Source: Alphaproteobacteria bacterium
GTDB lineage: Bacteria > Pseudomonadota > Alphaproteobacteria > Rs-D84
DNA: 62,225 bases
Direction of reading: 5' to 3'
NCBI GenBank assembly: GCA_046881895.1
Contig: JBKSMR010000012.1
Coordinates: 1 to 62,225 of the forward strand
Part shown: positions 1 to 62,225 of the stretch, in pieces
How positions within the stretch are numbered: position 1 is the first letter of the stretch
How the letters are laid out: each line of letters begins with the position of its first letter
Notes under the pieces: model-generated
Told to the model about the DNA's origin: nothing
Database searches by the model: none
What the model saw: only the letters and a program-made list of their open reading frames with translations
Position numbers and translations under genes: made by a program

Positions 1-15
1 GTTCGCTGGATTTAT

Positions 16-129
16 TCTGGTGATTATTGAGCGGGAGCCACCCTCTGTTCCATCCCGAACCAGACAGGGAAACCCCGTATCGCCGATGGTACTTTGGCTT
101 AAGCCACGGAAGAGTAGGTCGTCGCCAGA
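16..129 (+). rRNA. rrf: 5S ribosomal RNA
   Basis: Conserved 5S blocks are present (ccatcccgaac, gccgatggta, agagtaggtcgtcgccaga). The terminal helix is tctggtga/tcgccaga. Extended flanking complementarity ggatttattctgg (8-20) with ccagaataaatcc (125-137) looks like a precursor processing stem. Confidence 0.85.
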
Positions 130-162
130 ATAAATCCAGTTGTGATATAAAAACCATTTTTT

Positions 163-190
163 AAAACCGCCGACCCCCGGCGGTTTTTTT
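163..190 (+). terminator. Rho-independent terminator after 5S rRNA
   Basis: ccgccg-acccc-cggcgg hairpin followed by a T7 run. Confidence 0.8.
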
Positions 191-210
191 AATGAAAGGG
201 CAAAATTTAA

Positions 211-423
211 ATGAAAAAAATAGGTAAAAATTATACTAAAGACGCACTTGTTGAAAAATTGCGAAATCATACGTTTGATATAATTATTGTTTCAATGGCT
301 GCTTGTTTGTTTTGTTTAATGGCACATTATAAAAATACCCAAAAAGATATTTGTGAAACAAAAACAGAACAAATACAAAAAACTGCAAAAATTATAAAAT
401 CAAGTTCGCAGAAATCTAGATAA
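211..423 (+). CDS. hypothetical small single-pass membrane protein (70 aa)
   Basis: ORF with one hydrophobic segment (FDIIIVSMAACLFCLMA). First of three tightly packed ORFs. Confidence 0.4.
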   Translation: MKKIGKNYTKDALVEKLRNHTFDIIIVSMAACLFCLMAHYKNTQKDICETKTEQIQKTAKIIKSSSQKSR

Positions 424-433
424 GGAAATTAAA

Positions 434-718
434 ATGCCTAAATCCCGAAACAGAAAAATTAAAAAGAAAAATAAAACAAAAGTATATTCCAATATCAGGA
501 AATACAAGGAAATAGAAAAAGTGCCAGGTGAAGGCTGGGTAAATGCGTTAGTCTTTGCAATGATGTTGACGATGGCAACCGGATTGATGTATTCTGTAAA
601 AAACAAAAAAGACGCAGAAAAAGTAGTCCCTTTATCTGAAATAGAGGCTGCCAGACAAAAAGTACAAAACGCAAATACAGTGATTTTTATGGACACAGTT
701 CGTAAGCACACACGATAG
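434..718 (+). CDS. hypothetical small membrane protein (94 aa), very basic N-terminus
   Basis: SD-like aaggaaa lies upstream of the ATG. One hydrophobic segment (WVNALVFAMMLTMATGLMY). Confidence 0.45.
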   Translation: MPKSRNRKIKKKNKTKVYSNIRKYKEIEKVPGEGWVNALVFAMMLTMATGLMYSVKNKKDAEKVVPLSEIEAARQKVQNANTVIFMDTVRKHTR

Positions 719-732
719 TCAAAGGAATTATA

Positions 733-1260
733 ATGAGTAAAAAACGCACATTTCCAAACGACTGGTCAAAATTATTGGGTGGTATTGTTGCAAAAAATAT
801 TAAATATCTGAAAAGTAATTATAAAAAACACAATATAACAGTGCATAACAATTATATTCAAATAGATAATATAAAAATCCAACCTTGTACCAGACCAAAA
901 ATAGGTACGCCATATAAGACTGTTTATTCTGTGGAAGATATAGAAGTATACATAGATATAAACAACAGAGAAATACAGGCTGATAATCCGATGTATCTTG
1001 AACTGAGTAATTTATGTCAAGATATCAAGAGATATAGCCAATCGGCCGAAAAAAGATTAAGGGACTGGATAAAGAAAAATTATAAGTGGGTGTTTATTGT
1101 AGCCACAGGTGCAAAATTGGTCAGTGGTGCAGGGATGTACCTGTACGCCACTAATAAAAAGCAGCTAGATATAAAAACACAAACTGTTGCCCAAGAATAT
1201 AAATCGCAGAAAGTGAAAACAATAAATTTTACAGACAGTATAAGTCAAAATACAAAATAA
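733..1260 (+). CDS. hypothetical protein with C-terminal membrane anchor (175 aa)
   Basis: SD aaaggaa is upstream of the ATG. Hydrophobic segment WVFIVATGAKLVSGAGMYLYA. A terminator follows. Confidence 0.5.
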   Translation: MSKKRTFPNDWSKLLGGIVAKNIKYLKSNYKKHNITVHNNYIQIDNIKIQPCTRPKIGTPYKTVYSVEDIEVYIDINNREIQADNPMYLELSNLCQDIKRYSQSAEKRLRDWIKKNYKWVFIVATGAKLVSGAGMYLYATNKKQLDIKTQTVAQEYKSQKVKTINFTDSISQNTK

Positions 1261-1262
1261 AT

Positions 1263-1287
1263 CCCCCGCCATTTGGCGGGTTTTTTA
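1263..1287. terminator. bidirectional hairpin terminator
   Basis: cccgcc-attt-ggcggg followed by a T run, placed between convergent genes. Confidence 0.7.
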
Positions 1288-1764
1288 TATTCCCAAGAAT
1301 TGTTTTGCGGCTTCGCCGATAAGGAAAGCGATAATTGAAACACCAACGCATATGCACAGCATTTCAAAGAATCTGTGCCAGAAATTACGCGTGCCACCAC
1401 GTGCCATACATATGTTAAATAGGAATATTATGATAATCGCCACGGCAAAAGATGCGACCAACGCACGCGATGCATCGTCTGTGATAAAGAATGGTATCAT
1501 CAGCAGTGCGCTGGTTCCCAGATATGCGATTCCTGTATAGATACCTGCGATAAAAGCGGATTTAAATTGTGTGCGTTCGCGTTCTGCCAGATAATTTGAT
1601 GCCAGCATAGATAAACCATCAGCAACTGCGGAAATAATTCCTGTCATTATGATAAGTTTTGTATCAGCCAAGGCAAATGTCAGACCTGTGATAATTCCTG
1701 TCTGCGATACCAACGCGTCATGCATGCCCAACACAATTGCCGAAGATTTAGATTCATATGACAT
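1285..1764 (-). CDS. VIT1/CCC1-family membrane protein (putative iron/manganese transporter)
   Basis: Translation (LGMHDALVSQTGIITGL ... AVADGLSMLASNYLAERE ... multiple TM segments) resembles the VIT family. Start moved to the internal MSYESKS Met. Confidence 0.65.
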   Translation of the reverse strand: MSYESKSSAIVLGMHDALVSQTGIITGLTFALADTKLIIMTGIISAVADGLSMLASNYLAERERTQFKSAFIAGIYTGIAYLGTSALLMIPFFITDDASRALVASFAVAIIIIFLFNICMARGGTRNFWHRFFEMLCICVGVSIIAFLIGEAAKQFLGI

Positions 1765-1876
1765 ATTGGCAATATAACAATTCGTAATATAAAAACACAA
1801 CAGGAACAAAAGTGATGTAGTTTTTTCTTTTCTCTTTTATCGTATTTTTATTTGTGATATAATATTTAGCAAGGAA

Positions 1877-4039
1877 ATGAGAAAGTTTTTAACTTGTTTG
1901 TTCGCAATTTCAATGATTGCACCGTTTTCGTACAATGCGGACGGTGCTGTTTCGCGTGTTTTGCCGGGTGGAAATGATACGTCTGTTGATACGTCGCGTG
2001 CAACAATTTCACGTGTTGCGGTGCGTGATGCATCGCAAACAAAAAATACAAGTGATACAAATGTACGCAGTACTGTTTCGCGTGTTGTGGCCGGTACGCC
2101 TGCTGGGGAAACAAAATCTCAATCTCGCGGTGGTGTTATGTCGCGTGCTTTGACCCAGGCCGGCGACAGTGGTCGTGGCGGATTGAGCTCGGCGGTAAAT
2201 ACTGTTGGGCGTAATGAACGTGTATCATCAGCCAGTATAAATGCGAATCCATCTGTTCGTCGTGCAGGTTTGGTTCTGCGTCCAAGTACGGCAGAGGTTG
2301 GCGGTCGTGCAACAATTGGTGATACTGGCGTTCAAACAGGTTCAAATATTGATGAAGAATTACGTGGCGTAAAATCGCGTGCTGCATCAACAACTGTTCC
2401 AACAGCAGAAAGTATTGCCCAGGCCAAAGAGCGTTTAGAAAATACAGCATCATTGAACAAGTCTTGTCAAGAACAGTATAACGAATGCATGGATCAGTTC
2501 TGTGCAATTGTTGACCAGAATCAAAAGCGTTGTTCATGTTCTGCGAATATTTCCAACTATGCCAAGGTAGAAAGTGCGGTCAAAGATGCAAATGCCCAGT
2601 TGAACGAGGTTGCACAGCGTATCCGCTATGTTGGGTTATCTGCGGATGAAATTCGTGCCATTTTAACCGAGACAGAGGCTGAAATCGCACTGAACGGTAC
2701 AACTGATACATCAGAAACACGCAGCATGTTGGAAGATATCGAAGATTTAATTCGCAATCCGACATCCAACACATCTTATTCCAGTTCTACCGGCACTGAT
2801 TTTGGTTTAGATTTAGACTTGGATTTTTCATCAGAATCTGCGGATATGTTTAGTTTAGATTTCTTGAACACAGACAGTTCTTCCAGCGTATCAAATCTGC
2901 GTGGTGCGGAATTGTATAATGCTGCGAAAAAACGTTGTAATACGGTATTAAATCAGTGTAAACAGGCAGGTGGTACTGCAAATCAAATCACAGGTAATTA
3001 TGATTTGATGATTGACAAGGATTGTATCGCGTATGAACAAGGCTTGTCCAAGATGAACGATTCATTGTTGTCTAATGTACGCAGTGCGAATTTAATGTTG
3101 CAAAAGGCACGTTTGGCGGTATTGCAGAATAAAAATCAGTATGATGCCAAGGGCTGTGTTTCTGCATTGGAAACGTGTATGACAGACGATATGGTATGTG
3201 GTGAAAATTACTTTAAATGCGTTGACCCAACCAAGAAATATATTGATGAAAATGGCGAAGTTATCTTGGGTCAAGACATATCAAAAATCAAAGAATTTAT
3301 GTCTGGTTATGATAACAGCAACATAACTACAGAAAATTTAAGACAGGTATATGGTTCAACAATCGGTAATTGTACAGGAGACGGTGGCGACGGCAGCGAC
3401 GGTGGCGACGGCAGTTGTGTTGTAAAATATTTATTGAATAAAATCGGTACAAAATCCCGCGTCACAGACGAAGGTTTATGTCGTGCAGTTTTGGAAAAAT
3501 GTCAATATTACACATACGACAAGAACAATAATTACATGCCATACAATGACATTGTTGTAAATTATATTCAACGTGCGATGGTAAATATTCGTGCCGCACA
3601 GTATAATATTATTTCTGAATATGCATCTTCTTGTATGGTTGATGTTGCCAATTGTTATAACCAACAGGTGACCCAGGTAAATTCTTGGTCTTCGTCTGCA
3701 TCTATAAATTCTATTTATAACGTAATGCGTGGTGCGTGTCGTGATGTTGCATTGACCTGTGCATATGCTGTATTTAATGATGATGAAGATATAGGTTGTA
3801 AAGAAGAAAACACTGATAATTGTATCACCAGTATTTCAGAGATGTTCTTTAATTCCATGCTCTGTGGCGAAGGGGAACGTTATGACAAGACGGCAAAAAA
3901 ATGTTTTGCTGTGACCGCGTGTGAAAAATCAGGTGGAGCAGTGCAAAGTTGTGATGATGACGAGGAGTGCTTGTACGAGTGTGATTGCCCATATGGGACC
4001 CCGAACCCTGTAACGGGTGAGTGCGAAAGTAACAGCTAG
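1877..4039 (+). CDS. large secreted cysteine-rich protein of unknown function (720 aa)
   Basis: Signal peptide MRKFLTCLFAISMIAPFSYNADG. N-terminal low-complexity region with repeated xxSR[VA] motifs. About 30 Cys by my count. GDGGDGSDGGDGS tract. No family recognised. Confidence 0.7.
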   Translation: MRKFLTCLFAISMIAPFSYNADGAVSRVLPGGNDTSVDTSRATISRVAVRDASQTKNTSDTNVRSTVSRVVAGTPAGETKSQSRGGVMSRALTQAGDSGRGGLSSAVNTVGRNERVSSASINANPSVRRAGLVLRPSTAEVGGRATIGDTGVQTGSNIDEELRGVKSRAASTTVPTAESIAQAKERLENTASLNKSCQEQYNECMDQFCAIVDQNQKRCSCSANISNYAKVESAVKDANAQLNEVAQRIRYVGLSADEIRAILTETEAEIALNGTTDTSETRSMLEDIEDLIRNPTSNTSYSSSTGTDFGLDLDLDFSSESADMFSLDFLNTDSSSSVSNLRGAELYNAAKKRCNTVLNQCKQAGGTANQITGNYDLMIDKDCIAYEQGLSKMNDSLLSNVRSANLMLQKARLAVLQNKNQYDAKGCVSALETCMTDDMVCGENYFKCVDPTKKYIDENGEVILGQDISKIKEFMSGYDNSNITTENLRQVYGSTIGNCTGDGGDGSDGGDGSCVVKYLLNKIGTKSRVTDEGLCRAVLEKCQYYTYDKNNNYMPYNDIVVNYIQRAMVNIRAAQYNIISEYASSCMVDVANCYNQQVTQVNSWSSSASINSIYNVMRGACRDVALTCAYAVFNDDEDIGCKEENTDNCITSISEMFFNSMLCGEGERYDKTAKKCFAVTACEKSGGAVQSCDDDEECLYECDCPYGTPNPVTGECESNS

Positions 4040-4113
4040 TTGTATTTTGTAAATTATTTATTGCTGATATGCCCGCTTGCAAATTGTTTTTTTTATAGTA
4101 AAATTTATATATT

Positions 4114-6153
4114 ATGAAGTTCAAAAAAATTCTGCGGATTATTTTTAACTTTTTCTTTTGGGCGTTTGTTGCGTCTGTCGCAACATTGGCTGTGTTGATT
4201 TTAATCTATGGAAATGATTTGCCTGATTATAAAAAGTTGGCGACATACGCACCGCCTGTTGCAACACGTCTTTATGCCGCTGATGGGTCGTTGCTGATTG
4301 AATACGCAAATGAAAGACGTGTGTTTATTGACTATGATGATTTGCCACCACAACTGGTAAATGCATTTATTGCTGCCGAAGATCAAAATTTCTGGACGCA
4401 TCCTGGTATTGACGTCCAGGGTATAATTCGTGCTGTGGCAAATAATACAATGCGTATGTTTGGTACAAATGCAACATTGTCTGGTGCATCAACAATTACA
4501 CAACAGGTTGCAAAAAACTTTTTCCTGACTTCTGAACGCACGATTTCCAGAAAAATAAAAGAAGCAATTTTGGCATTGCGTTTGGAACGTGCTTTTTCCA
4601 AAGAACATATTTTAACCCTGTATTTAAATCAAATCTTTTTGGGTGCACGTGCGTATGGTGTTGGGTCAGCTGCATTGATGTATTTTAACAAGCCTGTATC
4701 AGAATTGTCATTGGCAGAATGTGCGTTCTTGGCATCCTTGCCCAAGGCACCAAACAATCGTGATCGTGCAATTGAACGCAGAAACTATGTATTGCGTCGC
4801 ATGGTGGACGAAGGGTTTATCACACAATCTGATGCAGATGCCGCCGCCGCCCAGGATTTAAATATCAACAGTGGCTTTACAGAACAGATGGCCGAAGAAT
4901 TACAATACTTTGCCGAAGATGTTCGTCGACAATTGCTGAATTCTTTGGGACGTGAAACATTATATAACGACGGGTTGTATATCAAAACAACTATTGTTCC
5001 AGAATTGCAATATGCGGCATCTGCGGCATTGAATAAAGAACTGGATAATTTCAATAACGGTCGGACTGATAAATTACAAGGTGCAATTATTGCAATGAAT
5101 CCACATACTGGACGCATTGTCGCAATGGCAGGTGGGCGTTCTTTCCGTGACAGTTCGTTTAATCGTGCAACCCAGGCGTATCGTCAGGTTGGTTCAACAA
5201 TTAAACCGTTTGTTTATTTGGCGGCACTGGAACGCGGTTATTCGCCACAGACAATGTTGCTGGACGCACCAATTGTTGGCTGGCGCGAAGATGATACATT
5301 GTGGAAACCTGAAAATTATGATAAAAAATTCTTGGGTGATGTGCCGTTGCGTTTGTCGTTGGAAACATCTCGAAATGTTACAACTGTACGTTTGGTTGAA
5401 CAAATAGGCACCCAAAACGCGATAGAGGCAGCACAGCGTTTCGGTGTATACCCACGTGATATGCAGAATATGAACTTGTCTATGGCGTTGGGGTCTGGGG
5501 AAACAACATTGGAAAAGTTGGTGTTGGGATATTCTGCATTTGTAAATGGCGGTCGCCCAATTCAGCCAAAGTTGGTAGACTATATCGAAGATAGATATGG
5601 TCGTGTCTTGGGTGGGGAAAAGACCGATATTATTGAATGGTCTGACGAATTGTTGCCACCGTCTGATACAGATGTTTCTGAAACATTGTCTGATCCACAA
5701 AGTTTATATCAAATGGTGTCTATCTTGCAGGGTGCGGTTGAACGCGGTACGGGCAAGCAGGCACGTGTTTCTGGACATACAATCGCAGGAAAAACAGGTA
5801 CAACAAACGATGTCAAAGATGTCTGGTTTATCGGTTTTTCCAAGAATTTAATCGCAGGTGTCTATCTGGGGTATGATACACCAAAACCGTTGGGACGTGG
5901 TGCAGGTTCACATATGGCGGCACGTGTTTTTGCAGACTTTATGCGTGTTGCGTTGCAAAATGAAAAAAATCAGCCGTTTTCTGTGCCAGATGGTATGACA
6001 TTTATGCGTGTAAATCGTCGCAGTGGTGCATCTGCCACAGCGGATCCAGACGGCACGATAATTCAAGAAGTCTTTAAACCGGGCCAAAAACCAAACCCTG
6101 TTAAAACTAAATCAGTTTCCAATTCTGATGCGGTTGTTGGTGGAATATTTTAA
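4114..6153 (+). CDS. mrcA: penicillin-binding protein 1A (bifunctional transglycosylase/transpeptidase)
   Basis: GT51 motifs (AAEDQNFWTHPGID, TITQQ), transpeptidase motifs STIKP and KTGTT, and an N-terminal TM anchor. Confidence 0.9.
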   Translation: MKFKKILRIIFNFFFWAFVASVATLAVLILIYGNDLPDYKKLATYAPPVATRLYAADGSLLIEYANERRVFIDYDDLPPQLVNAFIAAEDQNFWTHPGIDVQGIIRAVANNTMRMFGTNATLSGASTITQQVAKNFFLTSERTISRKIKEAILALRLERAFSKEHILTLYLNQIFLGARAYGVGSAALMYFNKPVSELSLAECAFLASLPKAPNNRDRAIERRNYVLRRMVDEGFITQSDADAAAAQDLNINSGFTEQMAEELQYFAEDVRRQLLNSLGRETLYNDGLYIKTTIVPELQYAASAALNKELDNFNNGRTDKLQGAIIAMNPHTGRIVAMAGGRSFRDSSFNRATQAYRQVGSTIKPFVYLAALERGYSPQTMLLDAPIVGWREDDTLWKPENYDKKFLGDVPLRLSLETSRNVTTVRLVEQIGTQNAIEAAQRFGVYPRDMQNMNLSMALGSGETTLEKLVLGYSAFVNGGRPIQPKLVDYIEDRYGRVLGGEKTDIIEWSDELLPPSDTDVSETLSDPQSLYQMVSILQGAVERGTGKQARVSGHTIAGKTGTTNDVKDVWFIGFSKNLIAGVYLGYDTPKPLGRGAGSHMAARVFADFMRVALQNEKNQPFSVPDGMTFMRVNRRSGASATADPDGTIIQEVFKPGQKPNPVKTKSVSNSDAVVGGIF

Positions 6154-6223
6154 TATATTACCATTTTGTTTATCTGATATTTTGTGATAGAATATTTGGC
6201 ATAAGAAACAAAAAGGATTTTGT

Positions 6224-7312
6224 ATGCTGACTGAATATTTTATGAATCACGGATTTTCTTTTTTTGCCAGTGGTTGGACACAATTCGCAGGTGGATTTTT
6301 TATCGCGTTTATGACGTTGTTGTTACTGGGCAAACCGTTTGTTGCTTGGATGCGTTCTGTTCAGAAAAAAGGTCAGCCAATCAGTGAAAATGTGCCAGAC
6401 GCACACCGCAAGAAAGCAGGGACACCAACAATGGGTGGTATCTTGATTGTGATTGCTATTTTGTTGGGCGGTTTGTTGTTTATGCCACTGTATAACCCAA
6501 CAGGCTGGATTGCGTTGGCTGCGTTGATTATGTTTGGCGTTTTGGGTTTTGTTGATGATTACAAGAAAGTTACATCACAGTCTAAAAAGGCATCAAATGG
6601 TTTGTCGCCAATGACACGTTTGGTTGCCGAAGGTGTGTTTGTTGTTATCTTGGCGTATTTAATAAACAAAACAATGCCGCCATATATTCCGGAATATTCG
6701 CTGTCGATTGGTGCAGGAATTATTTTGCCATTGGGATTTTGGTACTATGTGTTCGCGTACTTTGTAATTTGTGGCAGTGCAAATGCGACAAATATCACAG
6801 ACGGTTTGGATGGTATGTTATCTAAATTGTATCTGCCTGTATTGGTCGTATTAGTTGTTGCGTTGTATGGTGCAACCCGTATTGGATTTATGGATACTGT
6901 TATGTTCTTGCCAATGGCCAGTGGTCTGTATGCTGTTCTGGGTGCTGCATTTGGTGCGGTATTGGGATTCTTGTGGTATAATTCAAAGCCTGCATCGATA
7001 TTTATGGGGGATGTCGGTTCGTTGGCGTTGGGTGGATTTATGGGTACAGTTGCAATGCTGTTAAAGTCTGAAATTATTATGGGTATTGCAGCGGGTATGA
7101 TGGTACTGATATTGTTGTCGTCATTTATCCAGACAATGTACTTCAAGGTAACACGTAAAATCACAGGTGCAGGTCGTCGTGTATTCTTGCGTGCACCGTT
7201 GCATCATCATTTTGAAGAGTTAGGTTGGCCAGAAACAAAAATCGTTGAAAGATTCTTTGTATTGTCGATATTGTTTTCTGGATTGGCGTTGGTATTTTTG
7301 AAATTTGCATAA
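6224..7312 (+). CDS. mraY: phospho-N-acetylmuramoyl-pentapeptide transferase
   Basis: Polytopic membrane protein with MraY signatures (TPTMGG, NATNITDGLDG, MGDVGSLALGG, APLHHHFE). Confidence 0.95.
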   Translation: MLTEYFMNHGFSFFASGWTQFAGGFFIAFMTLLLLGKPFVAWMRSVQKKGQPISENVPDAHRKKAGTPTMGGILIVIAILLGGLLFMPLYNPTGWIALAALIMFGVLGFVDDYKKVTSQSKKASNGLSPMTRLVAEGVFVVILAYLINKTMPPYIPEYSLSIGAGIILPLGFWYYVFAYFVICGSANATNITDGLDGMLSKLYLPVLVVLVVALYGATRIGFMDTVMFLPMASGLYAVLGAAFGAVLGFLWYNSKPASIFMGDVGSLALGGFMGTVAMLLKSEIIMGIAAGMMVLILLSSFIQTMYFKVTRKITGAGRRVFLRAPLHHHFEELGWPETKIVERFFVLSILFSGLALVFLKFA

Positions 7313-7322
7313 AGTGTAAGAT

Positions 7323-8471
7323 ATGTTAGGAATAACACACAGTGAAGAAAGTGGTTTTACAGATTGGTACTTTAAAACAGACAGACGTTTGTTAGGTTGG
7401 GTCTTGCTGTTGATTTTTGTTGGGGTGCTGTGTGTTATCTCGGCCGGTTCTGTTCAGGCAATACGCAAGGGATGGGCATGGTATTATTTCTTGCAAAAAA
7501 TGTTGCCGTTTTATTTCTTGGGTGTTGGCACATTGCTTGTATCCAGTATGTTTAACAGAAAGTGGGTCTTGGGTGTGTCTGGTCTGAATGTTGCGGTGTG
7601 CTTTTTGCTGTTGCTGTGGACTGTAATTCACCCTGTTGCCAGTCATGGTTCGGAACGATGGGCAGACCTTGGTTTTATAAGTCTGATGCCGTCAGATATT
7701 ATGAAGCCAGGATTGGTTATAATAACAGCATGGTTTTTATCAAAAATGCAGGAATTGTATCCTGTAAATATGTTCTTAAACAAAAACGCATGGCGTCCGG
7801 GTAAGTTTAGTTGGCTGACATACTTTATCCCTTTTGCAATTGTGCTGTTGATTTTGTTTATGCAGCCTGACGTAGGGACGACGTTGTTGTTTGTTATTGT
7901 TGTGGGAACTATGTTATTTGTTGCAGGGTTGCCGACAAAAATTTGGGCACCTGCATTGGGTGGTTTTGCAGGTCTTGGGTTCTTGGCGTTTTTATTCCAT
8001 TCACATGTGCATAAACGTGTAATGACGTTTTTGTTTGAACCATTAGATCCACGCAGTCAAGTTGGCTTGTCGATTGCAACCGTTCGTCAGGGCGGTTTGT
8101 TCGGTATGCGTGACGAAGCATTTGCCAAAGAATATTTGCCAGACGCACATACAGACTTTATTTTTGCGACCTTGGTTGAAGACTGGGGTGCGATTGTTGC
8201 ATGTGGTTTGTTAGTATTAGTTTTCTTGATTGTTCGTCGTTTAATGCTGACCGCGACAACAACTCGTGATAAGTTTGTGTTTTATGCAATTTGTGGAACA
8301 ACAGCAATGTTTGCAACTCAGGTCTGTATAAACCTTGCGACAACTTTGGGGATGATGCCGCCCAAGGGTATGACGTTGCCATTTATTTCATCTGGTGGCA
8401 GTTCTTTCTTGGGGTACTGTTTGTTGTTTGGGATGGTATTGGCTCTTATACGTGAAGATAAATGGAAATAA
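7323..8471 (+). CDS. ftsW: SEDS-family peptidoglycan polymerase FtsW
   Basis: Polytopic protein with QPDVGT, HTDFIFA and LPFISSGGSS motifs. Sits in the mraY-murG context. Confidence 0.9.
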   Translation: MLGITHSEESGFTDWYFKTDRRLLGWVLLLIFVGVLCVISAGSVQAIRKGWAWYYFLQKMLPFYFLGVGTLLVSSMFNRKWVLGVSGLNVAVCFLLLLWTVIHPVASHGSERWADLGFISLMPSDIMKPGLVIITAWFLSKMQELYPVNMFLNKNAWRPGKFSWLTYFIPFAIVLLILFMQPDVGTTLLFVIVVGTMLFVAGLPTKIWAPALGGFAGLGFLAFLFHSHVHKRVMTFLFEPLDPRSQVGLSIATVRQGGLFGMRDEAFAKEYLPDAHTDFIFATLVEDWGAIVACGLLVLVFLIVRRLMLTATTTRDKFVFYAICGTTAMFATQVCINLATTLGMMPPKGMTLPFISSGGSSFLGYCLLFGMVLALIREDKWK

Positions 8472-8487
8472 TACAAAGGTGAATGAA

Positions 8488-9531
8488 ATGAAAATATGGA
8501 TTGCAACAGGTGGAACAGGTGGACATGTATTTCCTGCATTAAGTGTTGCATCAGAACTGGTAAAACGTGGTCATCGTGTAACTATTTCTTGTGATGGACG
8601 CGTGCGTAAAATGGTTTTGCGTGATAAACCAAGCGGTGCAGGCGTTGCACATATTTGGGCGTCTGGTGTTGGTGCAAAAAGCCGTATAAAGCAGATGTAT
8701 GCGTTATTTAAAATTGGTGTTTCAGCAGCTGCACTTGTTTTGCGTTTTATGGTGTTGCGTCCAGATAGAATTGTTGCATTCGGTGGTTATGCATCTGTGC
8801 CTGCAGTATTTGCAGCACATGTTTGGCATATTCCAACATTCTTGCATGAACAGAATGCTGCGATTGGACGTGCGAATAAGTTTGCGATGCGCTGGGTAAA
8901 AACGTTGATGACCAGTTTTCCAAATGTTTCTGGCATAACAAATTCTGCAACACGTGTCGTTTATACAGGTCTGCCAGTACGCAGTGATTTTATGGCGTGT
9001 GCAGGTACACCTTTTGCAGGAAAATCTAAGTTACTGGTTACGGGTGGTTCCTTGGGTGCACAGGTGTTAGATGATGTGGTGCCTGTTGCAATTGCTGCGA
9101 TGAAAAATAAAAAGATTTTTGTTACGCATCAAACACGACCAGAAAACGTTGTGAAATTACAAAAGTTTTATGCTGAAAATAAAATTCATGCAAATGTATT
9201 GTCTTTTATTCATGATATGTGCGGTGCAATTGCAGATGCAGATTTGGTAATTGGTCGCAGTGGTGCCAGTACAGTTGTAGAATTACAAACTGTTGGGCGT
9301 GGTGCGATATTGGTACCATTGGGTATAAATCCAGATCAGGCAGCCAATGCAGAAAGTTTTGCAAAGTCTGGTGCAGGTTTTGCAATTGAACAGTCAAAGT
9401 TTACGCCACGTTGGCTGACGGCGACTTTGACAGAATTGTTTGATAATCCATCACGCTTGTCCAAGATGGCACAAAAGGCGTTGATAAAAAATAATGCTGC
9501 TGATTTGATTGCAGACGAAGTCACAAAGTAA
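8488..9531 (+). CDS. murG: UDP-N-acetylglucosamine--lipid I transferase MurG
   Basis: MKIWIATGGTGGHVFPALS N-terminus. Start set at the internal ATG 8488; the longer track ORF overlaps the ftsW end. Confidence 0.9.
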   Translation: MKIWIATGGTGGHVFPALSVASELVKRGHRVTISCDGRVRKMVLRDKPSGAGVAHIWASGVGAKSRIKQMYALFKIGVSAAALVLRFMVLRPDRIVAFGGYASVPAVFAAHVWHIPTFLHEQNAAIGRANKFAMRWVKTLMTSFPNVSGITNSATRVVYTGLPVRSDFMACAGTPFAGKSKLLVTGGSLGAQVLDDVVPVAIAAMKNKKIFVTHQTRPENVVKLQKFYAENKIHANVLSFIHDMCGAIADADLVIGRSGASTVVELQTVGRGAILVPLGINPDQAANAESFAKSGAGFAIEQSKFTPRWLTATLTELFDNPSRLSKMAQKALIKNNAADLIADEVTK

Positions 9532-9612
9532 AAGTTTTTATCGTTTTGATGTATTTTGTTCTTGCGTGCGATTCGTCATTTGTTCTATGATGAAAACGGA
9601 AGGAAAGGAAAA

Positions 9613-10869
9613 ATGCATCGTATTACAATCTCTGTATTGTCTGTTTTTGTTATATTGCCTGCGTTTGCCAGTGCAAAATTGCCTGTTGTAAATATTGCTT
9701 CGGGCGGTGTTTCTGCACGTGATGCCTTTGGAGAAAGCGTTACAACACCTGTAAAGAAAGTTACCTCAACACGTAAAAAACAGGTTGTTGCACGTATGGC
9801 AGATGTGTCATCTCAACCAAAGATTGCGGACAAAGGTTCTGAAATTATTGCTTCAAATGATATTTTAGTGCCACATCGTCCAAGTTCTGATTTGTGGGCG
9901 AAAAATGATATTGCGTTACGTATGCCTAATCCTAGCGAGTTTTCTGTATATCGTACAGACGCCCTTTTACCAGAGGAGAGAATTGACCAAACACGTGCAT
10001 CTGCAACAGCTGTTGAACCGGTATTGCCAACAGTAACTGCATCGGTCGCGGGTGATGTTCCTGAAATGGATGCTCGGATTGCACGTTTGGTTGATTTGCA
10101 AAGACGTGCCGAAGAAAGTGTTCGTAATATTTCGCCACGTGTGATTGCTGCACCTGTTGCAGTGGCTAAAACAGAACCGGTTGTTGCTGTTGATGTTGCA
10201 CCGAAAACTGATGGTGTGTCATTGCGTCAAATGGTTGTTGATATGGATACAGATGATGTTGTAACGCGTCCTGTTGAACGTGGTTTGTCTTCTCGTGTTG
10301 CAACTGTTCGTGATGATATGTCTAAGATGACGCCAAATGAATTGCGTCAGGCGTTCAGAAAAACTTTCTTGTCAGAAAATAAACACTTGTCTACATACCC
10401 AGTAGATGGACGTTATGATGTTGCTAGTGATATGTCGTCCAGTATCGAAGGTTTTACAGCCAAGGCTGATTTGTCCGAAGGAAACGATATACGCCCAATG
10501 GAAATCAAAATAAAATTCCGTGAAGATGATTCTGCATTGTCACGTGCAAATTATAATTTGCTGACAGAATTTGCGGGCATTGTTGTAAATAAACCTACAC
10601 GTGCAGTTCAAGTTGCTATTCCTCAGTATATGACGCAGGATGCAGATTTGAAAAAAATTGCGGCACGTCGTTTGGCGATAATAGAACAGGTTTTGGTTGA
10701 TAACGGTGTTGCAAAACAAAGAGTTGTTCCTGTATTGTCTAATCGTAAAGAGTCGGGTTTTGTTTTGCGTATAATCTCTGGCGATCAGTACGATACGATG
10801 ACAGAGCAAAAACGTGATATTTTTGGTGACAGTATCGGAAAAAAATCCTATAAAAGTATGTCGTGGTAA
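9613..10869 (+). CDS. secreted hypothetical protein with weak OmpA/MotB-like C-terminal region
   Basis: SD aggaaaggaa then ATG 9613. Signal peptide MHRITISVLSVFVILPAFASA. The C-terminal 100 aa only loosely resemble an OmpA_C pattern. Confidence 0.55.
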   Translation: MHRITISVLSVFVILPAFASAKLPVVNIASGGVSARDAFGESVTTPVKKVTSTRKKQVVARMADVSSQPKIADKGSEIIASNDILVPHRPSSDLWAKNDIALRMPNPSEFSVYRTDALLPEERIDQTRASATAVEPVLPTVTASVAGDVPEMDARIARLVDLQRRAEESVRNISPRVIAAPVAVAKTEPVVAVDVAPKTDGVSLRQMVVDMDTDDVVTRPVERGLSSRVATVRDDMSKMTPNELRQAFRKTFLSENKHLSTYPVDGRYDVASDMSSSIEGFTAKADLSEGNDIRPMEIKIKFREDDSALSRANYNLLTEFAGIVVNKPTRAVQVAIPQYMTQDADLKKIAARRLAIIEQVLVDNGVAKQRVVPVLSNRKESGFVLRIISGDQYDTMTEQKRDIFGDSIGKKSYKSMSW

Positions 10870-11585
10870 AGGTATTAAAATCTGTTATTGAGTTTTTATT
10901 TCCGCCGGCGTGTCCATTATGTGATACGCCGGTGTCAACACATGGTGAATTATGTGCGGATTGTTGGGTTGCGATAAATTGGATTGATAATCCAAAGTGT
11001 GCAAAGTGTGGATATCCTTTTCCAGCAGATTTAGATTTGGGTGGTACTCCATTGTGTCCAACGTGTGCGTCTGGTAATTGTGAACTGGACTGGATACGTT
11101 CTGCGTGTGTATATGATGATGTATCGCGTTCTGCAATGTTGCCGTTTAAACATGGTGGTCGTGTTTCTTATTCTTGTTTTATGTCGCGTGCGATGATTTG
11201 GGCAATGCGTGATATCGATGTTGATGTTGATATTGTTATGCCTGTGCCGTTGGCAAATAGACGTTTGTTTAAGCGTGGTTATAATCAGGCGACACTACTT
11301 GCAAAGCCTATTGCAAGAATGTTGGGCGTTGGTATGGATTTGGATTCTGTTCGTCGTATTTATCGGTCTGATATGGGGCATAAAAATGCACGTCAACGCA
11401 GAGAAAATATTCATGGTGTATTTAATGTTGTAAAACCAGATATGATTCGGGGTAAAAGAATTTTGCTGGTTGATGATGTTATGACGACGGGTGCAACGTT
11501 TTCTGAATTACGGCGTGTTTTGATGCGTGCTGGTGCGGTTGCTGTATATGGCGTGACGTTTTGTCGTGTTGTTCGTGCGATTTAA
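10863..11585 (+). CDS. comF: ComF-family protein (phosphoribosyltransferase domain with N-terminal Zn-ribbon)
   Basis: CPLC...CADC Cys pairs, plus the C-terminal PRTase motif ILLVDDVMTTGAT. Confidence 0.8.
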   Translation: MVKVLKSVIEFLFPPACPLCDTPVSTHGELCADCWVAINWIDNPKCAKCGYPFPADLDLGGTPLCPTCASGNCELDWIRSACVYDDVSRSAMLPFKHGGRVSYSCFMSRAMIWAMRDIDVDVDIVMPVPLANRRLFKRGYNQATLLAKPIARMLGVGMDLDSVRRIYRSDMGHKNARQRRENIHGVFNVVKPDMIRGKRILLVDDVMTTGATFSELRRVLMRAGAVAVYGVTFCRVVRAI

Positions 11586-11956
11586 TATTCAAATTCTTTT
11601 GTTTTGTTCGTAAAAGTACGCAAGAACATATTTTTTTGTGCGTTTATTTCTTGCAGTTTAACTTTGTCAGAGCACTTTTTTAAAATCATTAAAAAGTCTT
11701 GTGCCAAAGTATCGTCTTTTTGAATCTGTTGATTTAATGACAGTGTTATTTTGTATATAGGGAATGTCTGTAAAAATATTTCGTATTCGCACCAAATATC
11801 ATTGGGGGTTGAATGTGAATATCTAGTTGTTAGTATAAAATCGTAGTCACTGATATTGTTGCCGATGACATATGCACTATGGCCTCCTCCTGATATCGAA
11901 TTTACAAAGGATGTTCTTATTAGGTATAAAATATAGTCTTTTAAATCTGAATCCAT
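11582..11956 (-). CDS. hypothetical acidic protein (124 aa)
   Basis: ORF preceded by a near-consensus promoter placed so close that the mRNA would be leaderless or nearly so. Confidence 0.45.
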   Translation of the reverse strand: MDSDLKDYILYLIRTSFVNSISGGGHSAYVIGNNISDYDFILTTRYSHSTPNDIWCEYEIFLQTFPIYKITLSLNQQIQKDDTLAQDFLMILKKCSDKVKLQEINAQKNMFLRTFTNKTKEFEY

Positions 11957-11964
11957 AATGGTGG

Positions 11965-11992
11965 ATTATAGTACAGTGGTAATGTTTGTCAA
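11965..11992 (-). promoter_or_regulatory. sigma70-type promoter (TTGACA-16 nt-TATAAT)
   Basis: Minus strand reads ttgaca aacattaccactgtac tataat ccaccatt ATG. Confidence 0.5.
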
Positions 11993-12007
11993 TAAAAATA
12001 AGATAAA

Positions 12008-12032
12008 ATAAAAAAACCGCCATTTGGCGGAT
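12008..12032 (-). terminator. Rho-independent terminator after rpmH
   Basis: Minus strand reads ccgcc-aaat-ggcgg followed by a T run. Confidence 0.7.
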
Positions 12033-12036
12033 TTGT

Positions 12037-12189
12037 TTAGTTTGCTGCTGTTGTAGCCAATCTTTTACGACCACATGCACGACGACGATTCAATACGTCG
12101 CGGCCACCAGCTGTTGCCATTCTTGCACGAAAACCATGTGTGCGAACACGGCGTGTTTTTGATGGTTGATATGTACGTTTTGTTGCCAT
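12037..12189 (-). CDS. rpmH: 50S ribosomal protein L34
   Basis: Not in the ORF track because it is under 60 aa. Minus-strand translation is [50 protein letters not shown], a classic L34. Confidence 0.9.
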
Positions 12190-12558
12190 GACTTATGTCC
12201 TTAAGTTTCTTTATTTGTTTCTTTTTGCTTCCACTATGTTCGAGCAGCATCATAAACACTGTGGAAAAAATCCGTTCGTGCGTATATTTAACCACAGGTT
12301 TTACAAAAACGCAACCTTTTTATTTAGATTTTATTAAACCGACTTGTTTTAAGCCTTCTATAATCATATAGTAGGTAAAAACGTATACGAAAAGTTTCCA
12401 AAAAGGTAAAAACATAATATTTGTCCTTGTGATGTTTTGTTGGGTGTATTATAAACACAAAGTATTATTTTGTCAATGAGTTTTTTTAAGTTTATTTCTT
12501 GACCAAAAGTGCAAAAATCTGCTATGTTTTATATGTGAAAAACTTAGGGAAAGGTACT

Positions 12559-15294
12559 ATGTCTGAAAATATAAATGAAGTAAATGAAATCCGCGTTCCT
12601 CAGTCGTCTTTGGAACATGAAATGCGTACCAGTTTTTTGGACTATGCGATGTCGGTTATTGTTGATCGTGCATTGCCAGATGTTCGTGACGGGTGTAAGC
12701 CTGTACATCGCAGAATTCTGTACGTTATGAATGATGTTGCACCTGCAACAAAACCGACTGTTAAATCTGCTCGTATCGTCGGTGATGTTATGGGTAAATA
12801 CCATCCACATGGTGACAGTTCTATATACGAAGCGATGGTTCGTATGGGACAGGATTTTTCAATGGGAGAAATGTTGGTCCAAGGTCAGGGTAACTTTGGT
12901 TCACGTGACGGGGACAAGGCTGCCGCTATGCGTTATACAGAGGCACGCCTTTCAAAGTTGGGTGCATCTTTGATGGATGATATGGATAAAGATACTGTTG
13001 ATTGGCAACCAAACTTTGATGGTTCGTTACAAGAACCGGTGGTTCTGCCAGCAAAATTCCCAAATTTCTTGGTAAATGGTGGTTCTGGTATTGCTGTGGG
13101 TATGGCGACAAATGTTCCGACTTATAATCTGGGTGAAATTTGCAATGGTATTTTGGCGATATTGGATAACAAAGATATTTCTGATGATGAATTGTTTACA
13201 ATTATCCCAGGGCCAGATTTCCCAACAGGTGCAATGATTATGGGACATGCAGGTGCGTACAAGGCACATACTACAGGTCGTGGTTCTATTATTGTTCGTG
13301 CAAAAACACATACCGAAGATTTCCGTGATCATACAGCAATCATCGTTGATGAGATTCCTTATCAAGTCAACAAGGCACAAATGATTATCAAAATTGCAGA
13401 ACTGATAAAAGACAAAAGAATCGAAGGTATTTCTGAAATTCGTGACGAATCATCCAAGGAAGGGTTGCGTATTGTTATTGAACTGAAACGTGATGCAATT
13501 GCCGAAGTGGTATTAAATCATTTGTTCCAATATACAGAAATGCAGACCAGTTTCCCTGTAAATATGATGGCATTGAATCGTGGCCGTCCAATGTTGTTCA
13601 ATGTTCGTGGTGTGCTTGATTCGTTTATTGAATTCAGGGCCGAAGTTATTCGTCGTCGTACAATATTTGATTTGAACAAGGCTCGTAATCGTGCACATAC
13701 ATTGCTGGGCTTGTCTGTTGCGGTTGGCAACTTGGACGATGTTATTGAACTGATTAAATCCAGTCCAAACCCAGAGGCTGCACGCGAAGCACTGATTGCA
13801 CGTGGATGGCGTGCAAGTGATATTGAATCATACATTCAATTGATTGACGATCCAAATACAGAATACAAAGATGGTATGTTCTATATGTCCGAAGATCAGG
13901 CACGTGCAATTTTGGAATTGCAATTGCATCGTTTGACAGGGCTGGAACGTGACAAGATACATGATGATTTGACATCTTTGGGTGCAACGATTCGTGATTT
14001 GTTAGATATCTTGGGTAGTTATGAAAGAATAGTTCAGATTATCCGCGATGAAACAACAGCTGTGCGTGATAATTGGGCATCGCCACGTCGTACAGAAATT
14101 TCTGATGCAGAAATTGATATAGATATCGAAGATTTGATTGCACGTGAAGATATGGTTGTAACTGTATCTAATACAGGCTATATCAAGCGCGTTGCATTAG
14201 ATACATATCGTGCCCAGAAACGTGGTGGCAAAGGACGTAATGCAATGGCAACAAAAGAAGATGATTATGTCGTTCAGGTATTTGTTGCAAATACACATAC
14301 GCCATTATTGTTCTTTAGCTCTAAGGGATTATGCTATAAATTAAAGACATATAAGTTACCAGAAGCAGCCGCTGCGGCCAAGGGACGTCCGCTGATAAAT
14401 CTGTTGCCTTTGGCACAGGGTGAAACAATTACTGCTATTTTGCCGGTGCCAGAAGAAGATGTGGAACGTGTCAAAGAATCAGGCAAAGAACATTTCTTGA
14501 TGTTCGCAACTGCGTCTGGTACAGTTCGTCGTAACCGTATGAGTGACTTTGATTCAATACGCAGCAATGGTAAGATTGCGATGAAGTTGGACGAGGGCGA
14601 CAGTTTGATTTCTGTTCTGCCATGTACAGAAGAACAAGATGTATTCTTGACGACATATCGTGGTCGTGCAATTCGTTTTGCTGTTCCAGAAATTCGTGTA
14701 TTTGCTGGCCGTAATTCTACAGGCGTTCGTGGTATAACATTGGGCAAAGACGACAGAATTATTGGTATGGCAATGTTAAATCATGGTGAATCTGATTCTG
14801 CTGTTCGTGCGGCCTATATCAAACAATCACGTGCAGCACGTCGTGCAGAAACAGGAATCGAAGAAGAAGCGTCTGCTGACGAAGAAGAAACAACACTTGT
14901 GCTGGACGATGCAAAAATGGCACAGATGGCAGAACGTGAAGAGTTTATCTTGACGATTTCTGAAAATGGATTTGGTAAACGTACCAGCTCTTATGAATAT
15001 CGTTTGACACATCGTGGTGGTGGTGGATTTGCAAATATCAAACTGGGTGGTAAAAATACCGCTGTTGCAGGTTCTTTCCCTGTTACAGATGGTCAAGATG
15101 TTATTATGGTGACAGACGGTGGTAAGATAATCCGTACACCTGTACATGATGTTCGTATCGCAGGTCGTTCAACCGCAGGTGTAACATTATTCCGCACTGC
15201 CGAAAATGAAAAAGTTGTATCTGCAATCGCGATTGAGGGTGCGTCTGACGAAGAAGAAATTCCAACAGATGCAACAGAATCTGTTGCAGAATAA
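12559..15294 (+). CDS. gyrA: DNA gyrase subunit A
   Basis: Canonical GyrA N-terminus ([43 protein letters not shown]) and C-terminal beta-pinwheel repeats. Start set at ATG 12559 after agggaaagg. Confidence 0.97.
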
Positions 15295-15309
15295 TATCGG
15301 AGATAAATC

Positions 15310-15711
15310 GTGGAAAATAAAGAGTATTTTTCATCCATAAACGATGTGTCGAAACGTTTAAACGTTCCGGCACATACGTTGCGATATTGGGAAAAGCAGT
15401 TTCCGTCCGCGATAAAACCAACCACTGGTGCTGGGGGACGCAGATATTATCGTGCAGAAACAGTTGATAAGTTATTCGTTATCAAAGACTTGTTGTACAC
15501 GCATGGTATGACAATCGCAGGTGTAAAAAAGATGTTGCGTGATGGTAATTTACCATCTGTGCCACAACAGTTTATGGCTGAAAATATTTCTGTATCAGCA
15601 CCAGCAGCGACTGCTGTAGTTGCGGATGTTCCGCAACAGCCGTCGATAAATAATTCTGATATTGATATGGCAATAAGTTTTTTGGAATTGGCACGTAATT
15701 TATTGCAATAA
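15310..15711 (+). CDS. MerR-family transcriptional regulator
   Basis: HTH region VSKRLNVPAHTLRYWEKQF...GGRRYY. GTG start. Confidence 0.8.
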   Translation: MENKEYFSSINDVSKRLNVPAHTLRYWEKQFPSAIKPTTGAGGRRYYRAETVDKLFVIKDLLYTHGMTIAGVKKMLRDGNLPSVPQQFMAENISVSAPAATAVVADVPQQPSINNSDIDMAISFLELARNLLQ

Positions 15712-15734
15712 AAATCCCCTGTCGGGGATTTTTT
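15710..15734. terminator. bidirectional hairpin terminator
   Basis: aaaaatcccc-tgtc-ggggatttttt between convergent genes. Confidence 0.75.
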
Positions 15735-17457
15735 ATATCATCATTCTTTCTGTAATTTGCTGTTGAACATATGCGTCTTCACTGTTATACAGTGGCCAGT
15801 TTCCATGTGCCAGTTCTTTCATAGATGTCAGTGGCTGATTTAATCTGGCACGATACAACCACAGATTTGATATTACACGCTTTATATAACTGCGTGTTTC
15901 ATATGCAGGAAAACTTTCGATATATAACAATGGGTCATATGTATAAAAAGCTTTTTCAAATTTAACTACTGTTCCCATGCCTGCGTTATATGCGGCCAGC
16001 ATTTTTATAATGCTGTTTTCAATGTTTTGATGTTGTAACAAATCAACAATATATTGCTGACCCAAGAACATATTGTGTTCAGGATTTGACATATCCATTT
16101 GTGAAAAATCAACCTTGTTTTCACGTGCAACGCGTTTGGCGGTGCTTGGCATGATTTGCATAACGCCATTTGCACCAGCACCAGATTGTGCCGTTGTTCT
16201 AAAATTGCTTTCTTGTTTGGTTATTGCGAACAGTAATGCACGGTCAATTGACCAGCCGCCCATTGGTTCCCAGTCAGGTAATGGATATTGTGCAGAATAG
16301 ATAATGTTGTCGTCAATTTCCAAAATGCCGCGGTCTTTGATTACGCTGGCAGATTGCACAGAAACGCGTGGCATATTATATTCAGATGCCAATGAATTGA
16401 CTGCGTGTAACACCCTGTCGGATGCTTTTGGTGTGATTAGATAACGCAGGTATTCTTCGGCCCTGTCTTTGCGGCCGATTTGCAGTAATGCCAACGCCAT
16501 TTTTCCGTATTTTGTATTTGCCAGTTCTGCAATATCTTCTTCTGTTGCATTGTTTTCAAAGAATTCATATTTCGGTTGTTGCCCCAACATTGTTGCAGAT
16601 AACGCCCCATAGAAAGCCATTGGGTATGTTGCTGCAACACGCCAGTATCTTTTTGCGTTTTCTGTATCACCTTTGAAGTCAGCTGCACGGCCAGCCCAAA
16701 ATGCTGCCTCGGTCTTGCGGGCATTATTTATTTGCGGCAGTTCCAAAATACGACTGAAATATTTTTGTGATTCGATATAGTTTTCTTCTTTGAAATACAA
16801 TAACCCCATCGCCCACAGACCGTATTCAGAATGTGCGTCAGATGCTACAAATCCCCACTTTTTTGCCAGTTCCATTTCGCCATTTGTATAATACAGATAC
16901 GCCAATCTGCCAGACAGACGACCATAATCAGATTCTGTCAGATTTTTTTTGAGAGATTTATCTTCCAGTATTTGACGAGCTATTTTAGTAGAACCTGTAC
17001 GTATAGCGTTTTTAAATTTGTTAATTTTTTTATCTGTTTTACCTGTATATTTTTTTTCTGTCCATGTTTCAGATTGGGCGGTTTCAATAGATTCAGAACC
17101 ACTAATCATATTTGGGGTTTTTGACTTGCGTACATTTGCTTTTTTTATGGTTGCCAGTTTTTCCATGCGTTTAGCACCAGGCATATCATAGTATTTATTC
17201 ATCCATTGTGCGATTTCTGCACCACGTGTATGATATGTCTTGGAAATATATCTTTGATATAAAACTTCGTTCATTAACAATTGGTCTACGATTTGTGCTT
17301 GGATGTTTGTTGCAGGTGCGATTTTTTCATTGTCTTGCAACAGGAAAATCTGCTTATACAAACCTGCATCCATATCGGATAATATTTGTGGCAAATTTGC
17401 CGCCATTGCAATTGGCGATACAAGAATAGCTGTTAAAAAGGCCAAGATTTTTTTCAT
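15733..17457 (-). CDS. slt: soluble lytic murein transglycosylase (Slt70-like)
   Basis: Signal peptide, helical repeat region, and SLT catalytic motif AITKQESNFRTTAQSGAGANGVMQIMPSTA. Confidence 0.85.
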   Translation of the reverse strand: MKKILAFLTAILVSPIAMAANLPQILSDMDAGLYKQIFLLQDNEKIAPATNIQAQIVDQLLMNEVLYQRYISKTYHTRGAEIAQWMNKYYDMPGAKRMEKLATIKKANVRKSKTPNMISGSESIETAQSETWTEKKYTGKTDKKINKFKNAIRTGSTKIARQILEDKSLKKNLTESDYGRLSGRLAYLYYTNGEMELAKKWGFVASDAHSEYGLWAMGLLYFKEENYIESQKYFSRILELPQINNARKTEAAFWAGRAADFKGDTENAKRYWRVAATYPMAFYGALSATMLGQQPKYEFFENNATEEDIAELANTKYGKMALALLQIGRKDRAEEYLRYLITPKASDRVLHAVNSLASEYNMPRVSVQSASVIKDRGILEIDDNIIYSAQYPLPDWEPMGGWSIDRALLFAITKQESNFRTTAQSGAGANGVMQIMPSTAKRVARENKVDFSQMDMSNPEHNMFLGQQYIVDLLQHQNIENSIIKMLAAYNAGMGTVVKFEKAFYTYDPLLYIESFPAYETRSYIKRVISNLWLYRARLNQPLTSMKELAHGNWPLYNSEDAYVQQQITERMMI

Positions 17458-17463
17458 AATTTA

Positions 17464-17964
17464 TCAGAACAGCGAATTTTTTGGCAATTTGCATACAATT
17501 GCATCTTCTTCATCTTCTGGTATTTTATCTATAATCTTTTTAAAGTCAGAAATGCGTGAGAATTTACGATATACGGAAACAAATCGTACAAACGCAATTG
17601 GGTCCAGATTCAACAAAGAATCAGATACCATTTGTCCAACCTGTGAACTGCTTACCGTATCATCAGCTGTTTCGGTTTCAAGACGACGGTGAATAGATGT
17701 TACCAGCTTTTCGATTTGTTCATCGCCGACATCGCGATTTCTGCATGCCAGTTTAATGCTGCGACGCAGTTTTTCGCGGTCAAAAGCCTCTAACTTGCCG
17801 CTGTTTTTGCGAACCATCAGGTCGCGCATTTGAATGCGTTCAACAGTTGTGAATTTTGCACCACACTGTTCGCACACGCGGCGACGACGAATAATTGCGT
17901 CTTCGGTATCCGGACGCGAATCTGTGACACGACTGTCAGTAGAATTACAATATGGACATCTCAT
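17464..17964 (-). CDS. nrdR: transcriptional repressor NrdR
   Basis: MRCPYCNSTDSRVTDSR...CEQCGAKFTT zinc ribbon followed by an ATP-cone. Start set at the internal Met. Confidence 0.95.
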   Translation of the reverse strand: MRCPYCNSTDSRVTDSRPDTEDAIIRRRRVCEQCGAKFTTVERIQMRDLMVRKNSGKLEAFDREKLRRSIKLACRNRDVGDEQIEKLVTSIHRRLETETADDTVSSSQVGQMVSDSLLNLDPIAFVRFVSVYRKFSRISDFKKIIDKIPEDEEDAIVCKLPKNSLF

Positions 17965-18132
17965 AATGATACATAGGTTAGCAATCAAATCCGTGCTTGG
18001 CAAGTATATTTTAAGCAACGAAAAATAGTGATTTTTATAAAAATCAAGTGCTTTATTTGAAAAAAAATCATGAAACGCGAAATTTTATGCTTGGAAATAT
18101 GGTAAAATATATACACAGGGACAGTTGGAGAG

Positions 18133-19233
18133 ATGAACAAATACCTTAATCAGATTTTATTGGGTGATTGTCTGGAAATAATGCAAGGTATTCCAGATGC
18201 GTCTGTTGACGCGGTGTTTGCGGACCCTCCATATAATTTACAATTGGGTGCAAAAACATTGTACAGACCCGAAGATCAAACAGCTGCCCGTGCAGTGCGT
18301 GATTCATGGGATTCTTTTGAATCAAACACCCAGTATGATGAATTTACCCGTGCATGGTTGGCAGAATGCAAACGCGTGTTAAAGCCAAATGGTGCCATGT
18401 GGACAATTGGCAGTTATCATAACATTTTCCGCGTTGGCAGTATTTTGCAAGATATGGGATTTTGGATTTTAAATGACGTTGTTTGGGTCAAGACGAATCC
18501 GATGCCGAACTTTCGCGGTACACGCTTTACCAACGCACATGAAACATTGATTTGGGCTACGCCGACCAAGACAGGAAAATATACTTTTAATTATGAAACG
18601 ATGAAGAAGTTAAATGGTGGCAAACAAATGCGTTCAGATTGGGATTTAAATATCTGTCTGGGCGAAGAACGTGTCAAAGACAGCAATGGGAAAAGTTTGC
18701 ACAACACGCAAAAGCCATTGGATTTATTACATCGTGTAATATTGGCGTCGACCAAGCCTGGTGATGTTATATTGGATCCATTTATGGGGTCTGGCACAAC
18801 GGCTGCTGCGGCGATTGAGCTGGGACGCCAGTTTATCGGTATTGAACGTGAAGAAGCTTATGTAGATGCTGCACGTAACAGAATTGCAAATGTAAAGCCA
18901 ATAGATTTGTCAGATATCGAAGTATCAAAGCCAAAACGCGATGAAGTACGTGTGGCCTTCAAAGAATTGATAGATGCGGGTTTGTTGTTTGTTGGTCAAA
19001 CATTGGTCAGCCCACGTGGCGAACGTGTGATGATAACGCACGATGGGCAATTAACGCATCAGTTATATGGCAAGGCGTCAATTCATGTTATGGCAGCAAA
19101 ATTACAACGCAGTGTCAGCTTTAATGGCTGGGATTATTGGTCTGCCCAGAAACATGACGGAACATTAGTTCCAATTGACGAATTGCGTCAATATATCAGA
19201 CGTATCAAGTCAGATATGAAACAAGCCGCATAA
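18133..19233 (+). CDS. ccrM: CcrM-type N6-adenine DNA methyltransferase
   Basis: DPPYN motif, FMGSGTT AdoMet motif, and the about 80-aa C-terminal extension typical of alphaproteobacterial CcrM. Confidence 0.88.
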   Translation: MNKYLNQILLGDCLEIMQGIPDASVDAVFADPPYNLQLGAKTLYRPEDQTAARAVRDSWDSFESNTQYDEFTRAWLAECKRVLKPNGAMWTIGSYHNIFRVGSILQDMGFWILNDVVWVKTNPMPNFRGTRFTNAHETLIWATPTKTGKYTFNYETMKKLNGGKQMRSDWDLNICLGEERVKDSNGKSLHNTQKPLDLLHRVILASTKPGDVILDPFMGSGTTAAAAIELGRQFIGIEREEAYVDAARNRIANVKPIDLSDIEVSKPKRDEVRVAFKELIDAGLLFVGQTLVSPRGERVMITHDGQLTHQLYGKASIHVMAAKLQRSVSFNGWDYWSAQKHDGTLVPIDELRQYIRRIKSDMKQAA

Positions 19234-19258
19234 AAAATCCCCATTTGGGGATTTTTTT
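19233..19258 (+). terminator. Rho-independent terminator after ccrM
   Basis: aaaaaatcccc-attt-ggggattttttt. Confidence 0.8.
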
Positions 19259-19317
19259 ATTTCCATCCACAGGCGGGGAATTTGCCTGCGATGGGCGTGA
19301 CGGAGTTTTTGGGTTAA

Positions 19318-19390
19318 AAGTTCCCCTCCGACGCCGGGGCGTTCCGCCCCCGCGGGGAGGGGTGGCCGCAGGCCGGGGTTGGTTTCCCCT
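19318..19390. repeat. GC-rich hairpin-forming mini-element
   Basis: cccctcc ... ggagggg and gccggggc/gcccccgc self-complementarity. GC content is far above the surroundings. Confidence 0.5.
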
Positions 19391-19391
19391 T

Positions 19392-19484
19392 GTCATTGCG
19401 AGCGAACGCAGTGAAGCGTGGCAATCCAGTAATAAAGCCAAATAAAACTGGATTGCCGCGGTCGTTACACTCCCTCGCAATGAC
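19392..19484. repeat. palindromic intergenic element (gtcattgcgag...ctcgcaatgac type)
   Basis: Outer arms gtcattgcgag / ctcgcaatgac and inner arms ggcaatccag / ctggattgcc surround an AT-rich loop. Its translation gives the IASERSEAWQS / SLRSLAMT-type peptides typical of this repeat class. Confidence 0.6.
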
Positions 19485-19522
19485 AAAGCGGAATAAGTCC
19501 TGGTCAGCAGGCACAGGGGAAT

Positions 19523-19621
19523 TTGGTTTGCGTCACGAGATTCGCCGTTGTCCAGCAATGTACAGGAAGGTATTGGCCTGTCATACGAAGCCTTGGCGAA
19601 GTATGGCACTCCCAACGGGAA
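19523..19621. repeat. direct repeat copy 1, including an 18-nt pseudo 3' end of tRNA-Glu
   Basis: 36 nt plus 49 nt are identical to 19669-19767, with a 14-nt divergent core. It ends with tggcactcccaacgggaa, which equals the tRNA-Glu 3' end. Confidence 0.85.
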
Positions 19622-19668
19622 ACCGAGAGAACAAAAACCCTGTGAGTTGCGTTATTAGCAACGAACAG

Positions 19669-19767
19669 TTGGTTTGCGTCACGAGATTCGCCGTTGTCCA
19701 GCAAAATATAGGAAAGCGTTGGCCTGTCATACGAAGCCTTGGCGAAGTATGGCACTCCCAACGGGAA
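19669..19767. repeat. direct repeat copy 2, overlapping the authentic tRNA-Glu 3' end
   Basis: See copy 1. The repeat period is 146 bp. Confidence 0.85.
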
Positions 19768-19824
19768 TCGAACCCGTGTTACCAGAATGAGAATCTGGTG
19801 TCCTAACCGCTAGACGATGGGAGC
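19750..19824 (-). tRNA. tRNA-Glu (anticodon CUC)
   Basis: Reverse complement GCTCCCATCGTCTAGCGGTTAGGACACCAGATTCTCATTCTGGTAACACGGGTTCGATTCCCGTTGGGAGTGCCA folds as a cloverleaf. Anticodon loop is TTCTCAT. CCA is encoded. Confidence 0.85.
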
Positions 19825-19923
19825 ATTTTAAACTTGCTCACATATACTATACTTATTTATCTAAAATTTCAAATGAAACTTTCCCTTGTTATAATCTTTT
19901 TTATAACGTACAATTGTTGTGTC

Positions 19924-20655
19924 ATGCCAAGTACACTAAGACGCTTTTTTGCAAATGTTGTATCTTCGTTTGTTCCAAATCGTGACAAACGTCGTCTTGT
20001 TCGGGTGTTGATAAATTCTAATGTTTGTGATTATTTGCGTTTTATTAAATCAGATATTGGCATGCGACCACGTAAAATCAAGACTTTTGTTGGATATCAG
20101 GCACGCAGTCTGTTGATAAGTATTAACGATAAATATATATATAAATTCCCATTGCGACGTGATAATTCTGATGATTTAGCGGTTCGTGAAGAACGTATTG
20201 TTGCGACGTTGGGAAAATTATCGCCGTTATATGTGCCTCCTGTCACGTTGTTAAAATATCGTGGGCGGATTGTAAGAAAGTATGATTTTATTCGCGGTAC
20301 ACAATTCAGACATCTGCCAACAGATGTTGCATACAAATATATGAATAAAATTGCAAAACAGATTGCAGAATGTATGTATAAAATTGGATGTGCTGATCCA
20401 AAAGACATTTGTGACTTGAAACCATCAAAAAACATGCAACCTGGTTATAAAATCGGTTGGACACAAGGGGATATTTATGATAATTTCTTGGTTGATGAGA
20501 AAACCGGCGAAGTCTTGGCAATGATTGACTGGGAAGATGCATTTTTTGGGGAGTTTGCACATCTTTTTAAACGTAGACATGTTTCAATCGCCAGTGAATT
20601 TATGGACTGCGTTGCTGCAGAATACGACAGATTGTATAAAAAGGGCAAAAAATGA
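19924..20655 (+). CDS. APH/choline-kinase-like phosphotransferase, paralog 1
   Basis: Kinase-like motifs QGDIYDNFLV and MIDWEDA. About 243 aa, homologous along its length to the next ORF. Start chosen by alignment with the paralog (MPSTLRRFF). Confidence 0.55.
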   Translation: MPSTLRRFFANVVSSFVPNRDKRRLVRVLINSNVCDYLRFIKSDIGMRPRKIKTFVGYQARSLLISINDKYIYKFPLRRDNSDDLAVREERIVATLGKLSPLYVPPVTLLKYRGRIVRKYDFIRGTQFRHLPTDVAYKYMNKIAKQIAECMYKIGCADPKDICDLKPSKNMQPGYKIGWTQGDIYDNFLVDEKTGEVLAMIDWEDAFFGEFAHLFKRRHVSIASEFMDCVAAEYDRLYKKGKK

Positions 20656-21380
20656 AGTTTAGGCATATAATTTCAAATATTGTTTGCGGTGTTATTCCAA
20701 AGAAATCATTGCGTGATTTGGTTCGTGTAAAAATCAGATATAACACACGCCAATATATTGAATTTGTACGTGAATATATGGGCGATAATAATATTAAACT
20801 GACATCTTGTGTTGGATATGGGTGCAGTAATTTTATAGTTTTGGCCGGTGGTCGATATGCATTTAAATTTCCCTTGCGTGATGATGGTACAGAGCGTGCA
20901 TTACGCGAATTACGTATAACAACAGCATTGCGACCATATACATCGTTTAAAATTCCAGAAATGGAAATTATTCGTTGGAATAATATGGCGGTCAGAAAAT
21001 ATGAATTCTTTCCAGGTGTTGTGCTAAGTGAAGTGCCACCAAAAATAGCATTGGCTAAGCGTCATCATATTGCTAAACAAATCGCACAGTTCTTGTATCA
21101 GGTAGGTTGTGCAGACCCAAAAGATATTCGTGATTTAAAACCAACCAAGACTGCGAAGCCTGGGTATATGTATGGCTGGTTTCATAATGATATATGGCAA
21201 AATTTTATATTAAATCCAGAAACGTTGGATATTGTCGGCTTTATAGATTGGGAAGTTGCGGGCTTTGATTCGTTTCGTGCGGGTTTATATATGGCAGATC
21301 ATCATTGGGATAAATTTGGTTATCGTGGTTTTGTGGTTGATGTGTTGGCTGAATATTCAAAACTGTATTATGAAAAATAA
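20652..21380 (+). CDS. APH/choline-kinase-like phosphotransferase, paralog 2
   Basis: HNDIWQNFIL and FIDWEVA motifs. Its ATGA start overlaps the stop of paralog 1. Confidence 0.55.
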   Translation: MKFRHIISNIVCGVIPKKSLRDLVRVKIRYNTRQYIEFVREYMGDNNIKLTSCVGYGCSNFIVLAGGRYAFKFPLRDDGTERALRELRITTALRPYTSFKIPEMEIIRWNNMAVRKYEFFPGVVLSEVPPKIALAKRHHIAKQIAQFLYQVGCADPKDIRDLKPTKTAKPGYMYGWFHNDIWQNFILNPETLDIVGFIDWEVAGFDSFRAGLYMADHHWDKFGYRGFVVDVLAEYSKLYYEK

Positions 21381-21408
21381 ACATGTCCCGATTGGGACAT
21401 GTTTATTT
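21378..21408. terminator. bidirectional hairpin terminator
   Basis: aacatgtccc-gatt-gggacatgtt between convergent genes. Confidence 0.7.
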
Positions 21409-22063
21409 ATAAAATACTTTTGTCTTCTGGTTCTTCGGATATGATGATTTCTTGGTCGCTTGCCAGTTTGTTTTTTAACCATTTGCCAATTTTTACGCGT
21501 GTACGACCTGCGATTTTCTTGGTCAGTGTTATTCGTTGAACCGCCATTCCAATTTTGCGAGTGTCGCCCTTTGGTGTATATGGTTCATGTATAACAAAAC
21601 GCAAATTTAATGTGTCATCTTTCATCAGATATGCGGGGATGCTGGCTGTGTATTCTTCTTTTTTGCTGACATGCCATGTATCAATTTGTGTGCCGTTTGC
21701 GAATACGGTAATTTCTTGGTTGGAATATTTTGTTGTATCAAAAACCCCGAATCCAGATACACCCAATATCAGTGGGGAATTTTTGCCATTTTTAACATAC
21801 AGATTTAAATCTATTTGTTTGCCAATCATGCATCTGTGTTTTGGTTCTTGGCCACCCCAGCCATTTTGCATAAGAATATATTCCGAACTGTTTCCGTCCC
21901 GACTGAATATAATTTCTGTATTAGGAATATAAGGTTTGAATATATTTGTGTCGACGGATTTGTCGTTTGGCCAAGTGTCGCCAAGTTGGGATAAATAAAC
22001 TGTAATTCCGACAAGTGCACACAGTATAATACCAATGATTAAAAATAATTTTATTCTTTTCAT
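21407..22063 (-). CDS. membrane-anchored hypothetical protein (218 aa)
   Basis: SD aaggaaa then ATG 22063. N-terminal anchor MKRIKLFLIIGIILCALVGITVYL. Confidence 0.55.
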   Translation of the reverse strand: MKRIKLFLIIGIILCALVGITVYLSQLGDTWPNDKSVDTNIFKPYIPNTEIIFSRDGNSSEYILMQNGWGGQEPKHRCMIGKQIDLNLYVKNGKNSPLILGVSGFGVFDTTKYSNQEITVFANGTQIDTWHVSKKEEYTASIPAYLMKDDTLNLRFVIHEPYTPKGDTRKIGMAVQRITLTKKIAGRTRVKIGKWLKNKLASDQEIIISEEPEDKSIL

Positions 22064-22169
22064 GATGTGTTTATTTCCTTGTGTTTGGAATATAGCACGT
22101 ATTTTTATAATGTACACTAAAATATTTTGTTCGTTTTTTTTACATAAAAATCCCCTGTTCAGGGGATTT

Positions 22170-23099
22170 TTATTTCGTTGTAGTCGCAATTTTTAGAACG
22201 GGCAGCTTATCAAATAAATATAATTTATAGCAAGTAGATTTGCTGCCAGTTGTGTACTGACGCCAAACAGTAATAATTGGGATACCGAATGCTGTCAATC
22301 TAAAACATTTTTTATATTTGGCGTTTTGTGCAACTAATGGCTGTGGTATTTTGTTGCGTATCGCGTGTTTATAAATATCATCAACAATTTGTACTGTTGT
22401 ATATGGATACAAGAATTGTAATCCACCCAATGTATCTAGTGCTGCTTTTTTTACAAATGGAATGCCGCGTTTCAGCATTTCGATTGGTTGTTGATACATG
22501 TCATGTGATTCTTCGCCATCTTGTCCTGATATATACGTCGCCATTTTATAGCCATGTTTTAAAATCAGCTGAGAGAAACCAACTTCGTATTTTAAAACAA
22601 TAAGTTGTTTTGTAACTTCGTGCGTGATGTTATTCATAAATTCTGATATGAAGCTTTCGTTTGCAACGCGTTTGCTGATTCCAACAAACCAAGATTGTAC
22701 TTGGATTGGAGTTGGTTTGTTTTGGAAATCTGTCATCCCAATTAAATCAACACCGCGAGATTCCAAATCTTCCAAGATATTTTTGATATTGAACAATGGG
22801 CCATAAACACTGTCGTTCACAAAATAAATCCAGTCGTATTTTTGTAACAGATTGTTTCTTTTTGCGTATTTAAATCCGATTTTGTATGAGCCAAAATCGT
22901 ATTCGCCGTGATTTACAGCGGTTGCGGATAAAATATTTTTAATAGATTTAATTTTGTTAATTTCGCTATCAGGCAAATTGTTATCCATTGCGAATACAAT
23001 GTCGCCTAATTCAGACAGCGAGCGTAAATAGTGCAACAAAGTTTCGTCGACAATACAGTCTTTGTCGTACCCAGCAAAAATAAACAAACGTTTTGCCAT
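22170..23099 (-). CDS. putative polysaccharide biosynthesis protein (RgpF-like glycosyltransferase)
   Basis: The N-terminal pattern LFIFAGYDKDCIVDETLLHYLRSL...IVFAMDN recalls rhamnan-synthesis-F-type proteins. The assignment is tentative. Confidence 0.4.
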   Translation of the reverse strand: MAKRLFIFAGYDKDCIVDETLLHYLRSLSELGDIVFAMDNNLPDSEINKIKSIKNILSATAVNHGEYDFGSYKIGFKYAKRNNLLQKYDWIYFVNDSVYGPLFNIKNILEDLESRGVDLIGMTDFQNKPTPIQVQSWFVGISKRVANESFISEFMNNITHEVTKQLIVLKYEVGFSQLILKHGYKMATYISGQDGEESHDMYQQPIEMLKRGIPFVKKAALDTLGGLQFLYPYTTVQIVDDIYKHAIRNKIPQPLVAQNAKYKKCFRLTAFGIPIITVWRQYTTGSKSTCYKLYLFDKLPVLKIATTTK

Positions 23100-23260
23100 T
23101 GTTTTTCCTCTATATTTTCAAATTAGGTTGGTATTATAGTATGAAAAAAAATAAAAGCAACTATTGAAATATAATCAGGAAATAAGAGCAAAAAAAAGTA
23201 TTGCGGTTTATACTGTTGTATGATAATGTGCTGTACCAATACACAAAAAAGGTAGAAAGT

Positions 23261-23950
23261 ATGAAAATATTTCCAATTATATCACGCCCAATCGTTTTCA
23301 ATAACATTCAGAAAAAACACGAAGAAAAGAAATTGCCACCTGTTATAAAAAAGGTTGTTGCAAATGCTCGTACAAATATCGTCAAGAAAGATGTTAAAAC
23401 TGCAGAGCGTGCGTTTTATGGTGCAATATTGGCCATGGTTAAAATGCTTGCAGGATTAAAGAATACTTTGCATACATCAGAAGTCATTAAGTTCTCATTT
23501 AATAAAGAAGGGCGTTTTGATGCCAGAAAACGTGCACTTCAAAGAAAAGAGGTTTTACAAACAATCAGTGAACCAATTTCTGATAAACAAATGAATTTGG
23601 AAGAATTGGTTGCAGAATATGAACGCGAAGAAGATTTGCGAACATTGTCATATGTTCCGGTGTCGCATAGTGATATTGCATCTTGGATGTTTTTATTGAA
23701 AAATCGTGAAGATTATAAAATGCGTATGAATGCCATCAAGGAAGAACATCAGAACCGAACAAAGGCTGAAAATTTCTTTGAAGAATTAAAAAATAAAAAT
23801 CGGTCCGACGCACGTTTTTTGCGTGATGTAACATTTTTGCAAGAGAATGCACAGAAATCTGAACCAGAAATAGACTATCAAGAATTATATGACAAAACAA
23901 AAACATTGCGACACGTTGTTAATACGTATAATACGCAAAAGAGGAAATAA
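23261..23950 (+). CDS. hypothetical charged or coiled-coil protein (229 aa)
   Basis: SD aaaaaggtagaaag then ATG 23261. A terminator follows at about 23950-23976. Confidence 0.5.
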   Translation: MKIFPIISRPIVFNNIQKKHEEKKLPPVIKKVVANARTNIVKKDVKTAERAFYGAILAMVKMLAGLKNTLHTSEVIKFSFNKEGRFDARKRALQRKEVLQTISEPISDKQMNLEELVAEYEREEDLRTLSYVPVSHSDIASWMFLLKNREDYKMRMNAIKEEHQNRTKAENFFEELKNKNRSDARFLRDVTFLQENAQKSEPEIDYQELYDKTKTLRHVVNTYNTQKRK

Positions 23951-24055
23951 AAAATGCCCGAATGGGCGTTTTTTTATGATGTTTTAAAATGTTTTTGAAT
24001 AAATGGCATTTTGTGATACAATATGAATATATGTATAAACAAAAGGAATAATAAA

Positions 24056-24337
24056 ATGGATATTTTGTCGATTTTTACAGAATCATCAGTTGTATCGATG
24101 TTTGTTGCGTTTGTCTTTGCGGTTGTTGGTATTCGTTGTTTGATTTATGGCATAATGGGTGGGACTTCGACATTGCTACGCATTGCAGGCGCGTGCGTAT
24201 TTGCGGCGTTGGCATATGCTGTGTGGAAGCATGCTAATGGATTACATGGTTCAAACGCGATTGACAACTTTGTATTTGACTCTTGGCATGACGTCAAAGT
24301 GCTTGTTGGTAAACTGATACACAGCATAAAGTCGTAA
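24056..24337 (+). CDS. small two-TM membrane protein (93 aa)
   Basis: SD aaaagga then ATG 24056. Two hydrophobic segments. Confidence 0.5.
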   Translation: MDILSIFTESSVVSMFVAFVFAVVGIRCLIYGIMGGTSTLLRIAGACVFAALAYAVWKHANGLHGSNAIDNFVFDSWHDVKVLVGKLIHSIKS

Positions 24338-24341
24338 TAGT

Positions 24342-24369
24342 AAAAAAACCGCCAACTTGGCGGTTTTTT
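24342..24369. terminator. bidirectional hairpin terminator
   Basis: aaaaaaaccgcc-aactt-ggcggtttttt. Confidence 0.75.
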
Positions 24370-24375
24370 AGTATT

Positions 24376-25104
24376 TTAATTTCTCTTTTTTCCGTAACGT
24401 GATAAAAATTTATGTATTTGTGAATTAGTTACAGTTTGCACATCTGGTTTTTGTTCTATTTTTGTAATATTTGTAATTTTTTGCGGTATTTTTGTTTTAA
24501 CAGCGTACAGGTTTTGATTTTCACCGGTGGCCAAGAAGACTTCTTTTAATAAGTTGTCATACTTTTGTCGGAATTCCGGATTGCGTTTGTATAAAAAATC
24601 AGAAGTGCGTTCAACAAGCCCTGAATGACTATTAGGATTAAATTTTTTTATACGTGAAAACTTGCCATTTACGGATAATAGCAGCGTTTTATTTTCAGCT
24701 ACGCTGATTTTTATGTTATCAAAACTTATGTTTGTATTTTTTGCTGCGTCCATAATCATATCAAACAAAAAGTCTTGCATTGCTTCGTAATCAAGTTGCC
24801 ATTCTGGGTATTTTACATTGTTAAAATCAACTTTGCTTTCGGCCAAATATGCTTGTTTGTTTGGTGTGTTTTCCCAAGTGTCTTGCATTGTATCGATATG
24901 GTTTTGTGCAGCCTGATGATTGGTAAAGAAATAATAGCCATTACTTTGTCCACCCAACGCATTTTGTGATGAATTAAAGTAACCAGATTGTTTTATTTGA
25001 TTAAAAGTCGCATTGTCTATTGGTGTGATAACATGATACAAAGTAATATCTTTTGATTTTACTTTATCTGTTGCGGATTTTAATTTTTCTGCTGTGGTAT
25101 TCAT
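24376..25104 (-). CDS. hypothetical protein (242 aa) with weak ART-like motifs
   Basis: ORF. A tataat box sits directly upstream of the longer-ORF ATG at 25146, so the Met at 25104 is the preferred start. Motifs LYHVIT and NGYYFFTNHQAA. Confidence 0.45.
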   Translation of the reverse strand: MNTTAEKLKSATDKVKSKDITLYHVITPIDNATFNQIKQSGYFNSSQNALGGQSNGYYFFTNHQAAQNHIDTMQDTWENTPNKQAYLAESKVDFNNVKYPEWQLDYEAMQDFLFDMIMDAAKNTNISFDNIKISVAENKTLLLSVNGKFSRIKKFNPNSHSGLVERTSDFLYKRNPEFRQKYDNLLKEVFLATGENQNLYAVKTKIPQKITNITKIEQKPDVQTVTNSQIHKFLSRYGKKRN

Positions 25105-25195
25105 AGTTTTTTGTCTTTGTTTAATTGTTGGTAAAGATTGTAACATAACATTATAAAAAAGTCCATTTTATAAGAAAAATACCCCCTTGTAGGAC

Positions 25196-25216
25196 ATTTT
25201 TGCTCTCTGGAATGCG
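25196..25216. repeat. 21-nt direct repeat, left copy (atttttgctctctggaatgcg)
   Basis: Identical 21-mer occurs at 32048-32068. Confidence 0.8.
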
Positions 25217-25233
25217 TGTGGGCGAAACGCGAG

Positions 25234-25872
25234 TTATTTTGGCGTGTGTTTTTGTAGTGCTATTGTATGTAAATCAGAAACAAGATTTTTGCCTTTATAA
25301 TTTTTTATAAATTTTTTAACCAATTCAATTTGGTTTATAAAATCATCAATATTGATATACCAGGCATAGTCATATTTTGCAAATGGGTCAAATGCGATTG
25401 TATCAATTTCTGTGCGATGTTTTGTTATCCATTTATAAACCGTTTCAAAATCTATATATAAAAACATGTGATTGTGTGCAATATTATGTATTTCACGAAT
25501 GGATAAAAAAGTACTAAAAAATTTGGTATTATCTGTTGTTTTTATTTGTGGAATAACATTTGCATTTTTCATATATAAATAACTGTCATTTTCACAATCT
25601 GGTAATTTGATAATATATTCATCATTTTTACCAGGTGGACAAATATAAATCGGAACAAATATTTTTGATTGTAATAACAGAGCAAGAAAATATGCTAAAC
25701 TTTCATTGTCTTTAAATGTCATAAATTCAGCCAAAGCACTTGTTAATGTCCCGCCTAAATAATCAAAATCCTTTTCTTTGCGAATAATACAGTAATCAAA
25801 TTCATATTCAAAATCTTTGAAATGATTTTCGTCCATTATGTATGTTGATAAAGATTTTGTCGTCTTTTGCAT
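25234..25872 (-). CDS. hypothetical protein (212 aa), downstream partner of the PD-(D/E)xK protein
   Basis: ORF begins 2 nt after the upstream stop. The start is uncertain; 25836 is an alternative. Confidence 0.45.
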   Translation of the reverse strand: MQKTTKSLSTYIMDENHFKDFEYEFDYCIIRKEKDFDYLGGTLTSALAEFMTFKDNESLAYFLALLLQSKIFVPIYICPPGKNDEYIIKLPDCENDSYLYMKNANVIPQIKTTDNTKFFSTFLSIREIHNIAHNHMFLYIDFETVYKWITKHRTEIDTIAFDPFAKYDYAWYINIDDFINQIELVKKFIKNYKGKNLVSDLHTIALQKHTPK

Positions 25873-25874
25873 TT

Positions 25875-27083
25875 TTAATCTGTTATTGTTTGTAGCCAGG
25901 TTTCTAAATCTTTTAATTTTAACGATTGCCCCAGTCCATTGCGACTTTTGCAAAATTGTTTTTTATTTAATTTTGATAATTGTTCGCCAACATCTTTATC
26001 ATTTAACCAAAATCCATAGTAATATCCAAATACCGGAACACCATTGGCAATATGTTTTAATAATAATTCTTTGTTTTGTGATAACGATTTCTGTGCAAAA
26101 TTATCCCAATTCCAATGTTTGCTGTTATTCGAGCGTTTAGTGTGATATGGATAATATTCCAACGCTAAAATATCAGTATCTTTTATCCCGAATTTATCCG
26201 TCTTTTTCAAAATATTGTCCCACCATTCACAATATTCACGATAAATATGTAAATTCATCCCAGTCGGTTTATAAAAACCATCCTTGTCCATTGGATATTC
26301 TGCCAACCGTTTATAATATTTTGCATCCCCCCCAGGATTACATAAAAGAATTATCAACTTTGGCGATTTTTCATTACCTATTCGTGATACTTTATAATCA
26401 TTTGACATGTTTACTATCCTTTTTTGTGGAATTTCTACAAACAACGATTTGAACAAACCGTTTTTATCACCAGTGTCGCAAAAGTTACACCACAGGAATT
26501 CATAATCATTTTTTATTTCAAACCCAGGATGTTGTTTAATCCATTTCGGAATATGGTTTAAATCGTTATGTTGCCATTTTAAATTGCCATAACGGTATTT
26601 CCCTTGCACAGTTCTAAAAGGATAACCTTTTGAATTATTTTTCCAATTCCCAGTCCAATAAAACTTATCGTTAGTTATCATAATGCATACCCCAGAAACA
26701 ACTTGATTGTTTTCTACTAGTTGTTCTATGCGATTTATATCTTTCCAAAAATTATAACCGTTTATATCTACGGCATCGTGGTTTTTTAATATCTTTTTTA
26801 TTGGTAAACCAGTAAATCCGTATAATTGTTCTGACGGAATAATTTTGGTCTTATATTTCAGTTCAATTGGGTATAGACATTGTTTATAAACCAGCATAAT
26901 ATCAGTATAAATTATACGACCATTTTGCTCTATTGGAAACTCGAGTAAAATGGTTGCGGTGCCATTAAAAATTTTTTCTAACTCCATTGCAAAAGAATGT
27001 TGAAAGTCCGCCTCTGACACAAAAAAACGATTTTTATTTTTCAAATTTAAAAATGCTTTTTTTATATTTTTGATAACATCCAT
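25875..27083 (-). CDS. PD-(D/E)xK nuclease-fold protein with unknown C-terminal domain (402 aa)
   Basis: The N-terminal third has E...D...ExK spacing (SEADFQHSF ... YTDIMLV ... YPIELKYK). The C-terminal half has LIILLCNPGGD and YYPYHT motifs of unclear affinity. Confidence 0.55.
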   Translation of the reverse strand: MDVIKNIKKAFLNLKNKNRFFVSEADFQHSFAMELEKIFNGTATILLEFPIEQNGRIIYTDIMLVYKQCLYPIELKYKTKIIPSEQLYGFTGLPIKKILKNHDAVDINGYNFWKDINRIEQLVENNQVVSGVCIMITNDKFYWTGNWKNNSKGYPFRTVQGKYRYGNLKWQHNDLNHIPKWIKQHPGFEIKNDYEFLWCNFCDTGDKNGLFKSLFVEIPQKRIVNMSNDYKVSRIGNEKSPKLIILLCNPGGDAKYYKRLAEYPMDKDGFYKPTGMNLHIYREYCEWWDNILKKTDKFGIKDTDILALEYYPYHTKRSNNSKHWNWDNFAQKSLSQNKELLLKHIANGVPVFGYYYGFWLNDKDVGEQLSKLNKKQFCKSRNGLGQSLKLKDLETWLQTITD

Positions 27084-27143
27084 ATCTTGCTCCTGTCACC
27101 GAAACCAGTGTAAAACAATAAAACAAAATTGTAAATATTATTT

Positions 27144-27236
27144 CGTTTCGCCCGCACACCCCAACCACACTTCGCCTCTACGAGGCTTCGTGTGGCAGGC
27201 CACACAAGGCGAGAAGCAGACGCGAAGTGTGGTTGC
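27144..27236. repeat. palindromic element containing an inverted fragment of the tRNA-Gln 3' end
   Basis: 27159-27218 is the exact reverse complement of 32387-32446 (60 nt). Outer arms are aaccacacttcgc / gcgaagtgtggtt. Confidence 0.85.
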
Positions 27237-27371
27237 ATTTGACATGCAATTCGCGAACCGATTTGATGGAAATTGGACAAGAAATAGACGAATTTAAAGA
27301 TAAATTATGTGTAACAGGTTTATTGTAATTTTTCTACTTTTATGGTACTATGCACGCAGGAGATATGAATA

Positions 27372-27920
27372 ATGGAACCGATAATTATTGACGATTTGGT
27401 ATTAAAACAAATTCCTGGAACACAAGAATTTGCACAGGAAATATACGATATATTCACATCAGATATTGATACTTTCAAACATTGGTTTGAAGGTGGTATG
27501 TGGAAGTCTGTGGATGAAGTATTAAAGTATTATCAAAGCAAGGAACAAAATAATGATTCCAGATGGAAATATTCTATGTATGGCATATTCAAAAATGGTG
27601 AATTATTGGGTGAAATCGGATTGTCGGGAATAGACACAAAACACCAAACTGCTGAAATTGGGTATTGGCTAAAGAAATCTGCACGTGGTATGGGAATTAT
27701 TGATAAGTTAATTCCAATTATAGAAGAAATTGGATTTGAAAAATATAATTTAAGGAAACTGAATATCTGGTGTGATGACGACAATATTGCGTCACGCAAA
27801 CATGCTGAAAAAAATGGATATGCCTTGGAAGGTGTTCAACGCGAACGCAAACTCTGGCCAGACGGTTCGATACATAGCACAGCGATGTTTGGAAAATTAA
27901 AATCTGAATGGAAAAAATAG
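27372..27920 (+). CDS. GNAT-family N-acetyltransferase (RimJ/RimL-like)
   Basis: The pattern ...GEIGLSGID...AEIGYWLKKSARGMGI...NIASRKHAEKNGY matches the GNAT acetyl-CoA fold. SD aggag. Confidence 0.8.
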   Translation: MEPIIIDDLVLKQIPGTQEFAQEIYDIFTSDIDTFKHWFEGGMWKSVDEVLKYYQSKEQNNDSRWKYSMYGIFKNGELLGEIGLSGIDTKHQTAEIGYWLKKSARGMGIIDKLIPIIEEIGFEKYNLRKLNIWCDDDNIASRKHAEKNGYALEGVQRERKLWPDGSIHSTAMFGKLKSEWKK

Positions 27921-28085
27921 TTCGAAAGTGGCGAGAAATTGCCACTTTTTTTTATTTTACCTTTCGAACTCGCTTGAAACATTAGAAAACAAAAACTCGC
28001 CTTTATTGGAGGGCTTGTCTATCTTGGTTGGGGTGTGCACAATTCGCGAACCGAATTGTTGGAGGTTGGACAAGAAATAGATAAG
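27919..28085. repeat. cassette boundary element, copy 1
   Basis: Contains agttcgaaagt...actttcgaact arms, then ttgaaacattagaaaacaaaaac, a (degenerate) hairpin, cttggttggggtgtg, the gcacaattcgcga..gaattg hairpin and ggacaagaaatag. Confidence 0.85.
27928..27953 (+). terminator. Rho-independent terminator after the plus-strand GNAT gene
   Basis: gtggc-gagaaatt-gccac followed by a T8 run. Confidence 0.7.
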
Positions 28086-28110
28086 ATGAAACAGAAATTT
28101 TATTAAAATA

Positions 28111-28656
28111 TTATCTTTCTTTTACATAAATCAAAGAATCACATTTACCAACGCATTTTGCCCAAGAGGCCATTGGTAATACTTTTTCTAATTTATACTT
28201 ATTACGTTTTGCTAGATTTTCTGAATGTGTATTTCCATTGTCTATATCCAATACAATCTTGCCAAAACCAAATTTGAATAATTCTGTTTCTAATGCTTGC
28301 AGTGCTTCACTCATAAATCCGTTGCCATTTGCAGATTTTATCAACCAATATCCTATTTCACATCCATTGTCTTGAATATTAAAAAAACGAATTCGCCCAA
28401 TAATATTATCTTTATGGTAAATATAAAAACACATGCCTTGGTTATCTTTAATTTGATTGGCGCGTTTTGTCAAATATGCAATCACATCATCAGGGGTTTT
28501 TAATTCACCAAAATGTCCCTGCCAGTCCATAAAATAATCACGATTTTGTTCAATAATGTTAAAAAGTTTTATTGCGTTTTCCTTTGTTGGTAATACAACC
28601 TTTAATACCAATCGTGATGTTTTGATTGTTTGCGGAAAATTCGATAAAGCTTTCAT
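28111..28656 (-). CDS. GNAT-family N-acetyltransferase (RimJ/RimL-like)
   Basis: GRIRFFNI...CEIGYWLIKSANGNGFMSEA...NTHSENLAKRNKY. Upstream are gtgatataat and SD aaaagga. Confidence 0.8.
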   Translation of the reverse strand: MKALSNFPQTIKTSRLVLKVVLPTKENAIKLFNIIEQNRDYFMDWQGHFGELKTPDDVIAYLTKRANQIKDNQGMCFYIYHKDNIIGRIRFFNIQDNGCEIGYWLIKSANGNGFMSEALQALETELFKFGFGKIVLDIDNGNTHSENLAKRNKYKLEKVLPMASWAKCVGKCDSLIYVKER

Positions 28657-28690
28657 AAAATTAGTCCTTTTCAGAAATTATATCACAATT

Positions 28691-28855
28691 GGTTCAAAAA
28701 TGACAATTTTTTGACATTTTTTAAAACCTAACTTTCGAACTCGGTCAAAACATTAGAAAACAAAAACCCGCCTTTATTGGCGGGCTTGTCTATCTTGGTT
28801 GGGCTTGATGCACAATTCGCGAGCTGAATTGCGGGAGATAGAACAAAAGATTAAA
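28691..28855. repeat. cassette boundary element, copy 2
   Basis: Same architecture as copy 1. The tRNA-like core is tggttgggc. Confidence 0.85.
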
Positions 28856-28863
28856 GATTATTT

Positions 28864-29670
28864 TTATCTCTCGCGCTGAACCAATTTTTCTTTCTGTCTG
28901 GCAATTTCTACAATTCTAAAATCATAAAAATCGTGTAACCGCTTTATCCATTTTTCTTTTTCTGATTTTGTTAAGCGACGAGGAACATAACCTTTCATAA
29001 ATTCTTGTTCTATATGTTTTAATTTTTCAGCATCAACATGTGTTTTCATTGGTGACAATGTTTTATCAGTTCTTACCACATTATTTTGTCTGAATACAAT
29101 ATACGAATCATCACCACCGCATTCTGTAAAGTTTTTATAAGAAAAACCGTCTATGCCAACTGATTCAAAAAATCTTATCATTCTTTGAAAAAACAAATTT
29201 TCTGCGTTCGCTTTATCATACAAAGATTCATAAGATATCTCTTGTTTGATTTTGCCATCGTCAATAGATTGCGAAATAAAATCATATTGATAAGGTAATT
29301 TTTTTAACGCCACGAATTCGCATTTTTTTTGGATGTTATCCCATTTTTTCAAATTATCTATATCTTCAATAATGGTTTTATCCAATAAAAAGGCTAAAAT
29401 TATTGCCTGCCAATCTTCCACATAATGATTATTCAAGTCAGGTATTTCTAGATAAATTCCTTTTCTGAAATGTACCGGTATAATTTTTGGTTTGTTTATA
29501 TCTATATTTTTATCACGTTTCCATTTGCCTTCATTTAACACCGTTTTAGCAGAAGACTCTGTGCCGAAATGGGACAACGGAAAAAAATAATCAAAATCAT
29601 AATAAGTACCATGAAAACAAGTTATAGCCTTACCAGATTTATCGTATAAAAATTCATTATTACCTGTCAT
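28864..29670 (-). CDS. hypothetical protein (268 aa), possible H-Y-[E/D] ADP-ribosyltransferase fold
   Basis: Motifs CFHGTYYDFDYF, RKGIYLE and DDSYIVFRQNNV. The first 28 codons of the track ORF lie in the boundary repeat, so the start was moved to ATG 29670. Confidence 0.5.
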   Translation of the reverse strand: MTGNNEFLYDKSGKAITCFHGTYYDFDYFFPLSHFGTESSAKTVLNEGKWKRDKNIDINKPKIIPVHFRKGIYLEIPDLNNHYVEDWQAIILAFLLDKTIIEDIDNLKKWDNIQKKCEFVALKKLPYQYDFISQSIDDGKIKQEISYESLYDKANAENLFFQRMIRFFESVGIDGFSYKNFTECGGDDSYIVFRQNNVVRTDKTLSPMKTHVDAEKLKHIEQEFMKGYVPRRLTKSEKEKWIKRLHDFYDFRIVEIARQKEKLVQRER

Positions 29671-29691
29671 GCCAGTAGTTATACCATAAAG

Positions 29692-29853
29692 AGTTCGAAA
29701 ATACAAATTTTTTACAATTTTCCACAATCGAACTTTCGAACTTGCTTGAAACATTAGAAAACAAAAACCCGACTTTATTGGCGGGCTTGTCTATCTTGGT
29801 TGTGGTGTGTGGGCAATTTGTGAGCTGAATTGGTGGAGATTGGACAAGAGATT
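29692..29853. repeat. cassette boundary element, copy 3
   Basis: Same architecture as copy 1. The tRNA-like core is tggttgtgg. Confidence 0.85.
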
Positions 29854-29874
29854 AATAAAGTTAAAGATATATTA

Positions 29875-30462
29875 TTAAACTAAATTTCGGCTTTGAATCC
29901 ATGATAAATAATGATTTTTATTGTCCAGTTTATAAGCATACTTTTTTAATGGCTTGAAATTATCAATTATCTTTATAACTTCTTTCAACACGTTATCTTT
30001 GCTTTTTCCTGCGACATCAACCATTACTTCATTTGGCAACAACTTACGACTTTTTATTACCGAATTTGACCGTTCAACATATTCCGGGCGGAACAAACCA
30101 CCCTCATTATTTTTTCTGTGTTCCATTTGTTTCTTTATCTGCTTTGGGTCACTGGAAACAAGTCTGATTATTATAAATTTATATCCATGAAAAATCTTTG
30201 GTAGTTCTCTTGCCCTTATATCATCAAAATCCAAGGCAACAATGTTCCGCAATCCTTTGTCATAAAAGAATTTTATTTGTGCCAAAGTGTTTTCCCAACA
30301 TAACTTTTCTTCATATAAACCAATGTCTTTCACTTTCTTTGGAATAATAAACTCTGGAACCATATTCTGTTCAATATATACACCTTTGTAGTGCTGATAC
30401 AATTCCTTTGCCAACGTTGTTTTGCCGACAGCACTTGGACCAATAACAAATATAAAATCCAT
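29875..30462 (-). CDS. P-loop NTPase / small-molecule or nucleotide kinase-like protein (195 aa)
   Basis: Walker A IGPSAVGKTT at the N-terminus. Size and layout match adenylate/shikimate-kinase-like proteins. Confidence 0.55.
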   Translation of the reverse strand: MDFIFVIGPSAVGKTTLAKELYQHYKGVYIEQNMVPEFIIPKKVKDIGLYEEKLCWENTLAQIKFFYDKGLRNIVALDFDDIRARELPKIFHGYKFIIIRLVSSDPKQIKKQMEHRKNNEGGLFRPEYVERSNSVIKSRKLLPNEVMVDVAGKSKDNVLKEVIKIIDNFKPLKKYAYKLDNKNHYLSWIQSRNLV

Positions 30463-30488
30463 AGCTTTTACACCTTTTTATAAACCGT

Positions 30489-30518
30489 ATTATATCATAA
30501 AAAGTTCACAAGTGGCAA
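30489..30518 (-). promoter_or_regulatory. cassette promoter (TTGCCA-18 nt-TATAAT with TG extension)
   Basis: Minus strand reads ttgcca cttgtgaactttttatga tataat, followed by SD aaaggtg and ATG 30462. The same TGATATAAT box recurs upstream of 28656 and 31945. Confidence 0.5.
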
Positions 30519-30664
30519 AAATTTGCGATTTTCCACAATCGAACTTTCGAACTCACTTGAAACATTAGAAAACAAAAACCCGCCTTTATTGGCGGGCTTG
30601 TTTATCTTGGTTGGGGTGTGTGTGCAATTTGCGAGCTGAATTGCGGGAGATTGGACAAGAGATT
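30503..30664. repeat. cassette boundary element, copy 4
   Basis: Best-preserved copy. Contains the cccgcc-tttatt-ggcggg hairpin, cttggttggggtgtg, the gcaatttgcgagctgaattgc hairpin and ggacaagagatt. Confidence 0.85.
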
Positions 30665-30704
30665 GACGATATAAAAAAGAAATCTATCACTTATTCAAAT
30701 GATT

Positions 30705-31382
30705 TTATTCGTATTTCTTCAGCAAATCTTTCCATGTCTGTGGTGCATCCACTTCATCAAAGTAAGCATTCAAAAAACTAACCAAGGTTTGATGTTTTTT
30801 CTCTGCATATTTGCGTCCCGGTTCTGTTAAGCACATATCGCGCAAATGAAAAATTTTAACAAAAAAGTGATTTACACACGGATCGACTTTTGATTTTCTA
30901 TACTTTTCGGCATCCATTTCTTCTGGGAAATAATCTGGATCAAAGAAAGGTTGACCCGTTCCAGAACGATATTCTATGCACCGTAACAGACCTGTACATC
31001 CTGATGCGTCACACATATCAGCATCGGATACAATAGCACCTTCGATACCATATGCAGCAATACCCTTTAACCGTTTACTGTATCCAATAGTTTTTACAAT
31101 ATTTATACATTTTTCGCAGAATTCGGCATCAAATCCAGAACCAGACAATATGCGTTTGGTATTGGTCATCAGACGTTCAGATTCTTCACCAAACAGTTTA
31201 TAATCATCACAATCATGCAATAATGCAGCAGCAGCCACCAAATCACGATTAGCAGATGTAATTTCATCACAAAATTTCATTGCCGTATTATAAACGCGAA
31301 ACACATGTTTATCATCATGCCCGTTAAAGTTATTTTTAAGTAATTCAATCACTGCATTTTTTATATATTCAATACCTGTCAT
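30705..31382 (-). CDS. HD-domain metal-dependent phosphohydrolase (YedJ-like size)
   Basis: HDDKHVFRV ... AALLHDCDD motifs. Start set at ATG 31382 after SD aaaggtg. Confidence 0.65.
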   Translation of the reverse strand: MTGIEYIKNAVIELLKNNFNGHDDKHVFRVYNTAMKFCDEITSANRDLVAAAALLHDCDDYKLFGEESERLMTNTKRILSGSGFDAEFCEKCINIVKTIGYSKRLKGIAAYGIEGAIVSDADMCDASGCTGLLRCIEYRSGTGQPFFDPDYFPEEMDAEKYRKSKVDPCVNHFFVKIFHLRDMCLTEPGRKYAEKKHQTLVSFLNAYFDEVDAPQTWKDLLKKYE

Positions 31383-31471
31383 ACAAACACCTTTATTGCG
31401 GTATGACATGCTATCATAAAAAACTATATATGTCCAAATGTTATTAAAAAAGTTCGAAAGTTGAAAAAAAT

Positions 31472-31945
31472 TTACCTTATAAATTCTGCTTTTTTATTAA
31501 TTCTTTTTATTTTTTCTAATAATTCTGGTAAATATTGTTCGTATGCTTTGGACCAACGTAATAATTTAAACAATGTGACTAAATTTTCTTTATGGTTCTT
31601 AGGTTCTATACCCAAAATTTTTTTAACCCAGCGTTTAAAAATACGGTATTGGCGAACCCGAGTTGATGGTTTTAAAATGATGATTCTATCTGATTGTTCT
31701 AATATAGGTATAATCCAGTCTTTTGTATAAATCCCTTCAATAACCCAATTATCATTTTCGGATAAAATTTTATCACGCAGAGCAAACCTTTCTTCTTTCG
31801 GTCGTTCACAATTAAAACAATTTTTTTCGTTTATCCATTTTATATCATCTAAATCAAAATGAGGAATTTTTAATTCTTTAGAAAGTTTTTTTGCGTATGT
31901 TGTTTTTCCGCTTCCCGGACCGCCAGAAATAAAGATTTTTGCCAT
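31472..31945 (-). CDS. P-loop kinase-like protein (adenylate-kinase/FlaR-like, 157 aa)
   Basis: MAKIFISGGPGSGKTTYAKKLSKELKIPHFDLDD. Confidence 0.6.
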   Translation of the reverse strand: MAKIFISGGPGSGKTTYAKKLSKELKIPHFDLDDIKWINEKNCFNCERPKEERFALRDKILSENDNWVIEGIYTKDWIIPILEQSDRIIILKPSTRVRQYRIFKRWVKKILGIEPKNHKENLVTLFKLLRWSKAYEQYLPELLEKIKRINKKAEFIR

Positions 31946-31975
31946 AATTCATGCCTTTACAGCAAATTATATCAT

Positions 31976-32037
31976 GAAAAAGTTCGAAAGTTGAAAAAAA
32001 TTTGCAATTTTCCACAATCAAACTTTCGAACTCGTCA
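31976..32037. repeat. cassette boundary element, partial copy (left module only)
   Basis: aaaaagttcgaaagttgaaaaaaatttgcaattttccacaatcaaactttcgaactcg. An even shorter remnant lies at 31446-31476. Confidence 0.8.
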
Positions 32038-32047
32038 AAGTCTTATA

Positions 32048-32068
32048 TTTTTGCTCTCTGGAATGCGC
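32048..32068. repeat. 21-nt direct repeat, right copy
   Basis: Identical to 25196-25216. Confidence 0.8.
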
Positions 32069-32084
32069 ACGAGACCTTGATAAA

Positions 32085-32330
32085 TTATTTCCAAAAATGT
32101 CTTTTTGCGAATGCGTATCCGGAACCTGTTTTAAGATATTGTTCAAATTCCAACGCGGCATCTTTTGAACTAAACGCAAAATAATTTACCAATTCCCAGG
32201 GTTTATATTTTGCCGTATGTATTGAATATCCTGCATTATGTTGCTTTAGTCGTTTTTTTAAATCATCAGTTTGACCGATGTATTTTTGTTCTGGATAGGA
32301 AATGCTTTTTATAAGATAGACATAAAACAT
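32085..32330 (-). CDS. GIY-YIG nuclease-family protein (81 aa)
   Basis: MFYVYLIKS...KYIGQTDDLKKRLKQHN is the GIY-YIG signature. Confidence 0.75.
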   Translation of the reverse strand: MFYVYLIKSISYPEQKYIGQTDDLKKRLKQHNAGYSIHTAKYKPWELVNYFAFSSKDAALEFEQYLKTGSGYAFAKRHFWK

Positions 32331-32369
32331 TTGATTTTTATTCCCGTCCGCCTACGCCAAGGCTACGGT

Positions 32370-32446
32370 GGACACTACTTCGCCTATGCTTCTCGCCTTG
32401 TGTGGCCTGCCACACGAAGCCTCGTAGAGGCGAAGTGTGGTTGGGG
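32370..32446. repeat. palindromic trailer element abutting tRNA-Gln
   Basis: Arms acactacttcgcc / ggcgaagtgtggt with an internal gtgtggc..gccacac hairpin. The right end overlaps the tRNA 3' end. Confidence 0.8.
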
Positions 32447-32511
32447 CGCACGGATTCGAACCATGATAAAGAGAACCAAAATCTCTTGTCCTACCATTAG
32501 ACGACACCCCA
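32438..32511 (-). tRNA. tRNA-Gln (anticodon UUG)
   Basis: Reverse complement TGGGGTGTCGTCTAATGGTAGGACAAGAGATTTTGGTTCTCTTTATCATGGTTCGAATCCGTGCGCCCCAACCA folds as a cloverleaf. Anticodon loop is TTTTGGT. CCA is encoded. Confidence 0.88.
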
Positions 32512-32559
32512 ATTGCGTCAATGATTATAAACATCTTTTAATAAAATGCAATAACATTT

Positions 32560-33171
32560 TTATCGTGAGTGCATTTTAAATTGTGTGCCTTTTTGAATCA
32601 TGTCTTGTAGTTTATCAAATTCAATTTGTTTGCGGCTGCGAATATTGTGCTGTGCCAAGAATTCTTCTTGGGCTGCAATATATTGTTGTTGTTGCGTTGG
32701 GGACATAGATGCAAGTTCTATACCGCGGTCGGTCGAAAAGAATCTTGGGTTAAAACCACGCTCCCACGATAGGCGAATTCTATCTGCATCCCATAAACAA
32801 GCAGATACATTGTCTGTTGCGTTGTGGCCAGTTGTATGATTTTTAACGGCGTATAGGATTCTGGAAATATCATTTTCTGACATGTTCGGATAGTGTTCTT
32901 TCAAGAATTGTTTACCAATTGGCACGGCCATTGGTCCGTGTTCTGTACACCATGCATCATTTGTTCTGGCACAATCGTGCAGGGCAGCTGCTAATAATAC
33001 AGGCAATGGTTCTTGATCAATGTGTTGTGCGATATCAAGTGCGAAAAATGCGACTTGAATCGTGTGTGACAAACCATGATATCCGTATCGTGACTGGTTT
33101 GTTATCTGCGTTATTTTTGGCAGAATATCATCAAAGAATAGTTTTGTATATTTTATACGTTCTTTTAACAT
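32560..33171 (-). CDS. HD-domain protein (203 aa)
   Basis: GLSHTIQVAFF ... AAALHDCARTND motifs. Confidence 0.6.
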   Translation of the reverse strand: MLKERIKYTKLFFDDILPKITQITNQSRYGYHGLSHTIQVAFFALDIAQHIDQEPLPVLLAAALHDCARTNDAWCTEHGPMAVPIGKQFLKEHYPNMSENDISRILYAVKNHTTGHNATDNVSACLWDADRIRLSWERGFNPRFFSTDRGIELASMSPTQQQQYIAAQEEFLAQHNIRSRKQIEFDKLQDMIQKGTQFKMHSR

Positions 33172-33278
33172 TTTTTATTCCTCGCTAATTTTATGCTTGA
33201 AATTCAAACTGTTAAAATATATAATGATTAAGTTTTTTAATAATTATACTAATCAAACCTATTATATAGGAGAAAAAA

Positions 33279-33728
33279 ATGGCACGCAAGGAATTTGTTT
33301 CATTGCTGGAAAATAATATTTGGACGTTGGACAGACTGGCGGATAAACTGCATTTGGATAGGGTTGTTATGACTGGTTATCCGCGTCAATTATTGTCTAT
33401 ATTGGTGCGTTTGCATAATGGCGGTCGTGCAAAGTTAAAAGATATTGCGCGTCGTGAACATGTATCAACGCCAAATTTGTGTGCAGCATTTCGCAAACTG
33501 GAACGAGATGGATTGGTTGTTCGTACGACTGATGACGAAGACAGACGTAATACATGGTACAATGTGTCACCTGCTGGGGCAGAATTGGCCATTCGTGCGA
33601 TGGATTTGTTTCGTGATGGTGCAGAAAAAATATTCGCGAATATTTCCAAAGATGATGAAAAACGTCTGACAAACGCATTGCGTGCGTTAAAAGAAGTTTT
33701 GAATAATGTGGAGTTGTGTAATGAATAA
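33279..33728 (+). CDS. MarR-family transcriptional regulator
   Basis: Winged-helix pattern ...LKDIARREHVSTPNLCAAFRKLERDGLVVRTTDDEDRRN. Confidence 0.8.
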   Translation: MARKEFVSLLENNIWTLDRLADKLHLDRVVMTGYPRQLLSILVRLHNGGRAKLKDIARREHVSTPNLCAAFRKLERDGLVVRTTDDEDRRNTWYNVSPAGAELAIRAMDLFRDGAEKIFANISKDDEKRLTNALRALKEVLNNVELCNE

Positions 33729-35046
33729 ATTAAAACTTGTATTGGCATCTATTTTTACTGGCTTGGTCGTATTGCCAGCCGGTGCGATTGATTTGTCGTT
33801 GAATGATGCGATTGAAAAAATTGTATCAGAATCGCATGATTTAAAAAAAGCTGATGCAAACCTGAAAAAAGCCGAAGCGTCATTGGATTCTGCAAATGCC
33901 AGCCGTTGGTTTAAGTTGGATGGGTCTGTTTCTTATATGAATATGGTGAATATTGAAAACCCATCAGAATCAAAAACGATTGATTTGCCGCCGGCATTGG
34001 GTGGGTTGATTTCTGAGTCTTTAAAAGACCAATCAGTAACAATATCGATTCCTGATAATATTTTTCAGGCTGGGATTTCGTTGACTCAACCAATTTATAC
34101 CTTTGGTAAAATTGGTAACGCGGTAAAGTCTGTAAAGTCTGCGATTAAAATGTCTGCTGCGTCCAAAGAAATGACTTTGCGAGAAGTAAAATACGCAGCT
34201 GCAGACCTGTATTGGACAGCAAAAATGACAGAAGAAGTTGTAAAGCTAGCAAAACAAGATTTGGCAAATGCACGTGCAGCTAAGAAAAGTTTAACATCTG
34301 CCGGTCGTGCAAATCGCAGTAATTTGCTAAAGATTGAGTCTGATATTGCGTCCAAAGAAATAAACGTTTCTGATGCAGAATTTAATCGTGATACTGCATA
34401 CAGAATGTTGAAAATTATGGCTGGAATTGACGCAACGGAAACTTTGGTTTTGACGGATGAATTTCCACAAACATTTGAAGCGTTGAATGCAGGCGAATTA
34501 AAAACAACCCCACAGTGGGAGATTCTTGGTGAACAGGTAAACATGTATGAACGTTTGGCACGTTCAAAACGTGCAAATGCATATCCTACATTGGCCGCAA
34601 CTGCGAATTACAGTTATATGACATTGTCCGAAGATATGGGACATATGTTTGATAAAAAAGGCAGTCAGTCTGCATACTGGGGACTGGCATTACAGTTGCC
34701 AATATTCAGCGGTGGTTTAAATCGTGCGAATGCAACGGTTGAGGCAATGAATGCAATTGCAGCACAACAAGACTTGGACAAGGCAAAGAAACTGACAACA
34801 GAACAATATAACAATGCAATTGCACAGTATGACAGATTGCGTGGTAATCTGGAAACTTTGACCAAGGCACGTGATTTGGCGTCCCAGACATATAAACTAT
34901 CACAAAATCGTTTTGCGTCTGGTCAAACATCTGCAATTGAATTGGCAGATGTGTCAGCAGGTTTGTATCAGTTAGATATTGCATTGTTAAACACAAAGTA
35001 CAGAATTTTAATGTCTGCTGAATCGGTAAAAAAGTTAGGTGAATAA
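33721..35046 (+). CDS. TolC-like outer-membrane efflux protein
   Basis: Signal peptide and two-repeat OEP pattern. The start ATG overlaps the marR end. Confidence 0.8.
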   Translation: MNKLKLVLASIFTGLVVLPAGAIDLSLNDAIEKIVSESHDLKKADANLKKAEASLDSANASRWFKLDGSVSYMNMVNIENPSESKTIDLPPALGGLISESLKDQSVTISIPDNIFQAGISLTQPIYTFGKIGNAVKSVKSAIKMSAASKEMTLREVKYAAADLYWTAKMTEEVVKLAKQDLANARAAKKSLTSAGRANRSNLLKIESDIASKEINVSDAEFNRDTAYRMLKIMAGIDATETLVLTDEFPQTFEALNAGELKTTPQWEILGEQVNMYERLARSKRANAYPTLAATANYSYMTLSEDMGHMFDKKGSQSAYWGLALQLPIFSGGLNRANATVEAMNAIAAQQDLDKAKKLTTEQYNNAIAQYDRLRGNLETLTKARDLASQTYKLSQNRFASGQTSAIELADVSAGLYQLDIALLNTKYRILMSAESVKKLGE

Positions 35047-35048
35047 AA

Positions 35049-35648
35049 ATGGATAAGATACAAAAGGTTCTTCAAAAAAAGAAATTTAAACATGCGTTTT
35101 TTATCGCTCTTGTTGCGATAATGACTTGCTGGGTAATATTTAGATTTATGGCGTTTTCTGCGGAAAACAGACGTTATGTATTTAACGCTTCGCGTGTTGC
35201 AATGGATGGTGGTATGCCTGTTGAAACAATGACAGTACAGGTTGTACAGGGAACATTATATGAACCGTTGGATGTAAAAAATAATCGTGCATATGTATCC
35301 GGCGAACGTGCAGAAAAATTACGTGCAGGTCAGAAAATAGGAAACGGTAAAATTACATATATATCAAATGATCTTGATTTAAATACAGGTATGTTTTTGG
35401 TTCGTACATCTGGCGTGTCGAACGGTTTGCATTTTGCAGAATTTACCACAGATGGGATCTTTGTGCCATTGTATGCAATCGCAGATAATTCTGTATTTGT
35501 TGTTGAAAATGGCGTGGCGGTTGCGCGTGATATTGTGATTGCACGTCAGGATTCTGAAAACGCATATATAAAATCAGGTTTGAATGCTGGCGACATTGTA
35601 ATCTTGTCCAATGTTCAATCTGGTAGCAAAGTTAAATTTAATAAATAA
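35049..35648 (+). CDS. short membrane-fusion (periplasmic adaptor)-like protein (199 aa)
   Basis: N-terminal TM anchor. Sits between the TolC-like and RND genes. About half the usual adaptor length. Confidence 0.5.
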   Translation: MDKIQKVLQKKKFKHAFFIALVAIMTCWVIFRFMAFSAENRRYVFNASRVAMDGGMPVETMTVQVVQGTLYEPLDVKNNRAYVSGERAEKLRAGQKIGNGKITYISNDLDLNTGMFLVRTSGVSNGLHFAEFTTDGIFVPLYAIADNSVFVVENGVAVARDIVIARQDSENAYIKSGLNAGDIVILSNVQSGSKVKFNK

Positions 35649-35659
35649 GGGGTGGGATA

Positions 35660-38600
35660 ATGTTAAAGTTTTTCGTTCGCAGACCAATTACAACATTAAT
35701 GTTCGTTTTAGTATGGGTTGTTTTGGGACTGGTATCTTTTCCAAATATGAATATTGAGCGTACACCAGCATTGGATTTCCCAATGGTGACTGCAACATTT
35801 ATTTATCCAGGTGCCGCACCCCAAGAATTGGAATCGCAGGTTGTTAAACGTGCAGAAGATGCAATTTCCGAAGTATCTGAATTAAAGCGTACAATATCGT
35901 ATGTTTATGAAAACAGTGCGATGGTAATGGCGGAATTTAACTTGGGTGTAAATGTTTTTGACAAGGCGAACGAAGTTAAAACAAAAATAGACGCACTGAT
36001 TGCAGAATTCCCATCCGATATGGAACAGCCAATTATCGAAAAGTTAAATCCATTACAACAGTCAGTTATAGATATCGTTTTACAAGGTTCTGATAAGCGC
36101 GCATTGGAAGAATATGTTGATGATATATTGTCAAATAAGATAACTGCAATCCCAGGTGTTGCAAGCGTATCTGTTTTTGGTGGGCTGCAACGTGCTGTTC
36201 GTATTGCGATGAATCCAGATACAATGGCGGCAAATGGTGTAACTGTTATGGATGTCGTGTCTGCACTGGGGTCTTATAATTTGAATGTTCCAGGCGGAAA
36301 AATAGAAACCAGTCGTAATTCTTCGAATGTTCGTTTTGTTGGTGAATTTGCATCTATCGATGAAATAAAAAATCTGCAATTGACCACTGTTGAAGGTAAC
36401 AAATTTAAACTGTCTGATATCGCAACAATTACAGATGCCGCACGTGATGTTGAAACGGGTGCACGATATAATGGTGAGTCTGTTGTTGTTGCTTCTGTTG
36501 TAAAATCTTCGGACGGTAATGCGATAAATATATCACAAGCATTGCGTGAAAAAATGCCAGAACTGGAAGCGGATGTAAAATCCAGATTTCCGGATACAAC
36601 GATGTTGATTGCGTCTGACTCTTCAACTGCAATATCTGATGAAACAGACAGTACAATCAACGGTATTATATTGGGTGTTTTATTGACTGTACTGGTATTG
36701 TTGGCATTTACACGTAACTGGCGTTCAACAGTTATTGCGGGTGTTGTTATTCCTGCATCACTGATTGCTGGATTCTTCTTTATGGATAAAAGTAATTTTA
36801 CAATTAACGCACTGACATTGTTGGCGTATTCTTCGGCCCTTGGTACGTTGGTGTCAAATGCGATTATTTTGATAGAAGCGGCATTGCAAGAAATGCACGC
36901 TGGTAAAAAGCCAGAAGATGCTGCAATTGACGGTACCAAGAAAGTTGCTGTGTCTGTATTGGCAGGCGTTGGAACAAATGTTGTAGTGTTCTTGCCACTG
37001 GCGTTTATGGCAGGTATTATTGGTCAGTTTATGATCCAGTTTGGTATGACTGTTGTATACTTGACGTTGTTATCGTTGATGTTCTCGTTCACATTGACAC
37101 CAATGATGATTGCTGTATTCTTGCGTTTGACAGGCGATAAAAAGAAAGAGAAAAAGCAAATAGTCAAGGCAGAACGTGCAACATTGGAACACAGTTGGTT
37201 ATATCGCTGGTTTGGTTTTCAATTTGCACATCCATGGCGTGTTGTTGGTATGGCCGTTGCGATATTTATTGGCTCAAGCATGCTGATGAAATTTGTTGGT
37301 AACGAATTTTCTCCATCAATTGATGCAAATGAAATAGTTATTACTGCACGTGCACCAATGGGGTCTGTATATGAAAAATCAGAATCTATTGCAATGCAGA
37401 TTGAAGATAAATTAAAACAGTTCCCAGAAGTGTCTGCGACAACTGTAAAAATTGGTGAACGTGGTATGCAGAATATCACGGTCATTGTTGAATTGGTTGA
37501 TGCATCAGAACGTGATATGTCTGATAAAAAATTAGTTCAACATATGTTGCCTGCGTTGTCTGAAATACCAGATGTAGAAATTCAAATGCGTGCAGGCGAA
37601 GCCCGTTCTAACAGCGTTAGTGCAGACTTGGTATTAAATGTGTACGGCGAAAACGATGCCTTGCGTGAAAGTTATGCAAATCAAATTATTGCTATTGCAA
37701 ATAATATATCCGAAGTACAATCTGCTGTTCGTGCACAACAGTTGCCAGCAATGGAAACGCAATTTGTGCCAGACCAAGAAAAGATGAACTTCTGGGGTGT
37801 GCAAAATGCGTATGCTGGTACAACTTTGCGTACAGCCCTGTATGGAAATGACACATATAAATACAAAGAAAAAGGCGAAGAATATCCAATTATATTGGAA
37901 TTTGCAAAACCATTTAAAAACGCGGCTTTGTTTGACAATGTATATGTAAATTCATACAAAGGTATGGTCCCATTGTCTGAATTAGGTACAATTAAAACAG
38001 TGCCTGCAACACCGGATATTCGCCGTCAAAATAAAAACAGATTAACCGAAGTTGATATAAATATCGGTAAATCTACGATGGGGCCGGTTCAAGCGAAAAT
38101 AGAATCAGAATTAGCAAAAATAGACTGGGAACCAGGTTACTATTATGAATTTGGTGGTATGTCTGAATATCAGGTCGAAGCAGCCAATGAAATTGGCAAA
38201 GCTTTCTTGTTGGCAACAATTTTGACATATATGTTACTGGCTGCGATTTTGAATTCTTTGGCACATCCATTTACAATTGCAACATCTATTTTAACCAGTT
38301 TTTCAGGTGTGTTTGTAATGATGTTCTTGACGGGTGCTACGACAAATATTGGTGCGATGTTGGCGTTCGTTATGTTGGTTGGTTTGGTGGTAAATAATAA
38401 TATTTTGGTCTTAGAACCAACAATCAACCGTGTAAACAAGGGTGAAAAACCATTTGAAGCACTGTGGTCAGAATTAAAAGATAAAAAGAATATGGTTCTG
38501 ATGACATCCATTGCTGTTGTTGCAGGTATGGTACCACAGTTATGGTCTGTGGACGGTATGAAGGTCGCAATGGGTGCTGTTATGATTGGTGGTATGTTGG

Positions 38601-38689
38601 CCAGTTTGTTGTTCACATTTACACTAACACCTGCATTGTTCGTCTTGATAGAACGTGCCCGCAGATGGAAACCAAAATTCCGTAAGTAA
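35660..38689 (+). CDS. RND-family efflux transporter (AcrB-like)
   Basis: 1009 aa with 12-TM and two-large-loop architecture. The N-terminus MLKFFVRRPITTLMFVL is typical of AcrB/HAE1 pumps. Confidence 0.9.
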   Translation: MLKFFVRRPITTLMFVLVWVVLGLVSFPNMNIERTPALDFPMVTATFIYPGAAPQELESQVVKRAEDAISEVSELKRTISYVYENSAMVMAEFNLGVNVFDKANEVKTKIDALIAEFPSDMEQPIIEKLNPLQQSVIDIVLQGSDKRALEEYVDDILSNKITAIPGVASVSVFGGLQRAVRIAMNPDTMAANGVTVMDVVSALGSYNLNVPGGKIETSRNSSNVRFVGEFASIDEIKNLQLTTVEGNKFKLSDIATITDAARDVETGARYNGESVVVASVVKSSDGNAINISQALREKMPELEADVKSRFPDTTMLIASDSSTAISDETDSTINGIILGVLLTVLVLLAFTRNWRSTVIAGVVIPASLIAGFFFMDKSNFTINALTLLAYSSALGTLVSNAIILIEAALQEMHAGKKPEDAAIDGTKKVAVSVLAGVGTNVVVFLPLAFMAGIIGQFMIQFGMTVVYLTLLSLMFSFTLTPMMIAVFLRLTGDKKKEKKQIVKAERATLEHSWLYRWFGFQFAHPWRVVGMAVAIFIGSSMLMKFVGNEFSPSIDANEIVITARAPMGSVYEKSESIAMQIEDKLKQFPEVSATTVKIGERGMQNITVIVELVDASERDMSDKKLVQHMLPALSEIPDVEIQMRAGEARSNSVSADLVLNVYGENDALRESYANQIIAIANNISEVQSAVRAQQLPAMETQFVPDQEKMNFWGVQNAYAGTTLRTALYGNDTYKYKEKGEEYPIILEFAKPFKNAALFDNVYVNSYKGMVPLSELGTIKTVPATPDIRRQNKNRLTEVDINIGKSTMGPVQAKIESELAKIDWEPGYYYEFGGMSEYQVEAANEIGKAFLLATILTYMLLAAILNSLAHPFTIATSILTSFSGVFVMMFLTGATTNIGAMLAFVMLVGLVVNNNILVLEPTINRVNKGEKPFEALWSELKDKKNMVLMTSIAVVAGMVPQLWSVDGMKVAMGAVMIGGMLASLLFTFTLTPALFVLIERARRWKPKFRK

Positions 38690-38696
38690 TATGAAA

Positions 38697-38723
38697 GTCT
38701 CCTTGTAATACAGGAGATTTTTT
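38697..38723 (+). terminator. Rho-independent terminator after the RND gene
   Basis: tctcc-ttgtaataca-ggaga followed by a T6 run. Confidence 0.65.
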
Positions 38724-38748
38724 GTATAATTTTGGTATAGGTAATAAA

Positions 38749-39681
38749 ATGGAAACAGATAAAAGTATTTTAAATAAAACACCAGAACAAATATTTGATG
38801 AACTGACTGCGAATATGGACATGCGGTCAAGGTATGAATATATCAAATATAAGCACGATAATATTTTCGCGGGCAGCAGTTCTGTGTGGAAAATTATTCG
38901 CTTTGCTTATGCTGTTTTTGGTATGTATTCAACAGACGGACCACGCACAGTATACGCAAAACAAATACACGATGTATGTAATGATTTGTATCTTCCGGGT
39001 GCTGTGATTCCAAAATATCTGCATGGTGTGATAGATAAACAGACAAAAAAATATAAACATCCATACGACAGACTGTTTATTGTAAAACCAATGCGCGGTA
39101 TGTCGCAACAGTATATGGCACAGTACAGAAAAGTTGCGGACATATTCCGATGGTTTGAACGAATTGTATCAATTTCATCAGAAAAAACGTTGTTACTTGA
39201 TGTGTCGGAATTGTATAACGAATTGCAACAGCTTGTATCTATGACACGTGTGTGCATGGTGTCAAAGGGTGCACGTGATATTATGAAAACAGGCTCTGTT
39301 CAAATGTTGCAGGAATATAATTTGTACGCATCTACTGGTACTGTTTCTAATACGGCAACTGTCAGACGAAATATTACAGAAAAAGCAAAAACAAATCATA
39401 ATAAGACACATAATTTATTGCGTCATTTGCACGAACAAGAATTGAGTGGAATGCATAAAAGACACGAGGAAGAACAAAAAAATACAAAAGATTTTGCAGA
39501 ATTTCAAAGTCTGTTGCGTCGTCAAGAGCAAGAACGTTTTGAATTGTTGCGTGTCCAGCGTGAAAAGATAAAGGCTTTCAAAGAAAGTCAGGCACTGCAA
39601 CAGAAAAAAATAGATGAAGAAAGGCGGCTTGAAAAAGTAAAGGCACAAATGAAGATGTCTCGCATTTCGCGTATGCGTTAA
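38749..39681 (+). CDS. hypothetical protein with K/E/R-rich coiled-coil C-terminus (310 aa)
   Basis: ORF with tgtataat upstream. No family recognised. Confidence 0.5.
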   Translation: METDKSILNKTPEQIFDELTANMDMRSRYEYIKYKHDNIFAGSSSVWKIIRFAYAVFGMYSTDGPRTVYAKQIHDVCNDLYLPGAVIPKYLHGVIDKQTKKYKHPYDRLFIVKPMRGMSQQYMAQYRKVADIFRWFERIVSISSEKTLLLDVSELYNELQQLVSMTRVCMVSKGARDIMKTGSVQMLQEYNLYASTGTVSNTATVRRNITEKAKTNHNKTHNLLRHLHEQELSGMHKRHEEEQKNTKDFAEFQSLLRRQEQERFELLRVQREKIKAFKESQALQQKKIDEERRLEKVKAQMKMSRISRMR

Positions 39682-39707
39682 AAAATCCCCATTTCGGGGA
39701 TTTTTTT
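39680..39707. terminator. bidirectional hairpin terminator
   Basis: aaaaaatcccc-atttc-ggggattttttt. Confidence 0.75.
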
Positions 39708-40584
39708 AATCTTCACCAAAATCCATGTCTCGTAACTTTTCTGCCCTGGGGGTGATTTTTGATACAGATGTTTGTAATTGTTCAATGTCATTTTCAATCT
39801 GTCCGAAATGACGTGCTACATTGCCGGCCCTGTCAGATAATCGGCCCAAGTCAGTCAGCAATAAATCCAGTTCTTTTTTGATTTTTGCGGCAACGCGTTT
39901 AATTTTTATGTCTGATAATACAGCACGAATTGTGTTCAATGTTGCCCACAGTGTTGATGGCGATACTATAAAGACTTTCTTGCGTGCACCGTATTCAACA
40001 GTATTTGAAAAATCGCGATGCAGTGTTTCAAATATAGATTCAGATGCAATGAACATCATTGCAGATTCTGCTGTTTTACCTGCGATAATATATTTTTCGC
40101 TGATTGCGTCAATGTGTTTGCGTACGTCCAGTTCAAATTGTTTGCGTGCCATGCCATCATTTGCATCTTCCATCATACGATTATAGCTTTCCAGTGGAAA
40201 TTTGCTGTCGATAATCATGTCACCTGGCGGATATGGTAATTTGATGACACAGTCTGGTCTGACGCCTGTTTCCAAGACAGATTGAAAAGCATATGTTTCA
40301 GGCGGCATTATATCGCGAACCAAATCTTCCAGTTGGCGTTCGCCAAATGTTCCGCGTGCCTGTTTGTTGCCCATCAGTATATTTTTAAAGTTTGCGATGT
40401 CGCCACTAATATTTTTCAGTTCAATTGCGTTTTGTGACAGTGCACCCAATCGTTCTGCCAATTTTTCACGCAGTCTGATATTGTCTTCACGCAGGGCGGA
40501 TATATCAACCGTTGGTTTGCGTACCAGCAGCGCAATCAGCAAAACAATAATAATTCCCAGTAAAACTAAAATATAAGTTGTCAT
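39706..40584 (-). CDS. rmuC: DNA recombination protein RmuC
   Basis: N-terminal TM segment, coiled coil, and conserved RmuC core (RPDCVIKLP...IIDSKFPLESY...MMFIASESIF). Start set at MTTYILV. Confidence 0.85.
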   Translation of the reverse strand: MTTYILVLLGIIIVLLIALLVRKPTVDISALREDNIRLREKLAERLGALSQNAIELKNISGDIANFKNILMGNKQARGTFGERQLEDLVRDIMPPETYAFQSVLETGVRPDCVIKLPYPPGDMIIDSKFPLESYNRMMEDANDGMARKQFELDVRKHIDAISEKYIIAGKTAESAMMFIASESIFETLHRDFSNTVEYGARKKVFIVSPSTLWATLNTIRAVLSDIKIKRVAAKIKKELDLLLTDLGRLSDRAGNVARHFGQIENDIEQLQTSVSKITPRAEKLRDMDFGED

Positions 40585-40625
40585 TTGATAATCCTTTGCT
40601 ATGATAATTATAAGAGGTTTTATAA

Positions 40626-41126
40626 ATGTTGCAAATGAAACTTTGTGGTGATTTGGTTTTGCGTACTGTTTGTACGCCTGTGGCCGATATAACGCCTGAA
40701 TTATCCGATACAATGGATGAAATGGTAAAAATGATGCGTATGCAGAATGGTGTTGGACTTGCCGCACCCCAGGTTGGAATCTTGTCACGTTTCTTGGTTA
40801 TGATGGACCCAGATACCGAAGTTGTATATCGTATGATAAATCCAAGCATTGTGTCATACAGCGATGATACTTGCACAATGGAAGAAGGGTGCTTGTCTGT
40901 GTTGGGTAATGACGGTTTGCCGATTTATGCAAATGTTACGCGTCCACGTTCTGTTGTCGTTGAATGGACGGATGAGCAAGGTAATGCAAAAATGGCAGAA
41001 ATGTCCGGTGTTCCTGCCCGTATTGTTCAGCATGAAACAGACCACTTGGACGGTAAATTATTCGTTGACCATTTGCCATCTGTTCGTCGTGAAATGGTTA
41101 TGAGAAAAGTTAAAAAGCGTAAGTAA
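40626..41126 (+). CDS. def: peptide deformylase
   Basis: GVGLAAPQVG, EGCLS and HETDHLDG motifs. Confidence 0.93.
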   Translation: MLQMKLCGDLVLRTVCTPVADITPELSDTMDEMVKMMRMQNGVGLAAPQVGILSRFLVMMDPDTEVVYRMINPSIVSYSDDTCTMEEGCLSVLGNDGLPIYANVTRPRSVVVEWTDEQGNAKMAEMSGVPARIVQHETDHLDGKLFVDHLPSVRREMVMRKVKKRK

Positions 41127-41127
41127 T

Positions 41128-41934
41128 ATGAAGTTAGTTTTAATGGGAACAAATGAATTTGTTGTTCCTATCTTTGAAGCAATCAGAAAGTCAGGTCATG
41201 AAATTATGGCGGTGTTTACGCGTGCCCCAAAACCTGTTGGTCGCAAACAGATTTTAACACCATCGCCTGTGCATAATTGGGCGGTTGAAAATAATCTGAT
41301 ATTGCACACAAATATAAATGAATATAATTATACGCCAGATATGGTTGTTGTAATTTCATACGGTGTAATTTTGCGTGATAATGTTTTAAATTCAGCACCT
41401 GTTGTAAATATTCACCCAAGTTTGTTGCCATTGTATCGTGGACCATCACCGATACGCAGTGCAATCTATAACGGTGACAAGAAATCGGGTGTTTGTCTGA
41501 TGCAGGTAACACCAGAGATGGATGCTGGCGATATATATGAATGTTGTGAGTTTGATATAGGTATAGATGACACAAATGATACAGTTGAACAACATGTATC
41601 ATCCATTGCCTCTGATATGTTGATTAGATTCTTGGACAATCCAGATGCGTATGTTGCGACACCACAAAATGGCGTGCCTACATTTACAAAAAAATGGACA
41701 GGTGCCGATGAAGTTATTGACTGGTCGCGCGGAAATGCAGCTGTTCATAATCAAATTCGTGCATTGGGTTCCGGCCGCACAAAGATAAATGGTATAGATG
41801 TCAAAATTTTATCTACAAAACTTGACGATGACAAACTTGATATATTACAGTTGCAGCCAGCTGGTAAAAAGCCAATGGATTGGCGTAGTTTTGTAAACGG
41901 CCTACGTGGTGCAGAAATTAAAATAGGGGAATAG
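41128..41934 (+). CDS. fmt: methionyl-tRNA formyltransferase (short form, 268 aa)
   Basis: The def-fmt context, plus NIHPSLLPLYRGPSPI and the formyltransferase core. Confidence 0.88.
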   Translation: MKLVLMGTNEFVVPIFEAIRKSGHEIMAVFTRAPKPVGRKQILTPSPVHNWAVENNLILHTNINEYNYTPDMVVVISYGVILRDNVLNSAPVVNIHPSLLPLYRGPSPIRSAIYNGDKKSGVCLMQVTPEMDAGDIYECCEFDIGIDDTNDTVEQHVSSIASDMLIRFLDNPDAYVATPQNGVPTFTKKWTGADEVIDWSRGNAAVHNQIRALGSGRTKINGIDVKILSTKLDDDKLDILQLQPAGKKPMDWRSFVNGLRGAEIKIGE

Positions 41935-41938
41935 AGTA

Positions 41939-42115
41939 ATGGCTTGTATTAGTGGGATTTCTAGCGATTGTGAAATCACAGAAAAATGTAAAGATTGTGA
42001 AAAATATAACAGTGGCGGTTGTTATTATGGCCTAAAGTTATTAGTTCATATATTTGGACCACTGATTGTGCCAGAGAATGGTTGGTGTAATCGCTTTAAT
42101 CAGAAAACACGATAA
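41939..42115 (+). CDS. small Cys-rich ORF (58 aa), unannotated in the track
   Basis: MACISGISSDCEITEKCKDCEKYNSGGCYYGLKLLVHIFGPLIVPENGWCNRFNQKTR. SD gggga upstream. Its stop overlaps the truA start (TAATG). Confidence 0.35.
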   Translation: MACISGISSDCEITEKCKDCEKYNSGGCYYGLKLLVHIFGPLIVPENGWCNRFNQKTR

Positions 42116-42846
42116 TGACACGATATAAAGTAATCTTAGAATACGATGGCACAGATTTAATTGGGTGGCAGGAAAACCGCCAAGGACCATCTGTGCAGTC
42201 TATTATCAAAGATGCGATTTACGCTTTTTGTAAACAGCGTCCAGATGTTGTTGGTGCAGGGCGTACTGATGCTGGCGTGCATGCTGTTGCAATGACCGCT
42301 CATTTTGATATTGACGGTGAATTTGATGCGAATACTGTTATGCGTGCATTAAACTTTTATCTAAATAATAAACCTGTATCTGTTTTAGATTGTGAAATAG
42401 TATCCGATGATTTTAATGCACGTTTCGATTGTATTGCACGTCATTATAAGTATGTTGTATTAAATCGCAGTGCATCACCAGTATTGAACAAAAATCGTGT
42501 TTATTGGGTGCCAAGAAAACTGGACGTTAATGCAATGCGTGCTGCGGCACAAAAGTTATTGGGTAATCATGATTTTACCAGTTTTCGTGCGTCTGAATGT
42601 CAGGCAAAGTCTCCGATAAAGACACTTGATAAAATTGAAATTACACAGAATGGTGATGAAATTATTTTTGAATTTTCTGCACGTTCTTTCTTGCATCATA
42701 TGGTTCGTAATATTGTTGGTACTTTGGTTGAAATAGGTCTGGGAAAATCATACGATATCGACGAAATTTTCGCTGCTAAAAATCGTAGTGCTGCGGGTCC
42801 AACTGCACCTGCGGACGGGTTGTATTTTATTCGTGCTGATTACTGA
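42115..42846 (+). CDS. truA: tRNA pseudouridine(38-40) synthase TruA
   Basis: YDGTDLIGWQ...GAGRTDAGVHA catalytic motif. Confidence 0.92.
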   Translation: MTRYKVILEYDGTDLIGWQENRQGPSVQSIIKDAIYAFCKQRPDVVGAGRTDAGVHAVAMTAHFDIDGEFDANTVMRALNFYLNNKPVSVLDCEIVSDDFNARFDCIARHYKYVVLNRSASPVLNKNRVYWVPRKLDVNAMRAAAQKLLGNHDFTSFRASECQAKSPIKTLDKIEITQNGDEIIFEFSARSFLHHMVRNIVGTLVEIGLGKSYDIDEIFAAKNRSAAGPTAPADGLYFIRADY

Positions 42847-44798
42847 TGCCATGGGCGTTTTGATGGTGTGTATTTTACAGTTTTGTTCGGATATATAACA
42901 AAACCACCACGCAGAATTTTATTTCCACATTGTTGTGATTTTATATCAAAGTGCGATACAATATAATCTACAGATTTATCTTGGCATAATTTTTCAATAT
43001 TTTTCATCAGTGGTACAAACTTTTGAATATATGCAATTCCGTTATGACGATAGACACCATTGTCGTGCTTTAATCTGATGTTTTTAGTTTGTAGTTCTTC
43101 GTTGTTTATCTGCTTCCAGGTATCAAATGTAAAATAGTGATTTGATGCACGTGATTTATTAAACTTTAATTTTCCATCTGTATCTAAAAATCCAACTAAT
43201 TCATTGTCGTATGTTGTATAGAATATCGGTTTTGGTGTCATATAAATACTAAGTATTCCAAATCCCATAAATGTAATAAACAGAATATAGTTTACTTTGA
43301 TTTTTATCGGCTTTATCAAGATTAAACATATGAATCCGACGATAAATATCATTGCAGATAAATTTGAAATGTGTGGCACTGTGATGTTTGCGTGTGGCAG
43401 TTTAGAAATCCAATCTGCAATTTGGTATGCGTGTTCATAAATAATATGTGCAATATCGTTTGGTATATTAAAACCAAAAATTGCGGTCAGCGTACCAACT
43501 AAAATCAGTGGCATAATTGCAAAAGAAAATATAGGCAAGAAAATCAAATTGCCAATCAGACTGTATAATGGAATTTTTCCAAAATGCATCGCAACAAAGG
43601 GTGCTGTAAATATTGTTGCAACCAGTGATGTTAAAACAGATATGTATAAAACTTTTAATAATTTATTTTTCGGCATCTTAAGCTTTATGTCGGTGTACAA
43701 CCAAACAAGCCCAAAAACAGCAGCAAAAGATAATTGAAAACCTGCCTGCATTACATAATGTGGATTTATCAAGAATATCATACAAAACGCCAATGCTATA
43801 TTACGCATTGAAATTGCATTACGTCCGAATATGAATGCCAAGAATATTAAGCTGGTCATCAAAAATGCACGTATGGTTGCAACGTCTGTACCAGATAAAA
43901 ATAAATAAAACAATAACCCAATCCAAGAGCAAATAATCGCTGGCACCTTGGCAGGAACACGTCGTGTAATATACGGAATGCTTCTGAATATTAAATAAAA
44001 TAATGCAAATATCCAACCGCCAACCAGTGTCATATGAAAACCACTGATTGACCATATGTGTCCAACACCTGTGGCAGCCCAGATGTCTTTCTTGTCTTGT
44101 GATATTGCAGATTTGTATCCCAGTATCAGCGTGTCTGATAGAAATGAATTAGATTTTGTATGCAGGTGCTGTCGTATTTTGTTTATGCTTGTCTGGTTGC
44201 TGTGTTCCAAAATAGTAATTTCATCTGCGTATCCAGTCGCAGTTAAATTGTTAAAATATGACCAGCGTGCATAGTCAAATGTTTCTGGTGCAGATGCAGG
44301 TTTTGTCTTATACAGTCCGCCATTAAATTGTATTGTGTCGCCAATATTTGGTGTTGGTGTGTCTGATGATATCGACACCTTGATTTTTGCGAGTCCATTG
44401 CCCGCACCAATATCTGTTGCGTTTACAGATAGTGTAAGTTTATTTTTATCATCTGTATAATCTATGTTTTCAATAACACCAGAAATATGCAAGTTGTGTA
44501 AGTTACGTTTTATTTGCGGTGTGTTGATAATATTTGTAAAAGTGGCAGCGTAATAAAAACCGAAAAGTACCAGTAATATTCCGCGTATGCTGTTTGGAAG
44601 CTTTTTTATAAAAATACATATAAATAATATTAGTGTAATAATCGGTGTGAATAATAAATTTGGTTCATGTGTCATTGAAAAGTATGCAGCTGCACCAAAC
44701 GCCATCAGAAATGGTGCGTACAAGAACATGTTTTGCCACTGATTTTCAATCCAAGCCTTCATATTATCAGTATAGGAATTTATTTGATTGCACTGCAA
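42840..44798 (-). CDS. comEC: ComEC/Rec2-family DNA internalisation channel protein
   Basis: Polytopic competence domain with an N-terminal OB-like region. 652 aa, apparently without a full C-terminal metallo-beta-lactamase domain. Confidence 0.8.
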   Translation of the reverse strand: MQCNQINSYTDNMKAWIENQWQNMFLYAPFLMAFGAAAYFSMTHEPNLLFTPIITLILFICIFIKKLPNSIRGILLVLFGFYYAATFTNIINTPQIKRNLHNLHISGVIENIDYTDDKNKLTLSVNATDIGAGNGLAKIKVSISSDTPTPNIGDTIQFNGGLYKTKPASAPETFDYARWSYFNNLTATGYADEITILEHSNQTSINKIRQHLHTKSNSFLSDTLILGYKSAISQDKKDIWAATGVGHIWSISGFHMTLVGGWIFALFYLIFRSIPYITRRVPAKVPAIICSWIGLLFYLFLSGTDVATIRAFLMTSLIFLAFIFGRNAISMRNIALAFCMIFLINPHYVMQAGFQLSFAAVFGLVWLYTDIKLKMPKNKLLKVLYISVLTSLVATIFTAPFVAMHFGKIPLYSLIGNLIFLPIFSFAIMPLILVGTLTAIFGFNIPNDIAHIIYEHAYQIADWISKLPHANITVPHISNLSAMIFIVGFICLILIKPIKIKVNYILFITFMGFGILSIYMTPKPIFYTTYDNELVGFLDTDGKLKFNKSRASNHYFTFDTWKQINNEELQTKNIRLKHDNGVYRHNGIAYIQKFVPLMKNIEKLCQDKSVDYIVSHFDIKSQQCGNKILRGGFVIYPNKTVKYTPSKRPWHQ

Positions 44799-44840
44799 TT
44801 AAAAATTTTTTATGATGAATTTACATAAGGGGGTATTCTT

Positions 44841-46412
44841 ATGGCAAAATATATATTTATCACAGGTGGTGTAGTTTCCAGTTTAGGTAAGGGCGTCGCA
44901 GCAGCAGGGTGTGGCGCCCTTCTTCAATCTAGGGGATACAGTGTTCATGCACGAAAGTTTGACCCGTATTTGAATGTTGATCCTGGAACAATGTCGCCGA
45001 TGCAACATGGTGAAGTTTATGTAACAAATGACGGGCATGAAACAGACCTTGACTTGGGGTATTATGAACGATTCCTGGGTGCAAAATTGTCACGTAATGA
45101 TTCTGTTTCTGGTGGGCGGATTTATTGGGATGTTTTAAATGCAGAACGTCGCGGTGAATATCTGGGTGGGACTGTTCAGATGATTCCGCATGTTTCAAAC
45201 AAGATAAAAGAATATATATCTGCACCTGTTGATACGGACTTTGTTGTTTGTGAAATTGGTGGTACTGTTGGCGATATTGAAGGAAAAATTTTTCTTGAAT
45301 CTATTCGTCAGTTTGCAAATGATGTTGGTCGCAGAAATGTTATGTTTATTCATTTAACATTGGCTCCTTATTTAGAAAAGTCTGGGGAATTAAAGACAAA
45401 ACCAACACAGATGTCAGTTCGCAGTTTGTTAGAAAATGGTATCCAGGCAGATATGCTGATTGTGCGTACTCCACGTATGCTGACGCCCAGCGAACGCGAT
45501 AAAATAGGCATGTTCTGTAATTTGCCATCAAAAAGCGTAATCAGTGGCATAGATGTTGATAATATTTATAAAATTCCATTGGCGTACGAAGCACAACATG
45601 TGTTTGATATAATTGCGGATCATTTTGGTTTGCCGCATGCACGTGGCGATATGACAAGATTTGAAAGAATTGAAAAATATCTGTCTGCGGATATTCCAAC
45701 CGTAAACATTGGTGTTGTAGGTAAATATTTTGATGTGCCAGATGCGTACAAGTCATTAAACGAAGCGTTATTTCATGCGGGCGTTCAAAATAATGTGCAT
45801 GTAAAAATTAAAAAGATAAACGCCGAAGAATTTAGTCCTGATAAATGCAGCGACTTGGATGGTGTTTTGGTGCCTGGTGGGTTTGGTGAACGTGGTGTTG
45901 ATGGTAAAATAGCAGCTGCAACATATGCACGTGAAAATATGGTTCCATATATGGGTATATGTTTGGGAATGCAGGTTGCGGTAATTGACTTTGCCAGAAA
46001 TGTTTTAGGTATCAAGGATGCGAATTCGTCTGAATTTAAAAAAGATTGTACACCTGTAATTGGAATAATTGCGGATTGTGACTCAGAAAATTATGGTGGG
46101 ACATTGCGTTTGGGTGCGTATCCATGTGATATAACGCCCGATACATTGGCACATAAAATATATGGTGCAACACAAATCAGTGAACGTCATCGTCACAGAT
46201 ACGAAATGGATATTGCACTGGAACAGAAATTTGCGTCCGCGGGTATGATAATATCGGGTCGCAGTCCAGATGGTCGCTTGCCGGAAATAGTTGAATTAAA
46301 AAATCATCCTTTCTTTATTGCTGGTCAGTTTCACCCAGAATTTCAGTCCAGTCCATATTCGGGACATCCGATGTTCAATGCCTTTATTGCGGCTGCAAAA
46401 TACAGAAAATAA
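44841..46412 (+). CDS. pyrG: CTP synthase
   Basis: MAKYIFITGGVVSSLGKG N-terminus and the GATase domain motif GICLGMQ. Confidence 0.97.
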   Translation: MAKYIFITGGVVSSLGKGVAAAGCGALLQSRGYSVHARKFDPYLNVDPGTMSPMQHGEVYVTNDGHETDLDLGYYERFLGAKLSRNDSVSGGRIYWDVLNAERRGEYLGGTVQMIPHVSNKIKEYISAPVDTDFVVCEIGGTVGDIEGKIFLESIRQFANDVGRRNVMFIHLTLAPYLEKSGELKTKPTQMSVRSLLENGIQADMLIVRTPRMLTPSERDKIGMFCNLPSKSVISGIDVDNIYKIPLAYEAQHVFDIIADHFGLPHARGDMTRFERIEKYLSADIPTVNIGVVGKYFDVPDAYKSLNEALFHAGVQNNVHVKIKKINAEEFSPDKCSDLDGVLVPGGFGERGVDGKIAAATYARENMVPYMGICLGMQVAVIDFARNVLGIKDANSSEFKKDCTPVIGIIADCDSENYGGTLRLGAYPCDITPDTLAHKIYGATQISERHRHRYEMDIALEQKFASAGMIISGRSPDGRLPEIVELKNHPFFIAGQFHPEFQSSPYSGHPMFNAFIAAAKYRK

Positions 46413-46438
46413 AAACCCCCGAAATGGGGGATTTTTTT
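46411..46438. terminator. bidirectional hairpin terminator
   Basis: aaaaaccccc-gaaat-gggggattttttt. Confidence 0.75.
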
Positions 46439-46685
46439 ACAGTCCTAATGCACTGCGGTACATGTGTGTCAGTTCGTCGGCTTCGTCCAGTTCATCTGGG
46501 TCCAGTTTACGCAGACGTATCATTTGACGGATGTATTTTGGGTCAAAACCTGCGGATTTTGCTTCGCTATAAATTTCTTTGATGTCAGCAGCAATTGCAG
46601 CTGTATCTTCATTTAGTTTTTCAATGCGTTCAATAATGCTGATAAGTTGTTGGTTGTCAATTGCACCATGATTTGCTTGTTTCAT
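46437..46685 (-). CDS. gapR: DUF2312/UPF0335 protein (GapR-like nucleoid-associated protein)
   Basis: LISIIERIEKLNEDTAAIAADIKEIYSEAKSAGFDPKYIRQMIRLRK is the conserved alphaproteobacterial DUF2312 core. Confidence 0.8.
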   Translation of the reverse strand: MKQANHGAIDNQQLISIIERIEKLNEDTAAIAADIKEIYSEAKSAGFDPKYIRQMIRLRKLDPDELDEADELTHMYRSALGL

Positions 46686-46774
46686 TTCTGTTTTCCCCTT
46701 GTTTATTTGATGACTTTATGATATACAATAAAAGACAAAAATCAAGAAAAACAAAAACAGATAGGAAAATAGAT

Positions 46775-48145
46775 ATGAATAAATACACTAAAATTACGGC
46801 GTCAATTGGTCCAAAATGCGAAGATAGGGAAACCTTAACCCGTATGATTCAGGCGGGCGTGAATATGTGTCGTTTGAATTTTAGTCATGATACGGGTTAT
46901 GTTCAGGGTAACAAGATTGATTTAATTCGTGAAATTTCCGCAGAATTAAATACGCCTGTCGCAATTATGATAGATTTGCAAGGCCCAAAACATCGTATTG
47001 GTAACTTTGAAACAGAAGATAAATATCCACTGACTATCGGTCAAAAGTTTACATTTGATACAGATTCTAGGCCTGGTAATTCAACGCGTGTTCAGTTGCC
47101 AGATTCTGATGTGTTGGCATCATTAAATGTTGGCGACAGAATTTTATTAAATGATGGTAAAATTGAAATGGTTGTAGATTTTGCGTCACCAGAACGCGTT
47201 GATGCAACTGTTGTTCGTGGAAATGAAATCTGGTCCAGACGTGGCTTTAATTTGCCAGATACAGAAATTTCAACATCTGTTCTAACACCAAAAGATCGTG
47301 CTGATTTGGCATATGCTGTTACAAAAAATCCGGATTATGTCGCGATTTCTTTTGTTCAACGTCCCGAAGATGTAGCCGAAGTTCGTGAATTTATTTCCCA
47401 GCATACATCACACCCAATTAAAATTATTGCAAAAATAGAACGCCCAAATGCGGTCGCTAGAATTACAGAAATTGCATCTGCTGCAGATGGCATTATGATT
47501 GCACGTGGCGACTTGGCGGTAGAAGTTCCATATGCCGAAGTTCCAGCGATTTCTCGTCATATAATTCGTGAATGCAGAAAGATGAATAAACCTGTTATTG
47601 TCGCGACACAAATGCTGGGGTCAATGGTAAACAGTGAATTCCCAACACGTGCAGAAATTACAGACGTTGCAAATGCTGCATATTTGCGTGCTGATTCAAC
47701 AATGACATCCGAAGAAACAACAATTGGTATAAATCCTGTGAACGCAATTGCAACAATGGCAAATATTTTGTCGCATGCAGACGCAGATGCAATTGCAAAT
47801 CCATACGATTGGTCGCGTATTGAAAATATACCGGAAAACGATTGGTCGCGTTCTGTTGCGTCAATGGCGTATTTGAACAAGGCTGCTGCGATTGTCGTGT
47901 TTGCACGTGATACAATTGCTGCAACAGAAATTTCGTGTCGCAAACCTGATATTCCTGTGATTGCAGTATGTAATGAATCTGTAATTGCAAATCAGTTATG
48001 CTTGTTACGTGGTGTGTTCCCAATTTATGATAATCAGTTATTTGGTATGCGTGATGGATTTAATGCTGCACGCCAATTCCATATAAATTCTGGTAAGTTG
48101 GTTATCGTAGATGAAGAAAAAATAAGTTTGCGAACATTGGATTAA
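46775..48145 (+). CDS. pyk: pyruvate kinase
   Basis: KITASIGPKC...GVNMCRLNFSH...MIARGDLAVEVP...VIVATQML motifs. Start set at the internal ATG 46775. Confidence 0.92.
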   Translation: MNKYTKITASIGPKCEDRETLTRMIQAGVNMCRLNFSHDTGYVQGNKIDLIREISAELNTPVAIMIDLQGPKHRIGNFETEDKYPLTIGQKFTFDTDSRPGNSTRVQLPDSDVLASLNVGDRILLNDGKIEMVVDFASPERVDATVVRGNEIWSRRGFNLPDTEISTSVLTPKDRADLAYAVTKNPDYVAISFVQRPEDVAEVREFISQHTSHPIKIIAKIERPNAVARITEIASAADGIMIARGDLAVEVPYAEVPAISRHIIRECRKMNKPVIVATQMLGSMVNSEFPTRAEITDVANAAYLRADSTMTSEETTIGINPVNAIATMANILSHADADAIANPYDWSRIENIPENDWSRSVASMAYLNKAAAIVVFARDTIAATEISCRKPDIPVIAVCNESVIANQLCLLRGVFPIYDNQLFGMRDGFNAARQFHINSGKLVIVDEEKISLRTLD

Positions 48146-48173
48146 AAAAACGCCCAATCGGGCGATTTTTTTT
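48144..48173 (+). terminator. Rho-independent terminator after pyk
   Basis: aaaaaaacgccc-aatc-gggcgatttttttt. Confidence 0.8.
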
Positions 48174-48338
48174 AAGTTGTGAATTTAAATGTAGGTATTA
48201 TTCCAAATAAATATATTTTATATTCCTTGTATGGAAAATTTTGCTTGATTGAAAAAATCGGTATGTTCAAGACAGATATTTTTAATGTTGTTTGATATTT
48301 GCTGTGTGTCATTGTTTTTTCCCTTGTTTGTTATGCCG

Positions 48339-48564
48339 AAAAAAACCGTCAATAAATGACGGTCGGGCATTTCCAAGGTCATAAAGCGAATGACTCTGTG
48401 ATTTTTGGTCTAATGCCTATTGTATAATCACAGTAGCCCGACCGATATGGTCAGGCACACAATTTTCATTGTGTTCATTACTTGTTTTTTTTGATGTGTT
48501 GCTTAACACATCTCACGCTTTATGGGTCTTGGGAACCCCGAACCTGTGTTTCAAGTTCGCTAAG
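48339..48564 (-). ncRNA. candidate structured small RNA of unknown family
   Basis: On the minus strand: a tataat box (plus coordinates 48571-48576), several 8-9 bp helices including crossing long-range pairings, and a canonical terminator ccgtca-tttat-tgacgg plus a U run at the 3' end. There is no downstream gene on that strand. Confidence 0.35.
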
Positions 48565-48636
48565 TATGGTATTATAGAATGTTTTGTTTTTCAAGGTGTT
48601 TTTATATGTTGACCCGATTAGTGTTTTTTTACTAAC

Positions 48637-49800
48637 ATGCATTACATGAGAAGAATGTTCTTTATCTTGTCCATGTTATTTATGTCTTCTGGGGTGTTTG
48701 CTGCCCAGTATCGTGCGGCATTGGTGGCTGATATGGATACAGGTCGTGTGCTGTACCAAGAAAACGCAACTGAATTAAACTATCCAGCAAGTTTAACAAA
48801 AATAATGACATTGTATCTAACCTTTGATGCGTTAGAGCATAAGCGTCTTGCGCTGGATGATTATTTAATTGTGTCGCAGTCTGCTGCAAATGCAGAGCCT
48901 GTAAAACTGGGGTTGGCGGCAGGTTCTAAAATAAAAGTAGAAGATGCGATAAAGGCTGTCGCGGTATACAGCGCAAATGATGTTGCACGCGTTTTGGCGG
49001 AAAATTTAAAGGGCGGCCAAGAAGAATCTTTTGCAGATTTGATGACGCGTGTCGCACGTGAAATTGGACTGACAAATACAAACTTTGAAAATTCATCAGG
49101 CTTGCCAAATGATGACCATATGTCTACTGCACGTGATATTGCGTTGTTGTCTATGGCGGTGTACAAGCATTATCCGCAATATTGGCATTTTTTTGGTATT
49201 AAATCATGGGTGTATAATGGCAAGACATATACAAACGGCAACCGCTTGTTGACATCGTTTAATGGCTGTGATGGTATGAAAACAGGGTATACAAAAAAGT
49301 CTAAGTATTCATTGGTTGCAACAGCACATCGTGGTAATTCACATTTGATTTCAGTTGTTTTGGGGGCAGAAAACAAAGATGTTCGTGCAAATATTGCTGC
49401 ACAAATGTTAAATCGTGGTTTTTCAATGTTAAATTCTGGTGCGGTACCTGTTACTGTTTCGACACCAGTAACGCCTGTTGTACAGAATAATACGCCTACA
49501 ACTACAATGTCGGCTGCATATAATACTGCGACTGCAAGCTCAATCCCAAATTATACTGCGTCTAAACCGGTCGTAGTATCGTCTGGTGGTGCTGGTGTTC
49601 AATTTGGTGCTTTTGGTTCTGTAAATGCAGCAGAAAGTCATGTAAAAAATATAAAAAACAAACTGGGGGTCGATACGGTTGTTGAACCAACAGGTAATGG
49701 TATGTATCGTGTTCGCAAATATAATCTGACAGAATCAGATGCACAAAAAATAAAAGTCTCTGCGACTAATCATGGCATTGACAGTTACGTTTTTCATTAG
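48637..49800 (+). CDS. D-alanyl-D-alanine carboxypeptidase (PBP5/6 class) with C-terminal SPOR domain
   Basis: SLTK (SxxK), SAND (SxN) and KTGYT (KTG) motifs, a signal peptide, and a C-terminal VQFGAFGSVNAAE...YRVRKYNL SPOR-like repeat. The start could be 48646 or 48655. Confidence 0.85.
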   Translation: MHYMRRMFFILSMLFMSSGVFAAQYRAALVADMDTGRVLYQENATELNYPASLTKIMTLYLTFDALEHKRLALDDYLIVSQSAANAEPVKLGLAAGSKIKVEDAIKAVAVYSANDVARVLAENLKGGQEESFADLMTRVAREIGLTNTNFENSSGLPNDDHMSTARDIALLSMAVYKHYPQYWHFFGIKSWVYNGKTYTNGNRLLTSFNGCDGMKTGYTKKSKYSLVATAHRGNSHLISVVLGAENKDVRANIAAQMLNRGFSMLNSGAVPVTVSTPVTPVVQNNTPTTTMSAAYNTATASSIPNYTASKPVVVSSGGAGVQFGAFGSVNAAESHVKNIKNKLGVDTVVEPTGNGMYRVRKYNLTESDAQKIKVSATNHGIDSYVFH

Positions 49801-49816
49801 TATTCTATGAAACAGT

Positions 49817-50416
49817 ATGAATCCGAAAATTGAAAAGTTGATAAAGTTATTTGCAAAATTACCACGTGTTGGCAATCGTGGTGGTCAGCGTATTGCATTG
49901 GCTTTGTTGCAAGATAAAACAGGTCGTGGTGTGGCTTTGGCAAATGCGATAAATGACGCAATGGAAAACATTGTGCCATGTCCGAACTGTGGTGTGCTGA
50001 CTGGGCGTGGAATGGGCGTTTGTGAATTTTGTTGTGATGCGTCGCGTCAGAATGGTCAGCTGTGCATCGTGCGCGATTTGTCTGATGTGTGGGTTTTGGA
50101 AAAATCCGCAGTATTTCATGGTCGTTATCATATTATCGGTGGCTTGTTGTCTGGTGCGTCCGGTGTTTTACCCCAGGATTTAAGTATTTCAAATCTGCCA
50201 GAACGTATAAAGAAAGAACAGATAGGCGAGGTTATATTTGCGTTGCCAAATACAGTCGAAGGCAAAACAACTCAACATTATATTATGTCTGTCATAGATG
50301 GAATGGATGGGGTTGCATATACAGAACTTGCATCTGGTGTACCATTGGGGGGTGATCTTGATTACTTGGACGATGGGACGTTGACATTGGCGTTTGGGGG
50401 GCGTAAATCAGTATGA
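49817..50416 (+). CDS. recR: recombination protein RecR
   Basis: LPRVGNRGGQRIA HhH motif, CPNCG...CEFC zinc finger, and a Toprim region. Confidence 0.93.
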   Translation: MNPKIEKLIKLFAKLPRVGNRGGQRIALALLQDKTGRGVALANAINDAMENIVPCPNCGVLTGRGMGVCEFCCDASRQNGQLCIVRDLSDVWVLEKSAVFHGRYHIIGGLLSGASGVLPQDLSISNLPERIKKEQIGEVIFALPNTVEGKTTQHYIMSVIDGMDGVAYTELASGVPLGGDLDYLDDGTLTLAFGGRKSV

Positions 50417-51237
50417 CAGATAAAGTTGCATCTTTGCCACCTGTGTCAGAAATGATGCGTGAATCTGGTTTGGAACCAAAAAAACAATTTGGTCAGAACT
50501 TTTTGTTTGATTTAAATTTAACTGGTCGTATTGCGCGCAGTGTGCCATATATTGAAACAATCCCAGTGGTAGAGGTTGGACCCGGTCCCGCAGGACTTAC
50601 GCGGGCGATATTATTGGCTGGAGCCAAGCGCGTAATTGCAATTGAAAAAGACAAAACAACTATGCCTATTTTATCAAAAATTGTTGATGCTTCTGATGGC
50701 AGGTTGAATGTTATTTATGATGATGCACTGCATGTTGATTTTTCAAAACTAGGGTTTGATAAGTATGCGATTTGTGCGAATTTGCCATATAATGTCGGTA
50801 CAGAATTATTGATTGGCTGGTTGCACAAGATTGCCAATGGCGAACAAATTGCTTCTATGACATTGATGTTCCAGCACGAGGTTGCATTGCGTATTACATC
50901 AAAGCCAGGTGATGAACATTATGGTCGTTTGGCGGTTTTGACATCTTTGTTGGCAGATGCAAAAATTTTATTTGACGTTCCAAATACTGCGTTTGTCCCA
51001 CGCCCAAAGGTGCAAAGTGCGGTTGTACAAATTATTCCAAATGCTGCAAAGATTTCTTCAATCCAAGATTTATCAAAGATTGAAAAAATAACTGCAAAAT
51101 TATTTGGCCAGCGTCGCAAGATGATACGTGCGATTATGCCGAATGTCGATTGGCACTCGTTTGGTTTGATGGGGACCGAACGTGCAGAAAATTTGTCGCC
51201 AGAAAAGTTTGCAGAATTGGCACAAAATCTGATATAA
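50413..51237 (+). CDS. rsmA: 16S rRNA (adenine1518/1519-N6)-dimethyltransferase
   Basis: KKQFGQNFLFD, VVEVGPGPAGLT and NLPYNV motifs. Confidence 0.93.
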   Translation: MTDKVASLPPVSEMMRESGLEPKKQFGQNFLFDLNLTGRIARSVPYIETIPVVEVGPGPAGLTRAILLAGAKRVIAIEKDKTTMPILSKIVDASDGRLNVIYDDALHVDFSKLGFDKYAICANLPYNVGTELLIGWLHKIANGEQIASMTLMFQHEVALRITSKPGDEHYGRLAVLTSLLADAKILFDVPNTAFVPRPKVQSAVVQIIPNAAKISSIQDLSKIEKITAKLFGQRRKMIRAIMPNVDWHSFGLMGTERAENLSPEKFAELAQNLI

Positions 51238-51274
51238 TAATATCAGTTTTAATAAAAGCGAGAGAGAATTTTAA

Positions 51275-52984
51275 ATGTCTATTTCAATATTGCTATTTTT
51301 TGCAATAATATTTACATTGGTTTATTTGTTGCGTACCGCCAAGATTGGTGCATTGGTTGCATTCTTTTTAACGGGTGTTCTATCAGGACCATATGTTTTT
51401 AATATTTTTGAGCTGACAGAAACGTGGAAATTCTTGGGTGATTTAGGTATTTTATTTTTGTGGTTTAATATTGGTCTGGAAATAAACATGACACGTCTAT
51501 GGCGTCTGCGTCGCACTATATTTGGATTTGGTGCAGCACAAGTTTTGATGGTTGCTGTTATGTTATTCCCGATGTTGGTTGGTTTTACAAATTGGTCAAT
51601 TATTGGCTGTATAATGATTGCGATGTTATTGGCAATGTCCAGTACGTCTGCAGATTTACAAATTTTGACAGACAGAAATCAGTTAAACACAGATATGGGA
51701 CGTCAGACATTTTCAATATTGTTGTTCCAAGATTTGTTGGCGATTCCGTTGTTGGCAATGTTGCCTGTGTTGTCTGGAAGAACTTTTAATATGGGGGCGG
51801 CCGCGATAGACGTAGCTGTAATATCTGTTGCGTTGGTTGTTGCTGTTATTGTTGTTGGGCGTTTTATTATGACACCATTGTTACGTTTGGTTGCGAAACT
51901 AAAATCTCGCGAAGCGTTTTTACTGGCTGTTATGCTAAATATTGTTATTTGGGCTGTGTTGATGGATTTAATGGGTTTGCCTGCGGGACTTGGTGCATTC
52001 TTGGCTGGTATGTTAATGTCAGAAACAATATATCGTCATCAAATTGCAGCAGAGATATCGCCATATGCCATACTGTTTTTATCACTGTTTTTCATATCGT
52101 TGGGTATGGGGTTTGATTTAGGTTTGGTGGCATCTAATTGGTATATTGTGTTGGGTGGTGTGATAGGGTTGGTGTTGGTAAAGTTTGTTGCGTTGTATAT
52201 GGTTGCACGTGTTCGCAACGTAAATATTCCAGACGCAACAATGATTGCGTTGATTTTGGCCCAAGGTGGTGAATTTGCGCTGTTGATGTTACAGACAATG
52301 AAATCCAGTGGTATTTCCGGTATTCCAACCGAGCATAAAGATATTTTAACAGCTGTGATTGTATTGTCTATTATGATGACACCATTAATGTTGCGTTTGT
52401 ATGATTATTTGCAACGTGCTGGGAAAATATTGTCTGCACCTGCAAGCCGTACAAATTCAGATATGGAACAGAAAATAAAACCAGATGTAATTGTATGTGG
52501 TTTTGGTCGTGTGGGACAAATTATATGTCAAATGTTAGACGCACAAAATATTTCATATGTGGCCATAGATATGGATGTAAATTCTGTTATGATGGGACGC
52601 GAGATGGGATTTAACGTCGTATATGGCGATGCGACAAACCGTGATGTACTGTGTGAATTTGGTCTGGCACCCAGAAAGGTAAAAAGTGTTGTTGTTGCGC
52701 TGGATAATGCGACGACTGCAAAACGTGCGATTATTATGGTGAAATCAATTGCACCAAGTATGAAAATTTTTGCTCGTGCCAGAAATTTAGCAGATTCTCA
52801 GATTTTAACTGCCCAGGGTGCACATCTTGCATTGCCTGAAACGATAGAGTCGTCTTTGTATCTGGGATACAGTGTTTTGGAACATGCAGGCGTTCTTGAC
52901 AGTGATATCGAAGAATTATTGCACAATATGCGTGACAATAATTATGCTGCATTATCTACGGTCGTTTCTGATAAACAAGACTAA
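51275..52984 (+). CDS. CPA2-family monovalent cation:proton antiporter with RCK/TrkA-N domain (Kef-type)
   Basis: Polytopic Na_H_exchanger-like N-terminus and a C-terminal Rossmann motif VIVCGFGRVGQ. Confidence 0.85.
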   Translation: MSISILLFFAIIFTLVYLLRTAKIGALVAFFLTGVLSGPYVFNIFELTETWKFLGDLGILFLWFNIGLEINMTRLWRLRRTIFGFGAAQVLMVAVMLFPMLVGFTNWSIIGCIMIAMLLAMSSTSADLQILTDRNQLNTDMGRQTFSILLFQDLLAIPLLAMLPVLSGRTFNMGAAAIDVAVISVALVVAVIVVGRFIMTPLLRLVAKLKSREAFLLAVMLNIVIWAVLMDLMGLPAGLGAFLAGMLMSETIYRHQIAAEISPYAILFLSLFFISLGMGFDLGLVASNWYIVLGGVIGLVLVKFVALYMVARVRNVNIPDATMIALILAQGGEFALLMLQTMKSSGISGIPTEHKDILTAVIVLSIMMTPLMLRLYDYLQRAGKILSAPASRTNSDMEQKIKPDVIVCGFGRVGQIICQMLDAQNISYVAIDMDVNSVMMGREMGFNVVYGDATNRDVLCEFGLAPRKVKSVVVALDNATTAKRAIIMVKSIAPSMKIFARARNLADSQILTAQGAHLALPETIESSLYLGYSVLEHAGVLDSDIEELLHNMRDNNYAALSTVVSDKQD

Positions 52985-53074
52985 TAAAAGGTCCCTAAAA
53001 ATTTGGGGACTTTTTATTTGCTTTTAGTATTGTATATTGTTATATTTCAACCTATATAACCAGGAAAGGAAAAT

Positions 53075-53611
53075 ATGAAAAAAACAGTTTTGATTTTATC
53101 TATTATTTTTGGTGTATTTGTTTTAGACCAATTGTCCAAGGGGGTATTGCTGTATTTAATTACAGGCGGTGTTCCATTATTTGGTGGTGCGTGGGAAATT
53201 GTTCCTGTGCCGTATTTAATGGCACATGTATGCGATATATTTAATATCGTATTTACTTGGAATCCAGGTGCGTCTTTTTCGATGTTCCGTGGATTGGGTG
53301 AATCTGTGCCATTTATAATGATTATCGCAACAGCTGTTATTATCGGATTTATTTTGCATTACTTGTTCGCACGTGCCAAGGATTATGAACGTATTCCATT
53401 GGCGTTGATTGCAGGCGGTGCAATTGGTAATTTAGTTGATAGAATTCGTTTTGGTGCGGTTGTTGATTTCTTGGACTTTCATATTGGTGGGATGCATTGG
53501 CCTGCATTTAATGTTGCAGATATATGTATTGTTGTTGGCGCTGGTTTATATCTATTAAATTGGTATATTGCACGTCGTAAATGTTTAAAATCAGTAAAGG
53601 GTGGCAAATAA
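53075..53611 (+). CDS. lspA: lipoprotein signal peptidase (signal peptidase II)
   Basis: Four TM segments with GGAIGNLVDR and FNVAD motifs. Confidence 0.92.
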   Translation: MKKTVLILSIIFGVFVLDQLSKGVLLYLITGGVPLFGGAWEIVPVPYLMAHVCDIFNIVFTWNPGASFSMFRGLGESVPFIMIIATAVIIGFILHYLFARAKDYERIPLALIAGGAIGNLVDRIRFGAVVDFLDFHIGGMHWPAFNVADICIVVGAGLYLLNWYIARRKCLKSVKGGK

Positions 53612-53613
53612 TC

Positions 53614-55179
53614 ATGGTTCAGTATATGAATAATAACTCTGGGTTTAATCAGTGGAATGCAAATCGTAATGCAGCTGCTAAAAAATCAGGTTTTTCCGGA
53701 TTTTTATGGTGGATGTTGGTGTTTATGGCGGCTTGGTGGATGGTTGGTTCTATTATGGCACCAAAACAGGCTGTGACGGATAAGGCAACAGAAACAACTG
53801 TTGTAGATATGTCGTCTGTTCCGACACAAACGATAAAATCGGATAAGATTTCCGCAAATGTTCAAGGTTTGCGTATCTCAGATATTCAGTTGAATGAATT
53901 TCCTGTGTCATCCGATTCTGCGGAACCTGTTACATTACTGTCTGGCGACAATGATTATATAGAGGTTGGATTCCTGACCACCGGTACAACAGCACCTGTT
54001 GCAAATACGGTATGGCGCGAAAAAGACGGTACTTATACTTGGCGCAATCCAGATGGTGTTGAATTTACACGTACGTTAAATACAGATGGTTATGTTATAA
54101 CAATAACAGATACAATAAAGAATAATTCCAAGTCTGATGTATCTGTATCGCCATATGCACGTGTTGTTCGTGAAAACAAAGCGGGTGCACAGTCTGCGGC
54201 TGTTGCGAATGGTTCGATTGTTTATGCAAATTCAGACATTGAACAACGTGCATGGAATAAACTGGATAAAAAATCATATGCATATTCAACAACAAATGGC
54301 TTTGCTGGCTTTAATGATCAGTATTGGCAGACAGTTGCATCTATTGACAGTCCAGACCAAACAATTCGTGTTAAAAAGTCTGGTGATGCGTATAGTTCTG
54401 ATATTGCAGCGTCTGCTGTATCTGTTGGTGCAGGTGACACAAAAAGTCTAGTTTCATATTTGTTTGCAGGACCACGCGAACAACATGTATTGGATGTTGT
54501 TGAACAAAAGATAGCAGGTATATCAGAATCTGTTGATTATGGTTGGTTCTGGTTCTTGGCACGTCCAATGTTGTGGATATTAAATGGTATTCATCATATT
54601 GTTATGAATTATGGTGTTGCGATTATTATTATGACGATATTATTGCGTTTGTTGATGTGGCCATTAACACGCAAGTCATATACAAATATGGTCGCAATGC
54701 AAAAGATGCAGCCAGAAATGCAGCGTATTCAAAAATTATATGCCAATGACAAAATGCGTTTGCAGATGGAAATGATGAAACTGTATCAAACATACAAGAC
54801 TTCACCAATGTCGGGCTGTTTGCCAATGTTGATTCAGATTCCAATCTTTTTTGCATTGTACAAGGCGTTGTTGGTATCTGTTCCGATGCGTAATGCGCAT
54901 TTCTTGTGGATTTCAGATTTATCTGCGATGGATCCATATTTTATCTTGCCGATAATGATGGGTGCGACAATGTGGTTGCAGCAGTATTTACAAACACCTG
55001 CAAACAAGAATCCAAATGCAAATGATGCCGTTGCACAAACACAAAAGATGATGCGCTGGATGCCGGTATTATTTACGATAATGTTCGCATGGATGCCGGC
55101 AGGTTTGGTCTTGTATTGGACAGTATCAAATATATTCGGCATAATTCAAATGCAGATAATAAAAAAGCAAAGTAAATAA
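53614..55179 (+). CDS. yidC: membrane protein insertase YidC
   Basis: Large periplasmic P1 domain and the conserved C-terminal core (MQKMQPEMQRIQKLY...GCLPMLIQIPIFFALY...LYWTVSNI). Start set at ATG 53614. Confidence 0.93.
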   Translation: MVQYMNNNSGFNQWNANRNAAAKKSGFSGFLWWMLVFMAAWWMVGSIMAPKQAVTDKATETTVVDMSSVPTQTIKSDKISANVQGLRISDIQLNEFPVSSDSAEPVTLLSGDNDYIEVGFLTTGTTAPVANTVWREKDGTYTWRNPDGVEFTRTLNTDGYVITITDTIKNNSKSDVSVSPYARVVRENKAGAQSAAVANGSIVYANSDIEQRAWNKLDKKSYAYSTTNGFAGFNDQYWQTVASIDSPDQTIRVKKSGDAYSSDIAASAVSVGAGDTKSLVSYLFAGPREQHVLDVVEQKIAGISESVDYGWFWFLARPMLWILNGIHHIVMNYGVAIIIMTILLRLLMWPLTRKSYTNMVAMQKMQPEMQRIQKLYANDKMRLQMEMMKLYQTYKTSPMSGCLPMLIQIPIFFALYKALLVSVPMRNAHFLWISDLSAMDPYFILPIMMGATMWLQQYLQTPANKNPNANDAVAQTQKMMRWMPVLFTIMFAWMPAGLVLYWTVSNIFGIIQMQIIKKQSK

Positions 55180-55204
55180 AAATCCCCCGTTGGGGGATTT
55201 TTTA
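55178..55204. terminator. bidirectional hairpin terminator
   Basis: aaaaatccccc-gtt-gggggattttttt. Confidence 0.75.
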
Positions 55205-55537
55205 TATCAAATATTTATACAATGCGTTTGGTGTTTGTATAAGTCTGCTTTTTAATCCAATTGCACGTTTGGCTAATTCAACACAAGTACGTACATTTTT
55301 TGTATTAAAATTTAGTGGTATATCACCTGTTAAATATATAAATCGCCAACCATTTTTGGTTAATATTTTTATATCTTTCATACGCAAATGTACTTTGACG
55401 CATATATTGCGTCTTACAAATTGATACATAACCAATTTATCGTTATGTACAGCAATTGGTGCGACGTGTTTAAATTTTCGACAAATTAGTCTTGGTAAGA
55501 TTTTTGATGTCTTGTCAGAAAATGCGATAATAATCAT
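55202..55537 (-). CDS. hypothetical protein (111 aa)
   Basis: ORF only. Forms a pair with the next ORF downstream of the T4SS genes. Confidence 0.4.
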   Translation of the reverse strand: MIIIAFSDKTSKILPRLICRKFKHVAPIAVHNDKLVMYQFVRRNICVKVHLRMKDIKILTKNGWRFIYLTGDIPLNFNTKNVRTCVELAKRAIGLKSRLIQTPNALYKYLI

Positions 55538-55554
55538 GTTTTACACCCCAAATT

Positions 55555-55896
55555 TTAATATATCCAACCATGTTTTTGTGCGGCAATGCCAATTACATCC
55601 ATTGCACTTTTCCATTGTGCAGCAGCACGATTTTCAGACCAGATATGTTGATGTGGTGCACGTCTTTTATCGCCGAATTTTTTCATAACGCATAATTGTT
55701 CATCGGTCAGTTGCCCAGACAGATATAGTTTTGTAATCATTGTTTCCACATCCAGTATTTCACACGGTCTTTTTGTTGGATTTGTACGAATTCTTGAAAA
55801 ATCATTTTTGACGGATTTAGAATACAAAAACCAAAACCACAGTTGTTCTGCCGATTGAAATTTTTCAGTTGCTGTCAGTGCGTTTGTTGCGTTCAT
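55555..55896 (-). CDS. hypothetical protein (113 aa)
   Basis: ORF only. SD ggagaaag lies upstream on the minus strand. Confidence 0.45.
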   Translation of the reverse strand: MNATNALTATEKFQSAEQLWFWFLYSKSVKNDFSRIRTNPTKRPCEILDVETMITKLYLSGQLTDEQLCVMKKFGDKRRAPHQHIWSENRAAAQWKSAMDVIGIAAQKHGWIY

Positions 55897-56147
55897 TTTT
55901 TCTTTCTCCTTTTTCTTTTTGTGGGTATATAAAGTTATAATATAAGAAAAGATTCCTGTAAAATCTTACAACCAACGGTTGCAGGTTGAATCGGAAAACA
56001 GATTCGTATTGCAAAAAAAGTTGTTTGAATCGAATCGGTGCTGTTTATCTTTTCTTGGATAAAAAAAAGTACGCGCATGTGCGTACTTTGTAATGTGAAT
56101 TATGTTATATCAAAACTATATTTTTATTTATATCTCCTTTGGCTATA

Positions 56148-56172
56148 TTAAAAAACCCACCATTTGGCGGGT
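56148..56172 (-). terminator. Rho-independent terminator after virB10
   Basis: Minus strand reads cccgcc-aaat-ggtggg followed by a T run. A second hairpin (agtacgc..gcgtact plus T8 on the minus strand) lies at about 56060-56092. Confidence 0.7.
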
Positions 56173-56179
56173 TGTGTAT

Positions 56180-58579
56180 TTAATTGACCACTATTGGTGG
56201 GAAGCAATCACCACCTGTTTCCGGACAACAATTAAATCCTTGGTCGCCCATATCTGTATATATTTCACCAGCACAGCAGCCATTTACATCTGGCAAAGAG
56301 CCATCAAAACAAGTTATAACTTCTTCTACGGGTTGTGTTTGCTTATCGTATGGATTTTCAATATTTCCATCTGCATCGTATGAAACGCCAATCATTTCGT
56401 TGTATGCATCCGCATCTTTTACTTCGTATTTCTTTTTTTCTTCGTTATATGTTGTCGCACCTTCGTATTGGTTAGCATACTGTTGTTGTTGCTCATTTCT
56501 ATATGCTTCGTATTGCAACGCTTTTTTGGACTGATAATTCAGCGATTCACAATACAACTTTAATGTCAGACAAGAATAACCTGATTTAGACGTTGTTGTT
56601 GCACCTTCTGCACTGAAGCATTCTTCTGGTGCACGATATAGACCATCAGAATCCCTGTCGCATAATCCGTCCATTTGGAATGAACGTGCCTGACCAACCC
56701 AAGAAGCGTCATTCGCTTTTTCTAGACCCATATCTTCTTTTGTTATACTCCTGCGAGGATTTTTTCCATACTCTTTAATCGCACATTTTTTGTCACTGCC
56801 ATTTGGATTATCTTCAGACAATGGTGCACCACAGGTTACCATTAAATCAACAGGTGAATATACAGTAATACGAGTACCTGCTGCGATTGTAAAAGGTGGT
56901 ACAGTATTATCCATCATGTCAACCATCAGTTTTTGTGCAACCTGGTTCCATGCGGTAATAATTTCATTCTTGGCCAGTTCTGATGAACGCATTGTTCCGC
57001 TTTGTACAACCGTATTATTATCTAAATCGATTTGATTAACAAATGCATCTGCAATTGGGTTTATTAAGTTTATCGTTGCTGGTACAAACGCGGTCAGCAT
57101 TGGCATAAAGAACTGTTCCAAATAGTCTGTGCTGCCACGTCCAGGTACACCAATACGACCCTGAGAATCGCCTGAATATGGGTCGTGTCCATCTAAAAAG
57201 TTGAATTCAACGCCATTTGGCAGAATAAACTGGTACCAGTTTATATCCATTCGTCCGATTGTCTGATATGGTCCTGGGACTTTACCCGTTACATAACCCA
57301 ATAATAAAGTTCCTGTTGGGATTATAATATTGCGTCCACTGTCTGAATATACGTTTCTGTCGACTGTTGCACGCACAGGAACGCCACGTTCTAATGCATC
57401 AATATCTGCACGAATATCGGATACGATTGTTGCAGGAATTGGTTTATATTGACGTAATAAAAACTGACGGTCGTATATTTGTGATGAAACAACAACATTT
57501 TCATCGCCGGCAGAAGATCCATAAGAAACGTCTGAAGTTTTTTTCTTCAAAGATATACTCCCCATTTTGCCGATACCACTTGTAATTCCTTTAATTTCAT
57601 CGGTGGTCAGTTGTCGTGCTCGATTCACTTCACGTACAGCAGGTGCATTTGACAGTTCGGGTAATGTACCATTTGCAACTGCGTTAAAGCCAATATGCTC
57701 TGCATCTGAGCCGATACGTTTGCCAGAATTATTTATATCAGTGATTATGCCATTATCAGGATTGTATACACCCGTCGCTTTGTTGCAATTTATATCAGAA
57801 AAAGGATGGAATTTATATGAGCCAGCCTCTGGTTTAATCCAGCCGATTTGACGACCATAGTTATCGTATCCAGGAAATGCAAAGTCAGAACATGCCTCTG
57901 GTATAGATGGCGTCACAGGTGTTTCTGGGATTTCAAATTCCGGTGCAATAGATTCTATATCTTTTTTAATTTCGTCTTGGACAGAAATTGGTTCTGCAAC
58001 AGTTTCTATTTCTTCTTCTGTTTCATCGTACTGTTCTGGTTCAGGTTCTGTTTCTGCAGGTGCGACAACAACCGTTGGTTCCGGATTTTTTGCACTAAGT
58101 GTAAACACTATCTTACTTGTCTGCGACATCTGGTCTGATTTTGCAGCATCATACCAATCGATGAATATTGTTGCCAGTTCTGTATCTAATGCAACAGTTG
58201 GTTCATAGGTTGCATCTATCACGCATTCTGTTTTTGTGTTTACTGTTTGTACTCTTCTACACGTGTCTGTAAAGCCAAAGCCATCAACAGCTTTGTGCCA
58301 TCTGACATTTTGTATTTTTACCTGTGTGTTTGCAGATACTTTGATTGTTGTTTCTTTCTTATCGCCGACAATAACATTTGACCAATCTACTGCATCTGGT
58401 GTTATTTTTAATTCAGCAACAACAGTATCTGTGTCAGGTAACTTTGACTTTTTGTCACTGCTAAACAACAGTGTCAGCAGTATTAAAACAACAACAAACG
58501 CTGCCGCCAGTAACAGCCACTGAATATGCTTTGGTGTACTTTTTTTCAGGTCTATAAATTGTTGTTTTATTTTTGACAT
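56180..58579 (-). CDS. virB10: type IV secretion protein VirB10/TrbI-like with long Cys-rich C-terminal extension
   Basis: N-terminal TM segment, an acidic and Pro-rich linker, then the TrbI/VirB10 core (IPATIVSDI...IIIPTGTLLLGYV...GTRITVYSPVDL). A further 215 aa follow the core. Start set at MSKIKQQ. Confidence 0.85.
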   Translation of the reverse strand: MSKIKQQFIDLKKSTPKHIQWLLLAAAFVVVLILLTLLFSSDKKSKLPDTDTVVAELKITPDAVDWSNVIVGDKKETTIKVSANTQVKIQNVRWHKAVDGFGFTDTCRRVQTVNTKTECVIDATYEPTVALDTELATIFIDWYDAAKSDQMSQTSKIVFTLSAKNPEPTVVVAPAETEPEPEQYDETEEEIETVAEPISVQDEIKKDIESIAPEFEIPETPVTPSIPEACSDFAFPGYDNYGRQIGWIKPEAGSYKFHPFSDINCNKATGVYNPDNGIITDINNSGKRIGSDAEHIGFNAVANGTLPELSNAPAVREVNRARQLTTDEIKGITSGIGKMGSISLKKKTSDVSYGSSAGDENVVVSSQIYDRQFLLRQYKPIPATIVSDIRADIDALERGVPVRATVDRNVYSDSGRNIIIPTGTLLLGYVTGKVPGPYQTIGRMDINWYQFILPNGVEFNFLDGHDPYSGDSQGRIGVPGRGSTDYLEQFFMPMLTAFVPATINLINPIADAFVNQIDLDNNTVVQSGTMRSSELAKNEIITAWNQVAQKLMVDMMDNTVPPFTIAAGTRITVYSPVDLMVTCGAPLSEDNPNGSDKKCAIKEYGKNPRRSITKEDMGLEKANDASWVGQARSFQMDGLCDRDSDGLYRAPEECFSAEGATTTSKSGYSCLTLKLYCESLNYQSKKALQYEAYRNEQQQQYANQYEGATTYNEEKKKYEVKDADAYNEMIGVSYDADGNIENPYDKQTQPVEEVITCFDGSLPDVNGCCAGEIYTDMGDQGFNCCPETGGDCFPPIVVN

Positions 58580-58611
58580 ACGCGAACCCACAGATTTAAT
58601 AATGTTTATAT

Positions 58612-60144
58612 TTATTGCATACGAACAACACTGCAACTTGTACCACTAAATTTTAACAGTTTGTCACACAGTGTTTGTGCTGTATCGATATCTGCAAATG
58701 GTCCAATACGCAAGCGATATTGGCGTGCTGTCGCAGATTGTGCACCCAGTTCACCGACGCCTTGTTCGTCAACTGCAAAGAATGCCATATCTTTATAAGG
58801 GGTCAACAATCCTTGGCCATCTTCGCCGCTAAATTTTGCAAGTAACATTGTCCAATAATCTGCCAATGCCTTTACTTCGGTATCAGACCTTAATTCAACT
58901 GCAACACCAGATTGGTTGCTGGTAATCAGTGGTATATTAGACTGTGGCAGATATGCACCTGCTGTATTGCGTTCTTGTGGTAACATATTTACAACGCTAT
59001 TTGATGCAGGTAATGCCTGTGGAACTGTAAACCCAGCTGGCATATAATAGCCTGCACCTGTTGTTGGGTTAACTGTTGCAGTGTTACCAACGTACATTGG
59101 TGTGCCTGTGTATGGGGTGCCCATGCTCATCGCGGCCATGCTGTCCGTATACGCGATATTATTCAACGATTGTCCTGATAACATGCTTTGTGCAACATTT
59201 GCTTCGGCTAATGCCATAACAGATGCTGTATCTGCAATCAAGAATGGTTTTTCGCGTTTTTTGATACATACAATTCTTTGACCACTACGCAGAACCATAT
59301 CGCCAACTGCCTCTACAATCAGCAGGCGACCGTCTTCGCCATCTGTGCGGAATCCAACAGGAGATTCACCACCTTCGACCAACAGCGATACAACAGGGCG
59401 CTGTGTCATGGATATAACCTTGTCACCAAAGTCAATGTATGTAAAGATTCTGTCACGCCACACACGTTCTGGTGCGATAACATAATCGTCTGGATTTGGA
59501 ACGAATATATCCAAATCAAATCTGAATTCAGATGGGTCAATCTTCATAGATTTTATCCACCCATAATCTTCGCCGTCAACACCAACTGTTGCGGTTTTGT
59601 TTGTTGCTGGCTGGAATATAGACTTTGCACCGCCTGATACTGCGGTTGTAACGTCTGCAGTTGGCAACACGCCATTGCCATCCAATACAACGTCAACCTG
59701 AGAATAAGTAATTTCGCTGGAATTTGATGGTTCGCTGCGTAAATAGAAAATGTATTTATTTCCAGACGCACCAGTAACAATCAAATTAGTATCAGAACCT
59801 AGATTGTCTGGGTTTGGGGACAAGAACATTGTTCTGTCGCCTTGGGTGGCTTGGATTTCAAACAAACCTGTGTTTCCAACGATTGCATCAGAAATTTGTT
59901 CGCCATTTGGCAAGGTTACCATTGTTACCATACCATTACGCAGTTTGATTGGCAAAACACTGCCTGCAGACCAAGACAATTGTGCATATCCTGGTTTAAT
60001 ACTTCCTGCGGCCATATTAGCGGTTGGGTTGTCCCATGCATTTTGTACCCCATACTCAGTAGGGGTGGCGTATGCTGGCAAATATAATAATCCTGCTAAA
60101 CAAAATGCATACAGATTCAAACCAAATTTTTTCGAAAACATCAT
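58612..60144 (-). CDS. virB9: type IV secretion protein VirB9-like with C-terminal SPOR-like domain
   Basis: Signal peptide and VirB9/CagX-type N- and C-domains (...FTYIDFGDKV...VVSLLVEGGESPVGFR...). An extra 209 aa ends in YRLRIGPFADIDTAQTLCDKL. Confidence 0.8.
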   Translation of the reverse strand: MMFSKKFGLNLYAFCLAGLLYLPAYATPTEYGVQNAWDNPTANMAAGSIKPGYAQLSWSAGSVLPIKLRNGMVTMVTLPNGEQISDAIVGNTGLFEIQATQGDRTMFLSPNPDNLGSDTNLIVTGASGNKYIFYLRSEPSNSSEITYSQVDVVLDGNGVLPTADVTTAVSGGAKSIFQPATNKTATVGVDGEDYGWIKSMKIDPSEFRFDLDIFVPNPDDYVIAPERVWRDRIFTYIDFGDKVISMTQRPVVSLLVEGGESPVGFRTDGEDGRLLIVEAVGDMVLRSGQRIVCIKKREKPFLIADTASVMALAEANVAQSMLSGQSLNNIAYTDSMAAMSMGTPYTGTPMYVGNTATVNPTTGAGYYMPAGFTVPQALPASNSVVNMLPQERNTAGAYLPQSNIPLITSNQSGVAVELRSDTEVKALADYWTMLLAKFSGEDGQGLLTPYKDMAFFAVDEQGVGELGAQSATARQYRLRIGPFADIDTAQTLCDKLLKFSGTSCSVVRMQ

Positions 60145-60164
60145 ACCAATCCTTCCATATTTTT

Positions 60165-60851
60165 TTATTCGTTCGCCAAGAAGCCTGTGTCCAACGGATC
60201 GCCGTTCCCTGACATAATCGTATATTCATCCACTTTTAAACCAAGTGGGTTTTCAATACGGTCTGCCCATCTTATTTTTACACCGTCTTGTGTTATAAGT
60301 TTCATACGTATTGTATAATCTTTTCTGGTGTGTCGTCCAGTACTATCTGCACAAAAATACATAATTTTTGTCTGGTATGTATCTTTGTCTTTGTCTTTGG
60401 TAAGCAAACTCATCGGTGTGCCATGAAAGCTGACTGCACATTGTACAGGTATATTTGGCACGTTGTTGCTCATAATATCATTAAATAATGCTGTTTTTGT
60501 GAAATTAGAATACACATCATCTGTTGAAACAGTACGAATAATGCCGTTTGTGGCGTTCCACTTTTTATGCATTTCCGATGCGTTTGCCCTGACCTCGTTT
60601 CTGTGTCTGATGTATTCTTGCACAAAAGTCTTTTTATATTTGTCTAAATTCTCGCTGACAGGCTGCATTTCAACCAATTTAATGTCCTGATTGTCGGCAA
60701 TAGTTGTTGTCAAAAAGAATATCTGCGGACGGTTTAATGGGAACATTTTGTATGTGGTAAACGCCAGCGTCCCCAGCACAACCAGTGCTGTTGCCAAGAC
60801 AAAAGTCAATAGTCTAGATAATAAAATCGGCGGTTTTACGCGGTTTTGCAC
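60165..60851 (-). CDS. virB8: type IV secretion protein VirB8-like
   Basis: Single N-terminal TM segment followed by an NTF2-like periplasmic domain (FVQEYIRHRNEV...). A GTG start at 60851 is preceded by a strong SD aagggggag. Confidence 0.78.
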   Translation of the reverse strand: MQNRVKPPILLSRLLTFVLATALVVLGTLAFTTYKMFPLNRPQIFFLTTTIADNQDIKLVEMQPVSENLDKYKKTFVQEYIRHRNEVRANASEMHKKWNATNGIIRTVSTDDVYSNFTKTALFNDIMSNNVPNIPVQCAVSFHGTPMSLLTKDKDKDTYQTKIMYFCADSTGRHTRKDYTIRMKLITQDGVKIRWADRIENPLGLKVDEYTIMSGNGDPLDTGFLANE

Positions 60852-61082
60852 GATTTTCTCCCCCTTGATTATGTTGATTGTAGAAAAAAATGTATGTATC
60901 ATGCAAGTAAAAATTTGCAAAAATAGTTCAGTAAATAAAAATATTTACATGTAAAAATGTTCTTGCGTGTGTTTGTGAAAAATATTATAATATTTCCGCT
61001 TGATTTTTTGTATGCGTGTGCTATTGTGTCACAGACTATTGTATTGGCATGCGGTACATCAGACAGGTATGTGTATGTTCAA

Positions 61083-61156
61083 AGGGGCATAGTTCAACGG
61101 TAGAATATCGGTCTCCAAAACCGCGGATGAGGGTTCGATTCCTTCTGCCCCTGCCA
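61083..61156 (+). tRNA. tRNA-Trp (anticodon CCA)
   Basis: AGGGGCATAGTTCAACGGTAGAATATCGGTCTCCAAAACCGCGGATGAGGGTTCGATTCCTTCTGCCCCTGCCA. Sits in the conserved position upstream of secE-nusG. Confidence 0.92.
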
Positions 61157-61198
61157 AAATAATAGTTGAAATAAATTACGTAATTTAGGCAGTTTTTT

Positions 61199-61378
61199 AT
61201 GAAGAAAATACTTGAATTTTTAAAATCTGTTCGCAGTGAATGGTTTAAGATTGTATGGCCAACGCGCGACGATGTTATTAGTGCAACTATCAGAATATTG
61301 GTATTTTCTGGCTTGGCGACACTGTTCTTTTTTATTGTTGACAGTATCTTAAATGCAATCGTAGGCTGGATTTTCTAA
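61199..61378 (+). CDS. secE: preprotein translocase subunit SecE (59 aa, below the track cutoff)
   Basis: MKKILEFLKSVRSEWFKIVWPTRDDVISATIRILVFSGLATLFFFIVDSILNAIVGWIF, in the tRNA-Trp-secE-nusG context. Confidence 0.88.
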   Translation: MKKILEFLKSVRSEWFKIVWPTRDDVISATIRILVFSGLATLFFFIVDSILNAIVGWIF

Positions 61379-61394
61379 GGAAAAGGAAGTGCAA

Positions 61395-61928
61395 ATGGAA
61401 GAAAAAATGCAATGGTTTGTTGTAAATGTTCATACTGGGTGCGAAGACAAGGTTGCACGTGGCTTGCGTGAACAGATTGACAAGCGTCGTTTGAACGCGT
61501 TGTTCGGTGAAATTTTGGTGCCAACACGCGAAGTTACAGAAATTAAGGCTGGAAAACGTGTAAAAACAGAAAAAAAGTTTTTTCCAGGTTATATCGTTGT
61601 TCAAATGGCTATGAATAATGAAACATTTACATTGGTTAAACAGATTCCTCAGGTTGTAATGTTCTTGGGTGCGAAAAATAAACCAATCGCAGTCAGCGAA
61701 GAAGAAGCACGTCGTCTGTTAAAGCAGGTCGAAGAAGGTTCTGTTGTTGCGGATGATGTAGTGTACGAAGTTGGCCAAGAAGTGCACGTTATCGATGGTC
61801 CATTCGCTGGCTTTAACGGTGTTGCATCTGATGTTGATAATGTAAAACAAAAAATGACTGTAACTGTTCTGGTGTTTGGTCGTGAAACAAGTATGGAATT
61901 GGAATTCAGTCAGGTAGAAAAGGTATAA
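61395..61928 (+). CDS. nusG: transcription termination/antitermination factor NusG
   Basis: WFVVNVHTGCEDKV NGN domain and KOW motif VHVIDGPFAGFNGV. The ATG at 61395 follows aaggaag. Confidence 0.93.
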   Translation: MEEKMQWFVVNVHTGCEDKVARGLREQIDKRRLNALFGEILVPTREVTEIKAGKRVKTEKKFFPGYIVVQMAMNNETFTLVKQIPQVVMFLGAKNKPIAVSEEEARRLLKQVEEGSVVADDVVYEVGQEVHVIDGPFAGFNGVASDVDNVKQKMTVTVLVFGRETSMELEFSQVEKV

Positions 61929-61930
61929 AT

Positions 61931-62086
61931 ATGTCGGGTGTTCAGATAATAAGAACAAAAGACGGTGGGTTAAAGGTCGAATGTTCCAAGAAATTTATAT
62001 CTGAATTGGCACGACGATATAGGCTTGTTCAAAAGTATAGGCCGATTATGCAAATAGCTTTATTGAAACGAGTAAGGCAAAAATAA
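61931..62086 (+). CDS. possible small basic ORF (51 aa) between nusG and rplK
   Basis: MSGVQIIRTKDGGLKVECSKKFISELARRYRLVQKYRPIMQIALLKRVRQK. Starts 2 nt after the nusG stop. It could instead be a non-coding leader. Confidence 0.2.
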   Translation: MSGVQIIRTKDGGLKVECSKKFISELARRYRLVQKYRPIMQIALLKRVRQK

Positions 62087-62192
62087 AAAAGTTTTTTGTG
62101 GTTTTCTGAAAAAAATGCAGTAAAATCACAGCAACCCGTGGTAGATACGCCATATCGTACCACGACACAAACGAAAAAAAACGGAGTGAAAA

Positions 62193-62225
62193 ATGGCAAA
62201 AAAAGAAGTAAAGGGATTGGTTAAA
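62193..62225 (+). CDS. rplK: 50S ribosomal protein L11, 5' end only (runs off the window)
   Basis: MAKKEVKGLVK after SD acggag, in the conserved nusG-rplK order. Confidence 0.8.
   Translation, partial: MAKKEVKGLVK

Follow-up and report, generated by a model that had tools for sequence, protein, structure and literature searches.

The locus described here raises the question of how a row of single-gene cassettes is built up behind a tRNA gene in a stretch of DNA in which no recombinase was found. The window, which is the whole 62-kb stretch that was analysed, carries at 27152-32511 a tRNA-Gln gene, a GIY-YIG unit and six cassette genes, and a boundary of about 165-190 nt (typically about 170 nt) stands between neighbouring genes of the array. 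The existence of a conserved-boundary gene array 3' of tRNA-Gln, as given in the preliminary description, was confirmed by repeat alignments, motif counts and Pfam. Seven single-gene cassettes had been counted; six of them are cassette genes, but the GIY-YIG gene, together with its GC-rich hairpin, forms a unit of another kind. Pfam upheld the assignments of GIY-YIG, two P-loop kinase-like proteins, HD and two GNATs, and the label "ART-like" comes solely from homologues bearing PF18760. A 77-nt inverted repeat (27152-27228 and 32377-32453, 94% complementary) encloses the entire array and had not been reported before. Also, ComEC, CagX/VirB9-like, VirB10/ComB10-like, RecR and RmuC proteins are encoded in the window. 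In the literature searched we found no description of the boundary motif or of such arrays, in agreement with the earlier remark that the architecture was not recognised as a described element type. Table 1 lists the features of the array.

Table 1. Features of the tRNA-Gln array, in positions of the window, ordered from the tRNA gene to the distal end.
Feature	Position	Strand	Details
tRNA-Gln(UUG), array anchor	32438-32511	-	ARAGORN; Rfam tRNA 57.7 bits
GC-rich hairpin module (leader of GIY-YIG unit)	32345-32437	-	directly 3' of tRNA CCA
GIY-YIG protein, 81 aa	32085-32330	-	nuclease domain alone; PF01541, E = 4e-16
Decayed tRNA 3'-end copy closing GIY-YIG unit	32046-32072	-	GGTCTCGTGCGCattccagagagc
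First inverted-repeat unit	31981-32032		arms 32022-32032, 31981-31991
P-loop kinase-like, 157 aa	31472-31945	-	Pfam AAA_17 / AAA_18
HD-domain protein, 234 aa from first ATG	30705-31409	-	PF01966
Boundary c4	30489-30690	-	decoy ending CCCCAACCA; terminator 30576-30599; arms 30543-30553, 30503-30513
Antisense coding-like stretch inside c4	30608-30690	+	WLGCVCNLRAELREIGQEIDDIKKK...
Boundary c4 promoter	30518-30489	-	TTGCCA-18-TGATATAAT
P-loop NTPase/kinase-like, 195 aa	29875-30462	-	weak AAA_18 / AAA_33 matches
Boundary c3	29679-29872	-	arms 29732-29742, 29692-29702
ART-PolyVal-related family protein, 270 aa	28864-29676	-	68 homologues, some with PF18760
Boundary c2	28677-28860	-	terminator 28764-28787; arm 28731-28741; degenerate arm 28691-28701; promoter 28706-28677
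GNAT acetyltransferase, 181 aa	28111-28656	-	PF13302
Boundary c1	27919-28106	-	arms 27960-27970, 27919-27929
Inverted GNAT, 182 aa	27372-27920	+	PF13302; stop codon abuts inverted-repeat arm
Decoy of last cassette, distal array end	27229-27328	-	...GCAACCA
Second hairpin module, without GIY-YIG	27152-27228	+	inverted relative to proximal copy; 94% inverted repeat
Sister copies of antisense coding-like stretch	27230-27328, 28023-28106, 28796-28879, 29797-29823		29797-29823 carries a premature stop

The four intergenic copies of an element of about 165 nt were recovered by repeat search and alignment (~27900-28100, 28678-28871, 29679-29872 and 30490-30683; 76-84% identical to the reference copy), together with partial copies at 27236-27306, 31447-31473 and 31977-32034, and no copy was found in the rest of the 62-kb window. 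The stretch at 27233-27292, formerly read as a truncated boundary, is instead the whole decoy belonging to the inverted GNAT cassette, after which a hairpin module has been inserted. The invariant 20-mer of the boundary occurs 4 times when compared with 0.07 expected in the window, while AGTTCGAAAGT with at most one mismatch occurs 10 times against 0.9 expected, 9 of the 10 being within the array. The order of parts is a "...CAACCA" end (tRNA or decoy), 58 nt with a terminator, the inverted repeat AGTTCGAAAGT-N29-AyTTTCGAACT and an extended -10 promoter. The loop between the arms is 29 nt long in 47 of 61 units, and in 33 of 49 cases the first arm lies 58 nt from CCA. With about 2 bits per position, the arms stand far above the remainder of the boundary, and all 31 distinct 58-nt segments form a hairpin at one position with at least four unrelated stem sequences.

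The two top promoter matches of the region are boundary promoters (11 of 12 positions each, with the TG extension), and its perfect terminators are boundary terminators. As had been proposed, each forward cassette has promoter-like and terminator-like signals, identified as consensus matches, and each cassette would be transcriptionally self-contained. The loop type of the inverted repeat follows the orientation of the downstream gene; for example, the inverted GNAT has its terminator (27924-27949, plus strand) in the c1 loop. In 23 inverted cassettes with no promoter behind them the arms are retained at a spacing of exactly 29 nt, and arms are wholly missing from some boundaries in L036, L047, L049 and L060. 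The promoter of the 157-aa P-loop gene lies immediately downstream, in the cassette sense, of the first inverted-repeat unit. On both sides of this gene lies a direct repeat of 27 nt without mismatches (31977-32003 and 31447-31473; 100%), one copy of which is a boundary half-site, the sole boundary sequence between this gene and the HD gene.

The part of the boundary described earlier as a "tRNA-end mimic" does not resemble a tRNA, either under a covariance model or in its folding energy (z = -0.9 and -1.65), and it shares with the tRNA just C(A/C)CAACCA and its position. On the opposite strand it reads as a conserved, coding-like coiled-coil micro-ORF, which is new here. For the hairpin and the "tRNA mimic", a decoy at the DNA level that overlaps an antisense coding-like sequence is the better reading.

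The encoded tRNA-Gln 3' end, ...CCCCAACCA, forms the proximal junction of the array. It was found that the true tRNA CCA and the decoy CCA precede one common set of sequences, namely a boundary, a hairpin module, a module c or a plain terminator. In genomes with identical tRNAs, the sequence differs already immediately 3' of CCA; hairpin modules in L058 and L050 lie exactly between CCA and AGAT, and arrays end with a decoy CCA followed by a native-type tRNA terminator. In the window, the proximal hairpin module (-43.2 kcal/mol, z = -3.4) is overlapped by the 32377-32453 arm of the 77-nt inverted repeat, and the distal one (-41.9 kcal/mol, z = -4.9) is inserted precisely 3' of the CCA of the last decoy; exact 40-mers of the module number 2 when 0 are expected. 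The same hairpin module follows the tRNA or decoy CCA in L001, L004, L018, L025, L029, L040, L050, L052 and L058, and an identical 81-aa GIY-YIG protein is present on at least 10 metagenome contigs with differing neighbours. Where the window has the decayed tRNA 3'-end copy, L001 has GTCTCGTGCGCTCCAACCA, an exact copy of its own tRNA end.

A scan of metagenomes with the boundary motif yielded 35 contigs. On decoy-bearing contigs, 19 of the 20 tRNAs are tRNA-Gln (17 CUG, 2 UUG), in every case located upstream and with the same orientation. Across 24 tRNA-Gln loci, 120 kb of 3' sequence contain 46 inverted-repeat units, none of them more than 6 kb away from the tRNA, compared with none in 99 kb on the 5' side. 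The boundary is therefore not a scattered repeat, and the possibility named earlier that it is a generic MITE or REP did not hold. A BLAST search of a plasmid collection gave no boundary, and in viral contigs the decoy-pattern scan found nothing and the arm-pattern scan gave one chance-level match inside an ORF.

The gene content of the locus differs among relatives: between the GIY-YIG unit and the inverted GNAT there are five cassettes in the window, one (His_Phos_1) in L025, which shares the MarR-OEP-RND synteny, and none in L004, so that identical content in all relatives, the other outcome that would argue against mobility, was not found. L004 also has one inverted-repeat unit where L025 has two. 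The core flanks of the window and L025 are 70-75% identical in nucleotides, compared with 92% for the tRNA and GIY unit, 86% for the inverted GNAT and 82% for the ART-like gene; in general, cassettes reach 82-92% identity between genomes that agree to about 70-75% in their core genes. The same cassettes recur in UUG and CUG arrays at differing ranks. For example, the first cassette protein of the L056 tRNA-Gln(CUG) array is 91% identical to the 195-aa P-loop protein, the 181-aa GNAT has 91-94% identical copies in the CUG arrays L038, L039 and L056, and the ART-like unit has counterparts of 92.4% identity, over about 1 kb, in L018 and L052 with different surroundings. The ART-like ORF stays open up to 29754, and the HD gene is called as 225 aa in L002. 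The junction ACTTTCGAACT/ATTTTTyCCATTC is common to the inverted GNAT copies in L025, L037 and L050, and is also found in an L004 GNAT homologue (74% nucleotide identity). Overall, grouping of the 52 cassette ORFs gave 40 clusters and 30 families, with functions that include GNAT, HD, kinases, APH, methyltransferases, an ABC exporter and peptidases, and with no recombinase among the 52.

Cassette-specific homology begins directly after the second arm, with a value of 0.78 versus a background of 0.35 from 8 and 2 informative pairs, a number with which a single crossover point is not placeable. Identity of the terminator region is 0.74 within arrays versus 0.64 between arrays, and the L050 array contains two identical boundary variants of about 125 nt; we regard both as signs of homologous recombination or gene conversion.

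As claimed before, no integrase, transposase, resolvase or HUH family was detected by Pfam scans among the roughly 50 ORFs of the window, and no recombinase was found beside most arrays. P4-like integrases 5' of tRNA-Gln(CUG) in L063, L065 and L066 were considered and rejected: they leave 20-44-nt repeats of the real tRNA, unlike the decoy, and no arms lie next to the integrase gene there.

The explanation that we consider best, and to which we give about an even chance, is an integron-like array whose units insert at the tRNA CCA end, each regenerating it, and are reshuffled at the inverted repeat. A unit spans from one "...CAACCA" end to the next and consists of about 10 nt (AGATAGACAA or TAGTTTCAAAA), an intrinsic terminator, a conserved spacer, the inverted repeat AGTTCGAAAGT-N29-AyTTTCGAACT, a promoter of the extended -10 type with SD (for inverted genes, a terminator in the repeat loop), one cargo gene, and a conserved block of about 70 nt ending in C(A/C)CAACCA, which copies the final bases of the tRNA. 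Units would enter at the CCA end and so separate the tRNA from its own terminator; since each ends in the same decoy, the target would be regenerated and units would accumulate in tandem. Two non-coding modules and the GIY-YIG/hairpin unit may use the same sites. Reshuffling and homogenisation of the array would come from a second junction, located in the right half of the inverted repeat, and from homologous recombination or gene conversion between boundaries. The arms, which are 11 nt long, nearly invariant and set at a constant distance, most likely bind a putative trans-encoded site-specific recombinase, although, as they overlap the promoter spacer, they could be an operator instead.

The main rival, which we consider possible but doubtful, dispenses with a dedicated recombinase: the boundary of about 170 nt would be a portable homology and expression unit (terminator, operator, promoter), with cassettes swapped, inserted or deleted by RecA-dependent recombination between boundaries, either following natural transformation or inside the array, and with the arms as operators for a shared repressor. 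The ComEC, VirB9- and VirB10-like, RecR and RmuC proteins of the window speak for it, as do boundaries 76-95% alike over more than 100 nt, the closer terminator regions within arrays, the twin variants of L050, the unfixed breakpoints of shared cassettes and the lack of a recombinase found nearby; the second arm falls in the promoter spacer and the first some 40 bp upstream of it, an arrangement typical of operators. It does not explain modules without boundary homology placed exactly between CCA and AGAT, however, nor does it sit well with arms and spacing retained in the 23 promoterless inverted cassettes or with a repeat of just 27 nt around the 157-aa P-loop gene, and the restriction to tRNA-Gln across many diverged genomes indicates a targeted process. 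Cutting of GIY-free tRNA-Gln ends or decoys by the GIY-YIG protein as a homing endonuclease, with repair from a donor allele that copies the unit and co-converts cassettes, seems improbable. The unit does stand exactly at CCA ends of tRNA or decoy, is 92-95% identical in nucleotides within differing surroundings (core genes about 70-75%) and has common MITE-like hairpin-only derivatives; yet the gene is missing from most CUG arrays, the 81-aa protein has no DNA-binding domain, and the inverted repeat and the stereotyped boundary are left unexplained.

An ordinary integron, or a CALIN (attC cluster without integrase) with diverged attC sites, shares with the locus the row of single-gene cassettes and the conserved imperfect palindromes between genes, but this reading is already disfavoured and we hold it very improbable. 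IntI is absent from the window in Pfam scans, the RYYYAAC...GTTRRRY core pairs are not enriched (2 versus 1.2 +/- 1.7 in shuffles) and are missing from most boundaries, the arms GTTCGAAA...TTTCGAAC have a polarity opposite to attC, Rfam gives no match, and the cassettes carry predicted promoters of their own. The differences from integrons noted at the outset (no intI, sites unlike attC, own promoter and terminator signals) thus hold. Similarly remote is a static locus in which cassettes do not move individually, arising by local tandem duplication of a promoter/terminator module or from a generic intergenic repeat such as a MITE or REP: the likeness of boundaries within one array would fit, but it is contradicted by the differing content of the syntenic locus, the recurrence of the same cassettes in other arrays as well as at the gene for the second tRNA-Gln isoacceptor, cassette identities above those of core genes, and copies confined to the 3' side of tRNA-Gln.

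The original interpretation as a cassette-wise array distinct from integrons is supported. The hosts of such arrays are uncultured Alphaproteobacteria of the gut and rumen, all from one lineage, and, judging from the turnover of cassettes, the core-gene figures and the shared cassettes, the array appears to be hypervariable and horizontally exchanged among them.

The array in the window is anchored by tRNA-Gln(UUG), and the minus-strand genes lying leftwards from it encode, in order, an 81-aa GIY-YIG protein, a 157-aa P-loop protein, a 234-aa HD protein, a 195-aa P-loop protein, a 270-aa ART-PolyVal-related (ART-like) protein and a 181-aa GNAT protein; the last cassette gene, beyond the 181-aa GNAT, is a 182-aa GNAT gene on the plus strand. 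The repeated intergenic element of the preliminary description was recovered in four intergenic regions, where it spans about 165-195 nt and is 76-84% identical to the reference copy, and partial copies occur at three further places in the window. This boundary consists of the end of a conserved block of about 70 nt that closes each cassette (the decoy), a terminator, two 11-nt inverted-repeat arms and a promoter. Its motifs are far above chance and are confined to the array within the 62 kb; the best two promoter matches of the region are the boundary promoters (11/12 positions, each with an extended -10), and the clean terminators of the region are the boundary terminators. The window is taken as chromosomal since it contains 5S rRNA, gyrA and cell-wall genes. 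When its approximately 50 ORFs were scanned against Pfam and NCBIfam, they matched neither PF00589 nor any other recombinase family, so integrase, transposase, resolvase and HUH enzymes are all absent from them, as had been claimed.

A 77-nt inverted repeat, 94% complementary and not reported in the preliminary description, encloses the whole array. Each of its arms is a GC-rich hairpin module folding at -42 to -43 kcal/mol (z = -3.4 and -4.9). The proximal module lies directly after the tRNA CCA and leads into the GIY-YIG gene, while the distal one is inverted, gene-less and directly after the last decoy's CCA. The repeat could permit inversion of the 5-kb array. The module ends are themselves palindromic (CCACACTTCGC...GCGAAGTGTGG). 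Within the array, a perfect 27-nt direct repeat, made up of the right half of the loop and an arm, brackets the 157-aa P-loop gene. The gene lacks its own decoy and terminator, which suggests that it was recently inserted at the inverted repeat. Just past the distal array end there are three ORFs (256, 239 and 402 aa), for which PADLOC gave nothing significant and the only Pfam match was a borderline SseB for the 239-aa ORF. On visual inspection, a D...ELK motif reminiscent of PD-(D/E)XK nucleases stands at the start of the 402-aa protein. At the other end, a 203-aa HD-domain gene is found between MarR and the tRNA-Gln promoter. Since MarR directly adjoins the tRNA in the related loci L001 and L025, unlike in the window, the 5' side of the tRNA also appears to be variable.

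A metagenome scan with the decoy motif yielded 35 contigs, which were oriented by the motif. Among the 20 tRNAs on decoy-bearing contigs, 19 are tRNA-Gln (17 of the CUG and 2 of the UUG isoacceptor), all upstream of the motif and co-oriented with it; the sole exception is a tRNA-Glu beyond the end of an array. At the 24 loci with tRNA-Gln, 46 inverted-repeat units were counted within 6 kb on the 3' side, compared with none in 99 kb on the 5' side. Together with the lack of any copy outside the array in 62 kb, this speaks against the boundary being a dispersed MITE or REP element, an alternative raised in the preliminary description itself. A scan of genome contigs with the invariant 20-mer returned 7 single chance matches in unrelated taxa. 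In viral contigs the arm pattern gave one chance match, inside a GC-rich ORF, and the decoy pattern none; BLAST of the boundary against plasmids found no match. Only tRNAs were matched in Rfam (gathering threshold and E <= 1), apart from a sub-threshold TD-2 match (E = 0.15), which was disregarded.

Over 61 inverted-repeat units, conservation is far higher in the arms, AGTTCGAAAGT and A(C/T)TTTCGAACT, than at any other position. A loop of 29 nt separates the arms in 47 units and one of 30 nt in 10, and in 33/49 cases the first arm lies 58 nt from CCA, with the identical layout (58 nt, then the repeat) after a true tRNA end and after a decoy end. The 58-nt segment always folds as a terminator in single-sequence folds, and since at least four unrelated stem sequences serve there, the structure and not the sequence appears to be kept. 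RNAalifold on 31 terminator segments predicted no pairs; the hairpin register shifts by 1 nt between types. Forward genes are preceded by TTGnC(A), the arm and TTTGTGATATAAT. In inverted genes the stop codon abuts the arm, and 13 of the 23 examined have their own terminator within the loop; loops of this kind were found in no forward cassette. The preliminary description held every cassette to be transcriptionally self-contained. This part stands as a prediction from consensus matches, namely TTGnCA-17/18-TGnTATAAT upstream of forward cassettes and a terminator after each decoy. Boundary variants without the 11-nt arms, in which a -35/-10 promoter comes straight after the terminator, exist in four relatives, and one of them (L047) retains the shorter repeat GTTGAAA-N16-TTTCAAA.

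The cassette content of the tRNA-Gln locus differs between the window and its relatives, in line with the cassette-wise mobility proposed earlier. For example, L004 has an "empty" array in which the GIY-YIG gene is followed by one inverted-repeat unit and a homologue of the inverted GNAT (74% nucleotide identity). L025-L028 share the MarR-OEP-RND-RmuC-def-fmt synteny of the window, and there one His_Phos_1 cassette lies between GIY-YIG and the inverted GNAT. In L018 and L019, tRNA-Gln is located behind CarD and the ART-like gene is the single cassette; homologues of this gene are present in Alphaproteobacteria bacterium MAGs whose sample names indicate gut and rumen material. Between the window and L025, nucleotide identity is 70-75% for the core flanking genes, 92% for the tRNA and GIY-YIG unit, 86% for the inverted GNAT and 82% for the ART-like gene. 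As the units (82-92%) are more similar than the core, they seem to have moved between diverged genomes. At least 10 metagenome contigs encode an identical GIY-YIG protein, and across them the tRNA, hairpin and GIY-YIG unit is 92-95% identical, with differing neighbours, compared with about 70-75% for core genes; the hairpin with its 81-aa gene sits at tRNA or decoy CCA ends.

Grouping of 52 cassette ORFs gave 40 clusters (80% identity) and 30 families, and nearly all units are single-gene. The families include GNAT, HD, AAA_18, APH, methyltransferases, His_Phos_1, ART-PolyVal, PQ-loop, ABC exporter, peptidases and OMP barrel; no recombinase family was among the 52 ORFs. For the cassettes, PADLOC returned weak partial matches, all of them below significance, and no clear match to a defence system. 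Shared cassettes (84-93% identical) take up varying ranks and turn up at the genes of both tRNA-Gln isoacceptors.

Judged by its junctions, the CCA end acts as an exact point of insertion. The same options follow the tRNA CCA and the decoy CCA: a boundary; a hairpin module with or without GIY-YIG; a non-coding module; a terminator with an inverted tRNA end; or a plain native-type terminator and then the flanking genes. Hairpin-only modules are located exactly between CCA and AGAT, and genomes with identical tRNAs already diverge right after CCA. Because arrays end as decoy CCA plus native-type terminator, the array lies between the tRNA and the tRNA's own terminator. The GIY-YIG unit and the non-coding module (module c) close with 13-20-nt exact copies of the resident tRNA-Gln end. 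Module c, of about 170-290 nt (...GGTTCGAAACCAAGTAGATTTGCG...AAATCGTTACGG...), sits after tRNA or decoy CCA ends and has no Rfam match. Gene-less hairpin-only derivatives are common (L029, L040, L050 and L058). Another recurrent module comprises a terminator, an inverted tRNA 3' end (GGGGCAGCTGGATC) and then GGCCAGAGC...GCGCATGGCCAATACG...ACAATTA.

A second junction lies at the inverted repeat. We count three things as support: the 157-aa gene is flanked by the 27-nt repeat, L025 has two repeat units where L004 has one, and the loop type follows the downstream gene. Cassette-specific similarity starts directly after the second arm (0.78 vs 0.35 background), a comparison with too few informative pairs. 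Homology of ART units from CCA to CCA was rejected as proof of the borders, the part upstream of the second arm being no more similar than boundaries in general. Terminators are more similar within arrays than between arrays, which is a mark of homologous recombination or gene conversion. Two boundaries of L050 do not differ over about 125 nt, and in each the terminator is missing, with CCA and arm 32 nt apart; they look like within-array gene conversion or duplication. The window also encodes a ComEC homologue, CagX/VirB9-like and VirB10/ComB10-like proteins and a RAMA-domain N6/N4 DNA methylase, possibly a candidate DNA-uptake machinery bearing on exchange by homologous recombination.

Coordinates of features in the window and in metagenome loci of relatives (L-numbers)
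Feature	Locus	Position	Strand	Remark
tRNA-Gln(UUG)	window	32438-32511	minus	array anchor
77-nt inverted repeat	window	27152-27228 / 32377-32453		hairpin modules
27-nt direct repeat	window	31447-31473, 31977-32003		around 157-aa gene
Hairpin + GIY-YIG unit	window	32085-32437
Hairpin + GIY-YIG unit	L001, L004, L025, L052, L060
Antisense coding-like copies	window	30608-30690; 28796-28879; 28023-28106; 27230-27328	plus
12-mer of tRNA-Gln(UUG)	window	30648-30659	plus	sister copies also
256-, 239-, 402-aa ORFs	window	24376-27083
203-aa HD-domain gene	window	32560-33171
ComEC, CagX/VirB9-like, VirB10/ComB10-like, methylase set	window	42840-44798, 56180-60144, 18133-19233
Boundaries without arms	L036	608-700
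Boundaries without arms	L047	176-260
Boundaries without arms	L049	1722-1800
Boundaries without arms	L060	1393-1480
Duplicate boundaries	L050	9211-9340, 10721-10850
Module c	L001	1112-1290
Module c	L034	5409-5560
Module c	L037	5341-5610
Module c	L052	1212-1385
Module c	L059	2448-2720
Module c	L065	4865-5037
Terminator + inverted tRNA end	L031, L032, L038, L057			just 3' of tRNA
Terminator + inverted tRNA end	L001	1290-1400
P4-like integrase locus	L063 (oriented copy)	int 1141-2361; tRNA 2771-2844; repeat ~2989-3032		perfect 44-nt repeat of tRNA 3' half
P4-like integrase locus	L065	5038-6205		20-nt tRNA repeat
P4-like integrase locus	L066	1-1907		truncated tRNA (positions 13-42) facing complete inverted tRNA-Gln, then CDI/TPS toxin island

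The decoy had been described as a tRNA-end mimic. A structured tRNA-like RNA was rejected, as the decoy has no tRNA covariance-model match and no unusual folding energy; with the tRNA it shares only C(A/C)CAACCA (about 6-9 nt). Its conservation reaches about 45 nt past the hairpin, and on the opposite strand one frame reads W-L-C-x-L-C-N-S-R-A/T-E-L-x-E-I-G-Q-E-I-D-E-phi-K-x-K-phi, often followed by L-x-L-x-N-L-H/Y-stop. This stretch was analysed on 56 distinct copies (L018-L063), of which 53 have no stop within the first 26 codons. Positions 12, 15, 19, 22 and 26 form a 3-4-3-4 heptad and are hydrophobic in 86-100%, six different hydrophobic residues occurring at position 22, and the codon-position entropy is 1.08 / 0.76 / 1.34. 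The synonymous-fraction test does not separate this frame from the complementary frame sharing its wobble positions. Several results speak against a real gene. Neither a promoter nor an SD is evident, and a start codon is offered solely by a TTG that overlaps the CCA end. The peptide has no Pfam match, and among 5.8 billion proteins a single match was obtained, a 72-aa read-through ORF. The window's own copies are partly decayed. The stretch may be a real micro-protein or a constrained remnant. At 30648-30659 of the window and in sister copies, an exact 12-mer of tRNA-Gln(UUG) positions 22-33 (plus strand GGACAAGAGATT) lies in the orientation opposite to the 3'-end-mimic reading; this identity may be a coincidence, since the 12-mer encodes G-Q-E-I of the antisense peptide.

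As for a recombinase, a P4-like tyrosine integrase, accompanied by an HTH_17 partner, is encoded immediately 5' of tRNA-Gln(CUG) in three relatives only (L063, L065, where it is truncated, and L066), and with its tRNA repeats it shows that tRNA-Gln is an integrase target in this lineage. We set it aside as the mover of the cassettes: it is genuine, but most arrays lack it, no arms accompany it, and its repeats consist of real tRNA halves, which the decoy does not resemble. In the CUG arrays, a bile-salt-hydrolase-like gene and a DUF1015 gene occupy the 5' side of tRNA-Gln. The GIY-YIG gene is missing from most CUG arrays, and its 81-aa protein has the catalytic domain and no second domain. Free-standing GIY-YIG homing endonuclease genes exist, such as the Seg genes of phage T4. 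Like them, the unit here is small and self-contained, lies at a precise site by a conserved gene and spreads among diverged genomes; unlike them, it has no DNA-binding domain, carries a GC-rich hairpin of about 90 nt and encodes only a predicted nuclease activity.

Integrons are the textbook bacterial means of stockpiling and shuffling single genes. The array resembles them, including chromosomal integrons and CALINs, in its co-oriented one-gene cassettes beside a fixed platform, in the conserved imperfect-palindrome site separating cassettes, and in a very diverse, mostly accessory or small-molecule-modifying cargo that varies in close relatives. On the other hand, it has no IntI, attI or Pc, its platform is a tRNA gene, its boundary also holds a terminator, a promoter and a tRNA-end decoy, and about 40% of its cassettes are inverted, with their own terminator inside the repeat loop. 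Promoterless cassettes under a common Pc were not found, the forward cassettes having predicted promoters of their own. The claim that the sites are not attC-like was upheld: the regular expression RYYYAAC...GTTRRRY gave 2 matches vs 1.2 +/- 1.7 in shuffles, and not at each boundary. The arms have GTT...AAC polarity, opposite to attC, and no R''/R' cores. We rejected three identities for the arms: attC, given the polarity and the lack of enrichment; dif, given the 29-nt spacing; and an uptake sequence spread over the genome, given the confinement to the array.

Cis-mobilisable elements (CIMEs) and the accretion of integrative elements also place tandem elements at tRNA genes. Tycheposons of Prochlorococcus are likewise tandem integrative elements at tRNA genes (bioRxiv 10.1101/2020.12.28.424599). 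The array is located at a tRNA 3' end, as in tRNA-targeting elements, and shares with these systems the displacement of older units outwards by newcomers, the piling up of degenerate integrase-less remnants and, possibly, the delimiting of units by repeats of the tRNA end. Their units, however, are integrase-carrying or integrase-derived, several kb long and bounded by real partial-tRNA repeats of about 40 nt, whereas here they are 0.5-1.3 kb, hold one gene and no integrase, and share a block of terminator, inverted repeat and promoter. In pdif modules of Acinetobacter plasmids, mobility depends on XerC/XerD and the 28-bp dif-like sites (11-6-11) alternate in orientation. They too are small gene modules between short inverted-repeat sites without a recombinase gene inside, so that the host would supply the enzyme, but the spacing here is 11-29-11 bp, and pdif modules are plasmid-borne and have no tRNA anchor, promoter or terminator. 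Neisseria minimal mobile elements exchange cassettes through transformation and homologous recombination between conserved flanks; they match the array in alternative cassettes at a fixed chromosomal site, in lacking mobility genes and in host competence genes, and differ in that homology comes from flanking housekeeping genes, with no dedicated repeated boundary and no arrays.

In function the array is integron-like: it keeps single-gene cassettes at a fixed platform and turns them over. Yet it lacks each of the defining features of integrons that the analysis was able to test. We rate it with the site-specific cassette and tRNA-island systems, with a real chance that an understanding of the enzyme and the micro-ORF will reveal a new kind of system. 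No description of the motif or of such arrays was found in the literature searched. It is conceivable, though we would not count on it, that this is an undescribed gene-capture platform, an integron analogue without a platform integrase. Its boundary would combine a tRNA-Gln-end decoy that regenerates the target, a terminator, the 11-29-11 repeat for a novel trans-acting recombinase or nuclease, a promoter and an antisense CxxC/coiled-coil micro-protein of about 30-40 aa that each boundary would encode and that would act in recombination or its control.

In this lineage, integron logic recurs at a tRNA gene with different sites, as a second, independent cassette architecture that is widespread in an uncultured gut and rumen lineage. 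The 11-nt arms and the CCA junction provide a search image for the missing recombinase and for metagenome mining. Integrons show a position effect on expression; here, since cassettes carry their own predicted promoter and terminator, a captured gene would be expressed at any rank without such an effect. The cargo (acetyltransferases, phosphotransferases, ADP-ribosyltransferase-like proteins, methyltransferases and an ABC exporter) resembles a pool of small-molecule-modifying, resistance-type functions moving between animal-gut species.

Follow-up and report, generated by a model that had tools for sequence, protein, structure and literature searches.

Short copies of the 3' end of a tRNA-Gln gene recur along a contig of a gut alphaproteobacterium, which raises the question of whether they are chance matches or the traces of repeated insertions behind this tRNA. 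We therefore analyzed the whole 62,225-nt stretch of DNA (hereafter the window) and compared it with related contigs, designated by L numbers, all of which are metagenome assemblies. ARAGORN and Rfam placed tRNA-Gln(UUG) at 32438-32511 on the minus strand, and the plus-strand TGGTTGGGG at 32438-32446 is therefore the reverse complement of its last 9 nt, CCCCA-A-CCA, with the CCA encoded. The 9-mer was found exactly four times, at 27159-27167 (other strand), 28025-28033, 30608-30616 and 32438-32446, all within 5.3 kb, against 0.48 expected, and 0 of 100 shuffles reached four. When one mismatch was allowed, the window-wide count was not significant (16 against 11 expected). However, the two one-mismatch copies of the original prediction, at 28796-28804 (TGGTTGGGC) and 29797-29805 (TGGTTGTGG), fall in the same aligned column of four boundary repeats of about 190 nt, B1 to B4. 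The observation of tRNA-end copies at fixed positions in the boundary elements is thus confirmed. The inverted copy belongs to a 77-nt inverted repeat (I1), 27152-27228 versus 32377-32453, which is 94% complementary. In addition, there are more joints than were first listed, with a degenerate core, TGGTTGCAT, at 27229-27237 and a variant core, TGGAATGC, at 32059-32066 and 25208-25215.

Organization of the array behind tRNA-Gln

To define the anatomy of the locus, we followed it from the tRNA outward, over about 25208-32437. The last 9 nt of the tRNA would act as the chromosomal attachment site, the attB or attI-like end of the array; the 3' half of the tRNA is 100% identical in all relatives. 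At the first base after CCA starts a GC-rich element (R5, 32335-32437, minus strand), which forms a long hairpin, CACTTCGCC..GGCGAAGT, followed by a second hairpin (fold z-score -4.1), and has no Rfam match. The same element follows a left arm plus core at 27168-27228 and in L034, and a related element follows tRNA-Glu. The cargo of the cassette nearest the tRNA is a gene with a GIY-YIG nuclease domain (32085-32330, minus strand, 81 aa; PF01541, E = 4e-16), also present in strain L047. At 32059-32084 (minus strand) lies a tRNA-like left arm (..ATCAAGGTCTCGTGC) with the variant core GCATTCCA (plus strand TGGAATGC, 32059-32066). The same arm, variant core and GAGAGCAAAAA right flank occur in L008, L028, L030/L033 and L047, with a GAGAAT variant in L050, and in L028 the same arm carries either CCCAACCA or ATTCCA. 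The right arm of the next unit (31960-32058, minus strand) consists of GAGAGCAAAAA.., an inverted pair of AGTTCGAAAGT boxes (32022-32032 and 31981-31991) and the promoter region of a P-loop NTPase/kinase-like gene (31472-31945, minus strand, 157 aa; Pfam). This gene is flanked by a 27-nt perfect direct repeat (31447-31473 and 31977-32003), and strain L047, 98.8% identical, lacks exactly 31474-31976.

The following cassettes are separated by the boundaries B4 to B1, all on the minus strand. An HD-domain phosphohydrolase gene (30705-31409, minus strand; Pfam) precedes B4 (30490-30684), in which we identified a left arm (30617-30684), the core (30608-30616), a terminator (30576-30599), a AGTTCGAAAGT box (30543-30553) and a promoter (30518-30489). 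A P-loop NTPase-like gene (29875-30462, minus strand, 195 aa), supported by weak AAA-type Pfam hits only, precedes B3 (29679-29873). The core of B3 at 29797-29805 reads CACAACCA on the tRNA strand, and this C-to-A core variant recurs in L009, L013, L030, L032 and L036. A gene of unknown function (28864-29754, minus strand; ORF of 296 aa, likely real start near 29672), without any Pfam, NCBIfam or PADLOC hit, precedes B2 (28678-28872; core 28796-28804, terminator 28764-28787, promoter 28706-28677). A GNAT acetyltransferase gene (28111-28656, minus strand; PF13302, E = 3e-18) precedes B1 (27915-28100; core 28025-28033). On the plus strand, 27924-27949 in B1 doubles as the terminator of a second GNAT acetyltransferase gene (27372-27920; Pfam), inverted relative to the other cargo genes.

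At the far side of the array, the left arm of the last direct cassette (27229-27306, minus strand; a repeat family with five copies) carries the degenerate core ATGCAACCA, which is TGGTTGCAT on the plus strand. It is followed by the second copy of the R5 palindrome (27168-27228; fold z-score -5.0), lying between two inverted cores, and by an inverted left arm (27137-27167, plus strand; ..TTTCGCCCGCACAC) with the core CCCCAACCA at 27159-27167, the inverted copy of the original prediction. The same arm of 22-30 nt occurs in L008, L009, L027, L028, L030, L034 and L036. The next unit (25216-27136, minus strand) holds a 402-aa ORF (25875-27083) and a SseB-like gene (25234-25953). The N-terminal 223 aa of this ORF have a predicted PD-(D/E)xK nuclease fold, based on a structure model (pLDDT 93.9) with weak matches (best E = 0.013) to nuclease-fold structures such as RecU, HincII, MGME1 and Cas4. 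The gene pair also occurs outside any cassette context, in L053. The distal end of the array is a left arm (AACTCGCGTTTCGCCCACAC; 25208-25245, minus strand) with the variant core GCATTCCA (25208-25215). It is followed by a GAGAGCAAAAA flank and by a 256-aa gene (24376-25146), which has a homologue in L027 between its tRNA-Glu and tRNA-Gln (65.7% nt identity) and is therefore taken as backbone.

Read on the tRNA strand, each full boundary is attP-like. A conserved left arm of 30-70 nt ends in a mimic of the tRNA 3' end (..CGCCCGCACAC-C[C/A]CAACCA) and is followed, from the first base after CCA, by the right arm of the next cassette, with an intrinsic terminator, two inverted AGTTCGAAAGT boxes 41 nt apart and a sigma-70 promoter that overlaps them, and then usually by one cargo gene. 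The promoter-like sites show 11 of 12 consensus matches plus an extended -10, and the two best promoter hits and the matching terminators in 7.7 kb lie in B2 and B4. The AGTTCGAAAGT box was found 10 times against 0.9 expected, and occurs in inverted pairs at a recurrent spacing of about 41 nt in many of the 14 loci that carry it.

Junctions in related contigs

We compared the chromosome side of the locus between relatives. In more than 20 related contigs, homology with the window ends exactly at 32438, the CCA end. The neighbours of the tRNA are HD, MarR and an RND efflux pump in all relatives. L047, L048/L049 and L050, which are 94.8-97.8% identical to the window over the HD+MarR flank (95.6-98.8% over longer alignments), carry three different sequences directly after CCA. 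The comparison with empty tRNA-Gln sites, put forward beforehand as a check, could be made with L013, which has a single HD cassette directly after the tRNA, homologous to window 30608-31475 (83.6% nt identity), with the alignment ending exactly at the core, 30608. At the far end of this cassette, behind a left arm and a CACAACCA copy, sits the trailer (flank family R2) that is tRNA-adjacent in L009, L015, L027 and L048, whereas the tRNA of L013 is followed by the R1 arm of the cassette. In addition, several independent assemblies end in or at the tRNA.

We next examined 41 non-redundant joints. A conserved left arm of about 30 nt pairs with unrelated right flanks that start at the first base after CCA, and the right-flank families R1-R5 occur both next to the tRNA and next to left arms in different genomes. 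The information content is 1.0-2.0 bits at about 15 of the last 18 positions before the cut, whereas after the cut it is mostly 0.5 bits or less, with three positions at 0.9-1.2 bits. The unit 25216-27169 is 97.9% identical to one in L036 (3042-4997) that has different flanks on both sides. All six metagenome hits that contain any tRNA have tRNA-Gln, with either a UUG or a CUG anticodon.

An absence of similarity to the tRNA beyond the 9-mers had been set in advance as the result that would count against serial integration, and on this point the window gave only weak support. Identity to the tRNA is limited to 8-9 nt, and its extension beyond the core was not significant by a shuffle test (p = 0.05-0.57 for B1, B3 and B4, the three boundaries tested). 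The 8 nt just upstream of the core differ from the tRNA largely by transitions, most cleanly in the Lb form of the arm (CCGTGCGC in the tRNA, CCGCACAC in Lb). By contrast, joints with 13-25 nt of tRNA identity were found in relatives, as distal copies in L028, L032 and L034, and also in L048/L049.

Finally, we searched for the enzyme. No integrase, resolvase, transposase or HUH gene was found by Pfam among the 50 large ORFs scanned in the window, nor among 38 ORFs from the variable regions of relatives, and the enzyme is therefore hypothetical.

Origin of the cassettes

Taken together, the comparative results support the interpretation of the original prediction, namely repeated insertion of very small units into the 3' end of tRNA-Gln, each leaving a partial tRNA duplicate. 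We consider with good, although not complete, confidence that the 9-mers are the crossover cores of a family of miniature cassettes without a recombinase gene, inserted by site-specific recombination exactly behind the encoded CCA end, so that successive insertions pile up as a tandem array. The anatomy of the boundaries, the base-exact breakpoints at the core, one occupied site compared with unoccupied sites, the reassortment of left arms and right flanks at the core and the turnover between near-conspecific strains are direct results of our analysis. The mechanism, however, is deduced. A recombinase encoded elsewhere in the genome would recognise the conserved left arm plus core, of which ..CCGTGCGC-CCCAACCA of the tRNA would be the natural version, and would exchange DNA within or just after CAACCA, probably through circular intermediates, with new cassettes entering next to the tRNA; no circular or excised form was observed. 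A tyrosine recombinase working on an asymmetric site, as IntI does on attI/attC or Rci on sfx, seems to us the most likely enzyme class, but this assignment is tentative, and an HUH-type nickase that cuts after CCA is the main alternative. Two observations do not fit simple serial integration. Units flanked by inverted cores (window 25208-27167, and units in L008, L009, L027, L028, L030, L034 and L036) are not explained by integration with a non-palindromic core, and the strain difference at the 157-aa gene lies between 27-nt direct repeats rather than at a core, so that ordinary homologous recombination also reshapes the array.

This last observation speaks for another, in our view unlikely, explanation without any dedicated recombinase, in which the boundaries are portable promoter-terminator modules descended from the tRNA-Gln trailer, cassettes are gained, lost and shuffled by RecA-type recombination between them, for example after natural transformation, and the 9-mer is simply where homology ends. 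The left arm is long enough to serve as homology (about 30 nt, nearly identical in many copies), a ComEC-type competence gene is present, and a break of homology at the end of a perfectly conserved tRNA is expected for any variable region next to a tRNA. However, the joints between the tRNA itself and R1-R5 share only 8-16 nt with the left arm-core joints, yet the same flanks swap between tRNA and left arms repeatedly and always at the same base. Homologous exchange would not keep a tRNA-end mimic at the end of every cassette across genomes whose flanking regions are only 74-83% identical, and the boundaries within the window, only 76-84% alike, are poor substrate for RecA. Chance 9-mers inside a repeat family unrelated to the tRNA, for which only the non-significant one-mismatch count could be invoked, are already contradicted by the number of exact copies, their fixed position in the repeat and the occurrence of the family next to tRNA-Gln in every related contig that contains a tRNA.

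Movement as single-stranded DNA by an HUH enzyme acting in trans (IS200/IS605, IS91/ISCR or relaxase type), recognising sequence 5' of its nick site and cutting right after ..CCA, would explain why nothing on the 3' side is conserved, and we regard it as unlikely but not negligible. The site is strongly one-sided, with the right flank changing from the very first base after CCA, no target-site duplications were seen, T4SS genes are present in the window, and some left arms form a hairpin 15 nt before the cut (B1, z = -3.1), as the tRNA T-arm would. On the other hand, the commonest left arm (..AACTCGCGTTTCGCCCGCACAC) has no hairpin of more than about 3 bp on inspection, the hairpin in B4 is weak (z = -1.8), the left ends of the units are unrelated terminators rather than a conserved second end, and the ORFs scanned included no HUH gene. 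Thus, although insertion 3' of ..CCA fits, the related subterminal hairpins at both ends of IS200/IS605-type elements are not observed. Non-autonomous transposons with terminal inverted repeats (TGGTTGGGGTGTGCGGGCGAAA ... TTTCGCCCGCACACCCCAACCA), moved by a DDE transposase and resembling the tRNA end incidentally or through target preference, appear very unlikely. Units with inverted ends of 18-22 bp starting TG and ending CA do exist in L008 (perfect 22 bp), L009, L027, L028, L030, L034 and L036, and at window 25208-27167. However, no target-site duplications were seen at the ends inspected by eye (L008, L027), B1-B4 have one core per boundary, all in direct orientation, the same cores join to the tRNA end, and no transposase was found among the ORFs scanned. 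Xer-dependent modules (dif/pdif) are not supported either, since by inspection the joint consensus shows no dyad and no ATAA-N6-TTAT pattern of a 28-bp site with 11-6-11 XerC and XerD arms.

If the model of cassette insertion behind tRNA-Gln holds, bacteria would have reached the integron logic, an ordered and exchangeable library of single accessory genes at one site, by a second route built on a tRNA end, in a class where integrons have not been reported. Strains 95-98% identical in the flank differ at this site, the same cassettes appear in different genomic contexts, and one cassette is shared between genomes whose flanks are only about 74-78% identical, so that the locus would be a live source of gene-content variation in animal-gut bacteria. 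The site is short, well defined and one-sided, which makes finding the enzyme tractable, and such an enzyme could be useful as a tool. The cargo consists of acetyltransferases, kinases, nucleotidyltransferases, methyltransferases, phosphohydrolases and nucleases, classes that commonly modify small molecules or nucleic acids; roles in resistance or defence are plausible, although neither was shown here. It is possible, although less likely than not, that this is a previously undescribed gene-capture platform in gut Alphaproteobacteria, functionally parallel to an integron, with the CCA end of tRNA-Gln as fixed insertion site, a one-sided tRNA-end mimic of about 30 nt as cassette site and self-contained expression units under a shared pair of operator-like boxes. 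In this view the recombinase acts in trans, may be of a new kind or a recruited housekeeping enzyme, also generates invertible units and acts at other tRNA ends; tRNA-Glu in this window shows the same type of insertion.

Comparison with known systems

An integron-like way of collecting genes at a tRNA end does not seem to have been described, and we compared the array with its closest analogues, none of which fits fully. As in integrons, including CALINs (attC clusters without an integrase), there is an ordered array of mostly single-gene cassettes, each ending in a recombination site conserved on one side only, and cargo of small accessory enzymes (GNAT, nucleotidyltransferase, kinases, methyltransferase). 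New units would, under the model, enter at one fixed chromosomal site, although the order of entry was not tested. The cores GTTGGGG and GTTGGGC match GTTRRRY (R') at 6-7 of 7 positions. The attC criterion, an imperfect palindrome of 57-141 nt with R'' (RYYYAAC) and R', was assessed by eye only, and the result points both ways: no R'' partner or overall palindrome beyond the terminator stem was seen in B1-B4, but the 79-nt element at 27159-27237 has an attC-like outline. In contrast to integrons, no intI gene lies beside the array, the Pfam scans of 50 large ORFs of the window having found no Phage_integrase or other recombinase family, the fixed site is the 3' end of a tRNA gene, and the cassettes, rather than being mostly promoterless and expressed from a common Pc, each bring their own promoter, terminator and shared pair of operator-like boxes.

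Tandem integrative elements at tRNA genes, such as the tycheposons of Prochlorococcus (bioRxiv 10.1101/2020.12.28.424599), also insert at a tRNA gene that stays intact, are separated by partial tRNA copies, and are described as pushing older elements outward to build a variable island. However, tycheposons carry their own tyrosine or serine recombinase, often replication genes, and kilobases of cargo, whereas the units found here are 0.15-1.95 kb (mostly 0.8-1.0 kb), have no recombinase and share an attP-like boundary with only an 8-9-nt tRNA match. The CIMEs and site-specific accretion described for streptococcal ICE/IME (PMC5704250) likewise involve elements bounded by att sites but lacking recombination and transfer genes, in tandem at one attachment site and presumed to be moved by an integrase supplied in trans. 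CIMEs are decay products of ICEs or IMEs and sit next to a related element that supplies the integrase. No parent element was found here by viral-contig scans and plasmid and phage searches; descent from, and mobilisation by, a related ICE or IME using the same att site was not assessed, only 62 kb of the genome being at hand. The units of the present array are uniform, promoter-bearing single-gene modules shared between species. Finally, shufflons, in which Rci acts on sfx sites, share the asymmetric site, with a short core plus one conserved arm and the other arm free, and the segments flanked by inverted sites. However, shufflons only invert segments within the 3' end of one gene, with rci adjacent, whereas here no rci-like gene is present among the ORFs scanned and insertion and loss dominate.

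The tRNA-Gln locus and the anatomy of the cassette boundaries

The 62,225-bp contig belongs to a metagenome-assembled Alphaproteobacteria bacterium, and its HD protein is identical to NCBI MFQ6729594.1. It carries ordinary chromosomal genes such as mraY, ftsW, murG, gyrA and an RND efflux pump. VirB10/TrbI-like and VirB9/CagX-like genes (56180-60144 and 61083-61156) lie next to tRNA-Trp, so that part of a type IV secretion system is also present. tRNA-Gln(UUG) is located at 32438-32511 on the minus strand with its CCA encoded, and the plus-strand 9-mer TGGTTGGGG of the original prediction is therefore the reverse complement of the last nine bases of this tRNA. The region from about 25.0 to 32.4 kb has 28-36% G+C, compared to about 39% around it.

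We first tested whether the 9-mer is enriched. Exact TGGTTGGGG occurs four times against 0.48 expected, none of 100 shuffles reached four copies, and all four copies lie between 27159 and 32446. When one mismatch was allowed, the count over the window was unremarkable. However, the two one-mismatch copies that had been singled out beforehand occupy the same aligned column as the exact copies in four boundary repeats of ~190 nt, B1 (27915-28100), B2 (28678-28872), B3 (29679-29873) and B4 (30490-30684), which are 76-84% alike. The inverted copy at 27159-27167 is part of a 77-nt inverted repeat with the tRNA end and the GC-rich element that follows it (27152-27228 and 32377-32453, 94% complementary), which brackets 5.1 kb of the array and could invert it. 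Taken together, these results confirm the observation that copies of the tRNA-Gln 3' end are found in the boundary elements.

Read on the tRNA strand, each boundary is composed of a conserved left arm (..TCTTGTCCAATCTCC..CAATTCAGCTCGCAAATTGCACACACAC), the core CCCAACCA, AGATAGACAA, an intrinsic terminator (GCCCGCCAATAAAGGCGGGTTTTTG), TTTTCTAATGTTTCAAG, two inverted AGTTCGAAAGT boxes, a promoter whose -35 box lies between the two boxes, and then one gene. The two best promoter matches and the matching terminators in 7.7 kb lie in B2 and B4. The box motif occurs 10 times against 0.9 expected, and 9 of these copies lie in the array. In the window (27919-32032) and in the related loci L009, L025, L027, L028, L030, L032-L034 and L037, the boxes occur as inverted pairs (AGTTCGAAAGT-N30-ACTTTCGAACT) at a recurrent 41-nt spacing, bracketing the -35 box of the cassette promoters that we inspected. 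This spacing recurs in contigs from several different species, suggesting that one DNA-binding protein controls, or helps recombine, all cassettes. Since a MarR protein is encoded next to the tRNA, we considered it as the box-binding regulator, but its own intergenic region has no TTCGAA box and there is thus no support for this role. About 55 nt before the core, left arms (for example 30655-30670 in the window, and those of L025 and L037) contain a sequence fitting the IHF consensus WATCAANNNNTTR (TATCAATCTCTTG in L025 and TATCAATTTCTTG in L037, with one or two mismatches in the window copies), which lies next to a conserved ATTGGACAAGARATWGA motif.

The cargo of the array consists of two GNAT acetyltransferases, two P-loop NTPase/kinase-like proteins, an HD phosphohydrolase, a GIY-YIG protein and one gene of unknown function. 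Searches with NCBIfam, PADLOC and PHROGs gave nothing above curated cut-offs. An Rfam search at a permissive threshold found nothing for the boundaries or the GC-rich elements.

The array runs from the tRNA to about 25208. A variant core GCATTCCA with the right flank GAGAGCAAAAA closes the GIY-YIG cassette (32059-32066) and the last unit (25208-25215), and it recurs in the related contigs L008, L028, L030 and L047, and in L050 with a slightly different flank. A degenerate core ATGCAACCA sits at 27229-27237. Beyond 25208 lies a 256-aa gene (24376-25146) with a homologue in L027 between the tRNA-Glu and tRNA-Gln of that contig (65.7% nt identity), and we therefore take it as backbone.

Comparison with related genomes

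To compare the locus between genomes, we retrieved it from relatives through homologues of the flanking HD gene, and we scanned metagenomes for the left arm plus core. The tRNA 3' half is identical everywhere, and the homology of every contig with the window ends exactly at 32438, the CCA end. Independent metagenome contigs (L012, L014, L017, L021, L051 and L052) end inside or exactly at tRNA-Gln, as expected if populations are mixed for what follows the tRNA. Contigs that are 94.8-97.8% identical to the window over the HD+MarR flank carry three different sequences directly after CCA. L047 resembles the window, with the GC-rich element plus GIY-YIG, whereas L048 and L049 have a 180-nt gene-less unit ending ..GTGTGCGCCCCAACCA, followed by an R1-type arm, and L050 has yet another arrangement.

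A comparison with empty tRNA-Gln sites in relatives had been asked for in the original prediction, and such a pair was found. L013 carries a single HD cassette directly after the tRNA, homologous to window 30608-31475 at 83.6% nt identity, and the alignment stops exactly at the core. At the far end of this cassette, after a left arm and CACAACCA, comes the trailer CAGTTAACAAAATG..GGGGCATTTTTT, which is directly tRNA-adjacent in L009, L015, L027 and L048. In addition, right-flank families are found both next to the tRNA and next to left arms, in different combinations in different genomes. These families are R1 (AGATAGACAA..), R2 (.AGTTAACAAAATG..), R3 (AAAATTCA.CCGGC..), R4 (A.ATTCAAAC..) and R5, the GC-rich hairpin. 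In 41 non-redundant joints, the information content is 1.0-2.0 bits at about 15 of the last 18 positions before the cut, and mostly 0.5 bits or less after the cut, with three positions at 0.9-1.2 bits. The site is strongly one-sided, and the break is at the base after CCA. Units are also portable, and the unit 25216-27169 is 97.9% identical to one in L036 that has different neighbours on both sides.

All six metagenome hits that contain any tRNA contain tRNA-Gln, with either the UUG or the CUG anticodon, and several of those contigs have distal copies with 13-25 nt of identity to their own tRNA, T-loop included. Two metagenome hits, L026 and L029, looked like chance hits, in a GC-rich and apparently coding context. 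In the window itself the likeness is more limited. That similarity to the tRNA might not extend beyond chance 9-mers had been named in advance as the result that would overturn the reading, and beyond the 8-9-nt core the similarity of the boundaries to the tRNA was not significant by a shuffle test (p = 0.05-0.57 for B1, B3 and B4). The eight bases upstream of the core differ from the tRNA largely by transitions, most cleanly in the Lb form of the arm (CCGTGCGC in the tRNA against CCGCACAC in Lb). Within the window this criterion is therefore only narrowly escaped, and the case rests on the comparative data.

A second tRNA seems to have received the same kind of insertion. tRNA-Glu(CUC) (19750-19824, minus strand) is followed, from the first base after its CCA, by a GC-rich element related to the one after tRNA-Gln, and a 99-nt direct repeat (19523-19621 and 19669-19767, 94% identical) includes an 18-nt copy of the tRNA-Glu 3' end. 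By contrast, L013 and L027 have ordinary AT-rich sequence after this tRNA. An adjacent GC-rich block (19240-19520), locally well above the ~39% G+C of its flanks, contains an inverted repeat at 19362-19405 and 19471-19514 (..CATTGCGAGCGAACGCAGTGAAGCGTGGCAATCC..), has no Rfam match and looks like a miniature repeat element. An N6/N4 DNA methyltransferase with a RAMA domain (18133-19233) sits directly beside this block and tRNA-Glu, and may be another acquired gene.

Search for a recombinase and alternative readings

No integrase, resolvase, transposase or HUH protein was found among the large ORFs of the window, nor among 38 ORFs from the variable regions of relatives. The cargo in those regions is SDR, methyltransferase, NUDIX, isochorismatase, RNase T, Bro-N, hexapeptide transferase, Pol-beta nucleotidyltransferase and ASCH. 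We then searched for a parent element, and none was found in the viral, plasmid and phage collections. Scans of viral contigs for the left arm plus core, and for arm-core-R1, found nothing, and blastn of B4 against the plasmid and phage collections gave no match. A viral-contig scan for the last 16 nt of the tRNA gave 9 hits. The one that we examined (L041, the same sequence as L038) lies inside an ORF, and we take the others, which sit in unrelated, mostly GC-richer contigs, as chance. A scan of a genome collection for the 20-mer AAACATTAGAAAACAAAAAC, invariant in B1-B4, returned only 7 single chance hits.

The 402-aa ORF (25875-27083) next to the inverted core was considered as the recombinase, since it sits where intI would sit in an integron. 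Its N-terminal half belongs to a separate family of ~225 aa with a predicted PD-(D/E)xK nuclease fold, and this family, together with the downstream 179-aa gene, also occurs in a genome context with no cassette motifs. We treat this ORF as cargo, although a nuclease role is not excluded. It appears to be a fusion of the ~225-aa protein with a ~180-aa protein, the two being separate adjacent genes in the locus L053 and probably in L030, and the reading frame is interrupted in L036. We also considered the left arm as the remnant of the 3' end of a gene, since its conserved distal part reads as ..AELREIGQEID.. with apparent third-position changes. This reading was rejected because one copy has an in-frame stop, no upstream gene body exists, and the conserved part is a DNA motif (ATTGGACAAGARATWGA with a 12-nt repeat, next to the IHF-consensus-like TATCAATCTCTTG). 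This segment is absent from many left arms.

Some arrangements do not fit simple serial integration. Many loci have units flanked by inverted cores with the left arms facing inward, namely window 25208-27167 and units in L008, L009, L027, L028, L030, L034 and L036, and wherever the tRNA is on the contig, the core nearer the tRNA is the inverted one. At 27159-27237, a 62-nt GC-rich palindrome sits between two inverted cores (fold z-score -5.0). Furthermore, the 157-aa P-loop gene that is present in the window is bounded by a 27-nt perfect direct repeat (31447-31473 and 31977-32003) and not by cores, and the 98.8%-identical strain L047 lacks exactly the 503 nt between the repeats.

Comparison with known systems

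Overall, the interpretation that small units were repeatedly inserted at the 3' end of tRNA-Gln is supported. The break at CCA, the strain-level differences, the occupied and empty sites and the reassortment of flanks were observed, whereas the data identify neither the recombinase nor the origin of the inverted cores. The finding is best described as site-specific accretion at a tRNA gene with integron-like properties, a system that our literature searches did not turn up. As in integrons, there is a fixed site with one-sided cassette sites and single-gene units, but the defining intI gene is absent, no attC palindrome was found in B1-B4 on inspection by eye, and the cassettes are not promoterless. 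For tycheposons, tandem integrative elements at tRNAs, neighbouring elements are described as separated by a partial tRNA, with newcomers pushing older ones outward (bioRxiv 10.1101/2020.12.28.424599), but those elements carry their own recombinase. CIMEs share the lack of an integrase but are decay products lying next to a parent element (PMC5704250). The sfx sites of shufflons share the one-sided site.
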